Assembly (NCBI GenBank): GCA_016177845.1
Contig: JACOUO010000014.1
Coordinates: forward strand, 187,005-251,004
Direction of reading: 5' to 3'
From: Deltaproteobacteria bacterium
GTDB taxonomy: Bacteria; Desulfobacterota; GWC2-55-46
DNA: 64,000 nt
Shown: piece by piece, positions 1 through 64,000 of the stretch
Layout of the letters: every line of letters starts with the position of its first letter
Numbering within the stretch: the first letter of the stretch is position 1
Program-made: the position numbers and the translations under genes
Notes under the pieces: model-generated
Databases searched by the model: none
Told to the model about the DNA's origin: nothing
The model's input: the letters and a program-made list of their open reading frames with translations, nothing else

Positions 1-1716
<1,716 letters not shown>

Positions 1717-1854
1717 TTATGGAAGCAGAAGATTATTTCAGACACTTGTCTAAAACTAACTCTACTACGAAAATAAAAGGTGTCAAGTAAGGGGGGATTT
1801 AAAGGGGAATTGCAATTATTTTAAATAAAAACTCACGCGGGGTGAGGGAAGAAA

Positions 1855-2225
1855 ATATTTAAGTTAGCTCAGTGCTGTTTTAATAACGCCCTTGGTATTT
1901 GCCTCACGAAAGGGGGCAGTCCAAAATCTTTGATACTGGATTCCCGATAGGGACATTCGGGAATGACAGCTTGATTAGAGGGAGGGAGAGAGCGGGGCAT
2001 CAGTATCTATTAGTGAAAAAACACGCGACAGCGAACGGAGCCAATGCCCCGAGGAGCGAACCCGCAGTTCGCAAAAGTAAATAAGCAAACCGCTTTCTTT
2101 AAGTTTATATCCGGTGGGCACATCCCACCCTTTGATACTGGATTCCCGATAGGGACATTCGGGAATGACAGCTTGATTAGAGGGAGGGAGAGAGCATTAT
2201 AGGGCGGGTTGGCCCACCGAACGGC
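1855..2225. repeat. mosaic intergenic repeat block (modules A, B, C-tail and D)
   Basis: The ~76-bp unit tactggattcccgatagggacattcgggaatgacagcttgattagagggagggagagagc occurs twice (1937-1996 and 2134-2205). Between them is a B-module copy (ttgcgaactgcgggttcgctcctcggggcattggctccgttcgctgtcgcgtg, reverse-complement orientation). A ggtgggcacatcccacc palindrome is at 2113-2130. A fragment of module C (gctcagtgctgttttaa) is at 1866-1885. Confidence 0.8.
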
Positions 2226-2230
2226 ATTTT

Positions 2231-3613
2231 TTATAAAGTTACTTCATCCCCGTTTTGGGGCCTGTGTATCTTGAATCCGTATTGCTTCTGTATCAACTCT
2301 CCAAGCTTGTCAGCTGCTTCGTCCTCTCCGTGCACAAGGAATATCTCCGGGGAGTTGGTGAAGGCGGAAAGCCATCCTATAAGCTCTTCCTGCCCTGCGT
2401 GGGCTGAAAAGCCGTTTATGGTGTAAACGGAAGACCTTACGACGACCTCTTCACCCAGCACGCTCACTGATTTTGCCCCGTCAACTATCTTTCTTCCAAG
2501 GGTGTTCTGTGCCTGATAGCCTACGAAGATGATGCTGCATTCAGACCTCCAGAGGTTGTGCTTGAGATGGTGCTTTATCCTGCCGCCTTCGCACATACCG
2601 CTTCCGGCAATCACGATGCAGCCTGAGCGGAGTTTATTGAGCTTCATCGATTCCTCAGGCGTGCGCACGAAGTGCAGTCTGACGGTAGAGTCGGAATTTT
2701 TTGTGGTGAAGTACTTTGTCGCTTCCTCATCAAAACATTCGGGGTGGGAAACATAGATTTTTGTGACCTCTTCTGCAAGAGGGCTGTCAAGATAGACATC
2801 TATCCTGTAAAGCCTGCCCTCCCTTACAAGACCGTTGAGGATGTAGAGCAGGTCCTGCGTCCTGCCCACGGCGAAAGACGGGATATAGACATTTCCGCCT
2901 TTTTTAAAGGTCATCTTTATGGCGGCGACAAGCTCATCAATCGATTCTTTTAAGGGCTTGTGCGTCCTGTTGCCGTAAGTGGACTCCATTATCACATAAT
3001 CAGCGTCATCCGGCATTGACGGGTCTTTTATTATAGGATTGCCTTTTTTACCGATATCGCCAGAAAATATTATCTTTTTTTCCTTTTCGCTGTCCTGGAA
3101 CCACAGCTCAAGGGATGCGGAGCCAAGGATATGGCCGGCATCCACAAACCTGTACTTAACCCCGCTTCCAAGGTGAAAGACCTTATTGTATTGCTTTACA
3201 TCAAACTGGGGCAGTACATTTTCAACATCCTCTCCTGTATAGAGAGGCTCCACAGGCGCAAGCCCTGAGCGCATGCTCTTCCTTGTGTTCCACTCTGCGT
3301 CAGATTCCTGTATGCTTGCTGAATCGTATAACATCGGCTCAAGCAGGTCCCTTGTGGCAGGGGTGCTGAAAATCGTGCCCTTGAAGCCCTCTTTCATCAA
3401 TTTTGGGAGCAGTCCCGAATGGTCTATGTGTGCATGCGTTACGAAGATGAAATCGATCTCCGAGGGCACGAACGGGAAGTTGTTCCTGTTCATCTCATTG
3501 GAATTGTTGCCCTGGTGCATGCCGCATTCCACAAGGATTTTAAGCTTGTTTATCTCAAGATAATAACATGAGCCGGTAACAGTGCTTGCGCCGCCTACGA
3601 ATTTCAGTTTCAA
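2231..3613 (-). CDS. MBL-fold beta-CASP ribonuclease (RNase J / CPSF73-like RNA-metabolising metallo-beta-lactamase)
   Basis: HAHIDHSGLLP metal-binding motif, the beta-lactamase fold and a beta-CASP C-terminal region. The likely start is the TTG at 3613, preceded by AAGGAG and giving MKLKFVGG. An in-frame ATG at 3661 has no RBS. Confidence 0.8.
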   Translation of the reverse strand: MKLKFVGGASTVTGSCYYLEINKLKILVECGMHQGNNSNEMNRNNFPFVPSEIDFIFVTHAHIDHSGLLPKLMKEGFKGTIFSTPATRDLLEPMLYDSASIQESDAEWNTRKSMRSGLAPVEPLYTGEDVENVLPQFDVKQYNKVFHLGSGVKYRFVDAGHILGSASLELWFQDSEKEKKIIFSGDIGKKGNPIIKDPSMPDDADYVIMESTYGNRTHKPLKESIDELVAAIKMTFKKGGNVYIPSFAVGRTQDLLYILNGLVREGRLYRIDVYLDSPLAEEVTKIYVSHPECFDEEATKYFTTKNSDSTVRLHFVRTPEESMKLNKLRSGCIVIAGSGMCEGGRIKHHLKHNLWRSECSIIFVGYQAQNTLGRKIVDGAKSVSVLGEEVVVRSSVYTINGFSAHAGQEELIGWLSAFTNSPEIFLVHGEDEAADKLGELIQKQYGFKIHRPQNGDEVTL

Positions 3614-3828
3614 TTCGGGTCTCCTTGAAAGAGTATTCAATTGGGAAAAACAGTTTATCATAATGAGTTAGAAATTCAAAAAGGTAAAAACTTTAAATAA
3701 TTCAACATATTGCGACAAATTTGCCCCTTGCGGAGTTGACTGGATCCGAAATTGGTGTCCTAATTTATATAGGATTTCAGAAAATATAGATTTTTCGGTC
3801 TATCTGCCCGAAAGAGGAGGCTCGGTCG

Positions 3829-4017
3829 ATGTTGATGGAAGATGTCAGGGAAAAAGCTAAAACACTTGGAATCAAGACAGCAAGAAGGAAAAAAAACGAT
3901 TTGATCCGTGAGATACAGGCTGCGGAGGGCAACTTCCCATGCTTTGGCACTGCAACAGATTATTGTGACCAGTTTGAGTGCTGTTTCAGGGGTGACTGTT
4001 TAAACCCTGAGAATTAG
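3829..4017 (+). CDS. small protein: Rho-termination-factor-N-like (SAP-like) helix-hairpin followed by a Cys-rich tail
   Basis: Strong GAGGAGG RBS 8 nt upstream of the ATG. The N-terminus KAKTLGIKTARRKKNDLIREI resembles the Rho_N domain. The C-terminus CFGTATDYCDQFECCFRGDC has five Cys in 20 residues. Confidence 0.55.
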   Translation: MLMEDVREKAKTLGIKTARRKKNDLIREIQAAEGNFPCFGTATDYCDQFECCFRGDCLNPEN

Positions 4018-4200
4018 CAGGAAAGCTATTCCTTTATTTAACTCTGCAAGCGCGGCATTCGGCGGGCTTTTAATATTCATTAATATCCTTGCCCGATTCT
4101 CCGGGCCGCGCCAAGAAAATCCCTTTTCATAAGAAGAGGGATAGGGGCTCTCAGGCAGCCTTTTGTACCTGAGGGAAATAGAAAAATAAAGGAGGTTGCC

Positions 4201-4359
4201 ATGCCTACAGATCCTGTATGCAAAATGGAAATTGACAGGGAAGATGCTGAAGCGGAAGTTCAGTATCAGGGGAATAAGTATTATTTCTGCAGCGAAGAGT
4301 GCAAGGAAAGCTTCGACAGAAACCCTGAGCAGTATATCAGGAAGAGGAAGACTGCTTGA
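4201..4359 (+). CDS. YHS/TRASH-domain metal-binding protein (52 aa; below the ORF-track cutoff)
   Basis: AAGGAGG RBS 6 nt upstream of the ATG at 4201. The protein MPTDPVCKMEIDREDAEAEVQYQGNKYYFCSEECKESFDRNPEQY matches the YHS-domain pattern (PVCxM...YYFCSxxC). Confidence 0.7.
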   Translation: MPTDPVCKMEIDREDAEAEVQYQGNKYYFCSEECKESFDRNPEQYIRKRKTA

Positions 4360-4381
4360 TCAAGCGGCAAGATAAGCATTG

Positions 4382-4423
4382 AAAAAAAAGCCGGGTAAGG
4401 TAAAACCTTACCCGGCTTTTTTT
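4382..4423. terminator. bidirectional rho-independent terminator between convergent genes
   Basis: aaaaaaaag-GCCGGGTAAGG-taaaa-CCTTACCCGGC-ttttttt. A perfect 11-bp stem is flanked by an A-run on one side and a T-run on the other. Confidence 0.8.
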
Positions 4424-4473
4424 AGTTATATCACCGGATTGCGATAAGTGCTCCTGAGGAAAGTCCGAAGATA

Positions 4474-4953
4474 CTACACCGCATCAACGCTTTTTATCTC
4501 AGGCGCCGCTTTTTTAACAGCGGTCTCGACCCCAGCCTTAAGGGTCATACCGGCAGAAGGACAGCCTCCGCACGCACCCACGAGCCGCACCTTCACGGTT
4601 TTTTCAACATCATCTATATCCACAAGCTCTACATCTCCGCCGTCAGCCTGCAGAAAGGGCCTTACTTCATCAAGAGCGGCCTGAACCTTTCTCCTGAGCT
4701 CTTCTCCTGATGCCTCGGCCAATTTCAGTTTTGTGATATTTACAATCCAGTCAGGACCCTTGCTCACATATTCCCATGTATAAGTGTCCTTGAACTCGCC
4801 TTCAAACTGGTAATGCAGGGGCTTGGGGTCATGGTCATTTATAAGCTGGAGGACCTGTTCGGCTTCCATCCCGTCCCATGTGTCAAATATCCTCGGATGC
4901 CTTTCAAATACCGGTATTTCCCTCAGATCCAGCGTAATTATCTTCTCAGACAT
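4474..4953 (-). CDS. DUF2249 domain fused to an Nfu/NifU-C-type Fe-S domain
   Basis: The ATG at 4953 is preceded by GGAGG. The N-terminal half (LDLREIPVFERHPRIFDTW...) matches the DUF2249 pattern. The C-terminal half (VELVDIDDVEKTVKVRLVGACGGCPSAGMTLK) is the Nfu-type CxxC domain. Confidence 0.75.
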   Translation of the reverse strand: MSEKIITLDLREIPVFERHPRIFDTWDGMEAEQVLQLINDHDPKPLHYQFEGEFKDTYTWEYVSKGPDWIVNITKLKLAEASGEELRRKVQAALDEVRPFLQADGGDVELVDIDDVEKTVKVRLVGACGGCPSAGMTLKAGVETAVKKAAPEIKSVDAV

Positions 4954-5067
4954 ATAAATCCTCCTGTTCCTTTTCAAAGTCAGTTAAATTATACCATAGC
5001 GCATACGGTACTCTATGATTTATATCAGTTTTCAGGCTTTATTGAAATGAAGAAAAGGGGAGGGCGC

Positions 5068-6468
5068 TCAGGCGATTAGCCCTTCGATGGGGATACCGAA
5101 GGCTTCGGGGCCTTTTGCTCCGATAATAGACCTTGACGGGTCGTTTACAAGATCAAGCTCAAAGGGGCTTTCCAAAGATTTTTTATCTTTTCCGCATACT
5201 ATCAGGAGCATTGGCTGGAGCGGATAAGCCCTGTTGAGCATCTTAACAATGCCGACTTCGCCCGTATTGAGCTCAACAAGGGCGCCTATAGGGTAAATTC
5301 CAAGGCATTTTATAAGCCTCTCCACAATTTCCGGGTCAAGGTGCGTCTCCCGCATAAGGTAGATTTTTTTAAGGGCATCTTCAGGTAGTATCCCGTTTTG
5401 ATAGACCCTGTTGCTTGTCATCGCGTCATAGACATCGGCAACTGCCGCAATACGGGCAAACTTATGTATTTCAGTGCCCGGTATGTGGTACTGGTATCCG
5501 CTTCCGTCGTATCTTTCATGGTGCTGCAGCGGCACAAACCTTGAACTGTCGTTTATATCCTTGGTTTTAAAGAGGATTTCAGCCCCGAAGTCAGTATGGC
5601 GTTTTATCTCCTCAAATTCATTCTCTGTGAGCCGGCCGGGCTTTTTGAGTATCATCTCAGGCACGAGCATCTTTCCTATGTCATGGAGTATCGCTCCGAC
5701 CCCGAGATTATGCAGTTCATCCTTGGACAGTCCCATGCTCCTGCCAAGGGTTACGGAAAGTATGCAGACATTGACCGAATGGGCAAAGGTATAATCATCA
5801 AAGCTTTTCAGACGGGAAAGGGTTGTAAGCGCGTCCTGGTTCCTGAAGATGCTGTCAACCATTTTGCCGACGCTATTATGGACTTTATCCGTTTTGATGT
5901 CCCCGCCGAGCTTTACAGCGGTTAAGAACTCTCTGGCAAGGCCTTCAGCCTCGTTTCTAATCTTTTTGGCCTCTCTCAGCTCTTCCTTATATTCTTCCCT
6001 CTGTTCTGCTATCGACTTTTCAGCAGATAATTCAGGCTTGCCCTCTTCAGGTTCAGCATATACTATCGGTGAGGGGTTTTCTGTCTCTGAAATTTCCTCG
6101 ACAGCCTCTGTGTCGATTACAGCAGCTTCGACTTCATTTTCGGATACTTCCTCAACAGGGCTCAACTCAACTTCAGCCTCTTCCACTGCTTCGCCTGCCT
6201 CTTCGAGAACCTCTGCGGCAGGTTCAGGTTTTGGGGGAGTGAACTCAACGACTTCGGCCTTTTTAACTGCTCTCAGAATAACAGGCGGCTTGGCTGCCTC
6301 CATATCAATATGGGCATACCTGTACCCGTCCCTTTTGAAGCGTTCAATGTCCTCAGAGCTCTTGATTTTGATATTATTCATGAAAAATATGCCTGCGGAG
6401 CCTTCTTTTTCAAGGCCGCTGACATACATCCCGATCTCAAGCTCGTCTATGGCAATCTTTTTAATCAT
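5068..6468 (-). CDS. HD-GYP domain cyclic-di-GMP phosphodiesterase with a DUF3391-like N-terminus and a Glu-rich linker
   Basis: HDIGKMLVP ... HHERYDGSGY(Q) HD-GYP signature. The start is taken as the ATG at 6468 (MIKKIAIDEL). The ORF-track start at 6501 is TTG without an RBS. Confidence 0.8.
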   Translation of the reverse strand: MIKKIAIDELEIGMYVSGLEKEGSAGIFFMNNIKIKSSEDIERFKRDGYRYAHIDMEAAKPPVILRAVKKAEVVEFTPPKPEPAAEVLEEAGEAVEEAEVELSPVEEVSENEVEAAVIDTEAVEEISETENPSPIVYAEPEEGKPELSAEKSIAEQREEYKEELREAKKIRNEAEGLAREFLTAVKLGGDIKTDKVHNSVGKMVDSIFRNQDALTTLSRLKSFDDYTFAHSVNVCILSVTLGRSMGLSKDELHNLGVGAILHDIGKMLVPEMILKKPGRLTENEFEEIKRHTDFGAEILFKTKDINDSSRFVPLQHHERYDGSGYQYHIPGTEIHKFARIAAVADVYDAMTSNRVYQNGILPEDALKKIYLMRETHLDPEIVERLIKCLGIYPIGALVELNTGEVGIVKMLNRAYPLQPMLLIVCGKDKKSLESPFELDLVNDPSRSIIGAKGPEAFGIPIEGLIA

Positions 6469-6666
6469 ATGTACTCTTTCAGGACTATTTCGAAAATACA
6501 ACGCATATAGACTAATCGGCAGAAACTGACTAAAACTTTAGTTTAAAAAAGTAAAGGAAAAACAAAGGGTTCCGTGCAGGTGAATTGACATAATCGAGAA
6601 CCGGACTATACTCAAAAATATGCCGGAAGAGGATAGTGTTTTGCCCTAAGGAAAGGAGAAGGAACT

Positions 6667-6957
6667 ATGGCTATAAACATGCCTAAGATATTAAGCTGTA
6701 CTGTTACGGAATGCGCCTATAACATAAAAAACGAATGCCACACAATGGCCATCACCGTAGGCGACGGAGGCCATGCCGCATGTGATACTTATTACAGGGC
6801 ACCGAACAAAGGCGGGGCGGACATCATTGGAGGAGTGGGCGCATGCAAGGCGCATGAATGCAAGTACAACAAGCTTTATGAATGTTTTGCTCCGGGTATC
6901 ACGGTTGCGCACCACAGCGAGCATGCAGACTGCAAGACCTTTACTCCCAGAGGTTAA
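6667..6957 (+). CDS. DUF1540 domain Cys-rich protein
   Basis: GGAAAGGAGAAGG RBS. Repeated CxY/HxC pattern (SCTVTECAYNIKNECHT ... GACKAHECKYNKLYEC) typical of DUF1540. Confidence 0.7.
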   Translation: MAINMPKILSCTVTECAYNIKNECHTMAITVGDGGHAACDTYYRAPNKGGADIIGGVGACKAHECKYNKLYECFAPGITVAHHSEHADCKTFTPRG

Positions 6958-7079
6958 TCTTACATGCCGTCTGACAAGGAACATTGTAAAAAAATCAGCT
7001 ATCCTCCTTCCGGCATCTTTAATCACTCAGAACCAGAAACTCTTTAAGTCTGTTTTTCGTGCACTAAGAAAGGGGTTGC

Positions 7080-7463
7080 ATGGATTATCAGAACTTCATC
7101 AGGGAAGTCAACAGGCTTGGTTTTATCAGGGCTAATCCTGTGAAAGCTGATGCCGGGGTGAAGGCTGTACTTGGTATTCTCGCAAGCATGATGGAAGAGC
7201 CTGATGCCAGACAGCTTACCGAAAGGCTTCCTGAGCCGTTGACTTTTGAAAAGCTATACGGACATCAGGCCAATATCAAAAGGATATCAGCGGACCAATA
7301 CATAGAAGAGATAAGGGAGCAGCTTAATCTGAAGTCTGATGAGGCAAGGGAATTCATAAGAACTGTTTTACATATTACAAGAGAGATGCTTGGGAACGGC
7401 CTTCTGATAGAGCTTGGGAAAAAGCTTCCGTCTGACTGGAAAGAGATTATATTGAGCTCCTGA
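7080..7463 (+). CDS. DUF2267 domain protein
   Basis: The two-repeat architecture and conserved motifs of DUF2267 (FIREV..., EKLYGHQ...). It follows the DUF1540 gene in the same orientation. Confidence 0.65.
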   Translation: MDYQNFIREVNRLGFIRANPVKADAGVKAVLGILASMMEEPDARQLTERLPEPLTFEKLYGHQANIKRISADQYIEEIREQLNLKSDEAREFIRTVLHITREMLGNGLLIELGKKLPSDWKEIILSS

Positions 7464-7505
7464 CCTTCCTTTTATCAGTAAACTTTTTTTTGACAAGACC
7501 TTGGG

Positions 7506-8312
7506 ATGGGTGATATAGGAAGGACTATGGAGAGGATTATCACCCTTACAACTGATTTCGGCCTTAAAGACCCTTACCAGGGTGCAATGAAAGGGGCCGT
7601 CCTTTCAATAAATCCTAAAGCAAAACTAATCGACATAACACACCTTGTCTCGCCCGGAAATATCCTTGAGGGCGCGCTTATACTCCTTGACGCGTATGAA
7701 TTTTTCCCTGAAGGCGTCATTCACGCGGGGGTAGTTGACCCGGGTGTCGGAGGCGCGCGCAAACCCATTCTTATTGAGACAAAAAGGCATTTTTTCATCG
7801 GGCCTGACAATGGGCTTTTCAGCCTTATAGCTCAAAGGGAAGAGGTCAGGCGAGTAGTCCATCTCACCAATCAAAAATATTTCCGTAAAGATATCAGCGC
7901 CACCTTTCACGGAAGGGACATCTTCGGTCCTGTTGCCGCCCATCTAAGCCTTGGGGTTGACCCTGCCTTATTCGGGGAGGAGATAAAATCCCTGCAATCA
8001 ATAGAGATGCCTCAGCCCGTAAAAGAAGGCGGGCAGATAATTGGAGAGGTCATCTATGTGGACTCCTTCGGCAATCTTCTTACCAATATCAAAAGGTCTG
8101 ATATCTTGTCGTGTGGGGAAAATATTGAGGTCTCCATAAAAGGAGTCAGTTTAAAAGGCATACGGAATACTTACAGTTCGGCTGAAAAGGGGGCGGTAAT
8201 TGCATTGATAAGCAGTTCAAACCATCTTGAAATAGCAGTAAATTCAGGCATGGCCTCAAAGATAATTGGGGCTGAAGTCGGCGAAAGGGTTTTGGTCAAG
8301 GTAAGCAGATGA
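7506..8312 (+). CDS. SAM hydroxide adenosyltransferase family protein (DUF62; chlorinase/fluorinase-like)
   Basis: The N-terminal LTTDFGLKDPYQGAMKG and DxxHLVSPGN motifs are typical of the SAM hydroxide adenosyltransferase family. The stop overlaps the dtd start (ATGA). Confidence 0.8.
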   Translation: MGDIGRTMERIITLTTDFGLKDPYQGAMKGAVLSINPKAKLIDITHLVSPGNILEGALILLDAYEFFPEGVIHAGVVDPGVGGARKPILIETKRHFFIGPDNGLFSLIAQREEVRRVVHLTNQKYFRKDISATFHGRDIFGPVAAHLSLGVDPALFGEEIKSLQSIEMPQPVKEGGQIIGEVIYVDSFGNLLTNIKRSDILSCGENIEVSIKGVSLKGIRNTYSSAEKGAVIALISSSNHLEIAVNSGMASKIIGAEVGERVLVKVSR

Positions 8313-8758
8313 GGGCAGTCGTGCAAAGGGTTAAAAGAGCAGAGGTCAGGGTGGATGATAGGATAGTGGGGGCTGTCTCAAAAGGCTTTCTTGTCTATCT
8401 TGGGGTTGAGAAAGGAGACAGCTTATCTGACCTTGAATATATCTCAACAAAGCTTGAGAACCTGAGGGTGTTTGAGGACTCAAACGGCAAGATGAATCTT
8501 GACCTCAAAGAGGCAGAAGGAGAGCTTCTGATAGTCTCTCAGTTTACGCTTGCCGGAGATGTAAGAAAAGGAAGACGGCCATCTTTTGATAAGGCTGAGG
8601 CGCCCGAAAGGGCAAAAGAGCTTTATGAAGCGATTATAAATAATCTTAGAGGCAAGGGCTTTAAAGTGGAAAAAGGGGAATTTCAGGCTCACATGGAAGT
8701 GGAGAGTATAAATGACGGGCCTGTGACCTTGTTGCTGGACAGCAGGAAGGTTTTTTAG
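8309..8758 (+). CDS. dtd: D-aminoacyl-tRNA deacylase
   Basis: 149 aa. MRAVVQRV ... SQFTLAGD Dtd signature. Translationally coupled to the upstream gene. Confidence 0.9.
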   Translation: MRAVVQRVKRAEVRVDDRIVGAVSKGFLVYLGVEKGDSLSDLEYISTKLENLRVFEDSNGKMNLDLKEAEGELLIVSQFTLAGDVRKGRRPSFDKAEAPERAKELYEAIINNLRGKGFKVEKGEFQAHMEVESINDGPVTLLLDSRKVF

Positions 8759-8759
8759 G

Positions 8760-9735
8760 GTCTGATTTATATAACCCCTCACCCCAGCCCTCTCCATAGG
8801 TCTGAAATCAACTAACACCCCTAATTAAACCGTCATTCCCGAATGTCTTAATCGGGAATCCGGTATTTAGAGTAATTGTAGGGCGCGGGCTATGCCTGCC
8901 GTGGTGCTAATTTTCTTTTGCGAACAGCGGGTTCGCTCCTCGGGCGTTGGACTCTGTTCGCTGTCGAGTTCGTTCGCTAATAGATACTGACGCTCGCTCT
9001 CGCCCTCCTTCTAATCAAGCCGTCATTCCCGAATGTCTCTATCGGGAATCCAGTATTAAAGATTTTGGACTGTTCCCTTTCATTGGGAAAATACCAAAGT
9101 TCGTCATTGTGAGTCAGTGCCTTTTTTACTTTTGCGAACAGCGGGTTCGCTCCTCGGGGCATTGGACTCTGTTCGCTGTCAGGCTCATTCGCAATAGATT
9201 TCGAACTCTCTCGCTCTCTCCCTAATCAAGCCGTCATTCCCGAATGTCTCTATCGAACTGCGGGTTCGCTCCTCGGGGCATTGGACTCTGCTCGCTGTCA
9301 GGCTCATTCGCAAAAAATACCGATACCCGCTCTCTCCCTCTCCTTTATGCTCTCTGCGCAATGCCCCTTGGTGTGGTGTTTTAAAACAAAATTCAAAACA
9401 GAACAGAAAAAGAATTTTTTTTATTCTTTGTTTTTTAAAAACCCCGAGGGCGCAAATGGCGAAGCATCCCCTAAGGGAGGCAGGGCGAGCGAGCCGAGGC
9501 TGCGGGAGCGCAAGCGACTTAAGAGGCGAAGCAAGCGGATTGGGGAGGAGCGGGATGGCGAGCCATTCGCCCGAAAAAGCCCGGCAGGGCGTTAAAGTTA
9601 AAACAGCACTGAGCTGGCTGTAATACTCTTCTCAATCTGAGCTTTTCTGCTGCGCAATGCCCTTGGTGTATTTTAAAAAAACAAAAATACCAAAAAAATT
9701 CACTCCTGATGGTGAATATGGAGAGAGGGAGAATC
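8760..9735. repeat. mosaic intergenic repeat block (~1 kb)
   Basis: Three copies each of module A (cctaatcaagccgtcattcccgaatgtctctatcgggaatccagtatt; 8818-8870, 9013-9062, 9222-9256) and module B (ttttgcgaacagcgggttcgctcctcggggcattggactctgttcgctgtc; 8914-, 9122-, 9255-). One full ~185-bp module C (9435-9625). Module F (ctctgcgcaatgccccttggtgtggtgttttaaaaca; 9350- and 9645-). ORF-track entries here are artefacts of the repeats. Confidence 0.85.
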
Positions 9736-9757
9736 TCACTGCGGGATTAAAACTATT

Positions 9758-10417
9758 CTATTTGGAGCCTGCCTTAATTTTCTTATAGATGAACGGAATG
9801 AGGGAGACTATGACCACAAGCGCGAGCCCAACAATAAACTCCTTTGAGATTTTTCCTTTAAATACATCGAGTATGGAACTTGAAAATATGACAAAGGGGA
9901 CTACCGCAGGGGCTATGAATATAAAAGTTGCCAGGGCGTAATGGCTGAACTTGATATTTGTGAGCCCGAATGCGTAATTAAGGATATTAAACGGGAAAAG
10001 GGGTATCAGCCTTGTAAAAGCTACTATCTTCCAGCCCTGCTCTTCTACTTTTTTATCAAGCTCTTTTAACCTCCCCCCCTTCATTTTCGCCTCCACCCAA
10101 TCCCTGCCAAGGTATCTCGCAATCAGAAATGCAAGGGATGCCCCAAGTGTCGCTCCTATCATCACATAGACAGTGCCCCACAAAGGCCCGAAAAGAATAC
10201 CCCCCGCGACAGTAATAGGAAGGCCCGGCAGCATCAGCCCTGTTCCCATAATGTAAATGAGTATGTAGACTATCGGGCCCCAGCCGCCAAAATTATCTAT
10301 CCACCCCCTGAGCCTATCCTGGTCAAGATATTGCTCAAGCCCAAGCGCCCTGACCGAGATGAATGCCGCGAGTATGAATATTATGAATATCAGGAATTTT
10401 ATCGAGCCGCTTCGCAT
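9758..10417 (-). CDS. DedA/TVP38/TMEM64 family membrane protein
   Basis: Polytopic membrane protein with the DedA signature region (GxxxFGPLWG..., RLIPLFPFN). TAATG overlap with the upstream oxidoreductase gene. Confidence 0.8.
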   Translation of the reverse strand: MRSGSIKFLIFIIFILAAFISVRALGLEQYLDQDRLRGWIDNFGGWGPIVYILIYIMGTGLMLPGLPITVAGGILFGPLWGTVYVMIGATLGASLAFLIARYLGRDWVEAKMKGGRLKELDKKVEEQGWKIVAFTRLIPLFPFNILNYAFGLTNIKFSHYALATFIFIAPAVVPFVIFSSSILDVFKGKISKEFIVGLALVVIVSLIPFIYKKIKAGSK

Positions 10418-11841
10418 TATCTTCTTATGAGCCTTTTGGCAATTTTGGGGAACAGGCCGGTAAAGAGCCTCGCCCTGTAATACTGGTCAGCCGCCCTTTT
10501 CAATGCCATGGCGTCAGTCGGGTAAACATGTATCGCCCGGGATATCTTCGTTATCGGTATATTCTCATTCATCGCAAGGACATACTCATGGATAAGTTCG
10601 CCCGCGTGCGGCCCAAGTATATGCGCGCCAAGTATCTCTTTTTTATGGCAGACGACCTTGATGATACCATAGCCTTCGCCCTCGATTACAGCCCTGTCAA
10701 CATCATTGAAATAAAACCTGTATGTGCTTATATTCTTTTCGCCGTGCTCTTCTTTTGCTTCCATTTCAGTCAGGCCCACCCTTGCGAACTCCGGGTCAGT
10801 AAAGGTCGTCCACGGGACAACCCTGTAGTCCACCTTTCTTTTGCCAATCGGTAAAAGCGTATTGCTTAAGGCTATGCCCGCATGATATTCGGCAACATGG
10901 GTAAAGGCATAACTTCCAACAACATCTCCGCACGCTAATATGTGCTTCTGGCTTGTCTGCAAATGCTCATTTACCTTTATGCCCTTTCTTTTATCATATG
11001 CGATACCCGCACCCTCAAGGTTCAAGCCCTCTACATTCGGGGCCCTTCCGATGGCTATCATCAGCTCATCGCTCTCAAAGGTCTTATCCCCTGAAGAAGA
11101 GTGCGTTTTGATTACTTTCTTCCCATTACTCTCATTGACCTCTTTTACCTCTGTATTTGTAATGACATCTATCCCCTCTCTGACAAGGAGCTTAAGGAGC
11201 ATATCGGATACCTCGCTGTCTTCGCGCGAGAGTATCCGGTCTTGCCTTTCTATTATAGTGACCTTTGAGCCAAACCTTGAAAATACCTGCCCGAACTCAA
11301 CCCCTATGGGGCCGCCTCCCAAGATAGTTATGGACCCGGGAAGCTTTTCAAGCTTAAGCGCGCTTTCATTTGTAAGGGCTCCGCTGTCCTTAAGCCCCGC
11401 AATGGGCAGCATCACAGGGCTTGAACCCGTGGCAATGATAAACTTCTTTCCGCAGAGCTTCTCTCCGTTTACCTCAAAGAGATAGTTATCGACAAACCGC
11501 CCTGCCCCCAATATGACCTCAACCCCCATTTTGCGGAATCTTTCAGGGCTGTCATTCTCCCCAATCCTGGCCTGAATCCCTCTCATGCTCTCCATGACCT
11601 TGGGAAAATTGACATTCACATCGCCTGTTTCAATGCCGAACTCTGCGGCCCTGCGCACAATGGAAGCCGCCTTTGCAGATTGAATGAGGCGTTTTGTCGG
11701 CACACAGCCTGAGCGGAGACAATCGCCCCCCAGAGATTCCCTATCAACAAGCGCGACCCTTGCCCCGAGCTGGGCCGCTCCGCTGGCGCACACAAGCCCT
11801 GCCACGCCGCCCCCAATGATAACAAGGTCAAATTTTTTCAT
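10417..11841 (-). CDS. FAD-dependent pyridine nucleotide-disulfide oxidoreductase (mercuric reductase / dihydrolipoamide dehydrogenase-like)
   Basis: GGGVAG FAD-binding fold at the N-terminus, the redox-active disulfide GGDCLRSGCVPTK, a second NAD(P) Rossmann fold and a dimerisation domain with HVYPT. Confidence 0.85.
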   Translation of the reverse strand: MKKFDLVIIGGGVAGLVCASGAAQLGARVALVDRESLGGDCLRSGCVPTKRLIQSAKAASIVRRAAEFGIETGDVNVNFPKVMESMRGIQARIGENDSPERFRKMGVEVILGAGRFVDNYLFEVNGEKLCGKKFIIATGSSPVMLPIAGLKDSGALTNESALKLEKLPGSITILGGGPIGVEFGQVFSRFGSKVTIIERQDRILSREDSEVSDMLLKLLVREGIDVITNTEVKEVNESNGKKVIKTHSSSGDKTFESDELMIAIGRAPNVEGLNLEGAGIAYDKRKGIKVNEHLQTSQKHILACGDVVGSYAFTHVAEYHAGIALSNTLLPIGKRKVDYRVVPWTTFTDPEFARVGLTEMEAKEEHGEKNISTYRFYFNDVDRAVIEGEGYGIIKVVCHKKEILGAHILGPHAGELIHEYVLAMNENIPITKISRAIHVYPTDAMALKRAADQYYRARLFTGLFPKIAKRLIRR

Positions 11842-11929
11842 ATTACCCCCTTAAGGGAGAACATTAGAGCCTACGCCTTGAGTTTAACACAAACAGGCAT
11901 CTTGTGTTCCGTTGAGCGAAATATTTAAA

Positions 11930-12841
11930 TTATCTGGTTTTTTTGATTATTGGTGCAGATTCTTCGATAAAAGAGAGTGTCTCAGAAAGGGTCGGAATAC
12001 CTGCCCTGCCGCCAAGCCGGAGGCACTTCAGCGCGGCAAAGGCTGAGGCAAACTCAACGGTCTTTCTTATATGCCAGCCTTTAAGCAGGCCGTAGATATA
12101 GCTGCCGTGGAACACATCTCCTGCGCCTGTTGTGTCAACCGCCCTTACCTTAAAGGCAGGCTGACGGAACAGCTTTCCCTCAGACCAGGTGATTGAGCCG
12201 AGCTTTCCGAGCGTAATGGTGATTGCCTTGGGGTTATAGCCGGCAAGCTCTTTTATTGTGCCCTTGATGGTATTGGAAATGCCCTTTGAAAACTCCTCCG
12301 AGCAGACGATGTAGTCGCACATCTGCGCTATCTTAAGCATTCCGGGCCTGACCCTTCCGGCATCAAGCATTATGGGTATCTTGTTTTTTTTAGCGATTTC
12401 AGCGGCCCTGAGCGAGGCTTCCACCATGAGGCCGTCAAGCAGAAGAAAGTCCTGCTTTTTTATAAGGGATGGTTCTACTTCATCGGCGGCAAGCGGCGGA
12501 ACTGTAGGTCTTTGCCAGAAGATGGTGCGCGCGCCAGTTCTATTATTTACAGTGATAAAGGCAAGCTGGGATTTCCCGCCCTTTTTGGTCTTAAGCCCCC
12601 GTACATCAACCCCTGCGTCCTTTAGTCCTTTTTTGATTTCAACTCCCGCATTATCATCGGAAATCCTGCCGAGAAAAGTCGTCTTTACCTTCAAGCGGCT
12701 AAGGGCTACAAGGGCTGTTGCCGCAGGCCCTCCGCCCTGAATGCTGAACTCAAGCGCCTCTTCCTTGGTATCTTCCTTTGGGTAGCTTTTTACAAGGGCT
12801 ATGTAGTCAAGCGAGCATTGGCCGAGGCCTGCTACCTTCAT
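11930..12841 (-). CDS. PfkB-family carbohydrate kinase (ribokinase-like)
   Basis: GG motif near the N-terminus and the C-terminal DTTGAGDVFHGSYIYG nucleotide-binding signature of the ribokinase/PfkB family. Confidence 0.8.
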   Translation of the reverse strand: MKVAGLGQCSLDYIALVKSYPKEDTKEEALEFSIQGGGPAATALVALSRLKVKTTFLGRISDDNAGVEIKKGLKDAGVDVRGLKTKKGGKSQLAFITVNNRTGARTIFWQRPTVPPLAADEVEPSLIKKQDFLLLDGLMVEASLRAAEIAKKNKIPIMLDAGRVRPGMLKIAQMCDYIVCSEEFSKGISNTIKGTIKELAGYNPKAITITLGKLGSITWSEGKLFRQPAFKVRAVDTTGAGDVFHGSYIYGLLKGWHIRKTVEFASAFAALKCLRLGGRAGIPTLSETLSFIEESAPIIKKTR

Positions 12842-13258
12842 TTAATCTCCGACGACCTGCACGGCTATGCGCCTTTTTCTCGGCCTGTTGTCAAAGTCAA
12901 TCAGCACGAGCTGCTGCCATGTGCCAAGCGTCATCGAACCCCCGATTACTGGTATCGTAAGGCCGGCCTTCAGGAAAGAGGCCCTTACATGGGAAAAACC
13001 GTTCCCGTCGCCCCACTGCTTATCGTGCTGGTAAGGTATGTTTGAGGGCGCTATCCTCTCTATCGCGTCCTTTAAGTCCTGTATCACGCCTTTTTCGTAT
13101 TCTATGGTGGAGATTGAGGCGGTCGAGCCGATAACAAAGACAGTAATAAGGCCGTCCCTTACGCCAGATTCGCGGAGCACTGCCTCGACCTTCTGCGTTA
13201 TATCGATTACATCAGAGAATCCCTTTGCGCTGATATCAATATAGGATGAGTAATTCAT
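12842..13258 (-). CDS. YjbQ/UPF0047 family protein (secondary thiamine-phosphate synthase enzyme family)
   Basis: 138 aa with the characteristic ITVFV.GSTA...E...GFSHV...TIPV..G.M.LGTWQ...L.DFD motifs of the YjbQ family. Confidence 0.85.
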   Translation of the reverse strand: MNYSSYIDISAKGFSDVIDITQKVEAVLRESGVRDGLITVFVIGSTASISTIEYEKGVIQDLKDAIERIAPSNIPYQHDKQWGDGNGFSHVRASFLKAGLTIPVIGGSMTLGTWQQLVLIDFDNRPRKRRIAVQVVGD

Positions 13259-13385
13259 TCAGAAAAGATAGCACTGATTTTTTTTCATGTCAAATAGGAG
13301 GAAGAGTTAGTGCATAGTTTAAATAAAACTCTTTTTTTGAGGCAATCGGTGTTAAAATGGCTGAAATCGCTAAAGGATTCCTTGA

Positions 13386-13661
13386 ATGTTTGAATTCATC
13401 AAGTCAGCTAAAGAACTTAAGAACAAACTTAATACCTACAGGCTCGTCGTAAAGGACAAGCGCACTCCCAAGGCCGCCAAGATGCTCCTTTGGCTTGCCA
13501 TAGGCTATACTGTTATGCCCTTTGACATAATCCCTGATTTCATCCCCATTATCGGGCATATTGACGACGCAATAATCGTACCTCTGCTTATCGTAATAGC
13601 TGTCAAGATGGTGCCGAATGAGGTGATGGAAGATGCGAAGAGGAAAGCAAATGGGGGTTAA
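13386..13661 (+). CDS. DUF1232 (YkvA) family small membrane protein
   Basis: 91 aa with the DIIPDFIPIIGHIDDA signature of DUF1232. Confidence 0.75.
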   Translation: MFEFIKSAKELKNKLNTYRLVVKDKRTPKAAKMLLWLAIGYTVMPFDIIPDFIPIIGHIDDAIIVPLLIVIAVKMVPNEVMEDAKRKANGG

Positions 13662-13699
13662 AATTACTAGATCGAGAGGAATATTGACAAGTTAGTGCG

Positions 13700-14300
13700 T
13701 TAATTTTACACTTCTTTTATTCTGCTTTTGTACCCTGTCTTGTTTTAAAAACATCACATGACATAGTCCCCGTCAAAAGACCGCTCGCCCTGCCTTCCTT
13801 AGGGGATGTTCGCATTTGCGCCCTCGGGGTTTTGTAAAAACAAAATACAAAAAAGATTGCCTCGTCGCTTCGCTCCTCGCAATAAATATATTTTTCTTCC
13901 CATCTTGTAGGAGAATTTAAAAAACAGATTGCTTCGCTCCGCTCGCAATGACAATATTGGTAATCGTCATTCCCGCGAAAGCGGGAATCCAGTATTTCAG
14001 TTTCTGGATTCCCGATAGAGACATTCGGGAATGACGGCTTGATTAGGAGGAGGGCGAGAGCGAGCGTTAGTATCTATTAGCGAACGAACTCGATAGCCGG
14101 GAGCCAATGAACCGAGGAGCAAGCCCAGCGAAAAGTAAATAAGCAAACCGTTCTTTTAAGATTATATTTGGTGGGCACAGCCCACCCTACAAATAAAACT
14201 ATTTTCGCTTTTTGGCGCTTGTGGGAAGGGGAGGGGGATTTTAAAGGCTCAAAATCGCAAATTCCACCCTGTTTAAGCCCCCATTTCCTCAAACCATACC
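13700..14300. repeat. mosaic intergenic repeat block
   Basis: Module C in reverse orientation (13790-13860). Modules A in inverted tandem (gtcattcccgcgaaagcgggaatccagtatttcagtttctggattcccgatagagacattcgggaatgac; 13962-14035). Module B reverse complement (14055-14150). Module D ggtgggcacagcccaccctacaa (14170-14195). Confidence 0.85.
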
Positions 14301-14439
14301 AAAAAACCTTGTTTTTATTTCTGAGTTCGCCTTAAGGAATAATAGTTGAATATACATCCTCATTTAAGCTAAAATTACGAGGAAAGTTGAACAATAAGAT
14401 TTGCGTCAAAGATTGCTGTTGCAGGTGAGCGGTTATATA

Positions 14440-15531
14440 ATGGACGACCAGAAAAGGACAATCCTTATCATTGACGACGAAGAGCCTATCCGAAAGGTTC
14501 TCAACACCCATCTGACAAAAGAGGGTTTCAATATCATCCTTTCAGCCGGCGGCAGCGGCATTTTCGACACACTCTCCCAAAACTCCTATGACCTTGTGAT
14601 CTGCGACATAACAATGCCTGAGGTAAGCGGCATAAGGGTCCTTGAGTATGTAAAGCAGACCTTTGAGATAGTGCCCGTAATCATGCTTACGGGACTGACC
14701 GATATAAATATAGCTATCGATGTAATGAAAAAAGGCGCCTTCGATTATCTGATGAAGCCGATAAAGAAGGACGACCTGATGAATATCATCGGCAAGGCCC
14801 TTGTGCACAGGGACCTGTTGATGAGGAACAAGGAACTTGAGCTTGAGAACAGGGAGTACCAGAACTTCCTTGAGCAGAAGGTACGCGAGCGCACAAAAGA
14901 ACTGAACGCAAAGGCAATGGAACTTCAGAAAGCATATGGGCTTTTGAAATCCATGAATATCCAGTTCGTAAATGTCCTTGCCGAGACAATCGAAGCAAAA
15001 GACCATTATACAAGGGGCCATTGCAACCGCATGCGCCACCTTTGCGTGGAGCTGGGCGCCCTTGCCGGGCTTTCTCCCGAAGAACTTGAGATACTTGAAT
15101 ACGCCTCCCTCCTGCACGACCTCGGTAAAATCGGCGTCAACGAGGCTGTGCTAAACAAGGAGGGCCCGCTCACAGAGGAAGAATGCTGCCATATCAAAGA
15201 ACATACACTTATAGGCGAAAAGATACTTCAGGGCATTCCGCTGATGGAGTCTGTCGCTAAAATAATCGGGGCGCACCACGAGAGCTTTGACGGAGCAGGG
15301 TATCCCAGAGGCTTAAAAGGCACCGAAATACCCCTTTCCGCACGCATAATATCAGTTGCAGACCTCTTTGATGCCATGAGCAGCGACAGGCCTTACAGAA
15401 AGGGACTGCCGCTCGATGTCGTGCTGGAAGAAATGAGGCGGGTGTCAGGCACTCAGCTTGACCCCGAGATAGTGGAAATTTTCATCTCCAACAGGGTCCA
15501 TCTCCTTCAGAAAGAGACTGAACTTAAATAA
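14440..15531 (+). CDS. response regulator: receiver domain + HD-GYP domain (RpfG-like)
   Basis: ATG at 14440 giving MDDQKRTILIIDDEE, with the REC phospho-acceptor D. The C-terminal half has HDLGKIGV ... HHESFDGAGYP, the HD-GYP signature. The ORF-track start at 14401 is TTG. Confidence 0.85.
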   Translation: MDDQKRTILIIDDEEPIRKVLNTHLTKEGFNIILSAGGSGIFDTLSQNSYDLVICDITMPEVSGIRVLEYVKQTFEIVPVIMLTGLTDINIAIDVMKKGAFDYLMKPIKKDDLMNIIGKALVHRDLLMRNKELELENREYQNFLEQKVRERTKELNAKAMELQKAYGLLKSMNIQFVNVLAETIEAKDHYTRGHCNRMRHLCVELGALAGLSPEELEILEYASLLHDLGKIGVNEAVLNKEGPLTEEECCHIKEHTLIGEKILQGIPLMESVAKIIGAHHESFDGAGYPRGLKGTEIPLSARIISVADLFDAMSSDRPYRKGLPLDVVLEEMRRVSGTQLDPEIVEIFISNRVHLLQKETELK

Positions 15532-15641
15532 CCTGAACCCCCAAAGAAATTTATGGATTACCTTCCCATGCAAGAGTGTTTTCTGAGTAACTGCCCTTCA
15601 GCCCATTCAGATGCTTTAAGCAAAGGAGGCATCTCCCTCCC

Positions 15642-17441
15642 ATGATTAAAGTAAGGTCAACGCTCAATTACCTCGTTGTCACGATAATCATCTTTATGAT
15701 ATCGGTGACCTCGATATTCATCTATACAAGCGTACATCTTAAAAAAAAGGTAATCTTCCGCATAGTTCAGCAAACAGAGCTCATCTCTGACCTCATCACC
15801 CGTTCTTCAATGGACTTGCTGGCCGACGAGGGCCATGATAAGGCCGATTATGAAACGGTGCTTGCCTATGGAAACCAGATAGGCATTGATGATATAGGCA
15901 TATTCAGGCTTGACGGAAGTGAGTCTACATTTGAGAACGGCACCAAGGCTAAGGAGATAGGGCAGGCACAGGCACAACCGTCCCGTAAGATAAGCGTAAG
16001 CGAAAGAAACGCATTTTTCAAGGCTGTCGAGACCATGAACACGATAGGCGTCTTTGACACCGAAAACAAGATGTATGTTCGATATGTCCCGCTTAAGGCG
16101 GAATCTGCCTGCATTTCATGCCATCGCACGGAAGGCGAGGTATTGGCTGTCCTTAAAATAAAATTATTTACGGGAACAGATATCGAGCTGTTGGAATATT
16201 TGCAGAAGCTTATCTGGACACTCGGGCTTATCGTATTTCTGCCGGTTGGGGCGCTGCTTATATCGGGCGCGGTCATCAGGGAGAAGAACAGGCTCTTTTC
16301 CCAGCTTAAGAACAGCAACCTTAATCTCATAAAGACATATAACGACCTCAATGAGACAGAATACTACCTTCAGATGATACTTGACAACTCAAGGGTCATC
16401 ATCATCACAACCGATACGCAGGGCCGCATAGTGGAGTTCAATAAGGAGGCCGAAAACCTCCTTGAGTACGCCAAGGAAGAGGTTGTTGGCAAAGATGTCC
16501 TTATGCTCTATGATACCCCTCAGGAGCGCCATGAGCCAATAAGTAACGGAAAGGCAATAAACGGCGAGGTATGGGAGGTAAGGAACAGGGAGGTCGTGAT
16601 GAAGTCTAAATCGGGAAAGGCCATCCACATAAGCCTTACGCTTTCTACTATGGTAAATGACCAGGGCAGGATAATCGGAACAGTCGGAGTAGGCAAGGAC
16701 ATATCAGAGCAGAAGATGCTCCATTTCAAGCTCATGCAGTCGGAGAAGCTTGCCGGCATCGGCACCCTCGCTTCGGGCATAGCGCATGAGATTAATAACC
16801 CGCTTGCCGGCATTCTCGGCATGGCTGAGGCGATAAAGGATGAGGACGACCTCAGGCTCATCAAGGAATATACCGGCGACATCATTGAGTACACACTGAA
16901 TGCCAAGGACATTGTGCGTGAGCTATCTTCGTACTCAAGGGCCGCCAACAATATGACGGAATCGATAGTCGATGTACAGGCGGTTATTGAGAACTCGCTG
17001 AGAATGGCGCGCCACTCCGCTTCTTTCAGAGATATAAAAGTGGATATGGTCCTCAGGAAAGACTGCCATATAAACGCAAACCCGGTAGAGATACAGCAGG
17101 TGTTCGTAAACCTTATTGTAAACGCCATCCACGCCATGCATGATCAGGGCACCCTTATACTTAAGTGCTGGGAGGAGGGGGCTTTTGTAAATGCGGTGGT
17201 GGAGGATACAGGACACGGCATTTCCGAAAAAAACTTAAGCCAGATATTCGACCCGTTCTTCACTACAAAGCCTGTGGGAGAAGGTACAGGGCTCGGGCTT
17301 TATGTGGTATATAAGATCATCATGAAGTACGGCGGCAATATAGATGTGGAAAGCAGGGAAGGCGTGGGCACTAAGTTTATATTGAAATTCCCTCTGGCAC
17401 TGGAAGCTGAGACTAATTTGAATCAAGGAGACCTTTTTTGA
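15642..17441 (+). CDS. sensor histidine kinase with a periplasmic c-type heme-binding (CxxCH) sensor domain and a PAS domain
   Basis: TM1 at residues ~10-30. A ~170-aa periplasmic region contains KAESACISCHRTEG (CxxCH). TM2 at ~185-207. Then a PAS domain, the HisKA H-box SGIAHEINNPLAGI, and N, G1 and G2 boxes of the HATPase domain. Confidence 0.8.
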   Translation: MIKVRSTLNYLVVTIIIFMISVTSIFIYTSVHLKKKVIFRIVQQTELISDLITRSSMDLLADEGHDKADYETVLAYGNQIGIDDIGIFRLDGSESTFENGTKAKEIGQAQAQPSRKISVSERNAFFKAVETMNTIGVFDTENKMYVRYVPLKAESACISCHRTEGEVLAVLKIKLFTGTDIELLEYLQKLIWTLGLIVFLPVGALLISGAVIREKNRLFSQLKNSNLNLIKTYNDLNETEYYLQMILDNSRVIIITTDTQGRIVEFNKEAENLLEYAKEEVVGKDVLMLYDTPQERHEPISNGKAINGEVWEVRNREVVMKSKSGKAIHISLTLSTMVNDQGRIIGTVGVGKDISEQKMLHFKLMQSEKLAGIGTLASGIAHEINNPLAGILGMAEAIKDEDDLRLIKEYTGDIIEYTLNAKDIVRELSSYSRAANNMTESIVDVQAVIENSLRMARHSASFRDIKVDMVLRKDCHINANPVEIQQVFVNLIVNAIHAMHDQGTLILKCWEEGAFVNAVVEDTGHGISEKNLSQIFDPFFTTKPVGEGTGLGLYVVYKIIMKYGGNIDVESREGVGTKFILKFPLALEAETNLNQGDLF

Positions 17442-18592
17442 TGGCCGTTCTTTTTAGAGTTCTTTCTGTTTTTCTTCTTGTTATGACCGTATTCATGTTT
17501 TCTAAACCCGCTCTGGCCGAGGAGGACCGCCTTGACCGTATAGAGAAGGAATTGGGAGAGATAAGAAAAGAGAATAATGAACTTAAGCTTCGCCTCAAGG
17601 AGATAGAGACGGATGATGAGGAGGTACGGCATAATCTTCAGAAGCTATCAAGCCTTGTCGAGGTAAGCGGTTACGCTGACGCGGAATTTTACTTCACTGA
17701 CCAGGAGAATGAGAATAATAAGTTCCGTATCCGCCATCTAAGCCTCTTCTTCTCAAAGGATATACAGAAGGAATGGAAGCTTTTCTCTGAAATAGAATAT
17801 GAGGACGCGCCTTTAATCGAATCAAGGCACACTACAGATATCTCAGACAAAGTGCAGGGAAAGCTCTTTGTGGAGCAGATGTATATCGAGTATCATCCGC
17901 AGGTAAAATGGGACATGAGGCTTGGAAGGTTCCTTACTCCGGCAGGCATCTGGAATATATATCATTATCCGCCATTTGTCCCTACTCAGGAAAGGCCCCT
18001 GATGGTGAGAAAGATATTCCCGCAGGTATGTGACGGTATTCAGCTCAGGAACTCATTTACCCTGAATGACTCGATACTTGATACCCACCTGTATATCGCT
18101 AACGGCTCAGGCAACCCGGGCCGCCTTGACAGGAACGAGAACAAGGGAATAGGGGCAAGGGTCAATGCGGATATAATCTACGGGCTTTCGGCAGGAGCCT
18201 CATATTACAGGGAAAAAGACAACCAGAACATCAACGCGGACAGCTACGGAGTGCACCTGTTATTCAACCATGCGCCCTTTAAATTCCAGACAGAATATCA
18301 GTTCAGGCATAATGCTCCTGAGAGCGCGCGCAGCTTCAATGACAAAGGGTTATACGCCCAGTTGACATATGATATAGCCAAGTGGACATTTGCCGGAAGA
18401 TGGGACTGGTATGATAGTAATGATACGGACAGCAAAAATGACCTGTTCAGATATACAGGTGCGGTAAACTATCATTTCGCGCATAATGTAGTGGGTAAAG
18501 TTGAATATAACAGGAATGAGTTCGATGACCCTGCTGTAAAGGACTATAATGAGGTCATACTTGCCATAGTAGTTGCGATTGGGGACCTTTAA
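17438..18592 (+). CDS. putative outer-membrane beta-barrel (porin-like) protein with an N-terminal coiled coil
   Basis: Signal peptide ending ALA-EE, a coiled-coil stretch, then alternating amphipathic beta-strand pattern rich in Y/F/N/G. ATGA overlap with the kinase gene. Confidence 0.5.
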   Translation: MMAVLFRVLSVFLLVMTVFMFSKPALAEEDRLDRIEKELGEIRKENNELKLRLKEIETDDEEVRHNLQKLSSLVEVSGYADAEFYFTDQENENNKFRIRHLSLFFSKDIQKEWKLFSEIEYEDAPLIESRHTTDISDKVQGKLFVEQMYIEYHPQVKWDMRLGRFLTPAGIWNIYHYPPFVPTQERPLMVRKIFPQVCDGIQLRNSFTLNDSILDTHLYIANGSGNPGRLDRNENKGIGARVNADIIYGLSAGASYYREKDNQNINADSYGVHLLFNHAPFKFQTEYQFRHNAPESARSFNDKGLYAQLTYDIAKWTFAGRWDWYDSNDTDSKNDLFRYTGAVNYHFAHNVVGKVEYNRNEFDDPAVKDYNEVILAIVVAIGDL

Positions 18593-19035
18593 TGCGTTTT
18601 AAAAAGGCAGTGTGCTTTATTCTGGCAGCTCTCTTTATCTTTGCCTCCACAGGCAAGGCAGGGGAGGTCATTGCCGTCATCGTGAATAAAGCCAATCCGA
18701 TAAACAGCATCAGCGAAGGCGAACTTAAGAAGATATATACGAATAATATCCTGAGCTGGTCTGACGGCACCGCGATAATCATCTATGAACTTTCGGTGCA
18801 GGACCCGCTTAGAAATATTTTCTCACAGAGGATACTTGAAAAAGAGGCTGAAAAGGCAGCTGAGGAGTGGGCGCACCTTAAGCTTACCAATCAGGCAAAG
18901 AATCCGCCTCTGGCGATGAAGAGCGAGGCCCTGATCATAAGAAAGATATCAAGGGAAAAGGGTGCGATAGGCTATGTTTCCCTTGCTTCGGTAAGGGGCA
19001 GCCAGCAGATTAAAATAGTATCAACCTTTGAATGA
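18592..19035 (+). CDS. periplasmic PstS-like (phosphate-binding-protein-fold) short solute-binding domain protein
   Basis: Signal peptide, then AVIVNKANPINSISEGELKKIYTNNILSWSDGT resembling the PBP-like domains often encoded next to sensor kinases. TAATG coupling with the upstream gene. Confidence 0.5.
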   Translation: MRFKKAVCFILAALFIFASTGKAGEVIAVIVNKANPINSISEGELKKIYTNNILSWSDGTAIIIYELSVQDPLRNIFSQRILEKEAEKAAEEWAHLKLTNQAKNPPLAMKSEALIIRKISREKGAIGYVSLASVRGSQQIKIVSTFE

Positions 19036-19085
19036 GCTTCTCAGTCGAAAGCTTTTGTTTCCCTTCAAAACCGTAAGTCCCTTCT

Positions 19086-19406
19086 TTAAACCCCGTTATC
19101 ATAATCAAATTCATCGAGTTCCCCTACAGGCCGTTGGAATGTAAAATTGAAAGGGTCTGCGATGAGCCTTCTTGCGGTAACCTTTACGCTCCTTGTGGGT
19201 ACAGAGAAGGGCAGGCCTATTACAAAGACCCCTGTGCCAAGCGCCAGAGCTACCAGGCCAAGCGGCCTTGTGATTACAAGGTCAAACATTATTGCTGTAG
19301 ACGAGGGTTTCTCGCGTTCCGGCACGCTCGGCTGAGTCTCGGCATAGGATAGAGTCGAAGTAGCCAGAAATATCATGAGGAAAAGGACAGCAAATAATTT
19401 TTTCAT
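19086..19406 (-). CDS. hypothetical secreted/membrane protein
   Basis: 106 aa with a signal peptide (MKKLFAVLFLMIFLATSTLSYA) and one further hydrophobic segment. No recognisable family. Confidence 0.4.
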   Translation of the reverse strand: MKKLFAVLFLMIFLATSTLSYAETQPSVPEREKPSSTAIMFDLVITRPLGLVALALGTGVFVIGLPFSVPTRSVKVTARRLIADPFNFTFQRPVGELDEFDYDNGV

Positions 19407-19558
19407 ACCCCTGCCCCTTCTTAGGTTAGTTACTCAATATAGTAATTATGGATGGTAAATGGAATTTTGCAAGTTTTCAGTTTTTAATTCTGAAACAGCT
19501 TGCAGCGCAACAGGCTGGCAATACTTTTTGAGTGAGAGGGTGAGGGGGCCTTAATTAC

Positions 19559-20362
19559 CTACCCTTCCACCAACTGTCTGAAAGACGGATGATAGGGGCC
19601 TGCGACTATGGATTCCTCAAGCTCTTTTGTGGGCTGGAGCCCGACCCTTATTACGGTGATAGAGGCATCGTTTAAAAGCTTCATTGCCTGCCTGCAGACA
19701 GCCGTCATTTCATTAAGCGTCCAGGGGGCATAGCTGCCGCTCAGATACATCTTGTGCAAAGGCGTGTTTTTTAGAACGATTGTCGGATAGACCCTTACAA
19801 AATCCGGCTTAAGGAGTATAACCTTCTCGGTTGTTTCTATGATGGTCTGGGTCGTGTCACCGGGCAGCCCGGGCATAAACTGCAACCCCACCTTGATGCC
19901 ATGCTCTTTTAAAATCTCTACGGCTTGAATTGTTTGGGCAGATGTGTGTCCCCTGCCTGAGAGCCTTAAAACCTCATCAGACATGGACTGGACGCCAAGC
20001 TCTACGATTTCAACTTTGTATTTTTTCAGATAGCAGGCTATTTCTTCTGATATGTAATCAGGACGGGTGGAGAGGCGCAAGCTGTCAAGCCTGCCTGCCT
20101 TGATATACTTAGATGCGGCTTTAAGATAATCGTGCTGGATATTTTCAGGCAGTCCCGTAAAGCTTCCGCCGTAGAAGGCGGCCTCTTTCGCGCCAATGCC
20201 TTTCCATGTTGAAAGATATGAGTCGATTGTGCCGGTTACTTCTTTTATTGAAGGCAGGTTTACGCTTCCTGTAATGCCTTCCTGGTCGCAGAACACGCAC
20301 TGGTTAGGGCATCCGCCGAATGGGATGAAGATAGGGATGATGAGCTGTTTTTTACGCCCCAT
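19559..20362 (-). CDS. radical SAM protein, TIGR01212 (YhcC-like) family
   Basis: CPNQCVFCDQ CxxxCxxC-type radical SAM cluster motif very close to the N-terminus, with a ~265-aa length typical of TIGR01212. Confidence 0.75.
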   Translation of the reverse strand: MGRKKQLIIPIFIPFGGCPNQCVFCDQEGITGSVNLPSIKEVTGTIDSYLSTWKGIGAKEAAFYGGSFTGLPENIQHDYLKAASKYIKAGRLDSLRLSTRPDYISEEIACYLKKYKVEIVELGVQSMSDEVLRLSGRGHTSAQTIQAVEILKEHGIKVGLQFMPGLPGDTTQTIIETTEKVILLKPDFVRVYPTIVLKNTPLHKMYLSGSYAPWTLNEMTAVCRQAMKLLNDASITVIRVGLQPTKELEESIVAGPYHPSFRQLVEG

Positions 20363-21110
20363 TTAGAATTTTACCGGTTACTTCAGGGAACATTTCCTTT
20401 TTGCGCTCCTGCAGCTTTTTCAAAGCCTCTCCCGCGGCGAACTGCTCGGCATCTTTTTTCTTGTTGGCAGACCCGGTCCCAAGCACCTCTCCTGAGATTA
20501 CTACTTCTACCTCAAAGGTCTTTTTATGCGGCGGGCCGTCCTCCTTCACCAGTCTGTAGAGAGGGGCCTCTTTGAAAAATCTTTGTGTAAGCTCCTGAAG
20601 TTTCGGTTTTGAATCAAAATGGCTGTGCTCTATTAAAGTATGATCGATATGGGGTGAGAAGATGGTCTCAATATATAAAAAAGTTTCATGGAATCCGAAC
20701 TCAAAATAGATTGCGGCCAGAAGCGCCTCAAATACTCCCGCGAGGATTGTTATGTTATCGCTTCCTCCGGAGCTGCGCTCTCCCTTGCCCAAAAGTAGAT
20801 ATTCGTTGAGACATAATTTTTTTGCAAGCCTTGCCAGGGTATGCTTGTTTACCAGCTTTGCCCTGAGCCTTGTCAGTTCGCCTTCGTCTATATCAGGGTA
20901 TTTTTTATAGAGCAGGTGGCTTATGACATTTGACAGAACGGCGTCACCCAAAAACTCAAGCCGTTCATTTGACTCAGGCGCGGCAAGTATTATGGCCTCT
21001 TTCTCATTCAAGAACGACCTGTGTACAAAAACCTTTTGCAGGAGGTCCTTGTTCTTGAATTGCAAGGGCAAGCTCCTGTTAAAATCTTCCAAAATTATCA
21101 GCCTTTTCAC
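20352..21110 (-). CDS. rnc: ribonuclease III
   Basis: ERLEFLGDAVL RNase III signature and a C-terminal dsRBD (GPPHKKTFEVEV...GSANKKKDAEQFAA). GTG start with a GGAGG RBS. Confidence 0.9.
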   Translation of the reverse strand: MKRLIILEDFNRSLPLQFKNKDLLQKVFVHRSFLNEKEAIILAAPESNERLEFLGDAVLSNVISHLLYKKYPDIDEGELTRLRAKLVNKHTLARLAKKLCLNEYLLLGKGERSSGGSDNITILAGVFEALLAAIYFEFGFHETFLYIETIFSPHIDHTLIEHSHFDSKPKLQELTQRFFKEAPLYRLVKEDGPPHKKTFEVEVVISGEVLGTGSANKKKDAEQFAAGEALKKLQERKKEMFPEVTGKILNGA

Positions 21111-21137
21111 AGTCCTCCTGCTTTAGCCGCTCTCGGT

Positions 21138-22454
21138 CTATATCAGCGGCTCACCTATGGCCTCTCCGGTCATGCCGTTCTCATCAAATGAAGAGAGGCG
21201 AACATCTACAAGCATATTCCTCAGCTCATTACTGCCTTCGAGGAATACCTGTATGTAATTTCTTGCCCTGCCCTTAAGGAGCCCTGATTTTTTATCCCTT
21301 GAGGATTCGACAAGCACTCCTGCCGTCTTGCCTGTAAAATGCCTGTGAAACTCGCAGCGCTTTACGATATCAAGCTCCTTTAACTTTTCGCACCTTGCCT
21401 TGATTATATTACCGTTTACCTGATTGAGATAATCGGCCGCTGGCGTGCCCTTTCTCTTTGAGAACGGGAATATGTGGAGATACGAGACAGGCAGTTCTTC
21501 AAGAAGAGAGAAAGTGTTCTCAAACTCCGCCTCGCCTTCCCCCGGAAAGCCTGCTATGACATCGACCCCGACTGAAATTTCAGGCACGGATTTAAAGAGG
21601 CCTAAGACCCTTTCTGCAAAAAGCTCGCGCGTGTAAGGCCGCTTCATCTTTCTTATGATGTTATTATCTCCGCTTTGCAGCGGCAGGTGTAGATGGTTGC
21701 AGACCCGTTTTGCGTCCTTTAAAATATCAATCAGCTCTTCTGTCACTTCATCCGGGTCAAGCGAGCTTATCCTGAAGCGGCAGGGGTAAGCCTTTTTTTC
21801 AATCAGCTTTAAAATAGATGTTATGCTTTTTTCTCCGAGATCAGCGCCATACGCGCCAAGATGGATTCCGGTAAGTATTATCTCTTTATAACCGCTCTCA
21901 ACGAGCGAGTCTATTTCGCGCTCCACTTCCTCAAGCGAAAGGCTCTTTGACGCCCCTCTTGCCTTCGGGATTATGCAGTAAGAGCACTGCCTGTTGCACC
22001 CTTCCTGAACTTTAAAGTTTGCCCTTGTCCTGCCGCCTGAGCTTTTAGCCCTTAGAGTGAAAGGAGTGCCTTGCTCGCCTGAGCCTACAAAGGCCTGTGC
22101 CTCTGTCTGCCTGCCTCTTGTGATGCACTCAAGCACCTTGCCCTTTTCAGGGTTGCCGAGTATGTAGTCTACTCCTTCGATAAGGCGCACTTCATCAGGG
22201 GAGACCTGAGCGTAGCAGCCTGTGACGATTACTACAGCATCAGGGTTAATCTTCCTGACTTTCCTTATAAGCTGGCGAGACTGGTAATCAGTCTTGCCGG
22301 TAACTGTGCAGGTGTTTATGATGTAGGCATCCGCGAATGAAGGGAACGGGACAACCTCGATATTTCCATTCCTTAGGATATCTTCAAGGGCGGATGAGTC
22401 GTATTGATTTGATTTGCAGCCGAGCGTTGTAATGGAAGCGGATTTGGCTGTCAT
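21138..22454 (-). CDS. mtaB: MiaB/RimO-family radical SAM methylthiotransferase, MtaB-like
   Basis: N-terminal MTTase domain (ITTLGCKSNQYDS), radical SAM CNRQCSYCIIP, and a C-terminal TRAM-like domain. Confidence 0.8.
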   Translation of the reverse strand: MTAKSASITTLGCKSNQYDSSALEDILRNGNIEVVPFPSFADAYIINTCTVTGKTDYQSRQLIRKVRKINPDAVVIVTGCYAQVSPDEVRLIEGVDYILGNPEKGKVLECITRGRQTEAQAFVGSGEQGTPFTLRAKSSGGRTRANFKVQEGCNRQCSYCIIPKARGASKSLSLEEVEREIDSLVESGYKEIILTGIHLGAYGADLGEKSITSILKLIEKKAYPCRFRISSLDPDEVTEELIDILKDAKRVCNHLHLPLQSGDNNIIRKMKRPYTRELFAERVLGLFKSVPEISVGVDVIAGFPGEGEAEFENTFSLLEELPVSYLHIFPFSKRKGTPAADYLNQVNGNIIKARCEKLKELDIVKRCEFHRHFTGKTAGVLVESSRDKKSGLLKGRARNYIQVFLEGSNELRNMLVDVRLSSFDENGMTGEAIGEPLI

Positions 22455-23545
22455 TTTAGAGCCTCTTCTATCCAGCCCCCGCCAAGCACTTCATCTCCGT
22501 CATAAAATACTACGGCCTGGCCCGGTGTGACTGCCTTCTGCCTTTCTTTAAATTCCAATTTTATGCTGCCTTCGTTTGTTATTTTTATCTCAGCCAAAGC
22601 GCCTTCATGCCTGTAGCGTATCTTAACAGTTGCGGTCAGGATTCCTGATGCTGCCTTTTCCTTTGCCTCCGGGTTTATCCAGTTGACTTCGTTTGCGGTC
22701 AGTCCGCCTGAGTAAAGCCTCTCAAGAGGGCCTACCAGAAGGCGGTTTCTCTCCATATCCAGGTCAAGGACATAGAACGGCCCGCCTGAAAGGTTAAGCC
22801 CTTTCCTCTGGCCGATAGTGTAGTTGAAAAGGCCCTTATGCTTTCCAAGGATTTTGCCGTAGATGTCAACGATGTCGCCGTCCTGTGATGAGACCCTTGA
22901 AGAGAGGAAATCGGTATAGCTGGGTTCTTCGACAAAGCAGATTTCCTGGCTCTCTTTTTTCTCTGATGTGCGCAGCCCGATTGTCTTGGCGTATGCGCGC
23001 ACTTGGGGCTTTGTGAGATTTCCTACGGGGAACAGCACCTTTGAGAGCTGCTCCTGAGTCATGGTGAAAAGGAAGTAGCTCTGGTCCTTACCTGTGTCTT
23101 TTCCTTTAAGGAGTTTGTAGCCGAAAGGGGCAGGCTCGATTCGGGCGTAGTGGCCCGTTGCGAGATAATCCGCTTCAAGGCCGATAGCCTTTTTAAGGAG
23201 TACCTCGAACTTGAGTACCTGATTGCATTTTATGCAGGGATTTGGAGTGGCTCCGCTAAGGTAGCTCTGGACAAAATAGTCCACTACCTCTTTGGAGAAG
23301 ACTTCTTCGACATTGACCACGTAAAAAGGGATACCGAGCTTGTCGGCAACACTTCTTGCGTCGTAAATATCATCGAGCGAACAGCAGCTTCCGGCAGTCG
23401 CCCCTTTGTCGTCTTCTCTTTTGGAGTAATCCCACAGCTGCATGGAGACCCCGATACAGTCAAAGCCCTGTTCTTTTAATATCGCAAGGGCTGTCGAGGA
23501 GTCCACGCCGCCGCTCATGGCGACAACGACTCTTTTACTGGACAT
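22451..23545 (-). CDS. mnmA: tRNA-specific 2-thiouridylase
   Basis: PP-loop SGGVDSS, catalytic cysteines, and full-length MnmA architecture. ATGA-coupled to mtaB. Confidence 0.9.
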   Translation of the reverse strand: MSSKRVVVAMSGGVDSSTALAILKEQGFDCIGVSMQLWDYSKREDDKGATAGSCCSLDDIYDARSVADKLGIPFYVVNVEEVFSKEVVDYFVQSYLSGATPNPCIKCNQVLKFEVLLKKAIGLEADYLATGHYARIEPAPFGYKLLKGKDTGKDQSYFLFTMTQEQLSKVLFPVGNLTKPQVRAYAKTIGLRTSEKKESQEICFVEEPSYTDFLSSRVSSQDGDIVDIYGKILGKHKGLFNYTIGQRKGLNLSGGPFYVLDLDMERNRLLVGPLERLYSGGLTANEVNWINPEAKEKAASGILTATVKIRYRHEGALAEIKITNEGSIKLEFKERQKAVTPGQAVVFYDGDEVLGGGWIEEALK

Positions 23546-23559
23546 CTGGATTTAGGTTT

Positions 23560-24230
23560 TTCCTCCGCATTCATCCGCTAACGGATGCGCTAAGGTCATT
23601 TTAATAAAGAATTCGGAATATTTCCATATAAAAAATAAGGGGATAGGAAAAAGGTTGTGAAATCCACCCTTCTTCCTAATCAAGCCGTCATTCCCGAATG
23701 TCTCTATCGGGAATCCAGTATTAAAGATAGGAGCGAAGCGCCAAGGCAATCTTTCTTGTGTTTTGCCTTACAAAACCCCGAGGGCGCAAATGGCGAAGCA
23801 TCCCCTAAGGGAGGAAGGGTGAGCGAGCCGAGGCTGCGGGAGCGTAAGCGACCTAAGAAATGAACCGAGCGGATTGGGGAGGCGCGGGGTGGCGAGCCAT
23901 TCGCCCAAAAGAGCCCGGCAGGGCGTTAAAGTTAAAACAGCACTGAGCTGACTACATATTTTCTTTCCCTATTCTTGTCTTTAAAGCCTGCCGCTGTGCT
24001 TTTCTACTTTTGCGCGCCGGGCCTGCTCCTCGTGGCATTGGCTCCGTTCGCTGTCGCGTTTGTTCGCTAATAGATACTGAAGCCCGCTCTCTCCCGCTCC
24101 CTTATGCTCATTTCGCAACGCCCCTTGGCGTGGTGTTTTAAACAAGACAAAATAGAAATACAAATACTTCCCCCTCCCTTGATGGGTGGGGATAAAGGGG
24201 AGGGTGATTTAAGTACCAAAAAACAAAAAA
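23560..24230. repeat. mosaic intergenic repeat block
   Basis: Module A (23678-23730), full module C (23765-23955), module B (24000-24090), module F (24105-24160) and module E cccctcccttgatgggtggggataaaggggagggtga (24170-24215). Confidence 0.85.
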
Positions 24231-24257
24231 GCCCCTGAACCTTTCAGGTTCAGGGGC
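24216..24257 (-). terminator. rho-independent terminator of the isc operon
   Basis: On the minus strand: GCCCCTGAACCtgaaAGGTTCAGGGGC followed by ttttttgtttttt. Confidence 0.8.
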
Positions 24258-24277
24258 TTTGAATTAAACTTCAATAT

Positions 24278-24652
24278 TTATTTTGTTTCCAGCTTCTTCC
24301 TGTAATCCTCAATAGCCGCATGGAGCGCGTCGGCTGCGAGGTTTGAGCAGTGCATCTTTACGGGCGGCAGGCCGTCAAGGGCCTCGGCTACCGTATTGTT
24401 TGAAATCTTCTCAGCGTCATCGAGCCCCTTGCCTTTTACAAGCTCAGTTACCATCGAGCTTGTGGCAATTGCGGCTCCGCAGCCGAAGGTCTTGAATTTA
24501 ACATCCGTAATTACATTGTTCTCGATCTTGATAGTAAGCTTCATTATATCGCCGCACGCAGGGTTTCCCACCATGCCTGTGCCGCTTGCTTCCTCAATCT
24601 CGCCGACATTCCTCGGGTTTGAGAAATGATCCATTACTTTTTCGCTGTACAT
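24278..24652 (-). CDS. nifU: Fe-S cluster assembly scaffold NifU/IscU
   Basis: ATG at 24652 preceded by GGAGAGGG, giving MYSEKVMDHFSNPRNVG. Conserved GNPACGD, FKTFGCGAAIA and LVKG scaffold motifs with three conserved Cys. Confidence 0.9.
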   Translation of the reverse strand: MYSEKVMDHFSNPRNVGEIEEASGTGMVGNPACGDIMKLTIKIENNVITDVKFKTFGCGAAIATSSMVTELVKGKGLDDAEKISNNTVAEALDGLPPVKMHCSNLAADALHAAIEDYRKKLETK

Positions 24653-24723
24653 ATCCCTCTCCTTAAAATAACCGTTTTCTTCGGCTTTATACAATCTATT
24701 ATATCGCTTTTTGCTATTTTTGC

Positions 24724-25893
24724 TTAAAATTTATGTCCTGCAAAAAGCGGTGACATGCTTCTCATCCTCTCAACTATCGGGGGCATGATCTCGATAAGAT
24801 AATCGATCTCTTCCACGGTATTTGATTTACCGAGGCTGAACCTGACAGAACCGTGGGCAAGCTCAAGGCTTATGCCCATTGCAACAAGCACATGGGAGGG
24901 CTCAAGGCTGCCTGAGGTGCAGGCTGAACCGCTTGAGGCCGCTATGCCCTTCATATCAAGGTTTAAAAGGAGGGACTCGCCCTCGACAAATTCAAAGCTT
25001 ATGTTTGCGGTATTGGGCAGCCTTTTTTCAGGATGTCCGTTTACATAAACATGCTGTATTTTCTCTTTAAGCCCTGTCTCAAGCCTGTTCCTGAGCATTG
25101 AGAGGTGCGCAATCTCCTTATCCAGGTCCCTTATCGCGATTTCAGCGGCCTTGCCAAAACCGATGATGCCGGCGACATTCTCAGTGCCGCCCCTTCTGTT
25201 TCTCTCCTGATGTCCGCCGTGGATAAGCGGGGTGAGCCTGACGCCCCTTTTTGCGAACAGTGCGCCTACTCCCTTGGGACCGTATATCTTATGGCCTGAT
25301 ATTGTCAGGAGGTCGACATTTAATTCCTGCACATTGATGGGGATTTTGCCTGCAGCCTGCACAGCGTCAGTGTGGAATGTGATGCCGCGCTCTTTGGCGA
25401 TTTGGCCTATCTCTTTTATAGGGAACAGTACGCCCGTTTCATTATTGGCGAACATTACAGTTATTAAAATAGTCTTGGGTGTTATCGCAGCCTTAAGCTG
25501 TTCAAGGTCGATAAGCCCGTCCTTGTCAACTTCAAGGTATGTAATTTCAAAGCCTTCTTTAGCGAGGTGCTTGCAGGTGCTAAGTATTGCCGGGTGCTCT
25601 ACTTTTGTGGTGATTATGTGGTTGCCTTTGTCTTTTTTGGCGTAGGCAATGCCCTTTATGGCGTGGTTGTCCGACTCAGTGCCTGAGCTTGTGAAGATAA
25701 GCTCAAGAGGGGCGCAGTTTAAGAGCTTGCAGACATTCTCACGGGCATCTTCCACGGCCTTTCTTGTGCCCCTGCCTGCCCAATGAATGCTTGAGGGGTT
25801 TCCCCACTGTTCTTTATAAAAGGGAACCATCGCCTCAAATACTTCATCTATGACTGGGGTCGTGGCATTATGGTCAAAATAGATCTTGTTCAA
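24724..25893 (-). CDS. nifS: cysteine desulfurase
   Basis: TTG start at 25893 preceded by AAAGGAGG and overlapping the iscR stop (TTGA), giving MNKIYFDHNATTP. PLP lysine in SGHKIYGPKG and the active-site Cys loop SSGSACTSG. Confidence 0.85.
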   Translation of the reverse strand: MNKIYFDHNATTPVIDEVFEAMVPFYKEQWGNPSSIHWAGRGTRKAVEDARENVCKLLNCAPLELIFTSSGTESDNHAIKGIAYAKKDKGNHIITTKVEHPAILSTCKHLAKEGFEITYLEVDKDGLIDLEQLKAAITPKTILITVMFANNETGVLFPIKEIGQIAKERGITFHTDAVQAAGKIPINVQELNVDLLTISGHKIYGPKGVGALFAKRGVRLTPLIHGGHQERNRRGGTENVAGIIGFGKAAEIAIRDLDKEIAHLSMLRNRLETGLKEKIQHVYVNGHPEKRLPNTANISFEFVEGESLLLNLDMKGIAASSGSACTSGSLEPSHVLVAMGISLELAHGSVRFSLGKSNTVEEIDYLIEIMPPIVERMRSMSPLFAGHKF

Positions 25894-26372
25894 GATACTT
25901 CCTCCTTTAGGTCGCTGACTGTGCATATATTTGAAGTTGGTCTTGGTTTGCCGTCATGTATTGCCTTTGCTTCGATGCTTAAGTCTTCTATCGAGACCGA
26001 GTTAAGGAATTCGGCTATCTTTTCCGCCAGACACTTCCACACCCTTTGTGTAGTGCATCTTGTGGCCCTGTCGCATCCGCTTGAGTCTTCATCAAGACAG
26101 GCAACCGGGTTTAAAGGCTCTTCGACTACGGATATTACATCCCCGACGCTTATCTTTGAGGCTGCCTTGGCAAGCACATAGCCGCCGCCCGGCCCCCGTA
26201 CGCTTTTTACTATCTTTCCCTTGCGGAGCTTTACAAAAAGCTGCTCAAGATAAGAGAGCGAGATGCCTTCTTCGGTTGATATATCCTTAAGAGTTACAGG
26301 CTTTTCACCGGAATGGCAGGCAAGATTGACCATTGCCCTTACAGCGTACTGTCCTTTAGTCGATAGCCTCAA
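25890..26372 (-). CDS. iscR: Rrf2-family transcriptional regulator (IscR-like)
   Basis: TTG start with a GGAG RBS. MRLSTKGQYAVRAM wHTH N-terminus. A C-terminal Cys cluster (C..CxxxxxC...C) may ligate an Fe-S cluster. Confidence 0.85.
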   Translation of the reverse strand: MRLSTKGQYAVRAMVNLACHSGEKPVTLKDISTEEGISLSYLEQLFVKLRKGKIVKSVRGPGGGYVLAKAASKISVGDVISVVEEPLNPVACLDEDSSGCDRATRCTTQRVWKCLAEKIAEFLNSVSIEDLSIEAKAIHDGKPRPTSNICTVSDLKEEVS

Positions 26373-26449
26373 TTCTACTCCTTTTTTGGCTAAAAAAGAA
26401 AAAGACCCATGCCCCCAGGGGCATGAGAATCCTTCTCTGTATAATGTTC

Positions 26450-26478
26450 AATCTATTATACCTTATCAATTTTGTCAA
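26450..26478 (-). promoter_or_regulatory. putative sigma70-type promoter of iscR
   Basis: On the minus strand: TTGACA, a 17-nt spacer, then TAGATT. A near-perfect 18-bp palindrome, catgcccccaggggcatg at 26410-26427, lies in the predicted leader. Confidence 0.4.
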
Positions 26479-26552
26479 GTATTGTTTTTACGATAAAAAA
26501 GGTTTAAACAAGCTTTGTAGCTGAAAAAAACAAAAAATCTAACCGCTTGGTG

Positions 26553-26581
26553 TAGACATAAGTATAAGATTTTGCTATAAT
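26553..26581 (+). promoter_or_regulatory. putative sigma70-type promoter of the asrA-like gene
   Basis: TAGACA at 26553-26558, a 17-nt spacer, then TATAAT at 26576-26581. A GAGGT RBS and the ATG at 26600 follow. Confidence 0.45.
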
Positions 26582-26599
26582 TATTCGAGGTTGAGACAT

Positions 26600-27637
26600 A
26601 TGGATAATAAAAAATACGCATTCATTACAGAAAAAGATTTTAAAGGTCTTGTTACCGGTCTTATCAAGGAATATAAGGTATTCGGGACCATAAAAAAAGA
26701 CGGTTTTCCGGCTTTTGCCGGTATTACCTCATTTGACGAACTCGAGCTTTTCCAGTCTCCCACCCACCTCTCGGCAAAAGAATTCCTTTTCCCGCAGAGG
26801 GAAACACTCCTTAAATTCAATATTCAGAATAAGACCCATGAGCCTGTGATAGAATCAGGGGAACAGGTCATTATAGGCATGCATTCCTGCGACATTCACG
26901 CGCTTACGCTCATGGACAGGGTCTTTGCCGCAGGCACGCCTGACCCGAACTATCTTTCAAGGAGAGCCAAGACCATTATAATAGGAACGGAATGTTTTCC
27001 CGATAAGTTCTGTTTCTGCAAGAGCGTGGGCACAATGACTGTGGAGGAGGGCTTTGACATCTTCCTTCATAAGCTGAAAAAAGGCTTTCTTGTGAGGACA
27101 GGGTCTGTAAAAGGTGAGGAGATACTTTCAAGGCTTACAAAATCCCGCCCTGCCGCCTTCAAAGAGATAAAAGAGGTTGAGGCTCTTCAAAAGGTAAAAG
27201 AGGGCTCCTTTATTACGACTTTGGATGCCCCTGCCGAGGAGCTTCCGGGCATTTACGAAAAGAGCGATAACAGCCCTGTCTGGGACAGGATTGGGGCTAT
27301 TTGCTACGGGTGCGGCTCGTGCAACCATGTTTGCCCCACATGCTACTGCTTTGATATCAAAGATGAGGTAAAGGCAAATCTTAAAGAAGGCGAGCGCGTA
27401 AGGGTTTGGGACGGCTGCATGGTTGAGGACTTTGCCAAGGTAGCGGGCGACCACAACTTCAGGGGTTTGAGGGCAAACAGGCTTAAGCACCGTTTTAACA
27501 GGAAATTCAGATATTTAACCGGCAAATTCGACGCCCTCTTCTGTGTCGGTTGCGGACGCTGTTCAAGGACATGCCTTGTAAACATCAATATCGCGGAAAT
27601 AACAAATGAACTTATACGAGAACATAATAAAAAATAA
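26600..27637 (+). CDS. 4Fe-4S dicluster protein, AsrA / sulfhydrogenase-beta (HydB)-like
   Basis: Two ferredoxin-like motifs, CYGCGSCNHVCPTCYC and CVGCGRCSRTCLVN. The ~345-aa length matches anaerobic sulfite reductase subunit A and hydrogenase beta-subunit homologues. Confidence 0.7.
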   Translation: MDNKKYAFITEKDFKGLVTGLIKEYKVFGTIKKDGFPAFAGITSFDELELFQSPTHLSAKEFLFPQRETLLKFNIQNKTHEPVIESGEQVIIGMHSCDIHALTLMDRVFAAGTPDPNYLSRRAKTIIIGTECFPDKFCFCKSVGTMTVEEGFDIFLHKLKKGFLVRTGSVKGEEILSRLTKSRPAAFKEIKEVEALQKVKEGSFITTLDAPAEELPGIYEKSDNSPVWDRIGAICYGCGSCNHVCPTCYCFDIKDEVKANLKEGERVRVWDGCMVEDFAKVAGDHNFRGLRANRLKHRFNRKFRYLTGKFDALFCVGCGRCSRTCLVNINIAEITNELIREHNKK

Positions 27638-28466
27638 TAATCATACAGAGACGCCCTCTCCATATGTGCCTGTCATGGGCACGGTTGAACGGGTAACGAG
27701 GGTTACGGAGCACGAGAGGCTCTTTGTAATCGCCCCTTCAAACAAAGAGCTGCTCAATTACTGTCCGGGCCAGTTCTACATGGTCGGGCTGCCGGGCTAT
27801 GGCGAGGCCCCTATCTCAATCACATCAGGGCCGGGGCAGGAGAAGGAATTCGAGTTTTGCATAAGGGCTGTGGGCAATGTGACAAATGCCCTGCACAGGC
27901 TCAGGAAAGGCGATACTGTCTTTATCAGGGGGCCTTTTGGCACAGGCTTTAATCTGGAAGAGATGAAAGGCAAGGACATATTATTTGTTGCCGGAGGTAT
28001 CGGCATAGTTCCCATGCGCTCTCTCATTAAGGCAGTTCTTAACGATACAAAAAGCTATGGCAGGCTCTCGCTTATATACGGCTCAAGAAACCCTGATGAC
28101 ATCCTCTACAAAGAAGAATTTGAGGAGTGGAAGGCAAAAGGGCTTGATATGCGCCTTACGGTCGATAAGCCCCACCCGACCTGGAAGGGCAATGTCGGGG
28201 TCGTCACCACCCTTATTCCAAAGATAGAAGTTGACCCTGCAAGGACAATCGGCGTGATTATCGGCCCGCCTGTGATGTATAAATTTGTAATCCTCTCATT
28301 CAGGGATAAAAAGATAACGGATGATAAGATTTTCGTATCGCTTGAAAGAAGGATGAAGTGCGGGGTAGGCAAGTGCGGACATTGCCAGATAAACAGTTCC
28401 TATGTGTGTCAGGAAGGCCCTGTTTACAGGCTTAAAGACCTGCACAGTTTGCCTGAAGCGATATAA
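27606..28466 (+). CDS. FAD/NAD(P)-binding oxidoreductase with a C-terminal 2Fe-2S cluster, AsrB / PyrK / HydG-like
   Basis: Ferredoxin-reductase-type FAD and NAD folds plus the C-terminal CGVGKCGHCQ 2Fe-2S motif. Overlaps the preceding gene by 32 nt, suggesting an operon. Confidence 0.7.
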   Translation: MNLYENIIKNNNHTETPSPYVPVMGTVERVTRVTEHERLFVIAPSNKELLNYCPGQFYMVGLPGYGEAPISITSGPGQEKEFEFCIRAVGNVTNALHRLRKGDTVFIRGPFGTGFNLEEMKGKDILFVAGGIGIVPMRSLIKAVLNDTKSYGRLSLIYGSRNPDDILYKEEFEEWKAKGLDMRLTVDKPHPTWKGNVGVVTTLIPKIEVDPARTIGVIIGPPVMYKFVILSFRDKKITDDKIFVSLERRMKCGVGKCGHCQINSSYVCQEGPVYRLKDLHSLPEAI

Positions 28467-28493
28467 ATATTAATTAAAATATAAAATCAAAAA

Positions 28494-28525
28494 CGGCTGT
28501 CGAGAAATTCGGCAGCCGTTTTTTG
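28494..28525 (+). terminator. rho-independent terminator
   Basis: CGGCTGTCGagaaattCGGCAGCCG followed by ttttttg. Confidence 0.75.
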
Positions 28526-28529
28526 ATAT

Positions 28530-29135
28530 GGACGCCCTGAGCCGTCATTGCGAACGGAGCGAAGCAATCCTTTTATTTATTCCCCTCACTTCTACCCTCT
28601 CAAACTGTCCAATAGATTGCTTCGGGCTTAACGCCCTCGCAATGACGACATCTCACCCGTTTCCCGAATGTCACTATCGGGAATTTACTTTTAAAATACT
28701 GGATTCCCGCTTTCGCGGGAATGACAATTCTAAACCTGTCATTGCGAGCGGAGCGAAGCAATCCTTTTATTTATTCCCCTCACTTCTACCCTCTCAAACT
28801 GTCAAATAGATTGCTTCGGGCTTAACGCCCTTGCAATGACGACATCTCACCCGTCATTCCCGAATGTCACTATCGGGAATTGACAATTCTAAACCAGTCA
28901 TTGCGAGCGAAGCGAGGCAATCCTGTTATTTATTCCCCTTACTTCTACCCTCTCAAACTGTCAAATAGATTGCTTCGGGCTTAACGCCCTTGCAATGACG
29001 ACATCTCACCCGTCATTCCCGAATGTCACTATCGGGAATCTACTTTTAAAATACTGGATTCCCGCTTTCGCGGGAATGACAATTCTAAACCAGTCATTGC
29101 GAGCGAAGCGAGGCAATCTGTTTTATTTACTCCCG
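28530..29135. repeat. tandem array (~3.3 copies) of a ~160-200-bp composite structured repeat
   Basis: The unit gtcattgcgagcgaagcgaagcaatcc..(70 nt)..gattgcttcgggcttaacgccctcgcaatgacgac contains nested long-range inverted repeats (gtcattgcgag/ctcgcaatgac and cgaagcaatc/gattgcttcg). Each unit is followed by module-A-type hairpins (cattcccgaatgtcactatcgggaat and ggattcccgctttcgcgggaatgac). Unit starts are near 28537, 28737 and 28897. Confidence 0.85.
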
Positions 29136-29136
29136 C

Positions 29137-29667
29137 CTACGCCTCTCTCCCTGTCTGTATCTTAAACTCCCTCCAGACATAATCGAGGCCTGAATACACG
29201 GTAACAACCGCAGTTACGAGTGTAAGCCAGTCAAGGCCGAAGTTGAAGGGGATAAGCATGGCGTAGATTACTGTGGTTATCTGGAGGGCTGTAGTGAGCT
29301 TGCCGAAGAAAGACGGGGAGATGATGACCTTTTTACCTGCGCCTTTTAATGTGAAAAAGCCGGTAAGGATAACGGCATCCCTTACGATTACAGGAACGCA
29401 CAGCCATATCGGGAGAAACCCTTTAAGAGTAAGCGAGAGGTAAGCGGTAACAAGCAGGAGCTTGTCCGCGAACGGGTCCATGTGGGCGCCGAATTCCGTT
29501 CTCTGGTTGTAAGTGCGTGCGATAAAGCCGTCTATGCCGTCTGTAATGCCTGCGATGGCGAAGACGATTGTTGCATAGAAGAGCTGGTTTTCAAGGACGA
29601 GCAGCAGGAATACCGGAACAAGCAGTATCCTGAATATAGTCAATATGTTTGGAACATTCAAGACCAT
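29137..29667 (-). CDS. pgsA: CDP-diacylglycerol--glycerol-3-phosphate 3-phosphatidyltransferase
   Basis: CDP-alcohol phosphatidyltransferase motif DGxDGxxAR...G...DxxxD (DGIDGFIARTYNQRTEFGAHMDPFADK) and multiple TM helices. Confidence 0.85.
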   Translation of the reverse strand: MVLNVPNILTIFRILLVPVFLLLVLENQLFYATIVFAIAGITDGIDGFIARTYNQRTEFGAHMDPFADKLLLVTAYLSLTLKGFLPIWLCVPVIVRDAVILTGFFTLKGAGKKVIISPSFFGKLTTALQITTVIYAMLIPFNFGLDWLTLVTAVVTVYSGLDYVWREFKIQTGREA

Positions 29668-29670
29668 ATA

Positions 29671-30282
29671 TTATGGCAGCCATTGGAAATATGACTTCTG
29701 TTCCTTTTGATATTCTCTTGGTGGCAGGGTTGCGAATACCGCGTCTATAAGCCTCTGTATCCGTGGTTCATAAGCCTGGTGCAGGGCAAGCTCAATGGTC
29801 TTTTTCTCAAGCCTTAAGTCTGATTCTTTTGTGGTGTATTCCGCCTCCCAGAGCTTAACGCCGGTTGCCGAATACATCTCAAACCTTGCGTCCATCTTAA
29901 GGGCGGTATATGTGGCGAACCTGTCCTTATCCCACTCTTTTATCTGGATATAGAGTATAGCATCAGTTCCGAAATGGTTGGCTACATCCCCGTAGGATTT
30001 CCCTTCAAACCACGATCTTCCTATGCCTTGATATTTTTCATCGACGCTTTCAAGCGGAAGGACTTGATAGTTAAGGTTCCTTAACTTCTGGTACGACATC
30101 ACCCTGAACTTATCGCTTATGTCCCGGTATTCCTTATTTGCGGTATCCCTGTAGACAATGGGCATGATGGCGACTGTCTTTGGGCTCAGAGAGCTGTACT
30201 CGTTAGAGACAGTATGCTTAACGAGATTGCCGCAGCCCGTGATGAATACAAAAAAGAAGAGAATTGTGATTAATTTTTTCAT
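29671..30282 (-). CDS. hypothetical lipoprotein
   Basis: Signal peptide with lipobox FITGCG. 203 aa, no confidently recognised family (possibly DUF799-like). Same strand as pgsA and 3 nt upstream of it. Confidence 0.55.
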   Translation of the reverse strand: MKKLITILFFFVFITGCGNLVKHTVSNEYSSLSPKTVAIMPIVYRDTANKEYRDISDKFRVMSYQKLRNLNYQVLPLESVDEKYQGIGRSWFEGKSYGDVANHFGTDAILYIQIKEWDKDRFATYTALKMDARFEMYSATGVKLWEAEYTTKESDLRLEKKTIELALHQAYEPRIQRLIDAVFATLPPREYQKEQKSYFQWLP

Positions 30283-30286
30283 TTTA

Positions 30287-30997
30287 TCAGGAAACAGGTT
30301 TTGGGGAGGCCTTTATGATGATTACCTGCGGCCCGCCCGGAAAGACAACGAATTTGTCTTCTACCTCTTTTGAGATCCTTTCTAATAATGTCTGCCCGCT
30401 GCCCGAGGCCTTTGCCAGAAGAACGATTCTACCCTTATAAAATGAGTCATAGGAGATGTCCTTTATCATGGCTATTTTGCCAAGGGCGGCAAGGAGCGTC
30501 CTGTAAGTCTCGTAATCAGTTATATCTACAAGGTTTATTGTTACAATCGAAGTGGACTCCGCACCTGATGTGATGCTGTTCAGTGCGGTCCTTAGCTGTT
30601 CTGCGTTTATAGAGGCCTCTATCCATATGTGATAGACCTCAAGGCCTGTGGCGTTCTCCCCCTCAGGCACTTCCAGTCCGGCAGGAGAATCCATGTGTGT
30701 GACCCAGCCCTCTGAAAGCACTTTATAATTGAGCACATACGAACGGGGGCTTGAGGTGATGTTGGCCTCTGTCAATGCCTTGTTGGCGTCTATCGAGTCC
30801 TTGTGCATGATGGACTTGAGCGCGTCTGAAACGGCATTTTGCAATGCTTTGTCTATTGCGATGCGCTTGACCTCTGCGGCATCATCCACCCGTGAGGCAG
30901 TGCCTTCAGCCTTTATCGTGATGATATCTTCGGCAAAGGCGCTAAAAGGCAGTATCAGGGCTATGAGAATGTAGATTATTGCTAATTTTGTTTTCAA
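30287..30997 (-). CDS. hypothetical secreted protein
   Basis: TTG start overlapping the miaA stop (TTGA). Cleavable signal peptide (…PFSAFA-ED). 236 aa, no family recognised. Confidence 0.5.
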   Translation of the reverse strand: MKTKLAIIYILIALILPFSAFAEDIITIKAEGTASRVDDAAEVKRIAIDKALQNAVSDALKSIMHKDSIDANKALTEANITSSPRSYVLNYKVLSEGWVTHMDSPAGLEVPEGENATGLEVYHIWIEASINAEQLRTALNSITSGAESTSIVTINLVDITDYETYRTLLAALGKIAMIKDISYDSFYKGRIVLLAKASGSGQTLLERISKEVEDKFVVFPGGPQVIIIKASPKPVS

Positions 30998-31911
30998 CTC
31001 AGGAATTCCTTTACAAGGTTGATTATATCCTTTTTCCCGTCAGGATGAAACCATCTTATTTCATTATCTTTTTTAAACCAGGTAATCTGCCTTTTGGCAT
31101 AATGCCGCGTGTTCTTCTTAAGTTCCTCCACGGCTTTCTCAAGATTATATTCACCTGCGATAAAATTGCACATTTCTTTATAACCCAAAGCGCACATCGG
31201 CTTCAAGCATGATGAGTAGCCCATCCCAAGAAGCCGCCTTGTCTCTTCCAATAGTCCCTCTTCCATCATCCTGTCGACTCGCCGTTCGATATCCCTGTAA
31301 AGGGAATCCCTTTCCTTGATGAGCCCTATTTTCAAGGTCTCAAACGGCTCTTCGGAAAAGCCATGCTCTCTCTGAAAGTCCGACATGGTCTTGCCTGAGA
31401 TATTATACACCTCAAGCGCGCGGATTACCCGTATAAGGTTATTGGGGTGGATGGTTGAGGCTGATATTGGGTCAACTTCCTTTAGTTTTTCGTAGATGTA
31501 CTCTTTTCCCTTTGTTTTCGCCTCTTCCATGAGGTTTTGCCTTATGGAGGCGTCCGAGGCAGGGCCTTCAAAAAGCCCTTGGGTCAGCGCCTTCACATAA
31601 AGCCCTGTGCCACCTGCCACAAAAATGTTTTTGCCCCTTGAGCTGATTTCTTCGATTTTAGCGGAGGCGTCCTTTTTATACCGCGCGGCGGTGTAGTCCT
31701 CATCAGGGTTGACTATATCAATGAGATGATGGGCAGCATTTGCCCTCTGCTCCCTTGTGGGCTTGGCAGTGCCGATGTCCATGTATCTATAAATCTGCAT
31801 GGAATCAGCGCTGACAATCTCACCGTTAAAAAGAGTTGAGAGCTCTACGGCAAGGTCGCTCTTGCCTGTGGCTGTCGGTCCGACTATGAGGATAAGTTTG
31901 GTTTTAGGCAT
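30994..31911 (-). CDS. miaA: tRNA dimethylallyltransferase
   Basis: P-loop GPTATGKS and the full MiaA architecture. Confidence 0.9.
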   Translation of the reverse strand: MPKTKLILIVGPTATGKSDLAVELSTLFNGEIVSADSMQIYRYMDIGTAKPTREQRANAAHHLIDIVNPDEDYTAARYKKDASAKIEEISSRGKNIFVAGGTGLYVKALTQGLFEGPASDASIRQNLMEEAKTKGKEYIYEKLKEVDPISASTIHPNNLIRVIRALEVYNISGKTMSDFQREHGFSEEPFETLKIGLIKERDSLYRDIERRVDRMMEEGLLEETRRLLGMGYSSCLKPMCALGYKEMCNFIAGEYNLEKAVEELKKNTRHYAKRQITWFKKDNEIRWFHPDGKKDIINLVKEFLS

Positions 31912-31914
31912 AAA

Positions 31915-31960
31915 AGAGTTTATTTTTGGTGGGCGCAGCCCACCCTACAAGTTTATATTT
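31915..31960. repeat. solitary module-D palindromic repeat
   Basis: tttggtgggcgcagcccaccctacaagtttatatt. The same module occurs at 2113-2130 and 14170-14195. Confidence 0.7.
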
Positions 31961-32024
31961 GCACCCCACCTATCAAACCAAAACCCCATTGATTTTACAA
32001 CAAGTTATGCTTGGGAAAGGAGAT

Positions 32025-32849
32025 TTAGGCGGCAATAAGGCGGATTAAGGTAAGCTCCGGCGGGCAGTTTATGCGTACGGGTATCATCACGACCCCGACC
32101 CCTCTGGAAACATAGGTCTGGCTCTCCCCGTTCTGAACAAGCCCCCCTGAATATTTCTGCCCATAGCTTGAGGGGACGATAGGGGCGTAGCCAAAAGGAA
32201 GTCTGACCTGGCCGCCGTGGGTGTGGCCTGAAAGCACAAGGTCAACCCTCTCTTGCTTTGAAACAAACTCCGAATAATCAGGATGATGGGAGAGAACGAC
32301 CCTTGGGATTTCCCTGTCAACTCCCTTTAAGGCAAGGGCAATATCAGGAGAATCTTCCCAGAAATCCTTTACGCCGGCGATGCACAGGGCGCTACCGCCC
32401 TTTTCAATAAGCCTGTGAGCGTTTTCAAGCAGCGGTATGTTGTGGGATTCAATGACTTTTGCCGCGTATTCTTTACCGATGAAGTGGTCATGGTTGCCGA
32501 GTATGGATATTATCCCGTGCTTTGCCTTTAGGGAGCTTAAGCTTTTTATCACAGGCTCCATGTACTTCTTTTCTTCATCGATATAGTCGCCTGTAAGTAC
32601 CGTAAGGTCGGGTTTCAGGTTGTTGGCGGTCTTAACAACATTATCGATGTATTCAAGCCCGACAATGGGGCTGTGGTGTATGTCCGTAATCTGGCAGATG
32701 GTAAAGTTATTGAACTCAGGGGCAAGCCCCTTTATCTTTACAGGCACTTCTTCGACTTTTATCTTTCTGGGCTCTATCACGAAACCCTCAAGCATCAGCG
32801 CGCCGCCCAGAAGTACCCCGCTTTTAAAAAAAGCTCTCCTTGAGATCAC
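32025..32849 (-). CDS. Tat-exported metallophosphoesterase (calcineurin-like)
   Basis: Twin-arginine motif SRRAFFK. Metallophosphatase motifs DxH, GDY, GNHD and GHTH. Confidence 0.8.
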   Translation of the reverse strand: MISRRAFFKSGVLLGGALMLEGFVIEPRKIKVEEVPVKIKGLAPEFNNFTICQITDIHHSPIVGLEYIDNVVKTANNLKPDLTVLTGDYIDEEKKYMEPVIKSLSSLKAKHGIISILGNHDHFIGKEYAAKVIESHNIPLLENAHRLIEKGGSALCIAGVKDFWEDSPDIALALKGVDREIPRVVLSHHPDYSEFVSKQERVDLVLSGHTHGGQVRLPFGYAPIVPSSYGQKYSGGLVQNGESQTYVSRGVGVVMIPVRINCPPELTLIRLIAA

Positions 32850-32856
32850 TTAAACC

Positions 32857-34617
32857 TCACCTTTTAAACATCACTTCTATCTCGCTTCTCGTAAATTTTT
32901 TGATTACAGGCCTGCCGTGAGGGCAGTGCCCCGCAAAATCTATCTTAACCATCTCCCTTATAAGGGCGTTTCCCTCTTCCCTTGTAAGCGGTCTCGGCCC
33001 CCTGATAACGCTGTGGCAGGCTATCCTCATAAGGGCCTCCTCAATCCTGTCTTCAACCCTTGACGAGCCGCCTACTGAGGAGAGTTCTTCAGCCAAATCT
33101 CTTATAAGAGTACCGCAGCTTTTTGCTGAAAGCAAATCAGGCACAGACTTTAAAAGGAATGTCTCGCCGCCTGTCTTTATGGAAGGCCCGAAGGGCATTA
33201 TCTCAAATCCAAGCCTGTCCAGATAATCCATTGATTCGTTTATCGAATCCCGTTCTTCGGGTGTGGTCTCAATGCGCTCAGGCAACAGAAGCATCTGCCG
33301 TTTTATCTTTGCTTCCATGAACTGCTTTTTAAGCCTCTCAAATGCGCTTCTTTCTGCCGCGCCGTGCTGGTCTATCAAATAAAGCTCGCCCCCGTTTGCC
33401 TTTGACTGGGCCAGTAAAAATTCGCCCCAGACCTGCCCGATTGTATCAAGCTCAAGCAGTTCAGGGTTTTTGACTTCTTCAGTATCCCGGTGGAACTCAA
33501 GCCGTCTTTCAACAGGCTCATCAAAATAAAAAGGGGCAGTCTCGGCGGCAAAAGATTCTTTTGATTGCGACACAGGGTAGCTTAAGTTATTGCCGTAAAC
33601 AGGACGGCTTGAATACGAAATAGAAGGGGCGGCTTTTGAAGGCAAAAGCCCTGTTGAGAGAGCCCCTCTGATTGCGTATTTGACGCTGTCGTAGATGAAT
33701 CTGGTGTTTTTAAACCGTACTTCGCTCTTGGTGGGGTGGATGTTTACATCTACATCCTCAAAGGGAATAATAAGGTCAAGCACAGCGAAGGGGTATCTTG
33801 AGTCGATTATCGACCCATATCCGTCAATTATAGCACGGTTTACGCCTTTGTCACGGATGGCGCGCCCGTTCACATAGGTATAGATTCCCTTGCTTGTAGG
33901 GAATGTCAGGTCAGGGGAGCTGATAAAGCCTGTCAGGTGAGGGGATTTTACCTCAATAAGGCTCTTTATGACCTCAATGCCGAATAAGTCCGCAATCCTT
34001 TGTTTCAGAGTGCCTGGTGCGGTCTCAAGGGCCCTGCCTGAGCCGTGTATTATCTTAAACCTCTTATCAGGGTTGATTAGCGCAATCTTTTTAAATACAT
34101 CAAGTATCTTTCCGTACTCGGACTCATTTGACCTTAGGAATTTAAGCCTTGCGGGTGTGTTGAAGAAGAGGTCTTTTACCTCGATGGAGGTGCCTTCAGG
34201 CGTACCGTCTTCGGATACCTCAGGGGTTGTGGAGCCTTCTATGACAACCATTGTGCCGGAGATATCCTCAGGACGCCTTGTCTTTAAGGTAACTCTGGCA
34301 ATGGATGAAATGCTTGAGAGCGCTTCACCCCTGAACCCCATTGTCCTGATGGAATAAAGGTCGTCTTCGCTTGATATTTTGGAAGTGGCATGGCGGTAGA
34401 ACGCAAGAGGGGCGTCTTCTTTTGAGATGCCGTGGCCGTTGTCAACGATGCGGATAAGCCTTTTGCCGCCCTCGATGATATGTACGGAGATGGAGGTAGC
34501 CCCTGCGTCAAGGGCGTTTTCCATCAGCTCCTTTACGACCGAGGCAGGTCTTTCTACGACCTCGCCTGCGGCAATTTTAGAGGCAAGCAGCTCATCAAGT
34601 ATCTTTATCTTAGCCAT
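32857..34617 (-). CDS. mutL: DNA mismatch repair protein MutL
   Basis: GHKL ATPase N-terminus (IAAGEVVERPASVVKELMENALDAGAT), transducer domain and C-terminal dimerisation domain. 586 aa. Confidence 0.9.
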   Translation of the reverse strand: MAKIKILDELLASKIAAGEVVERPASVVKELMENALDAGATSISVHIIEGGKRLIRIVDNGHGISKEDAPLAFYRHATSKISSEDDLYSIRTMGFRGEALSSISSIARVTLKTRRPEDISGTMVVIEGSTTPEVSEDGTPEGTSIEVKDLFFNTPARLKFLRSNESEYGKILDVFKKIALINPDKRFKIIHGSGRALETAPGTLKQRIADLFGIEVIKSLIEVKSPHLTGFISSPDLTFPTSKGIYTYVNGRAIRDKGVNRAIIDGYGSIIDSRYPFAVLDLIIPFEDVDVNIHPTKSEVRFKNTRFIYDSVKYAIRGALSTGLLPSKAAPSISYSSRPVYGNNLSYPVSQSKESFAAETAPFYFDEPVERRLEFHRDTEEVKNPELLELDTIGQVWGEFLLAQSKANGGELYLIDQHGAAERSAFERLKKQFMEAKIKRQMLLLPERIETTPEERDSINESMDYLDRLGFEIMPFGPSIKTGGETFLLKSVPDLLSAKSCGTLIRDLAEELSSVGGSSRVEDRIEEALMRIACHSVIRGPRPLTREEGNALIREMVKIDFAGHCPHGRPVIKKFTRSEIEVMFKR

Positions 34618-34632
34618 TTACAAATTTCCTGC

Positions 34633-35310
34633 TTATAAGAACCTGCTTAACGGGCATTGTTCGCAGAGCGGTTTTTTTGTTTTACAGTAATCTTTGCCAA
34701 GCCTTACTATCAAGGCATGGTATTCGTTGAACATGGTCAGGTCTTTCGGGAGGTTATCCATAAAGACCGCCTTCATCTCTTCGTAGCTGATATCTTCGCC
34801 TACAAACCCGTGCCTTGAAAAGACCCTCTTTGTATAGGCATCTACCACAAATTCAGGGTAAGAGGCGGCGTAGAGGATTATGGAGTCAGCTGTTTCAGGG
34901 CCGATGCCGTTTATCCCAAGCAGTTCCTGCCTTAAGGAGGCGGCGTTTTTCCTGAAAAGCCTCTCAAGGCTTCCGTTATAATTATCAAAAAGATGGTTTA
35001 TGAAGTGCTTAAGGCGTTTTGCCTTTATGTTGAAGTACCCTGCCGGCCTGATTAGCCCGGCAAGCTCAGTATGTTCAATGCGGTGCATCTTCTCAGGCGT
35101 AAGAAGCCCCTTTGCCTTGAGGTTCTTTATTGCCTTCTCGACATTTGTCCAAGCGGTATTCTGTGTAAGGATTGCCCCGATTATTATCTCGAAGCGGGTA
35201 TCTCCGGGCCACCATCCCTGTGGCCCGAAAGATTTGAATAGACTATTGTAGAAATCCAACAGTGATGAGGGGATGTCTTTTTTCTTCAAAGCGCGCATAC
35301 TGAATGCCAA
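34633..35310 (-). CDS. HhH-GPD / endonuclease III-related DNA glycosylase-like protein
   Basis: HhH motif (LLGINGIGPETADSI) and a C-terminal Cys cluster (C..C..C...C), as in the EndoIII-related family. Confidence 0.7.
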   Translation of the reverse strand: MAFSMRALKKKDIPSSLLDFYNSLFKSFGPQGWWPGDTRFEIIIGAILTQNTAWTNVEKAIKNLKAKGLLTPEKMHRIEHTELAGLIRPAGYFNIKAKRLKHFINHLFDNYNGSLERLFRKNAASLRQELLGINGIGPETADSIILYAASYPEFVVDAYTKRVFSRHGFVGEDISYEEMKAVFMDNLPKDLTMFNEYHALIVRLGKDYCKTKKPLCEQCPLSRFL

Positions 35311-35340
35311 AAATCCCCGCCATTTTGGGCGTGGTTTTAA

Positions 35341-37077
35341 TTACAGGTTTTTAAGGCGTTCCACTTCCCTTTCGGTCAGCATCCTGTACTGGCCGGGCTC
35401 AAGGCTTCCAAGCTTTATTCCAGCGAACTCAACTCTCTTAAGCTTTATGACAGGGTGTCCTATTGCCTGACACATCCTTTTGACAAGCCTGTTCCTGCCC
35501 TCTATTACGGTAATCTCTATCCAGGAGTTCTCCTGAGTTTCCTTTACAAACCTTGCCCTTGCAGGCAGAGTCCTTCCGTCCTCAAGGTAAACCCCGCGTT
35601 CCAGCTTCTCAATGTCTTCCCTCTTAGGCACATCCTTGACCTTTACAAGGTACTTTTTAGGGACTTTGAAGTTCGGGTGGATGAGCTTGTTTGAAAGCTC
35701 GCCGTCATTGGTAAGAAGTATTACCCCTTCGGCATCATAGTCCAGCCTGCCAATGGGATAAACCCTTTCCTTTGTATTGACAAGGTCGGTCACTACCTGC
35801 CTGTGAAGCGGGTCAGTAACCGCGCTGATGCAATCCTTTGGCTTATTTAAAAGTATATAGACCTTTGGCCCTTTGAACGAAATGAGCTTTCCGTCAACCG
35901 CTATCCTGTCCTTGAACGGGTCTGCTTTTGCCCCGACCTCAGTAACAGTATGGTTGTTTACGGTTACTCTGCCCTGAGTTACAAGCTCCTCTGCCTTTCT
36001 TCTGGATGTGATACCGGCAGCGGAGATGATCTTTTGAAGCCTTTCCTCATGCCCTTCCTCCAGATGGCGTGCAGGCTGTGGGGTTTTAGACCTTCTCGGC
36101 CTTGCTGGCCTCTGGGGCCTTTCCGACCACTTGGGCTTATCTGAACCCTCAGGTCTTTCAGGCCTTTCAGTCCCTTCAAAACGCTTCGGTCTTTCAGGCC
36201 TTTCTGACCTCTCAAACCTCTTAGGCCTTTCGCTTCTTTCCGATCTCTCAGGCCTCTCAAACCTTTGCGGCCTTTCGGGCCTTTCGGTTCTATTTGGCTT
36301 GTCAGTTCCTTCAAAACGCTTCGGTCTTACAGGCCTTTCCGACCTCTCAAACCTCTTAGGCCTTTCGCTTCTTTCAGATCTCTCAGGTCTCTCAAACCTT
36401 TGCGGCCTTTCCCGTCTTTCGGTTCTCTCGGATGACGACCAATCAAACTTTTTCTTTATCTGGTCTGTCCTCTCCCTCGTCTCCGATTCCTTCCTCGGGT
36501 ATCTCCTCGGAGCGTCCTGTGAGGCTCTCTCGTCCTTCTTCCAAGGCTTCTTCCTCAGTTCCTTCTGTGAGGTCTTCCCCTCCGGCCTCCAGACCAGAGT
36601 CCTCTCCCTCGTCTCCGATTCCTTCTTCGGGTATCTCTTCGCAGTGTCCTGTGAGGTCCTCTTCTCCCTGTTCCAGGATTGGTTCTTCTCCGAGTCCCTC
36701 CGGGTAGTCCTCTCCTCCGGCTTCCAGGACTGAGTCCCCTCCCTCGTCTCCGAGTTCCTCCTCGGATATCTCTTCGGAGCTTCCTCTGAGGGGTTCTCCT
36801 CCCTCTTCTTCCAAGGCTGGCTCCTGATGTTCTTCTTCATATCCATCCGGGAAGTCTTCTCCTCCGGCCTCCAGGACTGAGTCTTCTCCCTCGTCTCTGA
36901 TTGCCTCCTGGGACGGCCTTCCCTGTTCGGACGACCTTCCGTTCTCGGACGGTCCTCCCTCCTGTTCCTGTTCTCCTGCGCCCTCTTCTGATTCGGGCGG
37001 GTTTTGGGCGGCATTTTCTTCCTCCATTTTCTGTAAATCTTTAAGGCTCGGCAGGCACGAGAGGTCTTTAAGATCAA
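35341..37077 (-). CDS. rluB: RluB/RsuA-family pseudouridine synthase with an S4 domain and a long Arg/Glu-rich low-complexity N-terminal extension (start unresolved)
   Basis: The core (from about 36070 downward) has the S4 domain (ERLQKIISAAGITSRRKAEELV) and the pseudouridine synthase catalytic region (GRLDYDAEGVILLTNDG). There is no ATG, GTG or TTG in frame between the scpB stop (36443) and the S4 domain. The frame is open upstream to 37077 through the GA-rich repeats, in the +1 frame relative to scpB. Confidence 0.6.
   Translation of the reverse strand: MILKTSRACRALKIYRKWRKKMPPKTRPNQKRAQENRNRREDRPRTEGRPNREGRPRRQSETREKTQSWRPEEKTSRMDMKKNIRSQPWKKREENPSEEAPKRYPRRNSETREGTQSWKPEERTTRRDSEKNQSWNREKRTSQDTAKRYPKKESETRERTLVWRPEGKTSQKELRKKPWKKDERASQDAPRRYPRKESETRERTDQIKKKFDWSSSERTERRERPQRFERPERSERSERPKRFERSERPVRPKRFEGTDKPNRTERPERPQRFERPERSERSERPKRFERSERPERPKRFEGTERPERPEGSDKPKWSERPQRPARPRRSKTPQPARHLEEGHEERLQKIISAAGITSRRKAEELVTQGRVTVNNHTVTEVGAKADPFKDRIAVDGKLISFKGPKVYILLNKPKDCISAVTDPLHRQVVTDLVNTKERVYPIGRLDYDAEGVILLTNDGELSNKLIHPNFKVPKKYLVKVKDVPKREDIEKLERGVYLEDGRTLPARARFVKETQENSWIEITVIEGRNRLVKRMCQAIGHPVIKLKRVEFAGIKLGSLEPGQYRMLTEREVERLKNL
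36130..36900. repeat. GA-rich coding tandem repeats (2 x ~123 bp at 36130-36430; ~3 x 130-147 bp at 36460-36900)
   Basis: Direct reading of the sequence. The repeats encode ~44-49-aa acidic repeats in the ScpB tail (EGEDSVLEAGGED...EEIPEEGIGD) and R/E/P repeats (ERPERSERSERPKRFERSERP) in the rluB frame. Confidence 0.8.
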
Positions 37078-37546
37078 ATGTTTCCAGGAATTCCCTTGTA
37101 GTGCCGTAAACCACTGGCCTGCCGGGGACTTCCCTTCTGCCTACTATTTTTATGAATCTCTTCTCCATAAGGGTAGCAAGGACTCCACCTGAGTCCACGC
37201 CTCTTATGGCTTCAAGCTCACCCCTTGTAAGGGGCTGCTTGTATGCAATGATAGCAAGGCTTTCCATTGCCGCCTTGCTTATCTTCTGTGCGCCTATTTT
37301 AAAGAACTTCCGCAGCCACGGCGCGAACTCCGGGTTTGTCCTGAACTGGTAACCCCCGGCAACCTCTTCTATCAAAAAGCCACCGCTTCTGGCTTTATAG
37401 TCCTCAATCAGTTCCGCTAACGCTTCCTTTATTATTTGCCTGTCCTCGCCTTCAAGCACATTGGCGAGCTTCTCAAAGCTGATTGCGCTGTCCGCGGCAA
37501 AGATAAGGGATTCCAATACAGGCTTAAGACTGATTTTATCCAGCAT
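36443..37546 (-). CDS. scpB: segregation and condensation protein B with a ~170-aa acidic repetitive C-terminal tail
   Basis: Two ScpB winged-helix domains (LESLIFAADSAISFEKLANVL...; GELEAIRGVDSGGVLATLMEKRFI) followed by Glu/Gly/Asp-rich tandem repeats. Confidence 0.85.
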   Translation of the reverse strand: MLDKISLKPVLESLIFAADSAISFEKLANVLEGEDRQIIKEALAELIEDYKARSGGFLIEEVAGGYQFRTNPEFAPWLRKFFKIGAQKISKAAMESLAIIAYKQPLTRGELEAIRGVDSGGVLATLMEKRFIKIVGRREVPGRPVVYGTTREFLETFDLKDLSCLPSLKDLQKMEEENAAQNPPESEEGAGEQEQEGGPSENGRSSEQGRPSQEAIRDEGEDSVLEAGGEDFPDGYEEEHQEPALEEEGGEPLRGSSEEISEEELGDEGGDSVLEAGGEDYPEGLGEEPILEQGEEDLTGHCEEIPEEGIGDEGEDSGLEAGGEDLTEGTEEEALEEGRESLTGRSEEIPEEGIGDEGEDRPDKEKV

Positions 37547-37564
37547 AGGCTCTAAGTTCTTCCT

Positions 37565-38356
37565 TTACCCGTTATTTTCGGATTCTGTAGTAGTGGGCTC
37601 TGCGGCAAGCTCCGCTGCTTGTTCCTGTTCGGCATTCTCCTGCGGAGCGGGCAGATAGACTCTTATTACACCGTCATCTGTCTGGTGGATCTTTATCATG
37701 GTGAGCTTCGCAAGCTCAAGAATGGCAAGGAATGTAACTACAATTTCGCCTTTTGTTGAACCTTCGGCAAATAAAGCGGTAAATGTGGAACTTTTCAGGG
37801 TGTTGAGGTGCTCCATTATATCATTTATCTTATCCGCTATCTTAAACCGCTCAGAGGTAAGCTCAATCTTTCTCTCTTTAGGGGCTTTGGCAAGGACATC
37901 CTTCAAAGCCTCCATGAGGTCAAAGACAGAAACGCTCATGAATCCTGCCCCTTCCTCAAGCTCTTCTACAGGTATTTCAGAGCCCCTTGGGAATACATCT
38001 CTTCCGAGCACTACTCTTTCCCCAAGCTCTTTGGCAGCTTCTTTATACCTCTGGTACTCAAGGAGCCTCCTGACAAGCTCTTCCCTCGGGTCTGCCCCTT
38101 CTTCTTCCTCTTCTGGGGCTTCCTCATCCACGGGCAGCAGCATCTTGCTCTTGATATGCACAAGGCTCGCCGCCATTACGAGGAACTCACCCGCAAAATC
38201 AAGGTTCATCTCTTTCATCAGCTCAATATACTGAAGGTACTGCTCTGTAATGACAGCTACGGGAATATCGTAGATATCCACCTCGTTCTTCTTTATAAGA
38301 TGAAGAAGGAGGTCAAGAGGGCCTTCGAATATATCGAGTTTGATATTATAGAACAT
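37565..38356 (-). CDS. scpA: segregation and condensation protein A
   Basis: ScpA N-terminal motif FEGPLDLLLHLIKKNEVDIYDIPVAVITEQYL. ATG at 38356, 4 nt after the trpS stop. The ORF-track start at 38368 is TTG. Confidence 0.85.
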   Translation of the reverse strand: MFYNIKLDIFEGPLDLLLHLIKKNEVDIYDIPVAVITEQYLQYIELMKEMNLDFAGEFLVMAASLVHIKSKMLLPVDEEAPEEEEEGADPREELVRRLLEYQRYKEAAKELGERVVLGRDVFPRGSEIPVEELEEGAGFMSVSVFDLMEALKDVLAKAPKERKIELTSERFKIADKINDIMEHLNTLKSSTFTALFAEGSTKGEIVVTFLAILELAKLTMIKIHQTDDGVIRVYLPAPQENAEQEQAAELAAEPTTTESENNG

Positions 38357-38360
38357 TGCT

Positions 38361-39350
38361 TTATTCAAGCCCCATAGCGGCTCTTACCTGCTTCATGGTC
38401 TGATTGGCGACTTCAGAAGCTTTTACCGCACCCTGCTTAAGTATTGACCATACAAGCTCAGGGTCTTTTTCAAGCTCTTTGCGCCTTTTCTGTATAGGTT
38501 CTATATTGGCAAGCACCTTAGGTATAACGGATTTTTTGCACTCGGTGCAGCCTATGAGCGCCTTTGTGCAGCCTTCCCTGACCCATTCGATTGTTTTTTC
38601 ATCAGAATAAAGGTTATGGAATGTAAGGAAGAACGGGCAGACATCAGGGCTTCCGGCATCTGTCCTTCTTTTTCTGGCAGTATCCGTCATCATGTAAAGA
38701 ATCTTCTTTTCAATCTCTTCCGGCGTGTCAGAAAGAAAGATTGCGTTATTATAGCTCTTGCTCATCTTCCTGCCGTCAGTTCCCAGCACCTTGGGAATAG
38801 AGGTAAGAAGCGTCTGCGGTTCAGGGAATACCTCCCCGTAGAAGTAGTTAAACCTTCTGGTAATCTCCCTTGAAAGCTCAAGGTGAGGGGCCTGGTCTAT
38901 ACCTACAGGCACTTTATTTGCCTTATAGATTATGATATCCGCTGTCTGCAGCACAGGGTAGCCGAGAAAACCGTATGTATGGAGGTCTTTATCCTTTATC
39001 TCCTGAATCTGTTCCTTGTAAGTAGGGTTTCTCTCAAGCCAGGGCAGTGGGGTTATCATGGACAGGAGCACATTAAGCTCCGCATGTTCCTTAATGGCAG
39101 ACTGGCGGAAAATCGTTGATTTTGCCGGGTCTATGCCCACGGCGAGCCAGTCCAGCACCATCTGCCTTACATTCTCCTTGATGCCTGAGGGGTTTGCGTA
39201 ATCGGTAGTAAGGGCGTGCCAGTCAGCTACGAAGAAGAAACACTCGTACTCCTCCTGAAGCTTTAGCCAATTGGCAAGAACCCCGTGATAATGGCCAAAA
39301 TGCAGTTTACCTGTCGGCCTCATTCCGCTTAAAACTCGGGCCTGCGACAT
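38361..39350 (-). CDS. trpS: tryptophan--tRNA ligase
   Basis: Class I HIGH motif (GKLHFGHYHG) and KMSKS. Confidence 0.9.
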   Translation of the reverse strand: MSQARVLSGMRPTGKLHFGHYHGVLANWLKLQEEYECFFFVADWHALTTDYANPSGIKENVRQMVLDWLAVGIDPAKSTIFRQSAIKEHAELNVLLSMITPLPWLERNPTYKEQIQEIKDKDLHTYGFLGYPVLQTADIIIYKANKVPVGIDQAPHLELSREITRRFNYFYGEVFPEPQTLLTSIPKVLGTDGRKMSKSYNNAIFLSDTPEEIEKKILYMMTDTARKRRTDAGSPDVCPFFLTFHNLYSDEKTIEWVREGCTKALIGCTECKKSVIPKVLANIEPIQKRRKELEKDPELVWSILKQGAVKASEVANQTMKQVRAAMGLE

Positions 39351-39992
39351 TTACAAAATACCTCCCGTAAGAAGACCCACTAATAGAAATACTATCGGTG
39401 AGATGAACTTGTTCAGAACTCCTGAGACTATAAGGACCAAAAGTATTATGAAGCCGTATTGTTCAAGTCTTGCGTATGCGAATGCCTTTGCCGGGGGAAG
39501 CAGGTTTGCCAAAACCTTGCTGCCGTCAAGCGGAGGCACAGGCACAAGATTAAATACCGCAAGCGAGACATTCATCAGCACGCTGTACTCTATCATCACG
39601 AAAAGCGGGTTATAAACACCCGGCATGCTGACGCCGAAAGTTGGCTCCGCCAATATAAAAAGCTTGTAAGCAAGCGCTGAGATGGCCGCAAGGAAAAGAT
39701 TGGCCAACGGGCCTGCAAGCGCAATCCACATGAGAGACTTTGAGATATTCTTAAGGTTTCTCGGGTTTATGGGAACGGGTTTTGCCCATCCGAATAAGCC
39801 TGAGAAGAAGAGCATCAAAGTACCTACAAGGTCAAGGTGCTTTAAAGGGTTTAAACTAACCCTGCCGAGCATCTTTGCCGTGGGGTCTCCAAGCCTGTAC
39901 GCTACCCATGCATGCGCGCACTCATGAATGGTAAGGGCGAGCAGAATAGGGGGCGCTGTCAGAAGCAATCTTTGGAAATACTCTTGGAACAT
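39351..39992 (-). CDS. site-2 protease family (M50-like) membrane metalloprotease
   Basis: HExxH in a TM helix (LTIHECAHAW) and multiple TM segments. Confidence 0.75.
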   Translation of the reverse strand: MFQEYFQRLLLTAPPILLALTIHECAHAWVAYRLGDPTAKMLGRVSLNPLKHLDLVGTLMLFFSGLFGWAKPVPINPRNLKNISKSLMWIALAGPLANLFLAAISALAYKLFILAEPTFGVSMPGVYNPLFVMIEYSVLMNVSLAVFNLVPVPPLDGSKVLANLLPPAKAFAYARLEQYGFIILLVLIVSGVLNKFISPIVFLLVGLLTGGIL

Positions 39993-40179
39993 AATAATAC
40001 ACCTATAACTTTTAAGTTTATCAGATAGTTCACCGCAAGGTCAACGCAAATCTTGGAGGGGTAAATTGGCGTTTAATAATTAATATATACAGGGATTTTC
40101 ATTGTAGAGGGAAAGTGAAAAGGTGATTTAAAAGTGGTTTTGAGGAGAAAATGTGAGATTTAATGAGGTAAAAACTAAG

Positions 40180-40740
40180 CTCCCCTCCCTTGATGGGAGG
40201 GGATAAAGGGGAGGGTGAAAGTGAAAAAACCTCACTCCAGCCCTCTCTCTCGTCAGTCGTCATTCCCGAATGTCTCTATCGGGAATCTACTTAAAAATAC
40301 TGGATTCCCGCTTTCGCGGGAATGACAGATTATGGAATAATCTATCTGTGAGAACAGAGCGAAGCAATCTATTTTCTTCACCTCCTGCGCCATCGGGGGT
40401 TTTAAGAACAAAAACTAAATTCTTTTATTCTGATTTTAGATCTTGTCTTGTTTTTAAAACACCACACCAAGGGGCATTGCGTAGAGAGCATAAAGGAGAG
40501 GAAGAGAGCGGGAATTAGTATCTGTTAGCGAACGGAGTCCAATGCCCCGAGGAGCGAACCCGCTGTTCGCAAAAGTAAAATAGCAGAAGCGTTAATAGGC
40601 AGAGGAGTTGATGAGTTTGCTTCTCGCAACTGGCCAAGCAGTCGTCATTGCGTACTTGAAGTAATCTGTCTTTGCTGGGAGGAAATAAAGGGGAGGGTGA
40701 TGCAGTCAGTGCAGGGATTTCAGCCCTGAGCAACCCGCTT
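40180..40740. repeat. mosaic intergenic repeat block
   Basis: Module E at 40185-40230 and 40670-40710. Module A pair at 40255-40330 (gtcattcccgaatgtctctatcgggaatctacttaaaaatactggattcccgctttcgcgggaatgac). Module F and module B in reverse complement at 40455-40585. Confidence 0.85.
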
Positions 40741-43383
40741 TTATTTAGCCTTCTTCTCAGCCTTCCTGTTTTTTTTCCATTTTACGTAAGTCTTTACAAA
40801 CTCCTCTTCGTCTTCCTTTGTATGTATCTCCCCATCAAGCCGCTTTTTAAAAAGCGTTCTGAATATCTCTCCCATGATAGGGCCTTCTTCAATCCCAAGC
40901 TTTTTTAAGTCCGCTCCCTTTAGCATTGTCTCAGTGTATCTCAGCTTCGCTATGAAAATTGAAAGCGCCTTTTTCACATTCTCATTCTGAGTACGGGCAA
41001 GGAGGTAGATATGGATTTCAAGGGGCAGAGGCTTGAGCAGTTCATAGATATCGCTGTTCTTTTTTACCATCCCTGAATTCAGGCGGTTCAATGCCTTGAT
41101 GCCGTCAATCCTTGAATTAAGGACGAAGAGCCTCTTTTTACCTGATATCAGAAGCCTTTTTACAAGCGAGCTTAGCTCGGATTCCGTCAGCGGGTCAGTT
41201 AGCGCGAGGAACAAGACAAGCCATTCCTCGACAGGCTCTCCCGTAAACAGGAGCTTGTACCATGTAAGCGCCTCTTTTGCCCTTTCAAAGAAAAGCTCAC
41301 GGTCAATATCCCATGTGATGCTTTTGTGAATGAGCTTAAGGAGGCCAAGCTCATTGAGTTTCCTGATGGATTTGACGGCAGTCTCTTCTTCAAGGATATT
41401 TTTAAGCTCTTCAAACAGCCTTGCGCCTGAAAGCTGTCTGAAAGAATCAAGCTTTACAGAGTTTTTGATAAGGTTTAAGGTATGCTTTCCTATCCTGAAA
41501 TCAAACTTCTCGGAGAACCTTACTGCCCTGAGCATCCTTGTGGGGTCTTCGACAAAGCTTAAATTATGAAGCACCCGTATGGTCTTTTCCTTTAAATCCT
41601 TCTGCGCCCCGAAAAAGTCTATAAGCTCTCCGAAGCCTTCGGGGTTAAGGGCTATCGCAAGGGTATTTATGATGAAATCGCGCCTGTAGAGGTCGAGCTT
41701 CAGTGACGACTGCTCAATGGTAGGCAGCGCGCCCGGCTTTTCATAGTATTCGAGGCGTGCCGTGGCGATATCTATCTTAAACCCGTCCGGGAATATGAGT
41801 ACAGCTGTCCTGAACCTGTGGTGCGGGCGTACCCGAAGTTCCCTTCTCTTGGCAAACTCATGGGCAAATACTATCCCGTCCCCGCCTTCTATCACTATAT
41901 CAATATCGAGGTTATCCCTTCTTAATATTAAATCCCTTACAAATCCGCCTACGGCGTATGCCTTACAGCCAAGCTCTTCGGCAATCTCCCCGGCCTCTTT
42001 GAGTATCTCGATTACCCATTCAGGCAGCCTCTCCTTCATGTGCTTTGAGAGGTATCTTACTTTTTTCGGCGCTCCTTCTGTGCTTTCCCTCAACTCATCC
42101 TGCAATAGCTTGAGCAAATCCGTTCTTGTGATTACGCCGACAACCTTTTTATCTCTTATGACAGGCAGCAGCCTCTGGCCGTGCCCGATTACCTTTTCCC
42201 GTATCTCATCAATGGATGTGTCCGCATTTACCCATTCGACCTCTGTTGTCATGTAATCGCTTACAGGGGCTGAGCCAAGCCCGTGATAGACTGCCTTATC
42301 GCAGACCTGCCTTGTGATTACCCCGTGTATCTCGCTGTCCTCTACAACGGGAGCGGCGTTTATATTGTACCTTCTCATAAGGTCAACCGCCTGCCTGAGC
42401 GTTGTAGCGGCAGGCACAGTTATGGGAGGATAAGACATTATGTCGGAGGCGTTTCTCCTTGGGGCGATTGTCTTTCGTAAGATAGAGAGTAGCTTTTCCT
42501 TTGCCTCGATAAGGGTTACTCCCTTAAGGGTGGCTGATGCGGCGTTAGGGTGCCCTCCGCCTCCGATTGCGCGCGCCACCTTGCCAACATCTACTTCAGG
42601 GGTCTTTGAGCGCGCTATCAGGTGCACCCTGTCCTCAGAGTCCACAAGCAGGAAAAGGCAGTTCATGCCCTCGATGTCCCGTATCTTATGCGCAAGGATG
42701 GAAATATCACCCACATATCTTTCAATATATCCTTCAGCTATTACAACTTCCACTCCTCCGATGATGTACTTTGTCTCTGAGTGGAGAAAATCATTGAGCA
42801 GTGAGACTTCCTCAGGGGTAAGCTCTTTTCTTAAAAGGTCCGATACAACGGTTAAGTTCGCGCCGTTTGAAAGGAGAAATGCCGCGGCCTCGTAGTCTTT
42901 TACTGTTGTTCCCGGATAGGTTAGAAAACCGGTATCTTCATATATGCCTGCCATCAGTATCGTTGCTTCATCCGGGGTAAGGCTTAACCCTCTGTCTCTG
43001 ATAACAAGCGTAAGCACGGAGGTACACGCCCCGTAAGGCGCAATGACCTCAACTGAGCCCTTCACCACATCGCCTGTAGAGGGATGGTGGTCGTAGATGT
43101 GGATATCGATATCTTTTTTGCAGACCGCTTCGGCAAAGGGGCCGATTCTGCCAGGATGTCTTGCGTCAACGAGAATGAGCCTCTTGATTTTTTTGATGTC
43201 TATATCCTTGATGCGGTCAAATTTAAAAGGGAGTTTCACGCTTCCGCTGTCAATTGCCTCCTTAAGTGTCTTTTCAAGAGAGCCTGAAAAAACGAGACGG
43301 GCCTGCGGATAAAGCTTTTTTGCGGCAATCATGGACGCGAATGTATCAAAATCCGCGTTTGTATGAGATGTAATGACTTCCAT
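40741..43383 (-). CDS. multidomain protein: DHH-DHHA1 phosphoesterase + tandem CBS + CCA/poly(A) polymerase-type nucleotidyltransferase + HD domain
   Basis: N-terminal DHH motifs (HTNADFDTFASM ... DHH), two CBS domains, the polymerase-beta-type head GGFVRDLILRRDNLDIDIV with the tRNA-NT core, and a C-terminal HD-like region. 880 aa. Confidence 0.8.
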   Translation of the reverse strand: MEVITSHTNADFDTFASMIAAKKLYPQARLVFSGSLEKTLKEAIDSGSVKLPFKFDRIKDIDIKKIKRLILVDARHPGRIGPFAEAVCKKDIDIHIYDHHPSTGDVVKGSVEVIAPYGACTSVLTLVIRDRGLSLTPDEATILMAGIYEDTGFLTYPGTTVKDYEAAAFLLSNGANLTVVSDLLRKELTPEEVSLLNDFLHSETKYIIGGVEVVIAEGYIERYVGDISILAHKIRDIEGMNCLFLLVDSEDRVHLIARSKTPEVDVGKVARAIGGGGHPNAASATLKGVTLIEAKEKLLSILRKTIAPRRNASDIMSYPPITVPAATTLRQAVDLMRRYNINAAPVVEDSEIHGVITRQVCDKAVYHGLGSAPVSDYMTTEVEWVNADTSIDEIREKVIGHGQRLLPVIRDKKVVGVITRTDLLKLLQDELRESTEGAPKKVRYLSKHMKERLPEWVIEILKEAGEIAEELGCKAYAVGGFVRDLILRRDNLDIDIVIEGGDGIVFAHEFAKRRELRVRPHHRFRTAVLIFPDGFKIDIATARLEYYEKPGALPTIEQSSLKLDLYRRDFIINTLAIALNPEGFGELIDFFGAQKDLKEKTIRVLHNLSFVEDPTRMLRAVRFSEKFDFRIGKHTLNLIKNSVKLDSFRQLSGARLFEELKNILEEETAVKSIRKLNELGLLKLIHKSITWDIDRELFFERAKEALTWYKLLFTGEPVEEWLVLFLALTDPLTESELSSLVKRLLISGKKRLFVLNSRIDGIKALNRLNSGMVKKNSDIYELLKPLPLEIHIYLLARTQNENVKKALSIFIAKLRYTETMLKGADLKKLGIEEGPIMGEIFRTLFKKRLDGEIHTKEDEEEFVKTYVKWKKNRKAEKKAK

Positions 43384-43496
43384 AAATGGATATTAGCATA
43401 CTTATGAAATTGTTACAAAGTATTAGGATATATAGATTTTTTTTGTTACAATTGAATTTATATTTTTTTTGAATATCAAAGTGTTGGTTCTTAAAA

Positions 43497-44366
43497 ATGA
43501 GTATGAAATCTGAATCCATTACAATTAATTCTTTTAATGAATATATTGACATTGTTAATCGGTCAATGGGGAATATTTGTTTATTCCGGGGGCAAGTAGA
43601 AGATTTAGAATTACTTCCAAAAATAGCAAGACCTGAATGTATCGGTCTTTTTCAAAACCAAAGATTTATAGAGTCTTGGAAAAAAACAATTCCGGCTTTG
43701 CCGTCTAAAGATCTAAGTAACTTATTAAATGACGAAGAGCTTCCGATAACTAAACCAACTAAAGAAATGAAAAAATATCAGAAAGATTTTCTGTTATTTG
43801 AAATGAAAATGTTTTCAGAATTCTGCAGAGCATCAATTCCATATTTAAATGGTAAAATACCAAATGGTAAGTGGGAATGGCTCACATTAGCACAACACCA
43901 TGGTTTGCCAACTCGATTATTAGATTGGACGAAAAACCCCTTAATAGCATTATGGTTTGCAGTGCAGGACTCTTCAAAAATGTCTGAAGCTGAACAAAAA
44001 AGGTCTTCAACTTATGGTGTTGTTTGGCAATTCAATCCCAAAAATTCAGATTTTTTAAACACGTTGAAAGATAAAACTCCATTTTCATTAAAAAGAACAA
44101 AAATTTTTGAGCCAAATCATATATCACAGAGAATTGTCGCTCAATCCGCTTGTTTTACAGCACATAAATACTTAAATGATCGTGGTTTTATTTCTCTTAT
44201 TAGAAACAAATTCTATAAAGATAGATTATTTAAAATTATTATACCTTATAATAGATTTCCTATTTTAAAAAAGAGCCTTTCACATTTCGGCATAAATTCT
44301 GCTACACTTTTCGCCGATTTAGACAATCTTTGTAGAAATATTATTGAAGTGTACACTCCTGAATAG
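43497..44366 (+). CDS. FRG-domain protein, in an AT-rich island
   Basis: Contains the FRG-domain pattern GNICLFRGQ...LLP plus downstream WEWLTLAQHHGLPTRLLDWT (the Phe-Arg-Gly motif region). Local GC is about 32-35% versus ~48% in the flanks. Confidence 0.7.
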   Translation: MSMKSESITINSFNEYIDIVNRSMGNICLFRGQVEDLELLPKIARPECIGLFQNQRFIESWKKTIPALPSKDLSNLLNDEELPITKPTKEMKKYQKDFLLFEMKMFSEFCRASIPYLNGKIPNGKWEWLTLAQHHGLPTRLLDWTKNPLIALWFAVQDSSKMSEAEQKRSSTYGVVWQFNPKNSDFLNTLKDKTPFSLKRTKIFEPNHISQRIVAQSACFTAHKYLNDRGFISLIRNKFYKDRLFKIIIPYNRFPILKKSLSHFGINSATLFADLDNLCRNIIEVYTPE

Positions 44367-44374
44367 CCTCTAAT

Positions 44375-44620
44375 CTAATCTTTTTGCGAACTGGGTTCGC
44401 TCCTCGGGGTATTGGCTCCCGGCTACCGAGTTCGTTCTCTAATCAAGCCGTCATTCCCGACTGTCTCTATCGGGAATCGAGTATTGTAGTATTTTAGTAT
44501 TGTAGAGTGGGCTGTGCCACCAAATGTTCTTATAAAAGAGCGTTGTTGCTAAAAACAAGACAGAATACAAAATATTTCCCTCCTTTATCGGGATGATAAA
44601 GGGAAGGGTGAAAAGTGAAA
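44375..44620. repeat. mosaic intergenic repeat block
   Basis: Module B (44385-44440), module A (44440-44480), a module-D-like palindrome (44500-44520) and module E (44575-44615). Confidence 0.8.
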
Positions 44621-44640
44621 ACTGCCTCTCTCCCGCTGAA

Positions 44641-44676
44641 ATAAAAAAAGGGCAGACAGCTTTCGCTGTCTGCCCT
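44641..44676 (-). terminator. rho-independent terminator at the 3' end of the cytochrome locus
   Basis: On the minus strand: GGGCAGACAGCgaaaGCTGTCTGCCC followed by tttttttat. Confidence 0.75.
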
Positions 44677-44690
44677 TTAAACGGTTCAAG

Positions 44691-45548
44691 TTATTTTGAT
44701 ATGGTCTTTACTTCCGCTTTTGTCTTATCCGCTGCCTTTTCATCCTTCGGCTCCTCTATCTTGGGAGCAGGCTGTGAATGGCATCTGAAGCAGTCATCGA
44801 GCGGGAAGGCCACTTTAACATGGCATGTTCCGCAGTACTGGCCTGAGATAATCTTTATCATGTTCATCTCAGGGTTCCCGCCCTTCTGCTGCTTGAATAT
44901 GGAGGTGTGACAGGTCTCACAGTTCATCTGCTCTGTGTGCGCTTTATGGGGGAAGAGCACATCAGGCGGATGTGGCGTGAACTTTGTAACAGGGATAACT
45001 ACATCCATATCAAGGGCGTCAAGCGTTCCTTTGCCATCAGGCGAGGCCGCAGGTTTTATCTTACCTTCCCTTACAGCCTTTACCCAGTCGACCTTGTTGC
45101 CGAAGTGGTCTTTTGGAAGGTCCTTTAAGGAATCGTCAATATTGCTGTTCCCGGCGTTCTGCGCTCCGTATGAGTGGCAGCGTTTGCAGTTGCTGACAGG
45201 GAATGATGTTGTGCCGTTATGGCATGATCCGCAGTATTTGCCTGATTCTATATCAGCCTGTGTAACCCCGGTGGCATTTGGCTTCATCGCGAAGCCAAGG
45301 TCAGTATGGCAGGCCTTGCAGGTGTATTTGGCCCTGTGTGCCCAATGAGGAAAGAGCACAGGCTCAATTGTTTTTGAACTTCTGGTGTTTTTATCCATCA
45401 GCACAGTACCATGTGAGCCGGGCGCCTTGACTTTTTTCAGGTCAGTTTCCCATGTATTACCCTGCGCGTTTACTCCCTGGTAAAAGAAAAGGCCTGTGAC
45501 AAAGGCCGTTGATAATATGGCCAGACGCTTGAAAATTTTACTACGCAC
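44691..45548 (-). CDS. hexaheme c-type cytochrome: two tandem triheme cytochrome c7-like domains, membrane-anchored
   Basis: Six CxxCH motifs (CKACH, CGSCH, CKRCH, CETCH, CGTCH, CFRCH). Two c7-type FPHxAH motifs (LFPHWAHRAKYTCKACH, LFPHKAHTEQMNCETCH). GTG start at 45548 with a GGAGG RBS. An in-frame ATG at 45626 would overlap the upstream gene. Confidence 0.8.
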   Translation of the reverse strand: MRSKIFKRLAILSTAFVTGLFFYQGVNAQGNTWETDLKKVKAPGSHGTVLMDKNTRSSKTIEPVLFPHWAHRAKYTCKACHTDLGFAMKPNATGVTQADIESGKYCGSCHNGTTSFPVSNCKRCHSYGAQNAGNSNIDDSLKDLPKDHFGNKVDWVKAVREGKIKPAASPDGKGTLDALDMDVVIPVTKFTPHPPDVLFPHKAHTEQMNCETCHTSIFKQQKGGNPEMNMIKIISGQYCGTCHVKVAFPLDDCFRCHSQPAPKIEEPKDEKAADKTKAEVKTISK

Positions 45549-45598
45549 TTTAGACCTCCGTTTTAAAACTGACTTCAATTGACTCAATTGCTTTATTA

Positions 45599-46072
45599 TT
45601 AATAGCCGACATGGCATGAGGCGCATAATCTGAGGTAATCCACCCTTAACATCTTGGGATATCTGGACTTGTTGTGCGGGTCATGGCATGTATAGCAGAC
45701 CATCTCTCCGTCATCGGTTAAAGGCAGTTTAGCCGGAATTTTAATCTTGGGCATCTTGCCGATAGGATGCCTGGTAACCGGATGATTGGTCATATTCCCC
45801 GGATGGCATTTGGCGCATGTCGTAACCGGGTCAAAGCTGAGCCTCGGGGGCTCGCTCCCATGGCAGACTGAACAGGTGCTGTCATCATAATAGTTATGAG
45901 GATTGGCGCTTACCTGTCCCTCTTCTTCGGAATAAGCTGTTCCCGGATTTGTGATTCCGAGAACGGGCAAAAAGATAAGAAGTGCAAGAATAAGAATCGG
46001 GTTTATCAGGGCGCCTCTCCAATGGAACCGTTTTTTAAAAATTCTTTTACCTGAGGATTTATTCGGGTCCAT
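45599..46072 (-). CDS. tetraheme c-type cytochrome, N-terminal membrane anchor
   Basis: Four CxxCH motifs (CSVCH, CAKCH, CYTCHDPHN, CASCH) and a TM helix at residues ~20-40. Confidence 0.8.
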   Translation of the reverse strand: MDPNKSSGKRIFKKRFHWRGALINPILILALLIFLPVLGITNPGTAYSEEEGQVSANPHNYYDDSTCSVCHGSEPPRLSFDPVTTCAKCHPGNMTNHPVTRHPIGKMPKIKIPAKLPLTDDGEMVCYTCHDPHNKSRYPKMLRVDYLRLCASCHVGY

Positions 46073-46174
46073 GTCTTTATGCCGTCTTAAGTTTCAGGAA
46101 GTTTTTTAAGCTAAACTCCCGATTTTTTGAATTTGCCCGAAAAAAGTACGGGCGCCCCTTCTGACAGAGCGGTA

Positions 46175-48397
46175 CTAATTTGCGCAGGTCGAAACCGTAT
46201 TGCAGTTGTAAGTTGCCGTAACTCCGATAAAGTTTGTGAAGTTATAATTGCAGACCTTATCTGTGGCCGGTGTCACGGACCTGAAGTTCATCTCTACGCC
46301 CGTAGATGTAGTGGCCCGCTTGTGTGATTCCACGCAAGCGCCGTTCATGAGCCTGTAGCCGAGCGGGTCAGAGCCCGCAAGCGCGCCTGCAGCGGCATTG
46401 CTTCCGTGAACGCCCTTCATGACATTATTTATAGAGTCATAGCTTCCGCCATGGCATGAGAGGCAGAGTATGCCGAATTTGTTGCTGTTATTGCCTGTGT
46501 TGGACCCTGCGGTATAGAAAGGCGAACTTGTGCCAAGCCCGTCAACAGGGTGCGGAACCCTTGAGAAGTTGGCGTTCGGGCCGACATAGCCTTCATCTCC
46601 GTAGACATCTCTTCTGTGGCAGTTATAGCAGAAGTTGACAAGCGAGCCTGAGCCGGTCTGGTTCTTGTTAAGTATCCACTTCTGGTCTGAACCATGCGCG
46701 CCTTTAGGGTCGGCTGTAACGCTTGAAGAATGGCAGTCAGTGCAGGTCGAGGTGCTGTCATGCGTTACATTGAAGAACCCTGTCCTCTGGCCGACACCCG
46801 GGAAGTCAACATACCTGAATGTATTTGTCAGTCCAAGGTTATTTGCAGGCCAGTTCGGATTTGCCGATACGAAAGGCTGGTTCTTGCCCTGCGCGAACAC
46901 GGGGTGGTAGCTCATGTTATTTACATTGAAGTCCGCCGTCGGGTCTGACTGCAGGACGAGCGAACCGTCCGCATTGCCTGAGGGCACGCTCGGGTTTGTA
47001 ACGCCATAAGAATAGTAGGAATGGCACTTTATGCAGAGATAACCTTCAAGGTTATCTGAGCCGGGTGTCAATGAATTGAAATCCGTTACCGTGTATGTAA
47101 GCGCCTGATTGCCTGCTGAAGGCCATGCAGAGGGCTTCACGCCCCAGCTTCCGAGCACATTCGGAGCTATGATGTTGCCATTGACGCCGCCTATGGTATG
47201 GTTGCCGGATTTTGTGGCGTGTGAGTTATGGCAATCCGCGCACTCTGCGTGCCTGTTATTGCCGAGGTTTGCCGCTGACTCCCTCGCGGGCTCGCCCGGG
47301 CTCTGCCTTGAGGCTATATGAGAGCCGTAGGTGCCTTTTATATTATGTTTGTATAAATAGCTGAACTGAGGCTCCACATCTTTTGATGTTACATTCCCGT
47401 TATGGCAGTTAAGACAGGTCCATTCCTCATCAACTGTCTGCGATGTGGCGGGGTTTATCCCTTTGAGAAGGGATTTCCCTGCTGTGCCGTTATGAGAGCG
47501 ATGGCACGCAAGGCAGCTCTGCATCTGAGGCGTATCATCTGAAAAGCCTGCTGAGCCCATGTCTTCATGCCATGGGTTTACGCCATTGCCGTTCCATGTT
47601 GCCGTAGATGTTTTATGGATTGACGGATTTGTCTCCCAGAATCTCTTTTCATGGCAGTTAAGACAGAGCACGCCGCTTTCAAGCGAGCTTACCATGAATT
47701 TGGGATAAGCTGTCCCGTGCGGGTCATGGCAGCTGGTGCACTGTATCCTTCCTGAGCTGTCAACCTTTACATTGGGCGGAAGCAGTGTGTCGGATTTTAT
47801 TTCCGGGTTTGACGGATATGCCAATGAATATTCAAATGATATAGGGTGGTCATCCTTTAAGTCCGTTCCTATGTAAGAAGTCGAGGCCGAAGTAAGCTTG
47901 CCTGCAGTGACTCCGGTGCCTGTGACAGAAAAAGTGCCTGCCAGTGTTTTACCCGGCTGATTTAGGAGTGAGCCAAGGGCGATTGTGCCGTCATGGCATG
48001 AGAGGCAAAGTTTTGATGAACCCGTGGGCTGGCCCAATGTAGGAGAGTTCGGGCTTAATGTGGCAGCCAGTGTCTGGCTTTCATATACATTATAGGTGGC
48101 TCCGGTATCCTGCTTGTTCCAGACAGGGCCTGAAGGTGCGGCATTGTGCGGTGTATGGCAGAATACGCATACTTCAGAGGTCTCTGTTGTCTTTACCGCA
48201 GCCGTAGAAAGGCTTCCGAGGTTATGCTTGGTGCCGGAAACGCTCGCCCAGAGCTGGGTGGAGGTAAATGCAATTGTAAGGCCGGCTGCCGAGACTGCCA
48301 GAGCGGCTGCCAGATGTCGTTTTGAGCAGGTACGCCTCGCAGATAAAAAAGCCTCCTTTAATTCAGAAAGGGAAGAAGGTAATTTTTTCTTTTTCAT
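46175..48397 (-). CDS. large (≥11-heme) Ser/Thr/Gly/Asn-rich multiheme c-type cytochrome, probably extracytoplasmic or cell-surface
   Basis: Eleven CxxCH motifs, many with a CxxCHxxHN extension. Low-complexity S/T/G/N-rich composition. Signal-anchor AALAVSAAGLTIAFTS. The start is taken as the ATG at 48397 (MKKKKLP). The ORF extends to a TTG at 48445. Confidence 0.8.
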   Translation of the reverse strand: MKKKKLPSSLSELKEAFLSARRTCSKRHLAAALAVSAAGLTIAFTSTQLWASVSGTKHNLGSLSTAAVKTTETSEVCVFCHTPHNAAPSGPVWNKQDTGATYNVYESQTLAATLSPNSPTLGQPTGSSKLCLSCHDGTIALGSLLNQPGKTLAGTFSVTGTGVTAGKLTSASTSYIGTDLKDDHPISFEYSLAYPSNPEIKSDTLLPPNVKVDSSGRIQCTSCHDPHGTAYPKFMVSSLESGVLCLNCHEKRFWETNPSIHKTSTATWNGNGVNPWHEDMGSAGFSDDTPQMQSCLACHRSHNGTAGKSLLKGINPATSQTVDEEWTCLNCHNGNVTSKDVEPQFSYLYKHNIKGTYGSHIASRQSPGEPARESAANLGNNRHAECADCHNSHATKSGNHTIGGVNGNIIAPNVLGSWGVKPSAWPSAGNQALTYTVTDFNSLTPGSDNLEGYLCIKCHSYYSYGVTNPSVPSGNADGSLVLQSDPTADFNVNNMSYHPVFAQGKNQPFVSANPNWPANNLGLTNTFRYVDFPGVGQRTGFFNVTHDSTSTCTDCHSSSVTADPKGAHGSDQKWILNKNQTGSGSLVNFCYNCHRRDVYGDEGYVGPNANFSRVPHPVDGLGTSSPFYTAGSNTGNNSNKFGILCLSCHGGSYDSINNVMKGVHGSNAAAGALAGSDPLGYRLMNGACVESHKRATTSTGVEMNFRSVTPATDKVCNYNFTNFIGVTATYNCNTVSTCAN

Positions 48398-48441
48398 CTT
48401 AGCACCATCCGCTGCGGCCGTATTTTTCCTGCTGGGCAATA

Positions 48442-49545
48442 TCAATTCCCGTGATATTCAAAAACCTGAACCCTTTTGTTGTAAGAATCAGCTACATAAA
48501 CTTTATCTGCGCTGTCAATATATATGCCGGAAGGGCTCCAGAACTTTCCTGCCTCCCTGCCTACTGAGCCGAAATTCAGAAGGAAATTCCCGCTCCTGTC
48601 AAATATCTGCACTGTATCAAATATGGCATCAACAATATAAATATTCCCGTCATGGTCAACGGCAACACCCTTTGGCCTGCCTAAATCGCCTGTACCGTCG
48701 CCGTGCTTGCCTATTTTAGAGACGAATTTGCCATCCTTATCGAATATCTGTATCCTGAAATTCATTGTGTCAGTAACATAGAGCTCGTTTTTATTGTCGA
48801 TGAAGAGGTCGACCGGGTAGTTGAGCTCTCCATCTTTATCGCCCAATTTGCCAATCGTATTTACGAGGCCGCCTTTCAGGTCGTATACCCCTATATTATG
48901 CGAGCCTGTATCTGACACATAAAGGAGCTTATCCTGCCTGTTAATGGCAATTCCCGTCATCCTCTTGCCCTCGCCGATACTGCGAAGGTACTGGCCCTTC
49001 GGGCTGAAGACCAGGATCTTATTAAGGACAGAGTCCGTTATATAGATATTGTCTTCGCCGTCAACAGCCGCGGAGATAGGGGATTCGAGATACCGGTTAT
49101 CGTCAAGTTCGTCTATATAGCTGTATTTGCCGTTCTTGGCGTCGTATATGTGCACCCTTTTAAAAGCGGTATCGGCAACGATTATCCTTCCGGTGGAATC
49201 CGTTACAACTCCATAGGGTTTAATTATATCCTCAGATTTTGAACCGAGGACAAATTCTGCGAGTTTCTTGAAAAAGCCTTTATTCGCGCCTATGTCCGAG
49301 GGATTCGCTATTGTCGTTGAATAAGAGATCCTTGCCGGTTCCGGAGGGGACGGCCATATTATCGGCTTTGCCGCTAATTGCCGGTCTTCTTTTATGGGCT
49401 GAGAGCCGCAACCTGAAAATGAGAATAGAAATGCGCAAAGCGCAAGTCCCATGGACAAAGATGCGATGGCGCCTTTTTGAGAATTTTTTGCCGTATTCAC
49501 CTTTTGATTTCCAGACAGAGCTTTTTGCGGCTCAAGTGTGCTCAT
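48442..49545 (-). CDS. NHL-repeat six-bladed beta-propeller lipoprotein
   Basis: Lipobox FSFSGCGS. Six repeats of the NHL pattern (e.g. YVTDTMNFRIQIFDKDGKF, GVAVDHDGNIYIVDAIFDTVQIFD). Confidence 0.8.
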   Translation of the reverse strand: MSTLEPQKALSGNQKVNTAKNSQKGAIASLSMGLALCAFLFSFSGCGSQPIKEDRQLAAKPIIWPSPPEPARISYSTTIANPSDIGANKGFFKKLAEFVLGSKSEDIIKPYGVVTDSTGRIIVADTAFKRVHIYDAKNGKYSYIDELDDNRYLESPISAAVDGEDNIYITDSVLNKILVFSPKGQYLRSIGEGKRMTGIAINRQDKLLYVSDTGSHNIGVYDLKGGLVNTIGKLGDKDGELNYPVDLFIDNKNELYVTDTMNFRIQIFDKDGKFVSKIGKHGDGTGDLGRPKGVAVDHDGNIYIVDAIFDTVQIFDRSGNFLLNFGSVGREAGKFWSPSGIYIDSADKVYVADSYNKRVQVFEYHGN

Positions 49546-49561
49546 TCAATCGCCTCTAAAA

Positions 49562-50173
49562 TTATTTCCTGTGGCAATACTGGCAGATATCCAGGCCCGC
49601 TGAGCGGAGCCGCATCGTAAAATCCGCGCCCCAGTCAGCCCTGCCTGTAAGGAGCCCTCTTTCATGAGGGTTATGGCAGGTGGCGCAGATGATCTTGCCT
49701 GATTTAGGGTCAAGCGGAAGTATTGTGGGTACATCTTTAAGAGAGATCCGCATGTTGGTGGCGATTGCGGATGAGGGGACCACGAGGTGGTCAGGAGCTG
49801 CATAGCCGCTCATCGTAACGCTTGCGCCCTCTGTTCCGGGATGCTTTTTGACAAGATGGCATCTCGTGCAGATCTCGTTCGGGTTGTCCTCGAAATGGAG
49901 CTGGACATCTTTAATGGAATGCTCTTTTTTAATATCTGGTATCTGCTTATGGCAGACCGTGCAGGTGCCCCAGAGTATCTCGCCCGCATCGTTAATCTGT
50001 TCGTGAGGGTTTATGATTGTGCCGAGGGCCTCTCCTCTTTCATAGGGAGGGGTGGTCTCTTTCGGGGGTTCCGGCGCCTTTTGCGCTGAAAATGAGACCC
50101 CGGCCATGAATATAAAAGCTCCCGCCAGAATGGCAGGTTTTAAGTACTTTCCGAAATTTCTGTGCATATTCAT
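49562..50173 (-). CDS. tetraheme c-type cytochrome, secreted; paralogue of 45599..46072
   Basis: Four CxxCH motifs (CTVCH, CTRCH, CATCHNPHE, CQYCH) and a signal peptide. Confidence 0.8.
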   Translation of the reverse strand: MNMHRNFGKYLKPAILAGAFIFMAGVSFSAQKAPEPPKETTPPYERGEALGTIINPHEQINDAGEILWGTCTVCHKQIPDIKKEHSIKDVQLHFEDNPNEICTRCHLVKKHPGTEGASVTMSGYAAPDHLVVPSSAIATNMRISLKDVPTILPLDPKSGKIICATCHNPHERGLLTGRADWGADFTMRLRSAGLDICQYCHRK

Positions 50174-50210
50174 ACCTTTTTTTGCGGTGCTTGTTTAGTT
50201 CCCTTTTGTG

Positions 50211-51347
50211 TTACTTCGTGAATGAATAAATGCCGCCGTCTTCAGAGGTTATATATACCGCATTTTCAAAAACAACGGGTGAGGAATGTACGCCGCCGTT
50301 GGTTTGATACTTCCATGCCACTTCGCCTGCCTTCAGGTCTACCGCGTAAAGATAGCCGTCCTCACAGCCTACATAGAGGAGGCCGTTGCCGGAGACCGCC
50401 GGTGTGGAGTTTATTTCGGCAGGGAATTTATAATCAGCCGATTCTGTACCGTTTGCCTTATTGAATACCTTGATATGTCCGTTCTTAAACGCCATGTAGA
50501 GCTTGTCTTTGGTAATAACCGGGGAAGCATAGGCAATCTCGTTGTCCATGTTCTTTCTCCAGACAAATTTGCCGGTCTTTGCGTCCAGAGCGTATATAGA
50601 CCTGTCATATGAGGACACATAAATGATCCCGTCTTTTATGGCAGGGGATGAGTAGATGGCAGATTGAGTTCTTTTTGACCAGTTCCTTCCGCCGCTTTTG
50701 GCTGAAACCGAATATATCAGCCCGTTTTTGCCTGCGCCATAGATGGAGCCGTCCGAATAAGCCGGAGTGGCGTAAATGCCGCTGTATTTTTCGTAATCAG
50801 GCATCTTCATTCTCCAGGCGCGTTTGCCTGTTGAGAGATCTATGGCGTAGAGGTAGAGGTCTGATGAGCCGGCATATACCATGCCTTCGGCTACAAGCAG
50901 TGATGTCTGTACGGCGCCACCGGTATTGTGCTTCCATACGAGCTTTCCGGTTGCTGCCTCAACAGCATAGATGTTGCCGTCTTTTGAGCCGACAAGGACC
51001 TTATCTTCAAATACAGCCGGAGTCGAGACGATCTCTGCTTGCGTGGGGAAGCTCCAGAGCATATTCCCGGTTGCCGCGTCGATGGCATAGAGGTTTTTGT
51101 CATATGATGCCGCGTAAACGGTATTGTTGTTTACAACGGGGGAGGCGAATATGGCGCCTTTTGCCATGAACTTCCATTTAAGGGTAAGGGGAGGTACTGG
51201 GGCCTTTTCAGTATAAGATGAATGGGCCGGGGTTTTTAAGAACATTGGCCAGCTGTCGGCTTTTGCCTCAGCTGAAAAAAGGCCAAGGCCCAGTGAAAGG
51301 GCCAGTATGGTTATACTTTTTTGTATTGGGAATTTCTTAGGCTGCAT
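50211..51347 (-). CDS. PQQ-repeat (BamB-like) eight-bladed beta-propeller protein, secreted
   Basis: Signal peptide. Repeated A.Dg/a.TGk..W motifs (LYAIDAATGNMLWSF, IYAVEAATGKLVWKH, LYAIDLSTGKRAWRM, IYALDAKTGKFVWRK, LYAVDLKAGEVAWKY). Confidence 0.8.
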   Translation of the reverse strand: MQPKKFPIQKSITILALSLGLGLFSAEAKADSWPMFLKTPAHSSYTEKAPVPPLTLKWKFMAKGAIFASPVVNNNTVYAASYDKNLYAIDAATGNMLWSFPTQAEIVSTPAVFEDKVLVGSKDGNIYAVEAATGKLVWKHNTGGAVQTSLLVAEGMVYAGSSDLYLYAIDLSTGKRAWRMKMPDYEKYSGIYATPAYSDGSIYGAGKNGLIYSVSAKSGGRNWSKRTQSAIYSSPAIKDGIIYVSSYDRSIYALDAKTGKFVWRKNMDNEIAYASPVITKDKLYMAFKNGHIKVFNKANGTESADYKFPAEINSTPAVSGNGLLYVGCEDGYLYAVDLKAGEVAWKYQTNGGVHSSPVVFENAVYITSEDGGIYSFTK

Positions 51348-51360
51348 AGTTTCACCAGTT

Positions 51361-51963
51361 TTAAACCTTGAATTTTGAAAACTCCTGCGTAACCTCTCTC
51401 CTTACATTTGAGATCTGGCGGAGAACATCCGACAGTTCTGCTTTGGAAGGGGTCTTGTCAGAAGCCATGATGTTGTTGAGAGCCGTTATTTTCTCGTCTA
51501 TTACATTTGCAGACCTCTTAACTGAACGGAAACTTGCCCCAAGCGAGCCCAGCATTCCGTTAAAGACTTCAGGCAGGTCAATAGGCATTTTAATGGATAC
51601 TCTTTGAGTGAAATCCCCTTGAGCAGTTTTCCTGAGCGCCTCTCTGAAGCTCATCAGGGGAAGCTCGATGCGACGAGTAAGGTAATACCCTATAATGGCC
51701 GAGACCGCAATGATCGACGGTATGGTGATAGCGCTTAGTTTCCATATGATAGGAGCGGCTATCTCGGTAGTCGTCCTTATCTTAAGATGGATTCTATATA
51801 ACTCCGCTGAAAGTTCCCTGTCAATTAAAAAATATACGAAAAACAGGTTGAGCGCGAAGCCGAGCAGGACCGCTAAAGTAAAGCCCAGCACGAAATGCAA
51901 CTGTAGTCTTTTCTTTACGAAAAAATTGCGCCTTCTGTACTTTGGACGGGAATTTCTGCTCAT
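51361..51963 (-). CDS. small membrane protein: 2 TM + HAMP domain, no output domain
   Basis: TM1 at ~31-53, TM2 at ~93-112, then the HAMP pattern (LREALRKTAQGDFTQRVSIKMP...). 200 aa. Confidence 0.65.
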   Translation of the reverse strand: MSRNSRPKYRRRNFFVKKRLQLHFVLGFTLAVLLGFALNLFFVYFLIDRELSAELYRIHLKIRTTTEIAAPIIWKLSAITIPSIIAVSAIIGYYLTRRIELPLMSFREALRKTAQGDFTQRVSIKMPIDLPEVFNGMLGSLGASFRSVKRSANVIDEKITALNNIMASDKTPSKAELSDVLRQISNVRREVTQEFSKFKV

Positions 51964-52120
51964 ATGCGCCTATAAACTATCATAATTGAGGAGAATATTC
52001 AACCCGCTCAGATTTTAATACATCCATATTAAACCAGTATTAAAGCGGAATTAAGAGTTTAAAAAGCCTGTAACCGACAGAATATTATATCGGCAATACC
52101 GGAGCCGCCTTAAGTCCAAA

Positions 52121-52960
52121 TTATTTTACATGGCAGGCAAGGCACAAGGCGCTGCCTTCATTGCTTATGACAAGATCGAAATGCTGCTTGGAGTAAGGGT
52201 TATGACAGCTTCCGCAGCCTACGCCGCCGCCGAAGAGCTTTATCTGTGAAGGGAGTTCTTCAACCCTTCTGTAGGCGCCTTTATATTTACGCTTTGCCTC
52301 CAGATAGGAGACCCCTATTGGATGGCTTACGCCTATCTGGTTAGCGTCATGGAAAACGACATTGTCTACCCGCGTATCGGATGCTGATACCGCATCATGG
52401 CAGGAGAGGCATTTTATTGAAAGCTCATCAAGCACATTGCCAAGCTCCCATGCCACAAATTTAGAGCTGGTAGATGTAACTACATGGGCCGTGCCCATGG
52501 AGACCTTGTGCAAGTCATTTTCAAGGTCATTGTGGCATAACATGCAAAAACCCTGTCCGCCTGCGCTTGATCTTAAGTGGTACGCGCCCTTGCCCGGGTT
52601 ATGCGCCGGGTGGCAGGATATACAGGTCAGGTCGCCTTTCCAGTTAAGCGGGAAGCTTGCCGGAACCTGCATGGAAGGGTTTATATCAACAGGATGGGAC
52701 AGTTCCTTCTGGCTCGAATGGCACTCGTAGCACATGAAAGATATATCTTTTTTAAATGCGCGGGGAGTCTCACCCGGCTGCGGCACTGTCAGGTGGCAAT
52801 CAAGGCACTTCCCCTCGAAATCATGGTAGCTCTCCCATTGGGAAGATACCAGTTTTCCGATAAGCAGGAGCGATATGAAGGCGGCTATGATAATAAAAGT
52901 GTTTTTTTTCACAAATCTATTCTTTGACTTTGATGCCTGAGGTGGCCCTTTTAAGTTCAT
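52121..52960 (-). CDS. heptaheme c-type cytochrome, membrane-anchored
   Basis: Seven CxxCH motifs (CLDCH, CYECH, CISCHPAHN, CMLCH, CLSCH, CGSCHNPY, CLACH) and an N-terminal signal-anchor. An alternative GTG start at 52912 lies immediately after the upstream stop. Confidence 0.8.
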   Translation of the reverse strand: MNLKGPPQASKSKNRFVKKNTFIIIAAFISLLLIGKLVSSQWESYHDFEGKCLDCHLTVPQPGETPRAFKKDISFMCYECHSSQKELSHPVDINPSMQVPASFPLNWKGDLTCISCHPAHNPGKGAYHLRSSAGGQGFCMLCHNDLENDLHKVSMGTAHVVTSTSSKFVAWELGNVLDELSIKCLSCHDAVSASDTRVDNVVFHDANQIGVSHPIGVSYLEAKRKYKGAYRRVEELPSQIKLFGGGVGCGSCHNPYSKQHFDLVISNEGSALCLACHVK

Positions 52961-53513
52961 TGAGCCCCATTTTTAAATCCGCTATGGCCTCTTTCAGGTC
53001 ATGGTCAGAGGGATTATCCTGCTTAAGCAGCACTGCAAGCCGTTCTTCAAATTTTTCGATATCCGACAGCGCATCACCGCAGCTTCTTACATTATGGTTC
53101 AGGTCGCGGACCATTTTATTTATATCATCTGCAAGGGCTACAAGCTGATCCTCTCCCCTGAACCTTGTATCTACAGTGAGGTCGCCGGAGCCTATCAATT
53201 TAAGGTTTTCTTCAATGCGGTATATGGGACCGGCAATTTTATGCGAGAACAGAACGGATATCGTAATGATGGCCGCCGTAATAAGCGCAAGCAGGGCTGT
53301 TGAGTAGAATGAGGCAAAGATAAGCGGAAATATCCTGATCTTCAGGTCATATATATTATAGATGGCCTGCCCGTACGAGCCGCCGAGCGTCCTTGCTGTC
53401 ATTAAATACAGAAATAGCGTTATGCCCAGCATGCCAGCGATTACAAAAAGGCAAAACCTTATTCCATATTTTAATTTAAAGGCTCTTTGCACAAGTCCCG
53501 AGTCTTTTGCCAT
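52917..53513 (-). CDS. small membrane protein: 2 TM + HAMP domain, paralogue of 51361..51963
   Basis: TM1 at ~20-42, TM2 at ~63-88, then HAMP (IGSGDLTVDTRFRGEDQLVALADDINKMVRDL). 198 aa. Confidence 0.65.
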   Translation of the reverse strand: MAKDSGLVQRAFKLKYGIRFCLFVIAGMLGITLFLYLMTARTLGGSYGQAIYNIYDLKIRIFPLIFASFYSTALLALITAAIITISVLFSHKIAGPIYRIEENLKLIGSGDLTVDTRFRGEDQLVALADDINKMVRDLNHNVRSCGDALSDIEKFEERLAVLLKQDNPSDHDLKEAIADLKMGLNELKRATSGIKVKE

Positions 53514-53739
53514 AGTTATCTCTCGCTGCCTGAGTCAAAGCGGTTTGGGTTATTTGTGTCTGAAATTGTTAAAAAAAACGGTGAGGAGGATTTTCTGGGT
53601 GCTGCAAAAGGGGTACTTAAAATCTTAAACAGGAATGTATTCATTTATTCATCCGTATTGGGGAACTTACTGTGTAAGAAAGTTTTTGTATTATATCGTA
53701 AAAAGATTTTTTTGTGAAGATTATTAAATGGATGCGAAA

Positions 53740-54620
53740 TCTGTTTAACTTCCTCCCTTAATGGGACGGGATAAATGAGAGAGGGAGAAAAATATTGCAG
53801 GGTGGGCTGTGACCACAGAATCTAATCTCAAAAGGTGTTTGTGCTGATTTACTTTTACGCCGGGCTTTAACTCTTCGGGGTATTGGCTCCGTTAGCTGTC
53901 GAGTCCGTTCGCTAATAAATACGAATGCCCGCTCTCTCCCTCTCCCCTGATCAAGCCGTCATTCCCGAATGTCTCTATCGGGAATCTACTTTTAAAATAC
54001 TGGATTCCCGCTTTCGCGGGAATGACAATTACTAAAACCTGTCATCGTGGGCAGGGCAAAGCAATCTGTTTGTCCCCCTCACCCCCAACCCTCTCCCACA
54101 AGGGGAGAGCTGGGAGCGACGCGAGAAGGCAATCGTTAATATTTTGTCTTTATAAAACCCCGAGGGCGTTAATGGTGCGTAAGGGAGGAAGGGTGAGCGA
54201 GCCGAGGCTGCGGGAGCGTAAGCGACCTAAGAAATGAACCGAGCGGATTGGGGAGGAGCGGGGTTGCGCATCCATTCGCCCGAAAGAGCCCGGCAGGGCG
54301 TTAAAGTTAAAACATCACAGAACTTCAAAAAAATGAGACTTGCAGTAAAGCGTTGTTGTTTATTAACTTTTGCGAACAGCGGGTTCGCTCCTCGCGGCAT
54401 TGGACTCCGTTAGCTGTCGAGTCCGTTCGCTAATAAATACCAATGCCCGCTCTCTCCCTCTCCTTTCCTTTATGCTCTCTGCGCAATGCCCCTTGGTGTG
54501 GTGTTTTAAAAACAAGACAGAACAAACAGAATCTGTCATTGCGAGCAAAGTGAAGCAATCTGTTTTTCATTTAGTATCCCCCTCCCTTGATTGCAAGGAG
54601 ATAAAGGATATGGGTGAGCT
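53740..54620. repeat. mosaic intergenic repeat block
   Basis: Module E-like (53745-53790), module D-like (53800-53820), module B (53858-53940 and 54365-54450), module A pair (53942-54030), module C (54160-54320) and module F (54470-54525). Confidence 0.85.
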
Positions 54621-54832
54621 GAATGCAAAACACCCTTTTACCTTTCAACTCCCCCTTTTTGAAATACCTTGAAAAAAAACGCCGTTATAAATATAATGAA
54701 ATGCTTGATTTACCTGTTGATGGTGCGTCTCGCGCCTGTTGCGGGGTTTTTAAGAAGTAAAGATACACGGATTGCATCCGATATAAGATAAGTTTTTGAG
54801 AGCAAATATTTGAAGGACGAGAGGAGAGGTTT

Positions 54833-55867
54833 ATGGCAAATGAGACATTTTTAAAGGCGTGCCGCAGGGAGCAGACCGACTATACCCCAGTGTGGCTCAT
54901 GAGGCAGGCAGGCCGTTACATGAAGGAATACATGGCAATAAGGGAGAAGCATTCTTTTATAGAGATGTGCAAGAAGCCTGAGATAGCCTGTGAAGTTACC
55001 CTGCAGCCCGTCAAGGCTTTTGAGCTTGACGCCGCCATTATCTTTGCCGACATCCTCCTTCCGCTTGAAGGCATGGGTATCAACTTCGAGTTCGCAAAGA
55101 ACGAAGGCCCTGTAATCAGAAATCCCGTTAGGAACAGAAAAGACATAGACGCAGTAAAGGTCATCAATCCTGAAGCTGATGTGCCGTATCTCCTTGAAGC
55201 CATAAAGCTTGTCAAAAAAGAGCTTAACGGCAAGGTGCCCCTTATCGGCTTTTCAGGCGCGCCGTTCACGCTGGCAAGCTACATCATCGAGGGCGAGGGC
55301 TCACGCAACTACATCAACACCAAAAAGCTCATGTACACAGACCCTGAGGGCTGGAAGATACTCATGGACAAGATAGCCGATGTAGTTATCGTCTATCTCC
55401 AGGCGCAGGCAAAGGCTGGCGCGCAGGTCCTGCAGCTCTTTGACAGCTGGGTCGGCTGCTTAGGCCCCGATGACTTCAGGGAATATGCTCTGCCCTATAC
55501 AAAAAGGGTTATCGATACCATCAAAAAGACAACGGATGTGCCTGTTATCAACTTCGGCACAAATACCGGCACATACTTAAATCTTGTAAAACAGGGCGGC
55601 GGCGATGTCATCGGCGTTGACTGGAAGGTCAGGCTCGATGAAGCATGGAAGACTATCGGCTATGAACACTCCATTCAGGGAAACCTTGACCCTGTAGTCC
55701 TCTTCAGCAATCCTGCTACCATCAGGAAGAGGGTAAAGGAAATAATCGACATGGCAGAAGGCAGGCCCGGACATATCTTCAACCTCGGCCACGGCATCAT
55801 CCTTGGCACGCCGGTTGATAATGTAAGGGCGGTTATCGACAGCGTGCACGAGTTCTCAAAAAGATAA
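54833..55867 (+). CDS. hemE: uroporphyrinogen decarboxylase
   Basis: N-terminal PVWLMRQAGRYMPEY-type signature (here PVWLMRQAGRYMKEY) and a full-length 344-aa URO-D fold. Confidence 0.9.
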   Translation: MANETFLKACRREQTDYTPVWLMRQAGRYMKEYMAIREKHSFIEMCKKPEIACEVTLQPVKAFELDAAIIFADILLPLEGMGINFEFAKNEGPVIRNPVRNRKDIDAVKVINPEADVPYLLEAIKLVKKELNGKVPLIGFSGAPFTLASYIIEGEGSRNYINTKKLMYTDPEGWKILMDKIADVVIVYLQAQAKAGAQVLQLFDSWVGCLGPDDFREYALPYTKRVIDTIKKTTDVPVINFGTNTGTYLNLVKQGGGDVIGVDWKVRLDEAWKTIGYEHSIQGNLDPVVLFSNPATIRKRVKEIIDMAEGRPGHIFNLGHGIILGTPVDNVRAVIDSVHEFSKR

Positions 55868-55935
55868 ATTTTAAGCAAACCCTTCCTGGCCTTGCCTCGG
55901 AAGGTTTCACACATAAATAAAATTCGAGGTTAAAG

Positions 55936-56859
55936 ATGACTTCTACTCCAAAAGGTGTTCTGCTCCTTGCTTTCGGCGGGGCTGACTCCATTGAAAGCGT
56001 CGAGCCCTTTGTAAAAAATGTGCTTAAGGGCAGGCCCGTTACCCCTGAGCTTATTGAAAAGACCAAAGAACGGTATAAGCTCATCGGCGGCAAATCGCCT
56101 CTTCTTGGTTTGACGATTGAGCAGGGCAAGGCCATTGAGAAGCTCATGAACAAGGACGGAGGCAATTATAAAGTTTATGTCGGGATGCGCTACTGGCACC
56201 CGTTCATCAAAGAGACCTTAAGCCAGATGAAGGCAGACGGCATAAAAGAGGCTGTTGCGGCCATCATGGCCCCGTTCACATCCCTTGTCGCCACAGGCGG
56301 ATACGAAAAGGATGTAGAGAGCGCGCTTGCGGAGCTGGATGGCGAGCCCAAGGTAGAGTTCATCCCCCGTTGGAACATGAAGCCCCTTTTTCTTGATGCC
56401 GTAGCTGAGAAGCTGGCTGAGCAGTTAAAGTATTTTGACGACCCTAATGACGCGCTTGTCATATTCAGCAATCACAGTCTTCCCCTGGGCGCGCTTGAAG
56501 GCGACCCTTACGAGATGATAATCAACCAGAGCGCCAATGAGATTGCCAAAAAATTCGGCAAGCTGGACTACAAGGTGTCTTACCAGAGCAGGGGCGCAGG
56601 CCCGCGCGAATGGCTTGGCCCGCAGACAGAGGACATAATCCAGCAGGCAAAGAAAAAAGGCAAAAAAGGCGTCATCATAGTTCCGCTTGGTTTTGTAGCT
56701 GACCATGTCGAAACTCTCTACGATATAGACATCCTCTTTAAAGGCATGGCAGAGCAGCAGGGACTTGAATTCAGAAGGACCGCTTCATTAAATGATTCGC
56801 CCAAGCTCATGGAACTGATGGCCGACCTTCTCGTTAAACTGGCTGAAAAAAGACAATGA
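55936..56859 (+). CDS. hemH: ferrochelatase (likely coproporphyrin ferrochelatase, given the hemE-hemH-hemY order)
   Basis: Ferrochelatase N-terminus (GVLLLAFGGADSIESVEPFVKNVL) and a 307-aa length. ATGA overlap with the downstream hemY. Confidence 0.85.
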   Translation: MTSTPKGVLLLAFGGADSIESVEPFVKNVLKGRPVTPELIEKTKERYKLIGGKSPLLGLTIEQGKAIEKLMNKDGGNYKVYVGMRYWHPFIKETLSQMKADGIKEAVAAIMAPFTSLVATGGYEKDVESALAELDGEPKVEFIPRWNMKPLFLDAVAEKLAEQLKYFDDPNDALVIFSNHSLPLGALEGDPYEMIINQSANEIAKKFGKLDYKVSYQSRGAGPREWLGPQTEDIIQQAKKKGKKGVIIVPLGFVADHVETLYDIDILFKGMAEQQGLEFRRTASLNDSPKLMELMADLLVKLAEKRQ

Positions 56860-58286
56860 AAAAAGTGGTAATAATAGGGGGCGGCATAGCAGGACTTGCC
56901 GCCGCTTACAGCTTAAGAGAACACCAGACCCCAGACACGCCTGATTTCGAGATTATCCTTCTTGAAAAGAATAACAGGCTTGGCGGGAACATCCGCACGG
57001 AAAAGACAGACGGCTTCCTTATAGAAGGCGGGCCGGACTGCTTCATTTCAGAAAAACCCTGGGCAATGGAGCTGTGCAAGAGGATCGGCCTCGGGGATAA
57101 GATACTCCCTACAAATGAGGGCGGAAAGACCTATGTGCTTTCAGGCGGAAAGCTGCACATCCTTCCTGACGGCGTTATTTTGATGGTACCAACCAAGATG
57201 CTCCCGCTTGCCACAAGCACCCTTATCTCATGGGCCGGCAAGATAAGAATGGCCTCCGAGATATTCGTGCCAAAGAAAAAAGGCAGGGAAGATGAGACCC
57301 TTGGCCAGTTCGTAAGGAGAAGGCTTGGGCAGGAAGCCCTTGATAAGATAGCCGAGCCGCTTGTGGCCGGAGTCCATGCCGGAGACCCTGAGACCATGTC
57401 TGTCAGGGCGAGCTTCCCTAAGTTCGTCCAGCTTGAGGAGGAGTACGGAAGCCTCATCAAAGGCATGATAAAGAGGATGGAACTCCTTAAAAAGACACAT
57501 AAGCCTCAAGCCTCAGCAGGGCCTAAGAAAAAGGTCACGATGTTCATGACCCTCAAAGACGGCCTCTCTGAAATGATAGATACGCTGACAACCATTCTCT
57601 TAAAAACAAATACCCGCATTGAAAAGGGTGTGGCAGTTACAGGCGTCACAAAAAAGAACAACGGTTATGAAGTCGCTCTCGATGGGGGCAAGTCAATTGA
57701 GGCTGACGCTGTAGTTATTGCCGCGCCTGCTTATGCCGCGGCAAATGTGCTCAGCAGGTTTGACGCTGACCTGTCACAGAAGCTCCTTACAATCCCGTAT
57801 GTCTCAACGGCTACCGTTTCGATTGCCTTTAAAAAGAGCGATGTGAAACATCCGTTGAACGGCTTTGGTTTTGTTGTGCCGAAGATAGAAAAAAGAAGGA
57901 TAATGGCTGCCACATGGACTTCGCGCAAGTTCAGCTTCCGCGCCCCTGATGATACTGTTTTAATCAGGTGCTTTGTTGGCGGCTCAAAGAATATGGAGCT
58001 TGTGAACCTGAGTGACCCTGAAATGATAAAGATGGTCAAGGAAGAACTCAGGGATACGATGGGCATAACCGCCGAGCCTGTCCTTGTCAAGGTCTTCAGG
58101 TGGATAAACTCCATGCCGCAATACACTGTTGGCCATGAGGACAGGATTAAATGGATTGAGGAGAGGCTCGCAAATCATCCGGGGCTTTACCTTACAGGCA
58201 GCGCTTACCACGGCATCGGCATCAGCGACAGCATCCGCATAGGCGAGGTAGTCGCAAAGAAGATTCTCCATCAGTTAAAAAATTAA
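56856..58286 (+). CDS. hemY: protoporphyrinogen/coproporphyrinogen III oxidase (HemY/CgoX family)
   Basis: FAD dinucleotide-binding motif VVIIGGGIAGLAAAY, a 476-aa length, and the HemY-family C-terminal region. Confidence 0.85.
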   Translation: MKKVVIIGGGIAGLAAAYSLREHQTPDTPDFEIILLEKNNRLGGNIRTEKTDGFLIEGGPDCFISEKPWAMELCKRIGLGDKILPTNEGGKTYVLSGGKLHILPDGVILMVPTKMLPLATSTLISWAGKIRMASEIFVPKKKGREDETLGQFVRRRLGQEALDKIAEPLVAGVHAGDPETMSVRASFPKFVQLEEEYGSLIKGMIKRMELLKKTHKPQASAGPKKKVTMFMTLKDGLSEMIDTLTTILLKTNTRIEKGVAVTGVTKKNNGYEVALDGGKSIEADAVVIAAPAYAAANVLSRFDADLSQKLLTIPYVSTATVSIAFKKSDVKHPLNGFGFVVPKIEKRRIMAATWTSRKFSFRAPDDTVLIRCFVGGSKNMELVNLSDPEMIKMVKEELRDTMGITAEPVLVKVFRWINSMPQYTVGHEDRIKWIEERLANHPGLYLTGSAYHGIGISDSIRIGEVVAKKILHQLKN

Positions 58287-58501
58287 TATCCATCCAGACT
58301 CGATTTCATTTTTCTCCTCTGAAGCTATTTCTCTGATTACAAACCCTTCGCCTGTATTTAAATGCAAAACATTTGATTTATTCTTTTTATTCAGGGTTAA
58401 TTTAACCCCGAATAGTTGCGTGTTCTTGAAATTATTCAATTAATTCAAGAGCTTTCTTTTGCAGCCGATATATTAAACAGACGATTAGCTTAAGGGAGAG
58501 T

Positions 58502-60634
58502 ATGGGCGAAAAAATATTCAGGGTTATTTGGGGTGACTGGCGGTTCAGATTGTCAATAGGGACGAAAAGCCTCTTGGCTTTCCTGCTTATAATCAGCGTG
58601 CTTGCCGGTGGGTTTTATTATTTCACGAGCAATACGCTGGCCGACAGGATTGAGAAAGACGCCCTTGGTGAAATTGACCTGAAACTTAAAGGAGCCTGGA
58701 GGCTCTATTATACAAGAACCGAGCAGATGAAGCTCGGCATGCTTCAGGCAGGCAGTGAAGATGCCGTTAAAACGGCATTCGAGAGAGCAGATTCCATATT
58801 CCTGAGAAAACTTCTGAATGATTACACTATCCCGAGGCCTTATGTAAGCCTGTGGCTTGCGGTTGACGGCAACCAGAGGATAATCGGCAGAAGAAATGGC
58901 AATACAGGTGATTTTGTTGAGATAAACGGCCTTATAGCCAAGGCCTTGAGCACAGGCCAGTCCATCATATCGACAGAGTCGGTAACAAGGGAGTTCCTTA
59001 CAAAGGAAGATACCGTACTTGCTTCAAGAGTCGATACGGCAGGGCTCATGCAGGTAGTCGTGACCCCTGTTGAATCCAGGGGCAGGATTGTCGGCGCGTT
59101 CGTATCAGGCATACTCCTTAACAGGTATGACTGGCTGCCTAATTCCATTTTCGAAAGTTTCCATATTAATTCTGCCTTATTTACCGCGACAAACCAGGAA
59201 TCGAGGGTAATAGCATCTACCCTGCGTCCAAAAAGTATTTTCAATCCACTTGATGTCCTTCCCGAACAGGTCACCAAATCCATGGCTTCCAACAGGAAGT
59301 TTGTCGGCAGTTCCACCCTTGATAACACTGATGTGTATATCGGCGCTGAGCCCATCCTCAATTATGAAGGCGATGTGATAGGCGGGCTTGCCGTTGGTAT
59401 CTACAACTCAGAGGTAAAGCGATATGTGGACTCAACCGAGAAGAGCATTGTGATGTTCGCAGGCATAGGAGTGCTCTTCAGCATTCTTCTGGCATTCTTC
59501 GTTTACAGGGATACAGCAAAGCCCATAGCCGCCATCACAGGCGCGATGGATGAGATATCAAAGGGAAACCTTGAGGTAAGGGTCGAGATAAAGACAAAGG
59601 ATGAGTTTGAGAATATAGGCGAGGGGCTTAATCAGATGGTCAACTCCATCCGCATAAGGGAGGAGAGGCTTGACCGCTTTAACGAGCTTTCCAAGATACT
59701 TTTGGAGTATAACGACCCCGAGGAGCTTCTTGATAAGGCCCTTACAAGGATGATAGAGCTTACTGATTCCAACATGGGTGTCGTATATATTCATGATGAT
59801 AAGAATGAATCACTGAAGCCGCTTGCCTCATACGGCGTGGGCGAAGAGGAGCTTAAGAAGCTTAAAGTAGGCGAGGGGCTTGCAGGCAAATGCGCTTCAG
59901 AAAGAAAGACCATAATCCTTCAGGACATAACAGACGCGAACCTTTCCCTTGAGACAGGCTTTTCAAAGTTCAGGCCCTCAGGCCTTGTTTACTTCCCGAT
60001 GAATTACAAGGAGCATCTCAACGGCGTTTTTGTGATAGGCAGTCTTTCTCCGTATATTGAGGATGAGATAAAGCATCTTGAGCATCTTGTGACCCAGATA
60101 GCCATAGCGCTTGATAACGCGCTTACGCATCAGGAGATTGAAAAGCTCTCCGTCTCAGACCCGCTTACCGGCATCTACAACAGGAGGCATTTCATAGAGC
60201 TTCTTGAGAATGAGTTCACGGCAGCCAAGAGATACAAGTACATACTTGGCATCATGATGATAGATATAGATGATTTCAAGTTTATCAATGATAACTTCGG
60301 GCACCAGCAAGGGGACAGGGTTATAGTTGAGGTCAGCAGGATAATGCGCGATAAGACGCGCTCAACGGATACCTGGGGCAGGTACGGAGGAGAAGAGTTC
60401 ATAGGGTTTGCCTCTCACTGCGGGATGGAGGGTATGACCATCCTTGCAGAGAAGATAAGGAAGGGCATTGAGGATTTTGACTTCCCGAGCATGAATGGCA
60501 GAAGGGTAACGGTCAGTATCGGCGTAGCCTTCTTCCCGAGCGAAGGAGTAAAAGATCTTGAGGACCTTATCAAGTCGGCGGATGAGAACCTTTATAAGGC
60601 AAAAAGGAGCGGCAAGAACAGGGTAGTGGTGTGA
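58502..60634 (+). CDS. diguanylate cyclase: periplasmic sensor domain, TM, HAMP, GAF and GGDEF
   Basis: Two TM segments flank a ~270-aa periplasmic region. HAMP (AITGAMDEISKGNLEVRV), then a GAF-like domain, then a GGDEF domain with the RYGGEEF active site. Confidence 0.85.
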   Translation: MGEKIFRVIWGDWRFRLSIGTKSLLAFLLIISVLAGGFYYFTSNTLADRIEKDALGEIDLKLKGAWRLYYTRTEQMKLGMLQAGSEDAVKTAFERADSIFLRKLLNDYTIPRPYVSLWLAVDGNQRIIGRRNGNTGDFVEINGLIAKALSTGQSIISTESVTREFLTKEDTVLASRVDTAGLMQVVVTPVESRGRIVGAFVSGILLNRYDWLPNSIFESFHINSALFTATNQESRVIASTLRPKSIFNPLDVLPEQVTKSMASNRKFVGSSTLDNTDVYIGAEPILNYEGDVIGGLAVGIYNSEVKRYVDSTEKSIVMFAGIGVLFSILLAFFVYRDTAKPIAAITGAMDEISKGNLEVRVEIKTKDEFENIGEGLNQMVNSIRIREERLDRFNELSKILLEYNDPEELLDKALTRMIELTDSNMGVVYIHDDKNESLKPLASYGVGEEELKKLKVGEGLAGKCASERKTIILQDITDANLSLETGFSKFRPSGLVYFPMNYKEHLNGVFVIGSLSPYIEDEIKHLEHLVTQIAIALDNALTHQEIEKLSVSDPLTGIYNRRHFIELLENEFTAAKRYKYILGIMMIDIDDFKFINDNFGHQQGDRVIVEVSRIMRDKTRSTDTWGRYGGEEFIGFASHCGMEGMTILAEKIRKGIEDFDFPSMNGRRVTVSIGVAFFPSEGVKDLEDLIKSADENLYKAKRSGKNRVVV

Positions 60635-60662
60635 TTGAAGATAAAATTTAGAGAAATGAAAA

Positions 60663-60702
60663 CCGGGGCTGATTTTTTAAAATCAGCCCCGGTTCGGTTT
60701 TT
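60663..60702 (+). terminator. rho-independent terminator
   Basis: CCGGGGCTGAttttttaaaaTCAGCCCCGG followed by ttcggttttt. Confidence 0.75.
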
Positions 60703-61177
60703 AAGTATGGCGCAAAGGAGAGGCCTGGTGGTCTTTGTGTAACTTTCGGTCCCTTCGTTCCTAAAATAAAAAAGGCCAGCTTGATAGGATTCAACTGTTT
60801 CATTCTAGGGGGAGAAGTCCATACCTGTCAATTTCTCCTCGCTCTCAACGAATTTTGTCAATGAAAGTTTCAACGTACTGACCGTACCTCTAAAGTGATG
60901 AAAGAAGTTCAGGGGCGTTGTACGTCCAACGCGCCCCTTCGAAGTCCACGAGCCGTGATTTTGTGATATAATTCGAGCAAGTTTGAGCCTCGACAGCTTG
61001 CCATCCAACAAGACTGATTTACTCACCGCGCTTTCTTTCATCCCGAAAGACAAGCATCTTCTCCGAAAAAAGCAAGGCCTTCAAGTAAATATTTTAAACG
61101 TCTAAACTGGTCGAAAAAATGCCATTTCTTAATGGTTGTTTTTCGATTGTCAGACAGTCTATGATGGAGGTGCGCAT

Positions 61178-62434
61178 ATGGGTGCGTCGGATTTGGTGGA
61201 TAGGTTTTTCGGCTCTAATGGCTTTCTGCCTCACGGACATTGTTACTTGTGGCAGCCTGATCTGCTCTGGCTGAGCGTAATTTCGGATTCACTGATTACT
61301 CTGTCGTATTACTCCATTCCAGTTGCGCTGGTCTATTTCGTGTACACCCGCAAGGATCTGGCTTTCCGCTGGATGTTCGTCATGTTCGGTTTTTTCATCC
61401 TGGCGTGCGGCACGACCCATCTTATGAATGTATGGACGGTATGGGCGCCGTTGTATTGGCTCGATGCTTCCATAAAGGCCGTAACCGCCGTGGCCTCTGT
61501 CATTACTGCCGTGCTGTTGTGGCCACTCATCCCCAGGGCGCTGGAGCTGCCCAGCCCAGGGCAGCTCCAGCAGGTTAACGAGCAGCTTGAGGCGCAGTCG
61601 TACAAACTGATGCAGTCCAATGAGGCGCTGCGAGCCGAAATAGCCGAACGCGAACAGGCGGAGGCTGAGATACGTAGGTTGAACGAAGAACTTGAGCTAA
61701 AGGTCTCAGAGAGGACCAGGGAGCTGCTTGAAGCCCAGGAGGAACTGATCCGGAAGGAAAAGCTGTCCGTGCTTGGACAGATCGCAGGCAGCGTGGGGCA
61801 CGAGATAAGGAACCCGTTAGGGGTCATAAAAAACGCAATCTTCTATCTAAAGATGGTCCTGTCCGCTGCTGACAATAACACTAAAGAGTACCTTGACATC
61901 ATCAGGGAGGAGGTTGACATCTCCGAGCAAATCGTTGCCGATCTTCTCGATTTTGCCCGCACCAAGACGCCGCAAAAAAGGCCAGTGAACTTGAAAGCGC
62001 TTTTGACAAAGTGCCTCGAAAAAAACAAGATACCCGGAGCCGTTACCGTGCTGGATGAGATCCAGGAAAGCCTCCCTGCGGTATATGCCGACCCTGTGCA
62101 GTTAGGTCAAGTGTTTATGAACCTACTCAAAAACGCGGTTGAGGCGATGCCTTCCGGCGGATTCCTTTCGCTTAAGGCCGAAGAAATTCATCAATCCCAA
62201 GAGTTGAGGGTAGTAATTGCCGATACCGGTCAGGGGATATCCTCTGAGGGCATGTCAAGGCTTTTCCATCCGCTCTATACGACCAAGGCAAAGGGGCTGG
62301 GTCTCGGATTGACGATCGTGAAGAACCTTACAGAGGCGAACGGCGGAAGCATCAAGGTGGAGAGCGAGCCCGGGAAAGGTACAGTCGTTACAGTGAAATT
62401 GCCTGTGGTCAAGGAGGGACATGGTGAACAGTAA
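61178..62434 (+). CDS. sensor histidine kinase with an ethylene-receptor-like (ethylene-binding-domain, Cu-site) N-terminal transmembrane domain
   Basis: GGAGGT RBS 6 nt before the ATG at 61178. The N-terminal three-TM region aligns by eye with plant ETR1 residues ~25-125 (SYYSIPVALVYFVYTRKDLAFRWMFVMFGFFILACGTTHLMNVWT vs [45 protein letters not shown]), including the Cu-ligand Cys and His. A coiled coil follows, then HisKA (GSVGHEIRNPLG) and HATPase (GLGLGL) domains. Confidence 0.75.
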   Translation: MGASDLVDRFFGSNGFLPHGHCYLWQPDLLWLSVISDSLITLSYYSIPVALVYFVYTRKDLAFRWMFVMFGFFILACGTTHLMNVWTVWAPLYWLDASIKAVTAVASVITAVLLWPLIPRALELPSPGQLQQVNEQLEAQSYKLMQSNEALRAEIAEREQAEAEIRRLNEELELKVSERTRELLEAQEELIRKEKLSVLGQIAGSVGHEIRNPLGVIKNAIFYLKMVLSAADNNTKEYLDIIREEVDISEQIVADLLDFARTKTPQKRPVNLKALLTKCLEKNKIPGAVTVLDEIQESLPAVYADPVQLGQVFMNLLKNAVEAMPSGGFLSLKAEEIHQSQELRVVIADTGQGISSEGMSRLFHPLYTTKAKGLGLGLTIVKNLTEANGGSIKVESEPGKGTVVTVKLPVVKEGHGEQ

Positions 62435-63194
62435 GAAACTAAGGGTTCTTGTCGTGGATGACGACCGGAGAATGGTCAGGACGATCTTCGATATCCTTAT
62501 GAACAAAGGATACGAGGCGGTGTCCGTCCATACCGGCGAGGACGCGGTGGAAAAGGTCAGAAAGGAAAAATTTGATTGTGTCCTAATGGACATCAGGATG
62601 CCGGGCATAAGCGGCATTGAGGCATGCGGAAGGATTCATGAATTGTCGCCGAACCTTCCGGTGATCCTGGCAAGCGCCTACGCTACGGAAGAGATGGAGG
62701 CTGAAGCAAGAAAATACGGTGCATATGCTGTAATGATCAAGCCGCTCGACCTTCAGAGAGTTCTTTCATTTCTTTCATTGCTCATGAATGAGGAGAGCAT
62801 ACTCATTGTGGACGACGACACCAGGTTTTCCATGACGCTAAAAGATATCCTCAAAGCGAGGGGATACAGAGTGCAAACCGAAAGCAACCCGGAAAAGGTA
62901 CTCGGCCATATGGAGCAAAATTACAAATTGGTGGTGCTTCTTGACTTGAAGCTCGGAGACGCCGACGGGCTCGACGTCCTGAAGGAACTGCGGGCTAAAT
63001 ATCCTTCAAAGCCGGTGGTGCTGGTGACAGGCTATAGGGAAGAGATGGCTGGTTCGATCCAAAAGGGGCTTCAGATAGGCGCCTACACCTGTTTGTATAA
63101 GCCTCTTGAGATCGAGAAGCTTTTGGAATTGATCAGGGACGTCAGCAGAAGGAAAGTAGCGGAGATCCTTGGCGAGGAGTTTGAAAAGCTGTGA
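62421..63194 (+). CDS. response regulator with two tandem receiver domains
   Basis: AAGGAGGG RBS. REC1 (LRVLVVDDD...DCVLMDIRMPG) and REC2 (ILIVDDDTRF...LVVLLDLKLGD). No output domain. Confidence 0.8.
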   Translation: MVNSKKLRVLVVDDDRRMVRTIFDILMNKGYEAVSVHTGEDAVEKVRKEKFDCVLMDIRMPGISGIEACGRIHELSPNLPVILASAYATEEMEAEARKYGAYAVMIKPLDLQRVLSFLSLLMNEESILIVDDDTRFSMTLKDILKARGYRVQTESNPEKVLGHMEQNYKLVVLLDLKLGDADGLDVLKELRAKYPSKPVVLVTGYREEMAGSIQKGLQIGAYTCLYKPLEIEKLLELIRDVSRRKVAEILGEEFEKL

Positions 63195-64000
63195 AAGGCA
63201 AACTCAGGATACTGATTATAGACGACGACCCGATGGCCCGCAGAACACTGTCCGATATCCTGCATGTTTACGGGTATGAGGCTCTTGCCGCGAAGGACGG
63301 GGCCGAAGCGTTTGCCGAGTTGCAGAGGGGGCCGGTAAACCTTGCGCTTATAGACCTCCAGCTTCCAGACATTCCTGGAACCGATGTCATGGCAGGTATC
63401 AAAGATAGATCGCCTTCGACAGAGGTTATAATCATGACAGGCCATGCAACGCTGGAATCGGCAATAGAGGCGACAAACCGCGGGGCTTTTTCTTACCTCA
63501 TTAAGCCATATGATGTCCAGCAGTTGTTGCTGCACATCCAGCACGCGCTGGAAAAACAGCGGGTAGCGGAAGAATTGAGAAAGAGCGAGGAAAGGCTCGA
63601 CGAAGCGCAGAAGGTCGCGCATCTGGGAAATTGGGAATGGGATATTTCCGACAACGAGTTCTGGTGGTCCGATGAAATGTACAGGATCCTTGGACTGGCT
63701 CCGCAAGAGAAAGCCCTGACTTTCGAGGTTATTTTTTCCATCACCCATCATGACGACCGTGAGATATTTAGAGACGCAGTAAACGGATTGTTTTCCGAAC
63801 ACACTCCCTACAATATGAATTTCCGGGTCACTCATCCGGCTGTGGGAAAGCGAATCTTCCACGCCGAGGGAAAAACCAAGACAGGCTGGGACGGGAAGCC
63901 TCTCAGCCTGATTGGTGTCATACAGGATATAACCGAGAACATGCTGGCAGAGGATGCGCTGCGGGAAAGCAACGAGAGATTTCGTATCGCGTTCGAAAAC
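63191..64000 (+). CDS. response regulator receiver + PAS domain protein (3' end truncated by the window edge)
   Basis: GTG start overlapping the upstream stop (GTGA). REC domain (LRILIIDDDPMARR...LALIDLQLPD) followed by a PAS domain (LGNWEWDISDNEFWWSDEMYRILG). The ORF runs to the window end. The antisense ORF 63083..63862 is rejected. Confidence 0.7.
   Translation, partial: MKGKLRILIIDDDPMARRTLSDILHVYGYEALAAKDGAEAFAELQRGPVNLALIDLQLPDIPGTDVMAGIKDRSPSTEVIIMTGHATLESAIEATNRGAFSYLIKPYDVQQLLLHIQHALEKQRVAEELRKSEERLDEAQKVAHLGNWEWDISDNEFWWSDEMYRILGLAPQEKALTFEVIFSITHHDDREIFRDAVNGLFSEHTPYNMNFRVTHPAVGKRIFHAEGKTKTGWDGKPLSLIGVIQDITENMLAEDALRESNERFRIAFEN

What the first reader, a model, noticed from the sequence alone, without database searches (positions are those of the whole stretch)
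35341..37546. scpB and rluB reading frames overlap for 400-630 nt inside GA-rich tandem repeats; rluB has no usable start codon downstream of the scpB stop
From the sequence: scpB (frame A) ends at 36443 after a ~170-aa acidic tail built from three ~44-49-aa repeats. In the +1 frame, the RluB S4/pseudouridine-synthase core is preceded by an uninterrupted open frame back to 37077. That frame encodes R/E/P-rich repeats (ERPERSERSERPKRFERSERP...). I found no ATG, GTG or TTG in frame between the scpB stop and the S4 domain. The nearest in-frame ATG upstream is at about 36846, 400 nt inside scpB. Possible explanations: (i) genuine overprinting with a long dual-coding region; (ii) a frameshift or collapse error in the tandem repeats, so that in reality scpB and rluB abut or are fused; (iii) programmed frameshifting or translational coupling producing a ScpB-RluB fusion. 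Basic R-rich extensions are known in RluB-family proteins but usually at the C-terminus, so an N-terminal one is unusual.
Basis: seen in the sequence. Interest (0 to 1): 0.6.

Follow-up and report, generated by a model that had tools for sequence, protein, structure and literature searches.

The report
Two core genes share one stretch
In this uncultured bacterium and its relatives, the end of the chromosome-packing gene scpB and the start of the neighbouring rRNA-modifying gene (rluB-like) appear to be read from the same several hundred bases in two reading frames, giving one protein an acidic tail and the other a basic tail; overlaps this long between same-direction bacterial genes have generally been dismissed as annotation errors.

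Summary
scpB (36443-37546, minus strand) carries a 189-aa acidic tail. The rluB-like frame (+1) is open from 37140. It has no ATG, GTG or TTG between 36840 and the S4 domain at 36045.

The overlap is not an assembly artefact. An independent strain-level assembly and 28 other distinct related loci show the same layout. In every one the rluB frame is scpB +1, and the overlap measured from the junction start is 113-734 nt.

A conserved junction supplies the start. The scpB codons K-M-E-E-E-N/Y provide a GGAGGA ribosome-binding site and a +1-frame ATG (37014 here). From that start the predicted RluB-like protein is 557 aa, with a 323-aa basic N-terminal extension and a 572-nt overlap.

Both frames are stop-free far beyond expectation:
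- 156 stops expected in the ScpB frame and 29 in the RluB frame; none observed.
- The third frame of the same DNA has 158 stops.
- Against the strain-level relative, the overlap differs at 1.2% of sites with no wobble position. Flanking genes differ at 3.4-3.7%.

Best reading: a real, conserved, long same-strand dual-coding region. GA-rich repeats read as E/G/D in one frame and K/R/E in the other. Annotation pipelines mishandle the locus. Translation of either frame has not been shown experimentally.

The parts
37565..38368 (-). scpA, the upstream gene of the same operon-like block
   Evidence: Pfam PF02616 SMC_ScpA, E = 6e-40. The ORF is listed.
36443..37546 (-). scpB, 367 aa including its stop. 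It is annotated in GenBank as MBI1912207.1.
   Evidence: ORF. PF04079 covers aa 11-168. TIGR00281 equivalog scores 125.5 bits against a cutoff of 89.2. The exact sequence is in NCBI.
37013..37546 (-). The folded ScpB core, encoded by DNA that is not shared with rluB
   Evidence: Pfam and NCBIfam coordinates. The core is 54-89% identical to ScpB cores of relatives.
37020..37025 (-). GGAGGA Shine-Dalgarno motif for rluB, formed by scpB codons M-E-E
   Evidence: The sequence is 'aaaatggaggaagaaaATG'. The junction 'cagaaRatggaggaagaRnATG' is conserved in relatives.
37012..37014 (-). Most likely rluB start codon, an ATG in the +1 frame relative to scpB
   Evidence: It is the only in-frame start with a well-spaced SD. 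It is homologous to the start in L001-L009, L019, L022-L041 and L047. P0122, from an independent assembly, is called from the same MPPKTRPNQ start.
36443..37014 (-). Dual-coding overlap of 572 nt. It encodes the ScpB acidic tail (38% D+E, net charge -62) and the first 190 aa of the RluB N-terminal extension (33% K+R, net charge +28).
   Evidence: Only 7 differences in 569 nt separate the window from the strain-level relative L047, with no wobble position.
36467..36808 (-). GA-rich tandem array inside the overlap. TRF reports period 135. The units are 147, 135 and 132 nt, starting at 36895, 36748 and 36613.
   Evidence: All unit lengths are multiples of 3. Differences between units are spread evenly over codon positions (28, 31, 24).
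36046..36442 (-). The part of the N-terminal extension that codes for RluB only (ERPxRFERPERSERS repeats and linker)
   Evidence: It is open only in the RluB frame; the ScpB frame has many stops there. Against L047 it shows 35 substitutions, 26 of them at codon position 3, plus in-frame indels of 9 and 18 nt.
36167..36426 (-). Second 135-nt tandem array (1.9 copies, 93%), which codes for RluB only
   Evidence: It shows no sequence similarity to the first array.
35341..36045 (-). RluB-like core (S4 domain plus RsuA/RluB-type pseudouridine synthase domain) with its stop codon
   Evidence: PF01479 and PF00849. TIGR00093 scores 177 bits against a cutoff of 109. All 22 differences from L047 are at position 3.
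36061..36063 (-). CTG used as the start codon in the GenBank annotation (240-aa RluB, MBI1912206.1). It is probably not the real start.
   Evidence: P0001 is 240 aa and equals the ORF from codon 339, which is CTG 36063. There is no SD upstream, and the 397 nt upstream evolve as coding sequence in this frame.

Best explanation
scpB and the rluB-like pseudouridine-synthase gene overlap on the same strand by about 572 nt, and at least 398 nt. Both frames of the shared DNA are probably translated.

Shown by computation:
- scpB is read from ATG 37546 to TGA 36443. Nothing stops a ribosome earlier, so ScpB carries a 189-aa acidic, low-complexity tail.
- Inside scpB, the codons K-M-E-E-E-N (aaa atg gag gaa gaa aat gcc) create a GGAGGA Shine-Dalgarno site. 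Six bases later there is an ATG in the +1 frame, at 37014.
- That junction is conserved across the clade.

Inferred:
- Ribosomes initiate internally at ATG 37014. They make a 557-aa enzyme with a 323-aa K/R/E/P/T-rich N-terminal extension followed by the S4 and catalytic domains.
- The opposite charges follow from the genetic code. In GA-rich DNA with G at the shared third/first position, GAR and GGA (E, G) in the scpB frame read as AAG, AGR and GAG (K, R, E) one base later.
- Both tails are expected to be disordered.
- Evolution: outgroups have a conventional junction. In the clade's ancestor, scpB lost its stop and read about 36-43 codons into the S4-coding part of rluB, a state still seen in many relatives. 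GA-rich segments were then inserted and tandemly duplicated, always in multiples of 3, between the rluB start and S4. This lengthened both tails together. In the window's lineage a scpB stop now lies upstream of S4, and a further RluB-only array was added.
- The basic tail may help rRNA binding, as in other RluB-type enzymes. The role of the ScpB acidic tail is unknown.
For: 1. Starts. No ATG, GTG or TTG lies in frame between 36840 and S4. ATG 37014 is the only candidate with a well-spaced SD.

2. Coding signal downstream of the scpB stop. The 397 nt between the scpB stop and S4 evolve as coding sequence in the RluB frame. Against L047, 26 of 35 substitutions fall at position 3, and the indels are 9 and 18 nt. 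Translation must therefore start upstream of the scpB stop.

3. Conservation. Twenty-eight distinct related loci, plus L047, L048 and L050, share the layout. The rluB frame is scpB +1 in all of them. Overlaps measured from the junction start are 113-734 nt. In L010, L012, L022 and L041 the junction start is the only canonical start.

4. Stop avoidance. Summed over the 28 loci, 156 stops are expected in the ScpB frame given the RluB protein, and 28.8 in the RluB frame given the ScpB protein. None are observed. Codon-order shuffles give 92.6 and 20.0. The third frame of the same DNA has 158 stops in 3795 codons.

5. Substitution pattern.
- Against L047 the overlap has 7 differences in 569 nt, distributed 2, 2, 3 by codon position.
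- The position-3 rate is 1.6%, against 9.3% in the RluB core (Fisher P = 6e-4) and 20% in the RluB-only extension (P = 2e-8).
- The neighbouring genes differ at 3.4-3.7% per nt.
- In relatives, RluB codons 1-25 vary as 0.13, 0.09, 0.22 by position, which is an RluB-like pattern.
- Synonymous variation in S4 codons 1-34 is lower only where scpB overlaps them: 0.35 against 0.44 for the rest of the gene. Where it does not overlap, the figures are 0.51 and 0.45.

6. Linked tails. ScpB tail length and RluB extension length correlate (r = 0.89). Net charges are -3 to -74 for ScpB and +6 to +43 for RluB in the 28 clade loci.
Against: - No transcript, ribosome-profiling or peptide data exist for these uncultured organisms, so translation of either frame in the overlap is inferred.
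- The loci share ancestry, so the summed stop expectations are not independent trials. For several GC-rich loci with short overlaps the per-locus test is not significant (P0 about 0.15-0.27).
- Given only the acidic ScpB sequence, an open RluB frame in the window is unlikely but not extreme (P about 0.01-0.02).
- The 110 scpB-only codons compared with L047 also show few differences (3). Part of the low divergence in the overlap could therefore be regional.
- L003 and L009 have alternative downstream starts that would cut the overlap to 44 nt.
- The function of either tail is unknown.
Confidence: 0.75

Rival explanations
1. There is no real long overlap. RluB starts at a non-canonical codon near or downstream of the scpB stop, either CTG 36063 as in the GenBank annotation or ATA 36459. 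The upstream open frame would then be a by-product of the T-poor acidic-tail sequence.
For: NCBI annotates a 240-aa RluB from CTG 36063. ATA 36459 has a GGGAGAGGA motif 8 nt upstream. Given the ScpB sequence alone, about 3 stops are expected in the RluB frame, so an open frame is not impossible (P = 0.008-0.018).
Against: - CTG 36063 has no SD.
- The 397 nt upstream of it show position-3-dominated substitutions and in-frame indels, so they are coding in this frame.
- ATA is a very poor initiator (general knowledge) and is not a conserved feature.
- The junction SD and ATG are conserved across the clade. Several relatives have no other canonical start.
- 28.8 RluB-frame stops are expected over 28 loci and none are seen.
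- The codon-position pattern downstream of the junction ATG is RluB-like.
Confidence: 0.07
2. Both frames are translated, but the ScpB tail is a functionless read-through. After the stop was lost, scpB simply runs to the next chance stop, and the frame stays open only because the DNA is purine-rich.
For: - T content in the overlaps is only 4-17%, and 9% or less in most loci.
- The per-locus tests are weak for the short-overlap, GC-rich loci.
- The tails are low-complexity and vary in length.
- The 7 strain-level changes include 4 non-synonymous changes in each frame.
Against: - The third frame of the same DNA has 158 stops in 3795 codons.
- Codon-order shuffles that keep the composition still predict 92.6 stops in the ScpB frame against 0 observed. 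In the window, none of the 17 T-ending RluB codons is followed by AA, AG or GA.
- The overall substitution rate in the overlap is 3-fold below that of neighbouring genes.
- Synonymous variation in S4 is reduced only where scpB overlaps it.
- Outgroups already carry short acidic ScpB tails (L014, L044).
Confidence: 0.1
3. Programmed +1 frameshifting or transcriptional slippage joins ScpB to RluB, so the enzyme is made as a ScpB-RluB fusion rather than from its own start.
For: The frame offset is always +1. One metagenome contig (L043) has A6 instead of A7 just before the junction, which gives a continuous ScpB-RluB ORF.
Against: The A7 run is present only in a sub-lineage (L028, L032, L034). 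The window has only AAAA. No slippery motif or stimulatory structure is conserved, and Rfam finds nothing. A conserved SD and ATG already explain RluB expression. The L043 difference is a typical homopolymer error.
Confidence: 0.05
4. A sequencing or assembly error (frameshift or repeat collapse) in the tandem repeats creates an apparent overlap.
For: The region is repetitive and comes from a metagenome-assembled genome.
Against: The independent assembly L047, from a different sample, is collinear. It has 7 substitutions in the overlap and only in-frame indels elsewhere. More than 28 other assemblies from different studies show the same two open frames and the same offset.
Confidence: 0.02

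Closest known systems
holD/rimI co-directional overlap in Enterobacteria. Palleja et al. [quoted passage not shown]
   Same: Two same-strand housekeeping genes share coding DNA. The overlap is conserved among relatives at the nucleotide level and in both protein ends.
   Different: The overlap here is 113-734 nt (572 nt in the window), which is 2-13 times longer. It includes tandem repeats, and in many relatives it reaches about 36-43 codons into a folded domain (S4). That survey found no real co-directional overlap above 60 bp among 715 cases.
Overprinted gene pairs of viruses and phages (reviewed in PMC8227390; phage lambda Rz/Rz1 and phiX174 are cited from general knowledge)
   Same: These are long same-strand dual-coding regions in a shifted frame. 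The overlapping parts are enriched in disordered, low-complexity protein, and synonymous change is suppressed.
   Different: This case is cellular, in two conserved core genes. Neither product is a de novo gene. The overlap joins a C-terminal extension of one old gene to an N-terminal extension of another.
Long antisense overlapping genes reported in bacteria, for example olg1/olg2 in P. aeruginosa (PMC8850804) and pop/ompA in EHEC (PMC7103648)
   Same: Both claim long non-trivial overlaps that annotation pipelines exclude.
   Different: Those are antisense, embedded, taxonomically young ORFs of unknown function. This one is same-strand, lies between two well-known genes and is conserved across a clade.
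Basic low-complexity tails of RsuA/RluB-type pseudouridine synthases. The C-terminal K/R-rich tail of E. coli RluB is cited from general knowledge. C-terminal repeat tails are seen in P0063, P0078 and P0107.
   Same: A K/R-rich, probably disordered extension is attached to an S4 plus catalytic core, and it is often built of tandem repeats.
   Different: Here the tail is N-terminal, and its first 190 residues are encoded by DNA that also encodes the ScpB tail.
Stop-loss or start-shift origin of unidirectional overlaps (PMC3887535)
   Same: The inferred origin fits that model: loss of the scpB stop with extension into the downstream gene.
   Different: That model mostly yields short overlaps. 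Here the overlap was later lengthened by in-frame repeat expansion that preserved both frames.

Membership tests
ScpB (SMC-ScpAB kleisin-associated subunit) | Match to the curated family models over the winged-helix core | tested here: met
   PF04079 E = 2e-51, aa 11-168. TIGR00281 equivalog scores 125.5 bits against a cutoff of 89.2.
ScpB (SMC-ScpAB kleisin-associated subunit) | Located immediately downstream of scpA | tested here: met
   scpA lies at 37565-38368 (PF02616), 19 nt upstream of scpB. The same order is seen in relatives.
RsuA/RluB/RluE/RluF pseudouridine synthase family | S4 RNA-binding domain plus PseudoU_synth_2 catalytic domain, reaching the family model cutoff | tested here: met
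   PF01479 and PF00849. TIGR00093 scores 177.4 bits against a cutoff of 109.3. The catalytic-Asp motif GRLD is present in 'YPIGRLDYDAEG' (sequence).
RluB proper (23S rRNA pseudouridine-2605 synthase, NCBIfam equivalog NF007976) | Score at or above the equivalog cutoff | tested here: not met
   It scores 122 bits against a cutoff of 290. RluF scores 136 against 318. The name 'rluB' rests on the scpA-scpB-rluB synteny and on database names, so 'RluB-like' is the safe label. The target uridine was not tested.
Genuine dual-coding (overlapping) gene pair | Both reading frames stay open across diverged relatives beyond compositional expectation | tested here: met
   Zero stops are observed against 156 and 28.8 expected by codon resampling, and against 92.6 and 20.0 by codon-order shuffle. 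The third frame has 158 stops.
Genuine dual-coding (overlapping) gene pair | No alternative start or stop that removes the overlap | tested here: met
   The window has no canonical start between 36840 and S4. L010, L012, L022 and L041 have a single canonical start. Non-canonical starts cannot be excluded.
Genuine dual-coding (overlapping) gene pair | Reduced synonymous substitution in the overlap relative to single-coding flanks | tested here: met
   Against L047 the position-3 rate is 1.6% in the overlap, 9.3% in the RluB core, 20% in the RluB-only extension and 6-7.5% in neighbouring genes. The S4 comparison between overlapping and non-overlapping loci agrees. The caveats are small counts and non-independent sequence pairs.
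Genuine dual-coding (overlapping) gene pair | Direct evidence that both frames are translated | not testable with these tools
   The lineage is uncultured, and no Ribo-seq or proteomics data are available here.
Programmed ribosomal frameshift or transcriptional slippage site | A conserved slippery sequence at the frame junction | tested here: not met
   The junction alignment shows an A7 run only in one sub-lineage. The window has 'cagaaaatgg'. Rfam finds no match.

The most novel reading that the evidence does not exclude
The overlap itself is adaptive. A single GA-rich repeat module tunes two oppositely charged disordered tails at once, an acidic one on the condensin subunit ScpB and a basic one on an rRNA pseudouridine synthase. 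The two tails may interact electrostatically, or they may be co-regulated because rluB initiation occurs inside the translated scpB. That would link chromosome organisation to ribosome biogenesis. It would also be the first well-supported conserved co-directional overlap of hundreds of nucleotides between bacterial core genes.
Probability: 0.12. Interest if true: 0.85.

Novelty: new variant of a known kind. Interest (0 to 1): 0.7.

Why it matters
**For the study of overlapping genes**
- Same-strand overlaps longer than about 60 bp between bacterial genes are generally treated as annotation errors. A survey of 715 such cases found no real one, and the longest accepted overlap was 56 bp (PMC2478687).
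- This overlap is 113-734 nt and is conserved across a whole clade of groundwater and sediment bacteria. It joins two well-understood housekeeping genes and is supported by several independent sequence tests.
- It shows how dual coding can arise and grow in cellular genomes. A stop is lost, and in-frame expansion of purine-rich repeats follows, which the genetic code reads as acidic in one frame and basic in the next.

**For annotation**
- Prodigal-type callers drop scpB.
- PGAP gives this genome's RluB a CTG start.
- About 40 of the 120 closest RluB database entries are 200-230 aa (a few are longer because of C-terminal tails) and lack the Pfam S4 hit. The two checked (L048, L050) start inside S4 because the call was trimmed to avoid the overlap. 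This can mislead marker-gene and domain-content analyses.

**As a test case**
- It is a clean natural test case for methods that detect selection in overlapping frames.

Tried and rejected
- **Assembly error.** Rejected using the independent strain-level contig L047 and more than 28 other assemblies.
- **CTG 36063 start (GenBank).** Rejected because the upstream 397 nt behave as coding sequence in the RluB frame and no SD is present.
- **Composition alone keeps the frames open.** Rejected by the third-frame control (158 stops) and by codon-order shuffles.
- **An RNA element explains the conservation.** Rfam gives no match at E <= 1 in 35000-38500.
- **Internal sigma-70 promoter for rluB inside scpB.** None was found. 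The terminator-like hits (12 found, 6.3 +/- 3.4 expected from shuffles) are mostly on the non-coding strand and were not pursued.
- **The purine-rich overlap is an unusually unstructured mRNA that would favour internal initiation.** Not supported. The 300-nt MFE is -85 to -92 kcal/mol, against a background of -80 +/- 13.
- **The two 135-nt arrays are frame-shifted copies of each other.** blastn finds no similarity.
- **Literature.** No paper mentions scpB, rluB and overlap in this sense. Nothing useful was found on acidic ScpB tails.
- **The look-up of encoding contigs for P0001.** It found no record.
- **Not attempted.** Structure prediction, because both shared segments are low-complexity. 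A formal overlapping-gene dN/dS model was also not run.
Full report
**What is in the window**

All relevant genes are on the minus strand, in the order M50 protease, trpS, scpA (37565-38368), scpB (36443-37546), an rluB-like pseudouridine-synthase gene, an HhH-GPD glycosylase gene and mutL.

ScpB is 367 aa. Pfam and NCBIfam place the ScpB core at about aa 7-172. The remaining ~190 residues are an E/G/D-rich tail containing three repeat units of 147, 135 and 132 nt.

The synthase frame is scpB +1. It is open from 37140 to the stop at 35341. Its S4 domain starts at 36045 and the catalytic domain follows. In-frame canonical start codons exist only at 37077 (TTG), 37014, 36846 and 36840 (ATG). There is none in the 795 nt between 36840 and S4.

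A second, unrelated 135-nt array (36167-36426) lies downstream of the scpB stop and encodes ERPxRFERPERSERS repeats in the synthase frame only.

**Where the synthase starts**

GenBank annotates this genome's enzyme as 240 aa (MBI1912206.1). That corresponds to CTG 36063 read as Met. This start is unlikely for three reasons.
- It has no Shine-Dalgarno site.
- The 397 nt upstream of S4 and downstream of the scpB stop behave as coding sequence in this frame. Against an independent strain-level assembly (L047, Logan SRR22388143), they carry 35 substitutions, 26 of them at codon position 3.
- The two indels in that stretch are 9 and 18 nt long.

Translation must therefore begin upstream of the scpB stop.

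ATG 37014 is the only candidate with a well-spaced GGAGGA (6-nt spacer). Homologues at 58-76% core identity begin at the equivalent ATG. Their N-termini resemble the window's MPPKTRPNQKR, for example MPRxxGK..PRTQSKTQFKGPRKPQ. The gene caller used for L047 also chose this ATG (P0122, 566 aa).

From 37014 the protein is 557 aa. It has a 323-aa basic N-terminal extension and overlaps scpB by 572 nt. Even with the most downstream ATG (36840), the overlap is 398 nt.

**The layout is a clade character, not an accident of this assembly**

I collected loci from three sources: GTDB species representatives, JGI/ENA metagenome contigs and exact-protein look-ups. This gave 28 distinct related loci, plus L047, L048 and L050. 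They share these features.
- The scpB frame stays open past the synthase start.
- The synthase frame is always scpB +1.
- The junction DNA 'cagaaRatggaggaagaRnATG' is nearly invariant. In it, ScpB ...QKMEEE[N/Y] supplies both the SD and the +1 ATG.
- Overlaps measured from that start are 113-734 nt.
- In L010, L012, L022 and L041 it is the only canonical start, giving overlaps of 113, 161, 512 and 368 nt.
- In many lineages, including the most distant ones (RluB core 60-65% identical), scpB ends 104-131 nt inside the S4-coding sequence. This looks like the ancestral state.

More distant outgroups have conventional junctions: a 59-nt gap in L014, an 11-nt overlap in L016 and at most 62 nt in L044.

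ScpB database entries of 260-441 aa are common in this group. The source records call these organisms Deltaproteobacteria or Thermodesulfobacteriota MAGs from groundwater and sediment.

**Are two open frames more than composition would give?**

The shared DNA is purine-rich, with T at 4-17% (9% or less in most loci), so this needed testing.
- *Synonymous-codon resampling.* I resampled codons with each locus's own codon usage. Summed over 28 loci, 156 stops are expected in the ScpB frame if only the synthase frame mattered. If only ScpB mattered, 28.8 are expected in the synthase frame. None are observed. For the window alone the expectations are 11-12.6 (0 of 20000 samples stop-free) and about 3.5 (P = 0.013-0.018).
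- *Codon-order shuffle.* Shuffling codon order within each overlap keeps its exact codon content. It still predicts 92.6 and 20.0 stops. For the window the figures are 9.0 with P < 2e-4, and 2.9 with P = 0.008.
- *Third-frame control.* The third forward frame of the same DNA contains 158 stops in 3795 codons.

The loci are related, so these sums are not independent trials. Synonymous sites are, however, largely randomised between the major lineages, and the signal appears in several lineages separately.

**Substitution patterns**

*Window against L047*:

| Region | Differences | By codon position (1, 2, 3) |
|---|---|---|
| Overlap | 7 in 569 nt (1.2%) | 2, 2, 3 |
| RluB core | 22 | 0, 0, 22 (9.3% of position-3 sites) |
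| RluB-only extension | 35 in 395 nt | 3, 6, 26 |
| HhH-GPD gene and mutL | 3.4-3.7% per nt | position 3 at 6-7.5% |

- Position-3 change in the overlap is significantly lower than in the RluB core (Fisher P = 6e-4) and in the RluB-only extension (P = 2e-8).
- The absence of a fast-evolving codon position is what dual coding predicts.
- One caveat applies. The 110 scpB-only codons available in L047 also show only 3 changes.

*Among relatives:*
- The first 25 synthase codees of the overlap vary as 0.13, 0.09, 0.22 by position. This is a synthase-frame pattern, and ScpB's own third position is the least variable. Variation at position 3 is damped relative to the ScpB core, which shows 0.06, 0.03, 0.35.
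- In S4 codons 1-34, the fraction of identical-residue codon pairs that differ is 0.35 where scpB overlaps them, against 0.44 for the rest of the gene. Where scpB stops upstream, the figures are 0.51 and 0.45.
- Within the window, the three repeat units differ evenly across codon positions (28, 31, 24). The two copies of the RluB-only array differ mainly at position 3.
- All indels seen between repeat units or between strains are multiples of three.

**How it most likely works**

*Shown:* scpB has no stop before 36443, so any ribosome translating it makes the acidic tail. A conserved SD and ATG sit in the +1 frame within scpB. Both frames are kept open and change slowly.

*Inferred:*
- The synthase is made by internal initiation at 37014 on the scpA-scpB-rluB message.
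- Both shared segments are disordered tails.
- Their opposite charges follow from the code. In the window's overlap, synthase-frame third positions are 62% G against 41% expected. Synthase codons AAG, AGR and GAG (K, R, E) are therefore read one base earlier as GAA, GAG and GGA (E, E, G).
- Across the 28 clade loci, the shared DNA gives ScpB a net charge of -3 to -74 and the synthase +6 to +43. The two tail lengths correlate at r = 0.89.
- The basic tail plausibly aids rRNA binding, as in other RluB-type enzymes whose basic tails are C-terminal (P0063, P0078 and P0107; E. coli RluB from general knowledge). The role of an acidic ScpB tail is unknown.

**Rivals**

- A non-canonical downstream start, a functionless read-through tail, a frameshift-generated fusion and an assembly error were each considered. 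The dedicated fields give the evidence for and against each.
- The fusion idea has one curious supporter. Contig L043 has A6 rather than A7 before the junction, which fuses the frames. The A-run is not conserved, and a homopolymer error is the simpler explanation.
- An RNA element (no Rfam match), an internal promoter (none) and unusually weak mRNA structure (not seen) were also checked.

**Comparison with what is known**

- Membership in ScpB (TIGR00281, PF04079) and in the RsuA/RluB/RluE/RluF synthase family (TIGR00093, S4 plus PF00849, GRLD motif) is met. The RluB equivalog cutoff is not met (122 against 290 bits), so 'RluB-like' is the accurate name.
- As an overlap, the nearest accepted bacterial case is holD/rimI at 32-56 bp. 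The same survey classified all 715 co-directional overlaps above 60 bp as mispredictions.
- Long dual-coding regions are well known in viruses (PMC8227390). Long antisense ones have been claimed in bacteria (PMC8850804, PMC7103648).
- I found no paper describing a scpB/rluB overlap.
- I therefore rate this a new variant of a known kind: overprinting, but same-strand, hundreds of nucleotides long, between two core cellular genes, conserved in a clade and expanded by repeats that preserve both frames.

**Practical consequence**

Annotation pipelines break here in three ways.
- Prodigal-type calls in L001 and L002 omit scpB.
- PGAP gives the window's enzyme a CTG start.
- In L048 and L050 the enzyme is trimmed to a start inside S4, so the Pfam S4 hit is lost. 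About 40 of the 120 best database hits lack the Pfam S4 hit and look the same.

**Verdict**

Confidence that this is a genuine, selected dual-coding overlap is about 0.75. The main gap is the lack of any direct evidence of translation.

Noticed in passing
L043 (JGI Ga0209751_10007204), junction about 230-265: A run of 6 A instead of 7 in 'ctcaaaaaa(a)tggaggaagaatATG' puts scpB in frame with rluB. This gives one continuous ScpB-RluB fusion ORF. It could be a homopolymer error or a real allele.
   Followed up: partly
L001 3466-4476; L002 3469-4413; L048 2171-2501; L050 2378-2562; window 36063: Gene callers mishandle the overlap. scpB is missing from the called genes in L001 and L002. The RluB calls in L048 and L050 start inside the S4 domain (202 and 413 aa, with no S4 Pfam hit). 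NCBI gives the window's RluB a CTG start. About 40 of the 120 best RluB hits lack the Pfam S4 hit and most are 200-230 aa, probably for the same reason.
   Followed up: partly
L050 (JGI Ga0136847_10145268) and proteins P0063, P0078, P0107: A sister lineage carries its basic tandem-repeat tail (GPRRTYDRKTGVGSEKP-like units) at the C-terminus of the synthase instead of the N-terminus. In L050, the only locus of this lineage examined, scpB still ends 125 nt inside the S4-coding region.
   Followed up: partly
window 36167-36426 and 36467-36808: The two tandem arrays have the same 135-nt period but no detectable sequence similarity. Only the upstream array is dual-coding.
   Followed up: yes
window 35979-36314 (minus strand, third frame): A 111-aa ORF (KGLRGLRD... 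repeats) is open in the third frame across the RluB-only repeat array. It is most likely a by-product of the T-poor repeats.
   Followed up: no
window 37565-37640 (scpA 3' end): ScpA also ends in a short acidic, low-complexity tail (PAPQENAEQEQAAELAAEPTTTESENNG). Relatives have similar tails.
   Followed up: no
L008, L022-L026 and proteins P0123, P0125, P0126, P0163: ScpB tails of one sub-lineage share a repeated motif, PDLEERDREGDPDSE, and most of them end in TEGKV*. In the synthase frame the motif reads RTLRKETGKETRTQR. Which frame drives its conservation was not resolved.
   Followed up: no
window 32857-39992: The gene order M50 protease, trpS, scpA, scpB, rluB-like, HhH-GPD glycosylase, mutL is conserved in relatives with 72-77% RluB-core identity (L002, L048).
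   Followed up: partly

Follow-up and report, generated by a model that had tools for sequence, protein, structure and literature searches.

The 64-kb window analysed here (64,000 nucleotides; all positions are given within it) contains a single protein-coding gene of strikingly low GC content, lodged between two housekeeping genes. This raises the question of how the gene came to be there, and what a protein of the FRG family might be doing as the sole cargo of such a segment. An initial annotation, made from the letters of the sequence, had suggested that it might be a horizontally acquired single-gene cassette, encoding either a stand-alone phage-defence effector or an orphan toxin. We therefore examined the composition and borders of the segment, the site in related genomes, the predicted structure of the protein and the genomic surroundings of its homologues.

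A foreign segment between a terminator and a promoter

When GC content was measured in 400-nt windows, it fell to 0.275–0.36 over positions 43200–44600, compared with 0.42–0.53 on either side. In addition, the two 1-kb bins that cover this region have the lowest GC of all 64 bins (0.368 and 0.398; the next lowest is 0.426), in agreement with the AT-rich island of about 1 kb described at the outset, and the sole strongly AT-rich stretch within the 64 kb lies in 43384–44690. It carries an intact ORF on the plus strand (43497–44366) for an FRG-domain protein of 289 aa. In the GenBank gene model (MBI1912212.1), the ATG at 43503 is taken as the start codon, which gives 287 aa; the ORF product matches the GenBank protein (P0001) at 100%, the 289-aa variant being P0135. 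In a comparison set of 47 ORFs that do not overlap and encode 150 aa or more, the FRG ORF ranks lowest in GC (0.309, z = -8.8), GC3 (0.228, z = -9.1) and CAI (0.591, z = -4.5). The codon-adaptation comparison that had been proposed as a check on the cassette therefore revealed strongly non-native usage.

The borders of the segment needed a partial correction. On the left lies a gene of the CCA-adding/polyA polymerase type (40741–43383, minus strand), a housekeeping gene whose 880-aa product has a DHH-DHHA1-CBS-PolyA_pol architecture. The initial annotation was right to place the island between the 5' end of this CCA-type gene and a block of mosaic repeats, but the 38 nt adjoining the CCA start codon (43384–43421, minus strand) are not foreign: they form the native promoter of the CCA gene (TTGTAA, 17 nt, TGCTAATAT, 6 nt, ATG), which is conserved in relatives and likewise immediately precedes the ATG in 10 of them. 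Since this promoter abuts the start codon, a leaderless CCA mRNA is implied. On the right, comparison of six copies of repeat unit R2 showed that it begins at ~44380. Because 43384–43421 is native promoter and the repeat starts at ~44380, the foreign segment, as bounded by these two features and the GC profile, runs from about 43422 to 44379 (~960 bp, approximate borders); within it, 75 nt precede the FRG ORF and 13 nt follow it.

Beyond the segment, the repeat block (44380–44640) consists of R2, R1 and R3 units and is followed by the intrinsic terminator of the upstream cytochrome gene (44647–44678, minus strand; a 14-bp stem and then a T-run), which marks the native right edge of the spacer. 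Next comes cytA (44691–45626, minus strand), which encodes a multihaem cytochrome of 311 aa and closes a conserved cytochrome cluster. Across the window, R1, R2 and R3 are present in 11, 6 and 5 copies, respectively. As the units occur at no fewer than nine other intergenic sites and the block lies on only one side of the gene, they are a genome-wide feature and not the ends of a cassette, and a MITE- or integron-like cassette bounded by repeats was rejected on these grounds. A search of the segment borders (43422/44379) yielded no attC-like sequence and no terminal repeats, whether direct or inverted. An island associated with a tRNA or an integrase was likewise rejected, there being no tRNA in the 64-kb window and the flanks being syntenic housekeeping genes. 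Mobility genes, tRNAs, terminal repeats and partner genes are all missing from the insert, and the site thus lacks the hallmarks of a classical genomic island or integrative element, which would have an integrase or transposase, a tRNA as its target and direct repeats on either side.

The gene order cytC-cytB-cytA-CCA is kept in 16 relatives, with CCA proteins of 58–73% amino acid identity. In these genomes, the cytA-CCA spacer is 83–740 bp long and of native GC; the shortest spacers (83–125 bp) hold terminator and promoter only, and a hairpin with a T-run lies at the matching position in all relatives. Repeats accumulate in this spacer in every relative, with R1 and R2 absent from these loci. 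A search of 80 loci returned no FRG hit, and tblastn detected no FRG remnants at E <1e-5 in the longer spacers, so that the absence of the gene from close relatives, which had been put forward for checking, was borne out in all 16 syntenic genomes.

Taken together, these data show that ~960 bp of low-GC foreign DNA with one intact gene was inserted into the spacer between the cytochrome terminator and the CCA promoter in this lineage. The horizontally acquired single-gene cassette that had been suggested is thereby supported, on the basis of the outlying GC, GC3 and CAI values, the gene-free synteny in 16 relatives, the low identity to the closest homologue (only 45%) and junctions confirmed by a second assembly. 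Since the nearest homologues (at most 45% identity) lie on short metagenome contigs, and those that can be named are scattered over Ignavibacteriales, Cyclobacteriaceae and Gemmatimonadaceae, there is no nameable donor. Neither a Shine-Dalgarno sequence nor a consensus promoter was detected upstream of the FRG ORF, which makes expression of the gene in its host putative.

The FRG protein is predicted to have an ADP-ribosyltransferase-like fold

The presence of an LFRGQ motif had led to the original assignment to the FRG family, and this was upheld by profile searches. Pfam FRG (PF08867) matches the protein well above its gathering threshold of 25 (76.6 bits, E 3e-21), over profile positions 5–91 of 94, while the PADLOC model PDLC04938, which belongs to the candidate defence system PDC-S15, matches over its full length (255.9 bits, E 1.1e-76). 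Thirteen further PDC-S15 models match as well, and no other PADLOC family does.

Alignments and an AF2 model place three conserved motifs, all encoded on the plus strand, on the elements of a common core. The first, L29-F-R-G-Q33 (43581–43595), forms predicted strand beta-1 (AF2 strand 29–33); its R31, G32 and Q33 show little or no variation, R31 being conserved in 100% and G32 in 99% of 268 sequences. The second, Q-H-H-G-L-P-T-R-L-L-D-W-T (43893–43931), leads into predicted strand beta-2 and then a helix (AF2 strand 141–145, helix 148–156), and its residues H134, T139, R140, D143 and W144 are invariant across homologue alignments. The third, R212-x3-Q216-x3-F-T-x-H223 (44130–44165), is associated with the predicted fifth core strand (AF2 strand 218–222), and R212, Q216, F220 and H223 each reach at least 99% conservation in the 268 sequences. 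The protein thus retains every polar residue that is invariant in the family (R31, H134, T139, R140, D143, R212, Q216 and H223).

The order of strands and helices in the AF2 model is consistent with the six-stranded core of ADP-ribosyltransferases (ARTs), with an arginine on beta-1. R31 is accordingly a candidate for the NAD-binding arginine of an R-S-E-type ART, and Q216 a candidate counterpart of the catalytic E/Q. Both D143-W144-T145 on strand 2 and Q216 ahead of strand 5 are conserved, with Q in place of E; these candidate catalytic residues were placed by strand order and not by superposition, the S/E equivalence following from order only. Frg has previously been placed in the ART superfamily as a predicted NADase-type antiviral effector (PMC9503650; PMC12522546). 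Searches with 30 FRG members gave no match to other ART-clan Pfam families even at E up to 10, the protein had no sequence match in the PDB, and Foldseek against the PDB returned nothing significant; the published assignment draws on profile and structure methods of greater sensitivity. Fold comparison and the literature nevertheless support the view that the FRG protein probably adopts an ART-like fold.

These results alter two statements of the initial annotation. The view that the protein has no recognisable catalytic signature does not hold, given the predicted ART-like fold and the set of invariant polar residues. The statement that FRG proteins have no characterised function overlooked the existing ART superfamily assignment and the prediction of a NADase-type effector. 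We found no experimental test of any FRG protein in the searchable literature, PDC-S15 itself being a computational candidate only.

The protein departs from its family in one respect. A lineage-specific insert of ~46 aa (residues ~46–92; 43632–43772, plus strand) lies inside the FRG domain, after the LLPKIAR motif. It is absent from all 29 aligned homologues, and ~45 of its positions are each gapped in 90% or more of 267 homologues; similarly, the Pfam match extends over residues 30–161 for just 87 profile positions. In the AF2 model the insert is partly helical and partly disordered or of low confidence (pLDDT <50 at residues 65–86). The protein can therefore be described as ~240 core residues with a unique 46-aa insert.

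FRG homologues are mostly stand-alone and scattered

Between 43384 and 44690 only spurious short ORFs accompany the FRG gene, so no partner ORF was found there, and a search for regulatory RNA in the spacer gave only Rfam matches below threshold, all located on the terminator hairpin. No candidate ORF for an adjacent, co-transcribed antitoxin was found, nor do the homologue loci have a recurrent small neighbour; in this respect the locus does not fit a type II toxin-antitoxin module of the RES-Xre, MbcTA or DarTG type. At 54 homologue loci, no Pfam or PADLOC family was seen in more than 2 of 141 neighbours. With neither a partner ORF nor a recurrent neighbour family, the gene conforms to the single-gene definition of PDC-S15. 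The family as a whole comprises 30,641 clusters at 50% identity, mostly stand-alone proteins of ~240 aa, and its homologues were found on 216 plasmids and at least 112 IMG/VR contigs.

Some homologues adjoin or are fused with type I restriction-modification (R-M), DISARM-like helicase, MADS, PD-Lambda-2 or toxin-antitoxin genes. HsdM-FRG fusions occur inside type I R-M operons, one FRG homologue neighbours type I R-M genes, and there is a TIR gene ~6.5 kb away, and others lie near PIN/RelE and DUF4160/DUF2442 modules; an RNase_T-FRG fusion also exists. In Salmonella phage SEN8, a P2-like prophage, gpS and gpV are separated by an FRG gene that runs on the opposite strand and has a GC content of 0.38, compared with 0.58 in the surrounding DNA, and in an Acinetobacter phage the FRG gene is two genes from the integrase. 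Of nine close homologues on long contigs, however, one lies in a classical defence island, two are near toxin-antitoxin genes and six are in metabolic or DNA-repair surroundings, and the FRG gene of this genome is itself outside any defence island. The initial annotation had proposed looking for FRG homologues in defence islands: some are fused to or adjoin R-M genes or occupy accessory positions in prophages, and most close homologues lie among housekeeping genes.

A putative abortive-infection effector and its alternatives

We regard it as the most probable reading, with about an even chance, that the gene, acquired horizontally, encodes a putative stand-alone, NAD-consuming effector of the one-gene abortive-infection type, corresponding to the PADLOC candidate PDC-S15. 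The reading as a candidate defence effector agrees with the PDC-S15 listing, the fusion and adjacency to type I R-M genes and the accessory positions in prophages. In such a scheme, the FRG protein would bind NAD+ and would either hydrolyse it as an NADase or use it to ADP-ribosylate a target. Before infection the protein would be kept inactive; a phage would set it off, and phage growth would be stopped by NAD+ depletion or by modification of the target. A fuller version of this model, which we put forward tentatively, is that of a self-contained one-protein immune module. Here, the ART-like FRG core might serve as infection sensor and at the same time consume NAD+ or ADP-ribosylate nucleic acid or protein, the 46-aa insert might be autoinhibitory or recognise the trigger, and the compact gene (~960 bp, no 3' UTR) might move as naked DNA into gaps between terminators and promoters, with no need of mobility machinery.

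It is unlikely that the gene is instead an orphan ART-like toxin or selfish passenger in a permissive intergenic site, silent, decaying or tolerated, and of no anti-phage benefit. The gene has no partner, sensor or regulator gene and no recognisable promoter or Shine-Dalgarno sequence upstream, and it sits in a spacer that collects repeats in every relative, all of which would suit a passenger. Its extremely unameliorated composition would do so too, and suggests a recent arrival, while the unique low-confidence insert could be disruptive. Yet 289 codons have stayed intact in AT-rich DNA, which is prone to stop codons, all invariant family residues are retained, and the insert keeps the reading frame and falls between elements of the core, a position at which ARTs accommodate insertions. 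Moreover, the sheer size of the family, which exceeds 30,000 clusters at 50% identity and consists mainly of stand-alone ~240-aa proteins, argues for a selectable single-gene function.

A role in the cell's own nucleic-acid or NAD metabolism rather than in defence, such as KptA/Tpt1-like processing or repair of RNA or DNA ends or regulatory ADP-ribosylation of DNA or RNA, seems to us slightly less probable still. It is suggested by a close homologue beside an AP endonuclease, an OGG/HhH-GPD glycosylase and Ada, by another with OGG ~4 kb away and by a third next to an Lhr helicase and an ATP-dependent DNA ligase, as well as by the RNase_T-FRG fusion and by the majority of homologues lying outside defence islands. 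These repair-gene neighbours are few, however, and their independence is not established; in addition, the patchy distribution of the gene, which is missing from 16 of 16 syntenic relatives, its foreign composition, the carriage of homologues on plasmids and prophages and their fusions to R-M methylases all speak against a housekeeping function. Finally, although the source is a metagenome-assembled genome and GC changes abruptly at both borders, the chimeric joining of DNA from a low-GC organism into the contig is exceedingly improbable and was rejected on the basis of the independent Logan assembly L252 (SRR12113422), whose 4550 bp are 100% identical to window positions 40556–45105, across both junctions and into parts of both flanking native genes, the insert being flanked by the native CCA promoter and cytochrome terminator just as a true insertion predicts.

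Comparison with known systems

FRG is a large and scattered family, found on plasmids, in prophages and fused to R-M methylases, and its members are predicted to be NAD-consuming antiviral effectors. Within it, the present locus is unusually clean, with one gene exactly between a terminator and a promoter at a junction that is empty in 16 relatives. As there is no confounding partner gene, it offers a convenient single-gene construct with which toxicity, NAD+ hydrolysis or ADP-ribosylation, and protection from phage could be assayed. If the self-contained module proposed above were true, its study would provide the first biochemical and phenotypic characterisation of this very large family.

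Some FRG relatives resemble effectors of the PrrC/EcoprrI type that are embedded in type I R-M loci, in that they lie directly after hsdMSR or are fused to an HsdM-like methylase ahead of a second HsdM (followed by HsdS at locus L202). Latent effectors that stand guard over R-M systems are known to be arranged in this way. The FRG gene in the window, in contrast, has no R-M gene nearby, so that an R-M-guard mechanism, if there is one, would have to work in trans or respond to another cue.

With the 'moron' genes of P2-like prophages, the locus shares a single AT-rich gene on the opposite strand, between conserved genes and with almost no non-coding DNA. Unlike morons, it is at a chromosomal site with housekeeping flanks and no phage genes nearby, and the SEN8 FRG protein is a distant relative of the one described here (35% identity over 99 residues).

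At the level of structure, ADP-ribosyltransferase toxins of the R-S-E type and NAD+-degrading toxins with a RES domain were the best matches for two independent models. The matching toxins include TreX/Tre1-type Rhs toxins, heat-labile enterotoxin and pertussis S1, together with Xre-RES, MbcT and ParT, and the predicted features in common are the arginine on the first core strand and the order of strands and helices. In line with this, the Aravind group has classed the Frg and RES clades together as ART domains deployed by prokaryotic immune systems (PMC9503650).

Lastly, the gene shares with PDC-S15 (PF08867) a full-length HMM match, the FRG domain, the single-gene organisation and all conserved motifs. 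It differs in its unique ~46-aa insert, in its 45% identity to the nearest relative and in its position between housekeeping genes, outside any defence island. The locus is therefore a clean example of an already known candidate type, rather than a new kind of system.

An AT-rich single-gene island at a conserved gene junction

GC content measured in 400-nt windows falls to 0.275–0.36 at ~43200–44600, compared with 0.47–0.53 before it, and rises again afterwards; the two lowest 1-kb GC bins of the 64-kb window (0.368 and 0.398; third lowest 0.426) both lie here. The sole long ORF in this island (43497–44366, plus strand) encodes a 289-aa protein with an LFRGQ motif at residues 29–33. The AT-rich single-gene island described in the initial annotation is therefore real, as are its flanks: on the left, the 5′ end of a minus-strand gene for an 880-aa DHH-DHHA1-CBS-PolyA_pol protein (the CCA gene, 40741–43383); on the right, a repeat block followed by multihaem cytochrome genes. 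Of the 47 non-overlapping ORFs in the window that reach 150 aa, the FRG ORF ranks lowest for GC (0.309, against 0.483 ± 0.020 for the others; z −8.8), for GC3 (0.228 against 0.554 ± 0.036; z −9.1) and, in the codon-adaptation comparison proposed earlier, for CAI (0.591 against 0.751 ± 0.035; z −4.5).

To place the junction in a wider context, the CCA-type protein was used to query 185,579 species genomes, which yielded 80 loci. The cytC-cytB-cytA-CCA gene order of the window (cytA–cytC being the multihaem cytochrome genes) is kept in 16 of them, with CCA proteins 58–73% identical to that of the window. No FRG match was found at any of the 80 CCA loci, the syntenic relatives being distant, at roughly family level. 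Their cytA-to-CCA spacers measure 83–740 bp and have a GC content of 0.46–0.60, near the locus average; the shortest (83–125 bp) hold nothing but the hairpin of the cytA terminator and, directly abutting the start codon of the CCA gene, an element resembling a promoter (TTGTAA, 17 nt, TG(C/T)TAATAT, 6–7 nt, ATG). The same element lies in the window at 43384–43421 on the minus strand and in ten relatives (L001, L003, L009, L011, L012, L013, L015, L019, L072 and L080), just upstream of position 8001 of each locus. Since it ends only 6–7 nt before the CCA ATG, this housekeeping gene is implied to have a leaderless mRNA throughout the clade. The cytA terminator is likewise present in the window (44647–44678), and what separates the two is the AT-rich segment plus ~260 bp of mosaic repeats.

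Because the native promoter ends at 43421 and a unit of the R2 repeat begins at ~44380, 13 nt past the FRG stop codon (as judged by comparing six R2 copies), the foreign DNA can be delimited to ~43422–44379. It comprises 75 nt of very low GC upstream of the FRG ORF, the ORF itself and almost no 3′ sequence. Neither a sigma-70 consensus promoter nor a Shine-Dalgarno sequence was detected in this 75-nt region, so the expression signals of the FRG gene may be of a foreign type. Two copies of a short element (ATATAGATTTTTTTTG / ATTTATATTTTTTTTG) lie there, 26 nt apart, at 43430–43445 and 43456–43471.

The AT-rich segment has no terminal direct or inverted repeats, no mobility gene lies near the FRG gene and no tRNA is found within the 64-kb window. 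An assembly artefact is essentially excluded, since a contig assembled independently in Logan (L252) matches the window at 100% identity over 40556–45105, both junctions included. The FRG-free junction in the 16 syntenic relatives, together with the outlying GC, GC3 and CAI, bears out the proposed foreign origin and shows the horizontal gain of one intact gene relative to genomes of roughly family-level distance. Specific to this locus is the exact position of the gene, with a terminator on one side and a leaderless-type promoter on the other, and without any mobility signature.

Across the clade, this terminator–promoter spacer seems to be permissive for insertions. Different lineage-specific repeats occupy it (~6065–8000, locus coordinates) in L001–L019, L072 and L080: the L003 spacer carries GGTTATCGG-type tandem motifs, and those of L001 and L009 share a palindromic element, GCGTAC...GTACGCCGCA.

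Mosaic repeats of the window

The repeats flanking the island are assembled from shared units, R1 (GTCATTCCCGAATGTCTCTATCGGGAATC), R2 (TTTTGCGAACnGCGGGTTCGCTCCTCGGGGCATTGG) and R3 (ATAAAGGGGAGGGTGA), each containing a short hairpin. Eleven, six and five intergenic copies, respectively, occur in the window, at 1939–2169, 8832–9348, 14007–14035, 23687–24207, 28853–29040, 40100–40740, 44380–44640 and 53958–54403. Their spread over many intergenic sites led us to reject them as cassette ends. None of the 80 loci of relatives contains R1 or R2.

Elsewhere, GC peaks at 0.555 in the 1-kb bin 36001–37000, where the GC skew is −0.26 and the AT skew −0.50. This bin lies in the 5′ part of a 578-aa S4/pseudouridine-synthase gene (35341–37077, minus strand), and these extremes suggest a compositionally biased N-terminal extension.

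A divergent FRG protein with a predicted ART-like fold

The FRG assignment was upheld by profile searches: the protein matches Pfam FRG (PF08867) with 76.6 bits (cut-off 25), and all 14 PADLOC-DB models that it matches are PDC-S15, a candidate single-gene phage-defence system (best E 1.1e-76). One database protein (P0001, MBI1912212.1) is identical, and the next homologue has only 45% identity. The window protein is thus a new, divergent member of the catalogued FRG/PDC-S15 family, PDC-S15 itself being a candidate system. A profile search of 1.84 billion representatives yielded 30,641 clusters with E ≤ 1e-3, of which 2,366 reached E ≤ 1e-30; most are stand-alone proteins of ~240 aa.

Two alignments, one with 29 and the other with 267 homologues, revealed a set of (near-)invariant residues: R31, G32, Q33, P41 and R45; one conserved Glu; H134, T139, R140, L142, D143, W144 and F154; and R212, Q216, F220 and H223. 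The window protein retains all of these. It also carries an insert of ~46 aa (residues ~46–92), in which ~45 positions are gapped in at least 90% of homologues; judged by alignment, this insert is a feature specific to the window locus.

AlphaFold2 models of the window protein (pLDDT 82, pTM 0.80; part of the insert below pLDDT 50) and of a 43%-identical homologue, P0065 (pLDDT 88, pTM 0.86), share six core strands: beta-1 with FRG, a helical insert, beta-2 with LLDWT and then a helix, three more strands, one that follows R-x3-Q, and the last strand, after which comes a C-terminal helical bundle. Foldseek returned no significant match (best TreX, E 0.24), no solved structure was detectable from sequence and no other Pfam ADP-ribosyltransferase (ART) family matched, even weakly. 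Published work assigns Frg to the ART superfamily and predicts it to be an NADase or antiviral effector (PMC9503650), and FRG is among the known ART-like families (PMC12522546). In agreement with this literature, we assign the window protein an ART-like fold with moderate confidence; by strand order, R31, T145 and Q216 would correspond to the R-S-E positions. The earlier statement that the protein has no recognisable catalytic signature needs correction, as a candidate signature does exist. Its description of FRG function as uncharacterised holds only experimentally, since a prediction of fold and function has been published.

Neighbours and mobile contexts of FRG homologues

At 54 homologue loci, the proteins of 100 aa or more that flank the FRG gene, with a maximum of two taken per side, form a set of 141. 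Any given Pfam or PADLOC family turns up in this set twice at most, so the architecture is stand-alone. Here and there the neighbours are linked to defence or mobility, examples being type I and type II restriction-modification systems, MADS mad3/mad8, PD-Lambda-2, PDC-S20, HerA, Mrr, KAP NTPase, ABC-3C and integrases, as well as a helicase-MZB-REase protein (L176) and a 1376-aa Eco57I-type methylase (L190). The gene for P0057 directly follows hsdM-hsdS-hsdR-ygjP, with an AAA_16 protein within 1.3 kb after it and a TIR gene ~6.5 kb downstream. Two metagenomic loci encode HsdM_N, N6_Mtase and a C-terminal FRG domain in single ORFs (L202:6546–8594, 682 aa; L226:410–2515, 701 aa), each followed by a second, ordinary hsdM and, in L202, by hsdS; FRG is in this way an integral part of restriction-modification operons of type I. 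Other fusions place an RNase_T (DEDD exonuclease) or an F5/8 type C (discoidin) domain N-terminal to FRG (L221:632–1774; P0195, P0232).

FRG homologues are also carried by plasmids (216, of which 130 are conjugative or mobilisable), and further ones come from 10 phage records and at least 112 contigs of IMG/VR. Salmonella phage SEN8, which is P2-like, has its FRG gene (GC 0.38 vs 0.58 in the surrounding DNA) between gpS and gpV on the opposite strand; that of Acinetobacter phage vB_AbaSI_1 is two genes away from the integrase; and the one on a Burkholderia plasmid lies amid IS elements and HEPN genes.

Following the earlier proposal to look for homologues in defence islands, we examined the long contigs of nine close homologues: one homologue lies in a classical island, two have toxin-antitoxin genes nearby and six lie amid metabolic or DNA-repair genes. 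The prevalence of such genes is one observation, and the flanks of the window gene, which are wholly housekeeping, are another, that counts against defence. Several stand-alone FRG genes have DNA-repair genes close by: an AP endonuclease, an OGG/HhH-GPD glycosylase and Ada adjoin the one in L088 (P0065), OGG lies ~4 kb away in L086/L087 (P0119), and an Lhr helicase and an ATP-dependent ligase are next to it in L257 (P0087).

Proposed role

The initial reading of an acquired single-gene cassette encoding a candidate effector or orphan toxin-like protein is supported by this analysis. We propose that the FRG protein would use NAD+, as an NADase or ADP-ribosyltransferase, and may act in biological conflict as a latent effector, aborting infection by phages. 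Its relatives fused to restriction-modification proteins may guard the restriction system. More speculatively, autoinhibition could come from the 46-aa insert and from the C-terminal helices, which are conserved. The DNA-repair genes near some homologues and the RNase_T-FRG fusion suggest a rival reading, a cellular role related to nucleic acids or NAD. As a further rival, the gene could encode a tolerated or silent orphan toxin. FRG/PDC-S15 is a known and catalogued candidate family with a published fold and function prediction; the window locus is not a new kind of system but a clean test case for this family.

Follow-up and report, generated by a model that had tools for sequence, protein, structure and literature searches.

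A nine-gene multihaem cytochrome and β-propeller locus as the probable cytochrome-rich half of a two-locus OmcE/Uet-type electron transfer system in uncultured Thermodesulfobacteriota

Analysis of a 64,000-nucleotide stretch of DNA (hereafter the window) from an uncultured Thermodesulfobacteriota lineage indicates that nine genes located there probably constitute one half, the one rich in cytochromes, of an OmcE/Uet-type extracellular electron transfer (EET) system that is divided between two loci. As judged from sequence, the encoded proteins would most likely work as a haem wire that spans the envelope and exchanges electrons with the cell exterior, be it for mineral reduction or for electron uptake. 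Comparison across related loci establishes an NHL β-propeller (g6) and an undecahaem cytochrome (g7) as a conserved core pair that in most organisms is encoded beside a large, predicted outer-membrane β-barrel. The initial annotation of this DNA had also proposed EET, and that general assignment holds, although by way of the homology of g7 to OmcE, a GSU1996-like g9 and a conserved gene context, and not of c7 polymers alone.

Organization of the locus and its encoded proteins

The locus occupies positions 44691-53513 of the minus strand, where all nine co-directional open reading frames (g1 to g9, 5' to 3') lie at the coordinates that the initial annotation had assigned, with intergenic spacings of -44, 157, 13, 37, 16, -4, 102 and -28 bp. 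The 32 CxxCH haem motifs counted by that annotation are likewise borne out, with seven in g2, four in g5, eleven in g7, four in g8 and six in g9; CxxCK and CxnCH variants are absent from the locus proteins. Since chance alone would yield only ~0.01 CxxCH motifs in ~2,850 residues (our own estimate from typical Cys and His frequencies), this motif content is far above chance. A sigma-70-like promoter candidate, defined by a consensus match alone (TTCACA-17-TATAAT, 11 of 12 consensus positions; 53690..53718, minus strand), is present ~177 bp upstream of g1. At the other end, a strong intrinsic-terminator-like hairpin does follow the last gene as had been reported, but its position is corrected from 44641-44676 to 44678-44647 on the minus strand (feature 44647..44678). 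It is located 13 bp past the g9 stop and has a 14-bp stem with 8 GC pairs followed by TTTTTATTT, with a T-run 3' of the stem. The mosaic repeats described on both flanks also exist, but they are part of an interspersed repeat that occurs 11 times in the intergenic regions of the window and do not mark a locus boundary.

The first three genes encode a heptahaem cytochrome flanked by two HAMP-like proteins. g1 (52917..53513, minus strand; 198 aa) is predicted to have two transmembrane helices, accompanied by a HAMP-like segment and, at the C-terminus, a helical tail. Its paralogue g3 (51361..51963, minus strand; 200 aa; 23% identity) likewise combines a pair of predicted transmembrane helices with a HAMP-like segment. 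These proteins had been called HAMP-only, a description that has merit at the family level, where PF00672 is matched by seven of the 16 members of the g1/g3 family (best E 2.2e-7), but is weaker than claimed for the two proteins themselves, as g1 scores 18.1 bits where 25 are required, and no Pfam family matches g3. Neither g1 nor g3 encodes an output or partner domain. Overlapping g1 by 44 bp is g2 (52121..52960, minus strand), a 279-aa cytochrome with a single N-terminal hydrophobic anchor situated ~15 residues ahead of the first CxxCH. Its family alignment contains seven invariant distal His residues, and its C-terminal 70 aa form a Paired_CXXCH_1 unit resembling the OmcE C-terminus (hhalign 98.4%). 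None of the curated NrfH, NapC and DmsE models accepts g2, the NrfH and DmsE scores being far under the cut-offs, so that quinol oxidation by this protein is suggested by its topology alone.

Two β-propellers are encoded among the remaining genes. g4 (50211..51347, minus strand) is a secreted 378-aa PQQ-repeat (BamB-like) propeller that has a signal peptide but no lipobox; it scores 276 bits against Beta-prop_ACSF4 and 179 bits against PQQ_2, while its score of 192 against the BamB model is under the cut-off of 285. g6 (48442..49545, minus strand) is a lipoprotein that folds as an NHL propeller of six blades (PF01436, 110 bits); it carries a lipobox-like FSGC, and such a motif is present in 43 of 74 orthologous partners. 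The small cytochromes include g5 (49562..50173, minus strand), a secreted 203-aa tetrahaem protein that matched no solved structure; domains related to it are found in proteins with 6 to 10 haems encoded 3' of c11 in proteobacterial loci. g8 (45599..46072, minus strand) is a 157-aa tetrahaem cytochrome with an N-terminal hydrophobic segment and a weak match to OmcE-type 9YUQ (E 2e-4); it is the best counterpart here of the c5 cytochrome of canonical clusters. g9 (44691..45626, minus strand) is a secreted hexahaem cytochrome composed of two c7-type trihaem domains, with matches to TIGR04257 in two stretches (128 bits) and to GSU1996/3OV0 (E 1.9e-38).

The undecahaem cytochrome g7 (46175..48445, minus strand; 756 aa, or 740 aa from NCBI's ATG) comprises a signal peptide, an N-terminal tetrahaem module homologous to OmcE (residues 52-267) and an extension with seven haems. 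This module matches the OmcE structures 7TFS (E 6.5e-25) and 9YUQ (E 4.4e-20), with E 1.9e-37 in a profile search, and its alignment with OmcE runs end to end, matching every one of the four CxxCH motifs as well as four distal His residues. An internal repeat relates residues 60-270 to residues 271-480 (hhalign 95.6%), and the S/T/G/N richness noted initially is confirmed at 38%. Exactly 11 CxxCH motifs are found in 72 of 80 g7 homologues, and 12 non-motif His residues are invariant.

Conservation in relatives and the outer-membrane barrel

Gene order and flanks of the nine-gene locus are maintained in a closed 2.75-Mb genome and in other relatives (g7 identity 55-71%). On a broader scale, 80 related loci from more than 12 phyla were compared, and in at least 65 of these the g7 homologue has an NHL gene immediately 5' of it. 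In most related loci the NHL-c11-barrel core is present without the HAMP-like/heptahaem trio; the trio (HAMP-like/c7/HAMP-like) also occurs in loci L021, L031, L082-84 and L089. Co-conservation of propellers with cytochromes, a check suggested by the initial annotation, gave a divided result: the NHL propeller is strongly co-conserved, but the PQQ-type propeller is so within the lineage only, with g4 homologues confined to loci of the window's own lineage.

Of the 80 related loci, 64 encode a member of a single family of large outer-membrane barrels. The typical gene order is OmcE-like c4, NHL, c5, barrel, NHL, c11, an arrangement that agrees with the published omcE cluster and is similar to the Uet and D. 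ferrophilus DFE clusters. The barrel has no Pfam match, and its family C-terminus is typically aromatic (R-x-F/W). The AF2 model of one member, P0134, contains a signal helix and 32 β-strands (pLDDT 75), and the top Foldseek matches are outer-membrane barrels without exception. In two sister lineages a barrel gene adjoins the same nine genes, being located immediately 5' of them in L084 and 38 bp 5' of them in L089. The window's own MAG encodes a 659-aa barrel of this family (P0286/HYS21_10745) on a different contig, its linkage to the window being that of a shared MAG bin (common locus-tag prefix) and not of a closed genome. Full-length identity of HYS21_10745 to the barrels of L084 and HY884 amounts to 28-29%, and in the 6.5 kb of the barrel locus covered its gene adjoins that of an FGE-sulfatase-family lipoprotein. 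Both parts, the nine genes and the barrel, are present in the HY884 and HY954 MAGs, an observation that is made from MAGs, with the barrel locus unconfirmed for the closed relative CP129479.1. Barrel loci of sister MAGs additionally encode an OmcE-like tetrahaem (299-343 aa; 7TFS E 2.9e-16), an NHL protein and a SurA-like PPIase.

Proposed electron path and alternative interpretations

We propose that the membrane-anchored heptahaem g2, which may be held together with the HAMP-like g1 and g3, would exchange electrons with the quinone pool. The periplasm would then be crossed via g9, with its two c7 domains, and via g5 and g8. At the outer membrane, g7 may be threaded into, or docked to, the ~32-strand barrel; since the AF2 model of g7 (pLDDT 48) is unusable, it is gene linkage alone that points to such an insertion. 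The propellers g6 and g4 would act as periplasmic, outer-membrane-tethered scaffolds or assembly factors and not as the membrane-crossing element, and the second locus would contribute the barrel and probably also an OmcE-like c4, a second NHL protein and a PPIase. That NHL propellers stabilize such cytochrome complexes was proposed as early as 2018 (PMC5815863).

The initial annotation had instead envisaged a conduit without a porin in which the NHL and PQQ-type propellers form a trans-outer-membrane scaffold that replaces the β-barrel. The nine-gene locus indeed has no barrel-family gene, the sole porin match within the window, at a distance of 27 kb, is a generic porin of 384 aa, and no porin is reported for the D. 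ferrophilus clusters discussed below. To our knowledge, however, β-propellers, whether soluble or lipid-anchored, have no membrane-spanning surface. Moreover, the barrel is near-universal in related loci, it adjoins the same nine genes in L084 and L089, and HYS21_10745 is encoded on a separate contig of the same genome, so the locus is not a porin-free conduit and substitution by propellers is largely refuted and very improbable. We give still less credence to a periplasmic nitrogen-oxide or hydroxylamine redox module, for which the sole support was an earlier remark that the organism carries nirS. There is no nirS among the annotated open reading frames of the window; a catalytic subunit, an HAO-like octahaem and a CxxCK or other catalytic haem motif are all absent from the locus; and no such enzyme is listed for the loci of five close relatives, leaving this alternative unsupported. 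The annotation was correct that a catalytic subunit is lacking, and molybdopterin, HAO-type and copper enzymes are also absent from the precomputed Pfam lists of those five loci.

Redox sensing is another interpretation, whereby a g1/g3 heterodimer and the heptahaem would signal the redox state of the periplasm or the cell exterior to the cytoplasm, for example to a dCache-HAMP-GAF-GGDEF protein, with the other cytochromes serving as a periplasmic electron buffer instead of a conduit for respiration. TorC-TorS of E. coli is a precedent for a membrane cytochrome that touches a sensor, the heptahaem is always flanked by two paralogous two-helix HAMP-like proteins, and the GGDEF sensor gene is syntenic in close relatives. 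Yet that gene is unlinked in L084 and L089, g1 and g3 have no domain through which to signal, the trio is missing from most NHL-c11-barrel loci, and 32 haems are too many for a sensor, all of which makes this role improbable. More tenable, though still doubtful, is the idea that g7 is the base of a nanowire, anchored in the outer membrane with a surface-exposed OmcE-like module that templates polymerisation of a separate OmcE-like tetrahaem whose gene adjoins that of the barrel; if true, the window locus would feed a genuine extracellular filament. The end-to-end OmcE alignment of the g7 N-terminus with its four CxxCH motifs and four distal His residues would suit such a base, as would the resemblance of g7 to tandem OmcE-like units, the arrangement of stand-alone OmcE-like c4 and c11 around one barrel in canonical clusters, and the 299-343-aa tetrahaem of sister barrel loci. 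The mounting and initiation of OmcE filaments has been posed as an open question (bioRxiv 10.1101/2025.10.22.684050). However, the window contains no stand-alone OmcE-like gene, docking lacks structural-model backing given the pLDDT of the g7 model, and filaments are documented for Geobacter and Desulfuromonas OmcE only. A nanowire base refines, and does not replace, the two-locus OmcE/Uet explanation that we prefer.

Comparison with published systems

The conduit had been called undescribed, a claim that is superseded by publication of propeller-plus-barrel omcE/Uet clusters (bioRxiv 10.1101/2025.10.22.684050, 10.1101/2022.05.06.490989). The omcE nanowire gene cluster of Geobacter and Desulfuromonas, with OmcE structures 7TFS and 9YUQ (bioRxiv 10.1101/2025.10.22.684050), has in common with our system an OmcE-type tetrahaem module (here the g7 N-terminus), one or more propeller lipoproteins, extra multihaem cytochromes and a large outer-membrane barrel. 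For example, the omcE-type Desulfuromonas locus L081 is arranged c5-barrel-NHL-c10/11, and its last protein is 30% identical to g7. In contrast, the window locus has no stand-alone OmcE gene, and a second locus contains the barrel and probably also an OmcE-like c4, a second NHL protein and a PPIase. Furthermore, one propeller is PQQ-type and not a lipoprotein, the HAMP-like/heptahaem/HAMP-like trio and a di-c7 hexahaem are added, and the barrel is predicted at ~32 strands.

The undecahaem electron transfer (Uet) cluster of Ca. Tenderia electrophaga and Gallionella (bioRxiv 10.1101/2022.05.06.490989; PMC10734462) shares an 11-haem "doubled CXXCH / cytochrome c3 family" protein with NHL propeller gene(s) directly 5', a likeness drawn from description and not from UetJ sequence, as well as c7-type trihaem cytochromes, a tetrahaem and a very large β-barrel (28 predicted strands in UetC). 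It differs in that the window locus has no cupredoxin (UetF) or PPIase (UetB), its c7 domains are fused as a hexahaem and its barrel is unlinked. The hosts differ as well, being anaerobic Thermodesulfobacteriota here and electroautotrophic or iron-oxidising proteobacteria in the case of Uet.

Clusters DFE_0448-0451 and DFE_0461-0465 of Desulfovibrio ferrophilus IS5 (PMC5815863), which are FeGenie markers (PMC7005843), also interleave multihaem cytochromes with NHL β-propellers in a Desulfobacterota/Thermodesulfobacteriota host, a similarity of description and not of g6 or g7 sequence, and they have other haem counts and another gene order. The role suggested for their propellers was to stabilise a cytochrome complex of the outer membrane (PMC5815863). 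Deletion of DFE_0448-0450, of DFE_0461-0462 or of DFE_0464-0465, which are three separate cytochrome gene sets, left Fe(III) oxide reduction unimpaired (PMC9769857). This result counts against the EET reading, with those genes likened to the window locus by description only.

MtrCAB, PioAB/MtoAB and Geobacter Pcc/Ext follow the same logic, in which a periplasm-facing multihaem wire runs within a large outer-membrane barrel and is supplied by a quinol dehydrogenase of the inner membrane and by cytochromes of the periplasm. However, g7 and g2 score only 43 and 42 bits against the DmsE/MtrA-family model (cut-off 192), the barrel family here is different, larger and without a Pfam match, and propeller partners are absent from Mtr/Pcc systems. 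The NHL-undecahaem pair is the conserved core of the clusters published as omcE, Uet and DFE. The HAMP-like/heptahaem/HAMP-like trio, the PQQ-type propeller that replaces the second NHL protein and the split into two loci are specific to this lineage.

Architecture and genomic setting of the nine-gene locus

The locus comprises nine head-to-tail open reading frames, g1 to g9, on the minus strand at 44691-53513, with intergenic gaps that range from -44 to 157 bp. Five of the genes encode cytochromes whose CxxCH motifs number 7 (g2), 4 (g5), 11 (g7), 4 (g8) and 6 (g9), and the motif count, which detected no variant haem motifs in these five proteins, confirms the single-strand locus with 32 motifs described in the initial annotation. 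The distal terminator is also present as a hairpin with a 14-bp stem followed by a T-run (44678-44647, minus strand), located 13 bp past the last stop codon, and a promoter-like site that matches 11/12 consensus positions occurs at 53718-53690 (minus strand). The undecahaem cytochrome g7 is identical to HYS21_09450 from the MAG of a groundwater 'Deltaproteobacteria' (Thermodesulfobacteriota) and has more than 100 homologues in related MAGs at 45-75% identity. Additionally, a scan of a genome collection with g7 recovered 80 related loci (numbered here with the prefix L) from more than 12 phyla. The order of all nine genes is kept in relatives with 55-71% g7 identity, including the closed 2.75-Mb chromosome CP129479.1, as are the flanks, with a divergent hemE-hemH-hemY group upstream and a DHH-CBS-polyA-polymerase gene downstream. 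Since both order and flanks are conserved, the locus is a fixed feature of this lineage and not an island.

The repeat blocks noted earlier on both flanks are real; however, they represent an interspersed repeat, built around a hairpin core (GTCATTCCCGAATGTCTCTATCGGGAATC), that is present in 11 copies in the intergenic DNA of the 64-kb window (44393-44485, 53514-54832 and nine further intergenic sites), and are thus uninformative on the locus. We rejected the flank repeats as mobile-element boundaries because copies are scattered over the whole window and because synteny at the locus holds in relatives without the extra repeats. The locus promoter region measures 1.3 kb versus ~335-365 bp in relatives, and this additional ~1 kb is due to repeat blocks (53864-54074 and 54381-54568) duplicated in tandem. 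Only in this genome does an FRG-domain gene (43497-44366, plus strand) lie between g9 and the DHH-CBS-polyA-polymerase gene, which are adjacent in L082, L083 and L086; it is probably a small insertion beside repeat copies.

The genes for haem biosynthesis that diverge from the 32-haem locus (hemE, hemH and a hemY-like oxidase, 54833-58286, plus strand) have the same arrangement in L082 and L083, and a regulatory region common to haem supply and cytochrome production is possible. Beyond them is a dCache-HAMP-GAF-GGDEF diguanylate cyclase gene (58502-60634, plus strand) that is syntenic in L082 and L083 and not in L084 or L089, for which a putative regulatory link to the locus is possible. It is followed at 61136-63194 (plus strand) by genes for a histidine kinase with an ethylene-receptor-like N-terminus (PF25487 ETR1_N, E 3.6e-40) and then a two-receiver response regulator.

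Cytochromes, propellers and HAMP-like proteins

Amino acids 52-267 of g7 match the nanowire subunit OmcE from end to end (7TFS, E 6.5e-25) and also match OmcE from D. soudanensis (9YUQ, E 4.4e-20), and a profile of the g7 family matches OmcE with an E-value down to 1.9e-37. The g7-OmcE alignment takes in the signal peptide, every one of the four CxxCH motifs and conserved motifs with distal His residues (TKHNL, CHTPH and DDHP). The ~200 residues that follow this first module resemble it (hhalign 95.6%), and the family retains 11 CxxCH motifs plus 12 invariant non-motif His residues, with exactly 11 CxxCH in 72 of the 80 homologues. Given this internal likeness and the conserved haem and His pattern, g7 looks like a series of fused OmcE-like units. 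An AF2 model of g7 built from a 30-sequence alignment reached a pLDDT of 48 and was excluded from the fold search and from all structural claims. Within the nine-gene locus g7 residues 52-267 are the only OmcE module, and PDB searches with the two tetrahaem proteins revealed no stand-alone OmcE-homologous gene there, as g5 has no match and g8 matches OmcE 9YUQ only weakly (E 2e-4).

The family alignment of the heptahaem g2 shows, besides the seven CxxCH motifs, a conserved SSQW-SYHDF motif right behind the anchor and distal His residues that are invariant at seven positions. Members of the NapC/NirT/NrfH family are typically tetra- or pentahaem proteins anchored at the N-terminus. Assignment of g2 to these quinol dehydrogenases was rejected (NrfH model TIGR03153, 22.5 bits against a cut-off of 134), and g2 has topology alone in common with them, namely an anchor with the first haem close behind. 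Nor is g2 wholly OmcE-like, since only its C-terminal Paired_CXXCH_1 unit matches, and the idea that every cytochrome of the locus is built of OmcE modules was dropped for this reason. Neither g7 nor g2 is an MtrA/DmsE decahaem (TIGR03508, 43.3 and 41.6 bits against a cut-off of 192). The remaining hexahaem, g9, is the double c7-type trihaem protein that had been proposed, with two TIGR04257 domains and a match to 3OV0/GSU1996 (E 1.9e-38).

Pfam, NCBIfam and PDB searches also confirm both propellers. An NHL propeller with a lipobox-like FSGC motif is encoded by g6, which overlaps the start of g7 by 4 bp, while g4 is a propeller of PQQ repeats with a signal peptide that lacks a lipobox Cys, and its sequence contains one Cys in total. 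Identification of g4 as BamB was rejected given a TIGR03300 score of 191.9 bits, below the cut-off of 285, and the missing lipobox Cys. The description of g1 and g3 as HAMP-only proteins needs qualification. Individually, g1 scores 18.1 bits against HAMP PF00672, for which the curated cut-off is 25, and g3 has no Pfam match; however, the two are paralogues in a family of which 7/16 members match PF00672 (best E 2.2e-7), and no member of this family contains an output domain. This trio, an anchored heptahaem between two HAMP-like proteins, likewise adjoins an NHL-undecahaem pair in an unrelated Deltaproteobacteria MAG (L021) and a Nitrospiraceae MAG (L031).

Conserved gene context and the outer-membrane barrel

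An NHL gene lies directly upstream of the g7 homologue in at least 65 of the 80 loci, and apparent exceptions are mostly contig ends or over-extended ORF calls. The expected co-conservation of propellers with cytochromes is thus found for the NHL protein and not for g4, whose homologues among the 80 loci are confined to those of this lineage, where they take the place of a second NHL propeller. The recurrent order across loci is an OmcE-like tetrahaem (c4), NHL, pentahaem (c5), barrel, NHL and undecahaem (c11). The barrel family in this series, defined by iterative profile searches of the ORFs in these loci, is haem-free, polar-rich, ~560-760 aa in length and typically ends in R-x-F/W; it is present in 64/80 loci, mostly directly upstream of the NHL-c11 pair. 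Two of the clusters are from cultured isolates that are usable for genetics: a canonical c4-NHL-c4-barrel-NHL-c11 cluster in Desulforhopalus sp. IMCC35007 (L024, 4267-11800) and a Uet-like c7-c7-NHL-c11 cluster in Motiliproteus sp. SC1-56 (L077, 7923-12600).

By tblastn and profile search there is no barrel-family ORF in 44691-53513 and none of comparable size within the 64-kb window. The sole barrel-profile match in the window is a generic 384-aa porin (17438-18592, plus strand; Porin_4/Porin_O_P, E 1e-11), which we rejected as the cognate barrel, reading the match as general porin likeness or profile drift. This porin points to a diderm envelope. The system still includes the barrel, as judged from its position in relatives and its presence in the window MAG. 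In L084, whose g7 is 42% identical, the same nine genes directly follow an FGE-sulfatase gene and a gene for a 740-aa protein ending SFVRIF. In L089 (g7 55% identical) four FGE-sulfatase genes precede a 634-aa barrel, followed after 38 bp by the set HAMP-like, heptahaem, HAMP-like, propeller, c4, NHL, c11, c4 and c6. Of two sister MAGs, HY884 carries the barrel and the nine genes on different contigs, and HY954 contains both the barrel and a g7 homologue. An exhaustive HMM search combined with a cluster look-up identified the barrel of the window MAG as MBI1912461.1 (HYS21_10745, 659 aa), located on a separate 238,546-bp contig and assigned to this MAG because it has the same locus-tag prefix as g7. 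Full-length alignment puts it at 28-29% identity to the barrels of L084 and HY884, and its C-terminus reads FVRIW. Its local gene order over the 6.5 kb examined (FGE-sulfatase lipoprotein, barrel, TPR-like 276-aa protein and HEAT protein) is the same as in the sister MAGs.

An AF2 model of the HY884 barrel (pLDDT 75) contains a signal helix and 32 β-strands, and its Foldseek matches are all outer-membrane barrels, for example LptD, TonB-dependent receptors and FimD. Alongside the barrel, the loci of the sister MAGs have genes for an OmcE-like tetrahaem (299-343 aa; 7TFS, E 2.9e-16), a c7 trihaem, an NHL lipoprotein and a PPIase that resembles SurA. Detection of this family depends on the method, as word-indexed protein searches with barrel profiles gave 14 and 3 matches and missed the barrel of the window MAG, and tblastn of the window and all loci with the L084 barrel as query returned almost nothing, such that iterative profile searches were needed. 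The cluster look-up found no barrel on the closed chromosome CP129479.1.

Proteins of the FGE-sulfatase family, one to four per locus, are always encoded ahead of the barrel in L085 (5223-6251, 8082-8939), L087 (6322-7329, 9037-9846), L088 (595-1386) and L089 (1-2961), often with a spermine-synthase-like membrane protein in between. Some have lipoprotein-like N-termini and one has two CxxCH motifs. They might have a structural role, to which that of the T9SS structural protein GldK/PorK can be likened, or might modify cytochromes.

Proposed function and comparison with known systems

The assignment of this locus to an extracellular-electron-transfer family was right. The accompanying proposal, that the propellers replace a porin in an undescribed conduit, is unsupported given a barrel family that is found in 64/80 loci and in the window MAG itself, and the alternative of a nitrogen-oxide redox module received no support. 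Homologies, the linkage of the genes, and a barrel whose existence and fold class are established lead us to consider it probable that the locus together with the barrel forms an envelope-spanning haem wire. The quinone pool would exchange electrons with g2, which would be held with g1 and g3 in a five-helix membrane assembly, and electrons would be relayed by g9, g5 and g8 as periplasmic carriers to or from g7. Located in or on the ~32-strand barrel, g7 would conduct electrons over the outer membrane, with the lipid-anchored g6 and with g4 as putative periplasmic scaffolds or assembly factors. Each of these protein-protein contacts, the quinone coupling, the location of g7 and the direction of electron flow are predicted features of the wire. 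A caution for this reading is that cytochrome knock-outs of D. ferrophilus exhibit no defect in Fe(III) oxide reduction (PMC9769857).

A more ambitious and rather unlikely reading is that the undecahaem family constitutes the long-sought outer-membrane mount of OmcE-type nanowires and that this lineage has in addition a new inner-membrane module. On the outer-membrane side, g7 (and probably UetJ) would be concatenated OmcE-like units that thread the ~32-strand barrel, a surface-exposed N-terminal OmcE module would nucleate polymerization of free OmcE-like subunits, and the NHL lipoprotein would be a dedicated chaperone or clamp of the undecahaem. On the inner-membrane side, the heptahaem would be clamped by a heterodimer of HAMP-like two-helix proteins, a previously undescribed module that would link the wire with the quinone pool or act as a sensor of its redox state. 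The 2025 OmcE preprint (bioRxiv 10.1101/2025.10.22.684050) names as an open question the way in which cytochrome nanowires and undecahaem wires are mounted on the outer membrane and wired across it, and the genuine OmcE module with which the undecahaem begins may bear on the mounting.

Returning to the haem wire, the window locus is an ordinary member of an emerging class and not a new kind of conduit, which makes our result mainly corrective. Its points of interest concern the family more than the window, and include the N-terminal OmcE module, the apparent unity of omcE and Uet clusters, and the HAMP-like/heptahaem/HAMP-like trio as a candidate for a new site of entry into such systems at the inner membrane. 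Specific to this lineage are the PQQ-type g4 that replaces the second NHL propeller and the distribution of the system over two loci. Because the module can be divided in this way, surveys that rely on markers, such as FeGenie-style neighbourhood rules, and single-locus readers will miscall such genomes as 'porin-less'.

Like the omcE cluster, the locus has a β-propeller lipoprotein (g6) beside its cytochromes, although g4 is of the PQQ type and lacks a lipobox. Unlike the omcE cluster, it contains neither a stand-alone OmcE gene nor a barrel, and stand-alone OmcE-like tetrahaems are found instead in the barrel loci of the sister MAGs. The omcE-type cluster of Desulfuromonas sp. BM509 (L081) has the order c5-barrel-NHL-c10, in which the c10 protein shows 30% identity to g7 across 564 aa and the c5 protein has g8 as its best match. 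The osc cluster with OscD, the companion of OmcS, is a possible parallel to which we give no weight here. In Uet clusters the undecahaem UetJ is preceded by the NHL proteins UetH/I, accompanied by c7 trihaems and a 28-strand UetC (bioRxiv 10.1101/2022.05.06.490989; PMC10734462). The locus likewise has an NHL gene immediately before that of the undecahaem (g6-g7) and c7-type domains (g9). UetJ is characterized by exactly 11 CxxCH and the lack of other domains; g7 has 11 CxxCH and, compared by annotation alone, carries the 'doubled CXXCH / c3 family' label of the Gallionella UetJ candidates, so that it may be a counterpart of UetJ. Pfam and NCBIfam searches of the nine proteins gave no barrel, rotamase (PPIase) or cupredoxin matches, in contrast to Uet with its UetC barrel, UetB PPIase and UetF cupredoxin; a SurA-like PPIase is present in the sister barrel loci. 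Besides the Uet clusters, the recurrent order c4-NHL-c5-barrel-NHL-c11 parallels the D. ferrophilus DFE clusters, whose NHL propellers would, according to a 2018 proposal, 'stabilize the OMC complex' (PMC5815863); DFE_0448-0451 and DFE_0461-0465 may be kin to the omcE/Uet system, as judged by published architecture alone. Apparently the omcE and Uet clusters are variants of one system around an NHL-propeller/undecahaem/large-barrel core, a single and very widespread module that extends over more than 12 phyla and that, as in this lineage, can be divided between two loci.
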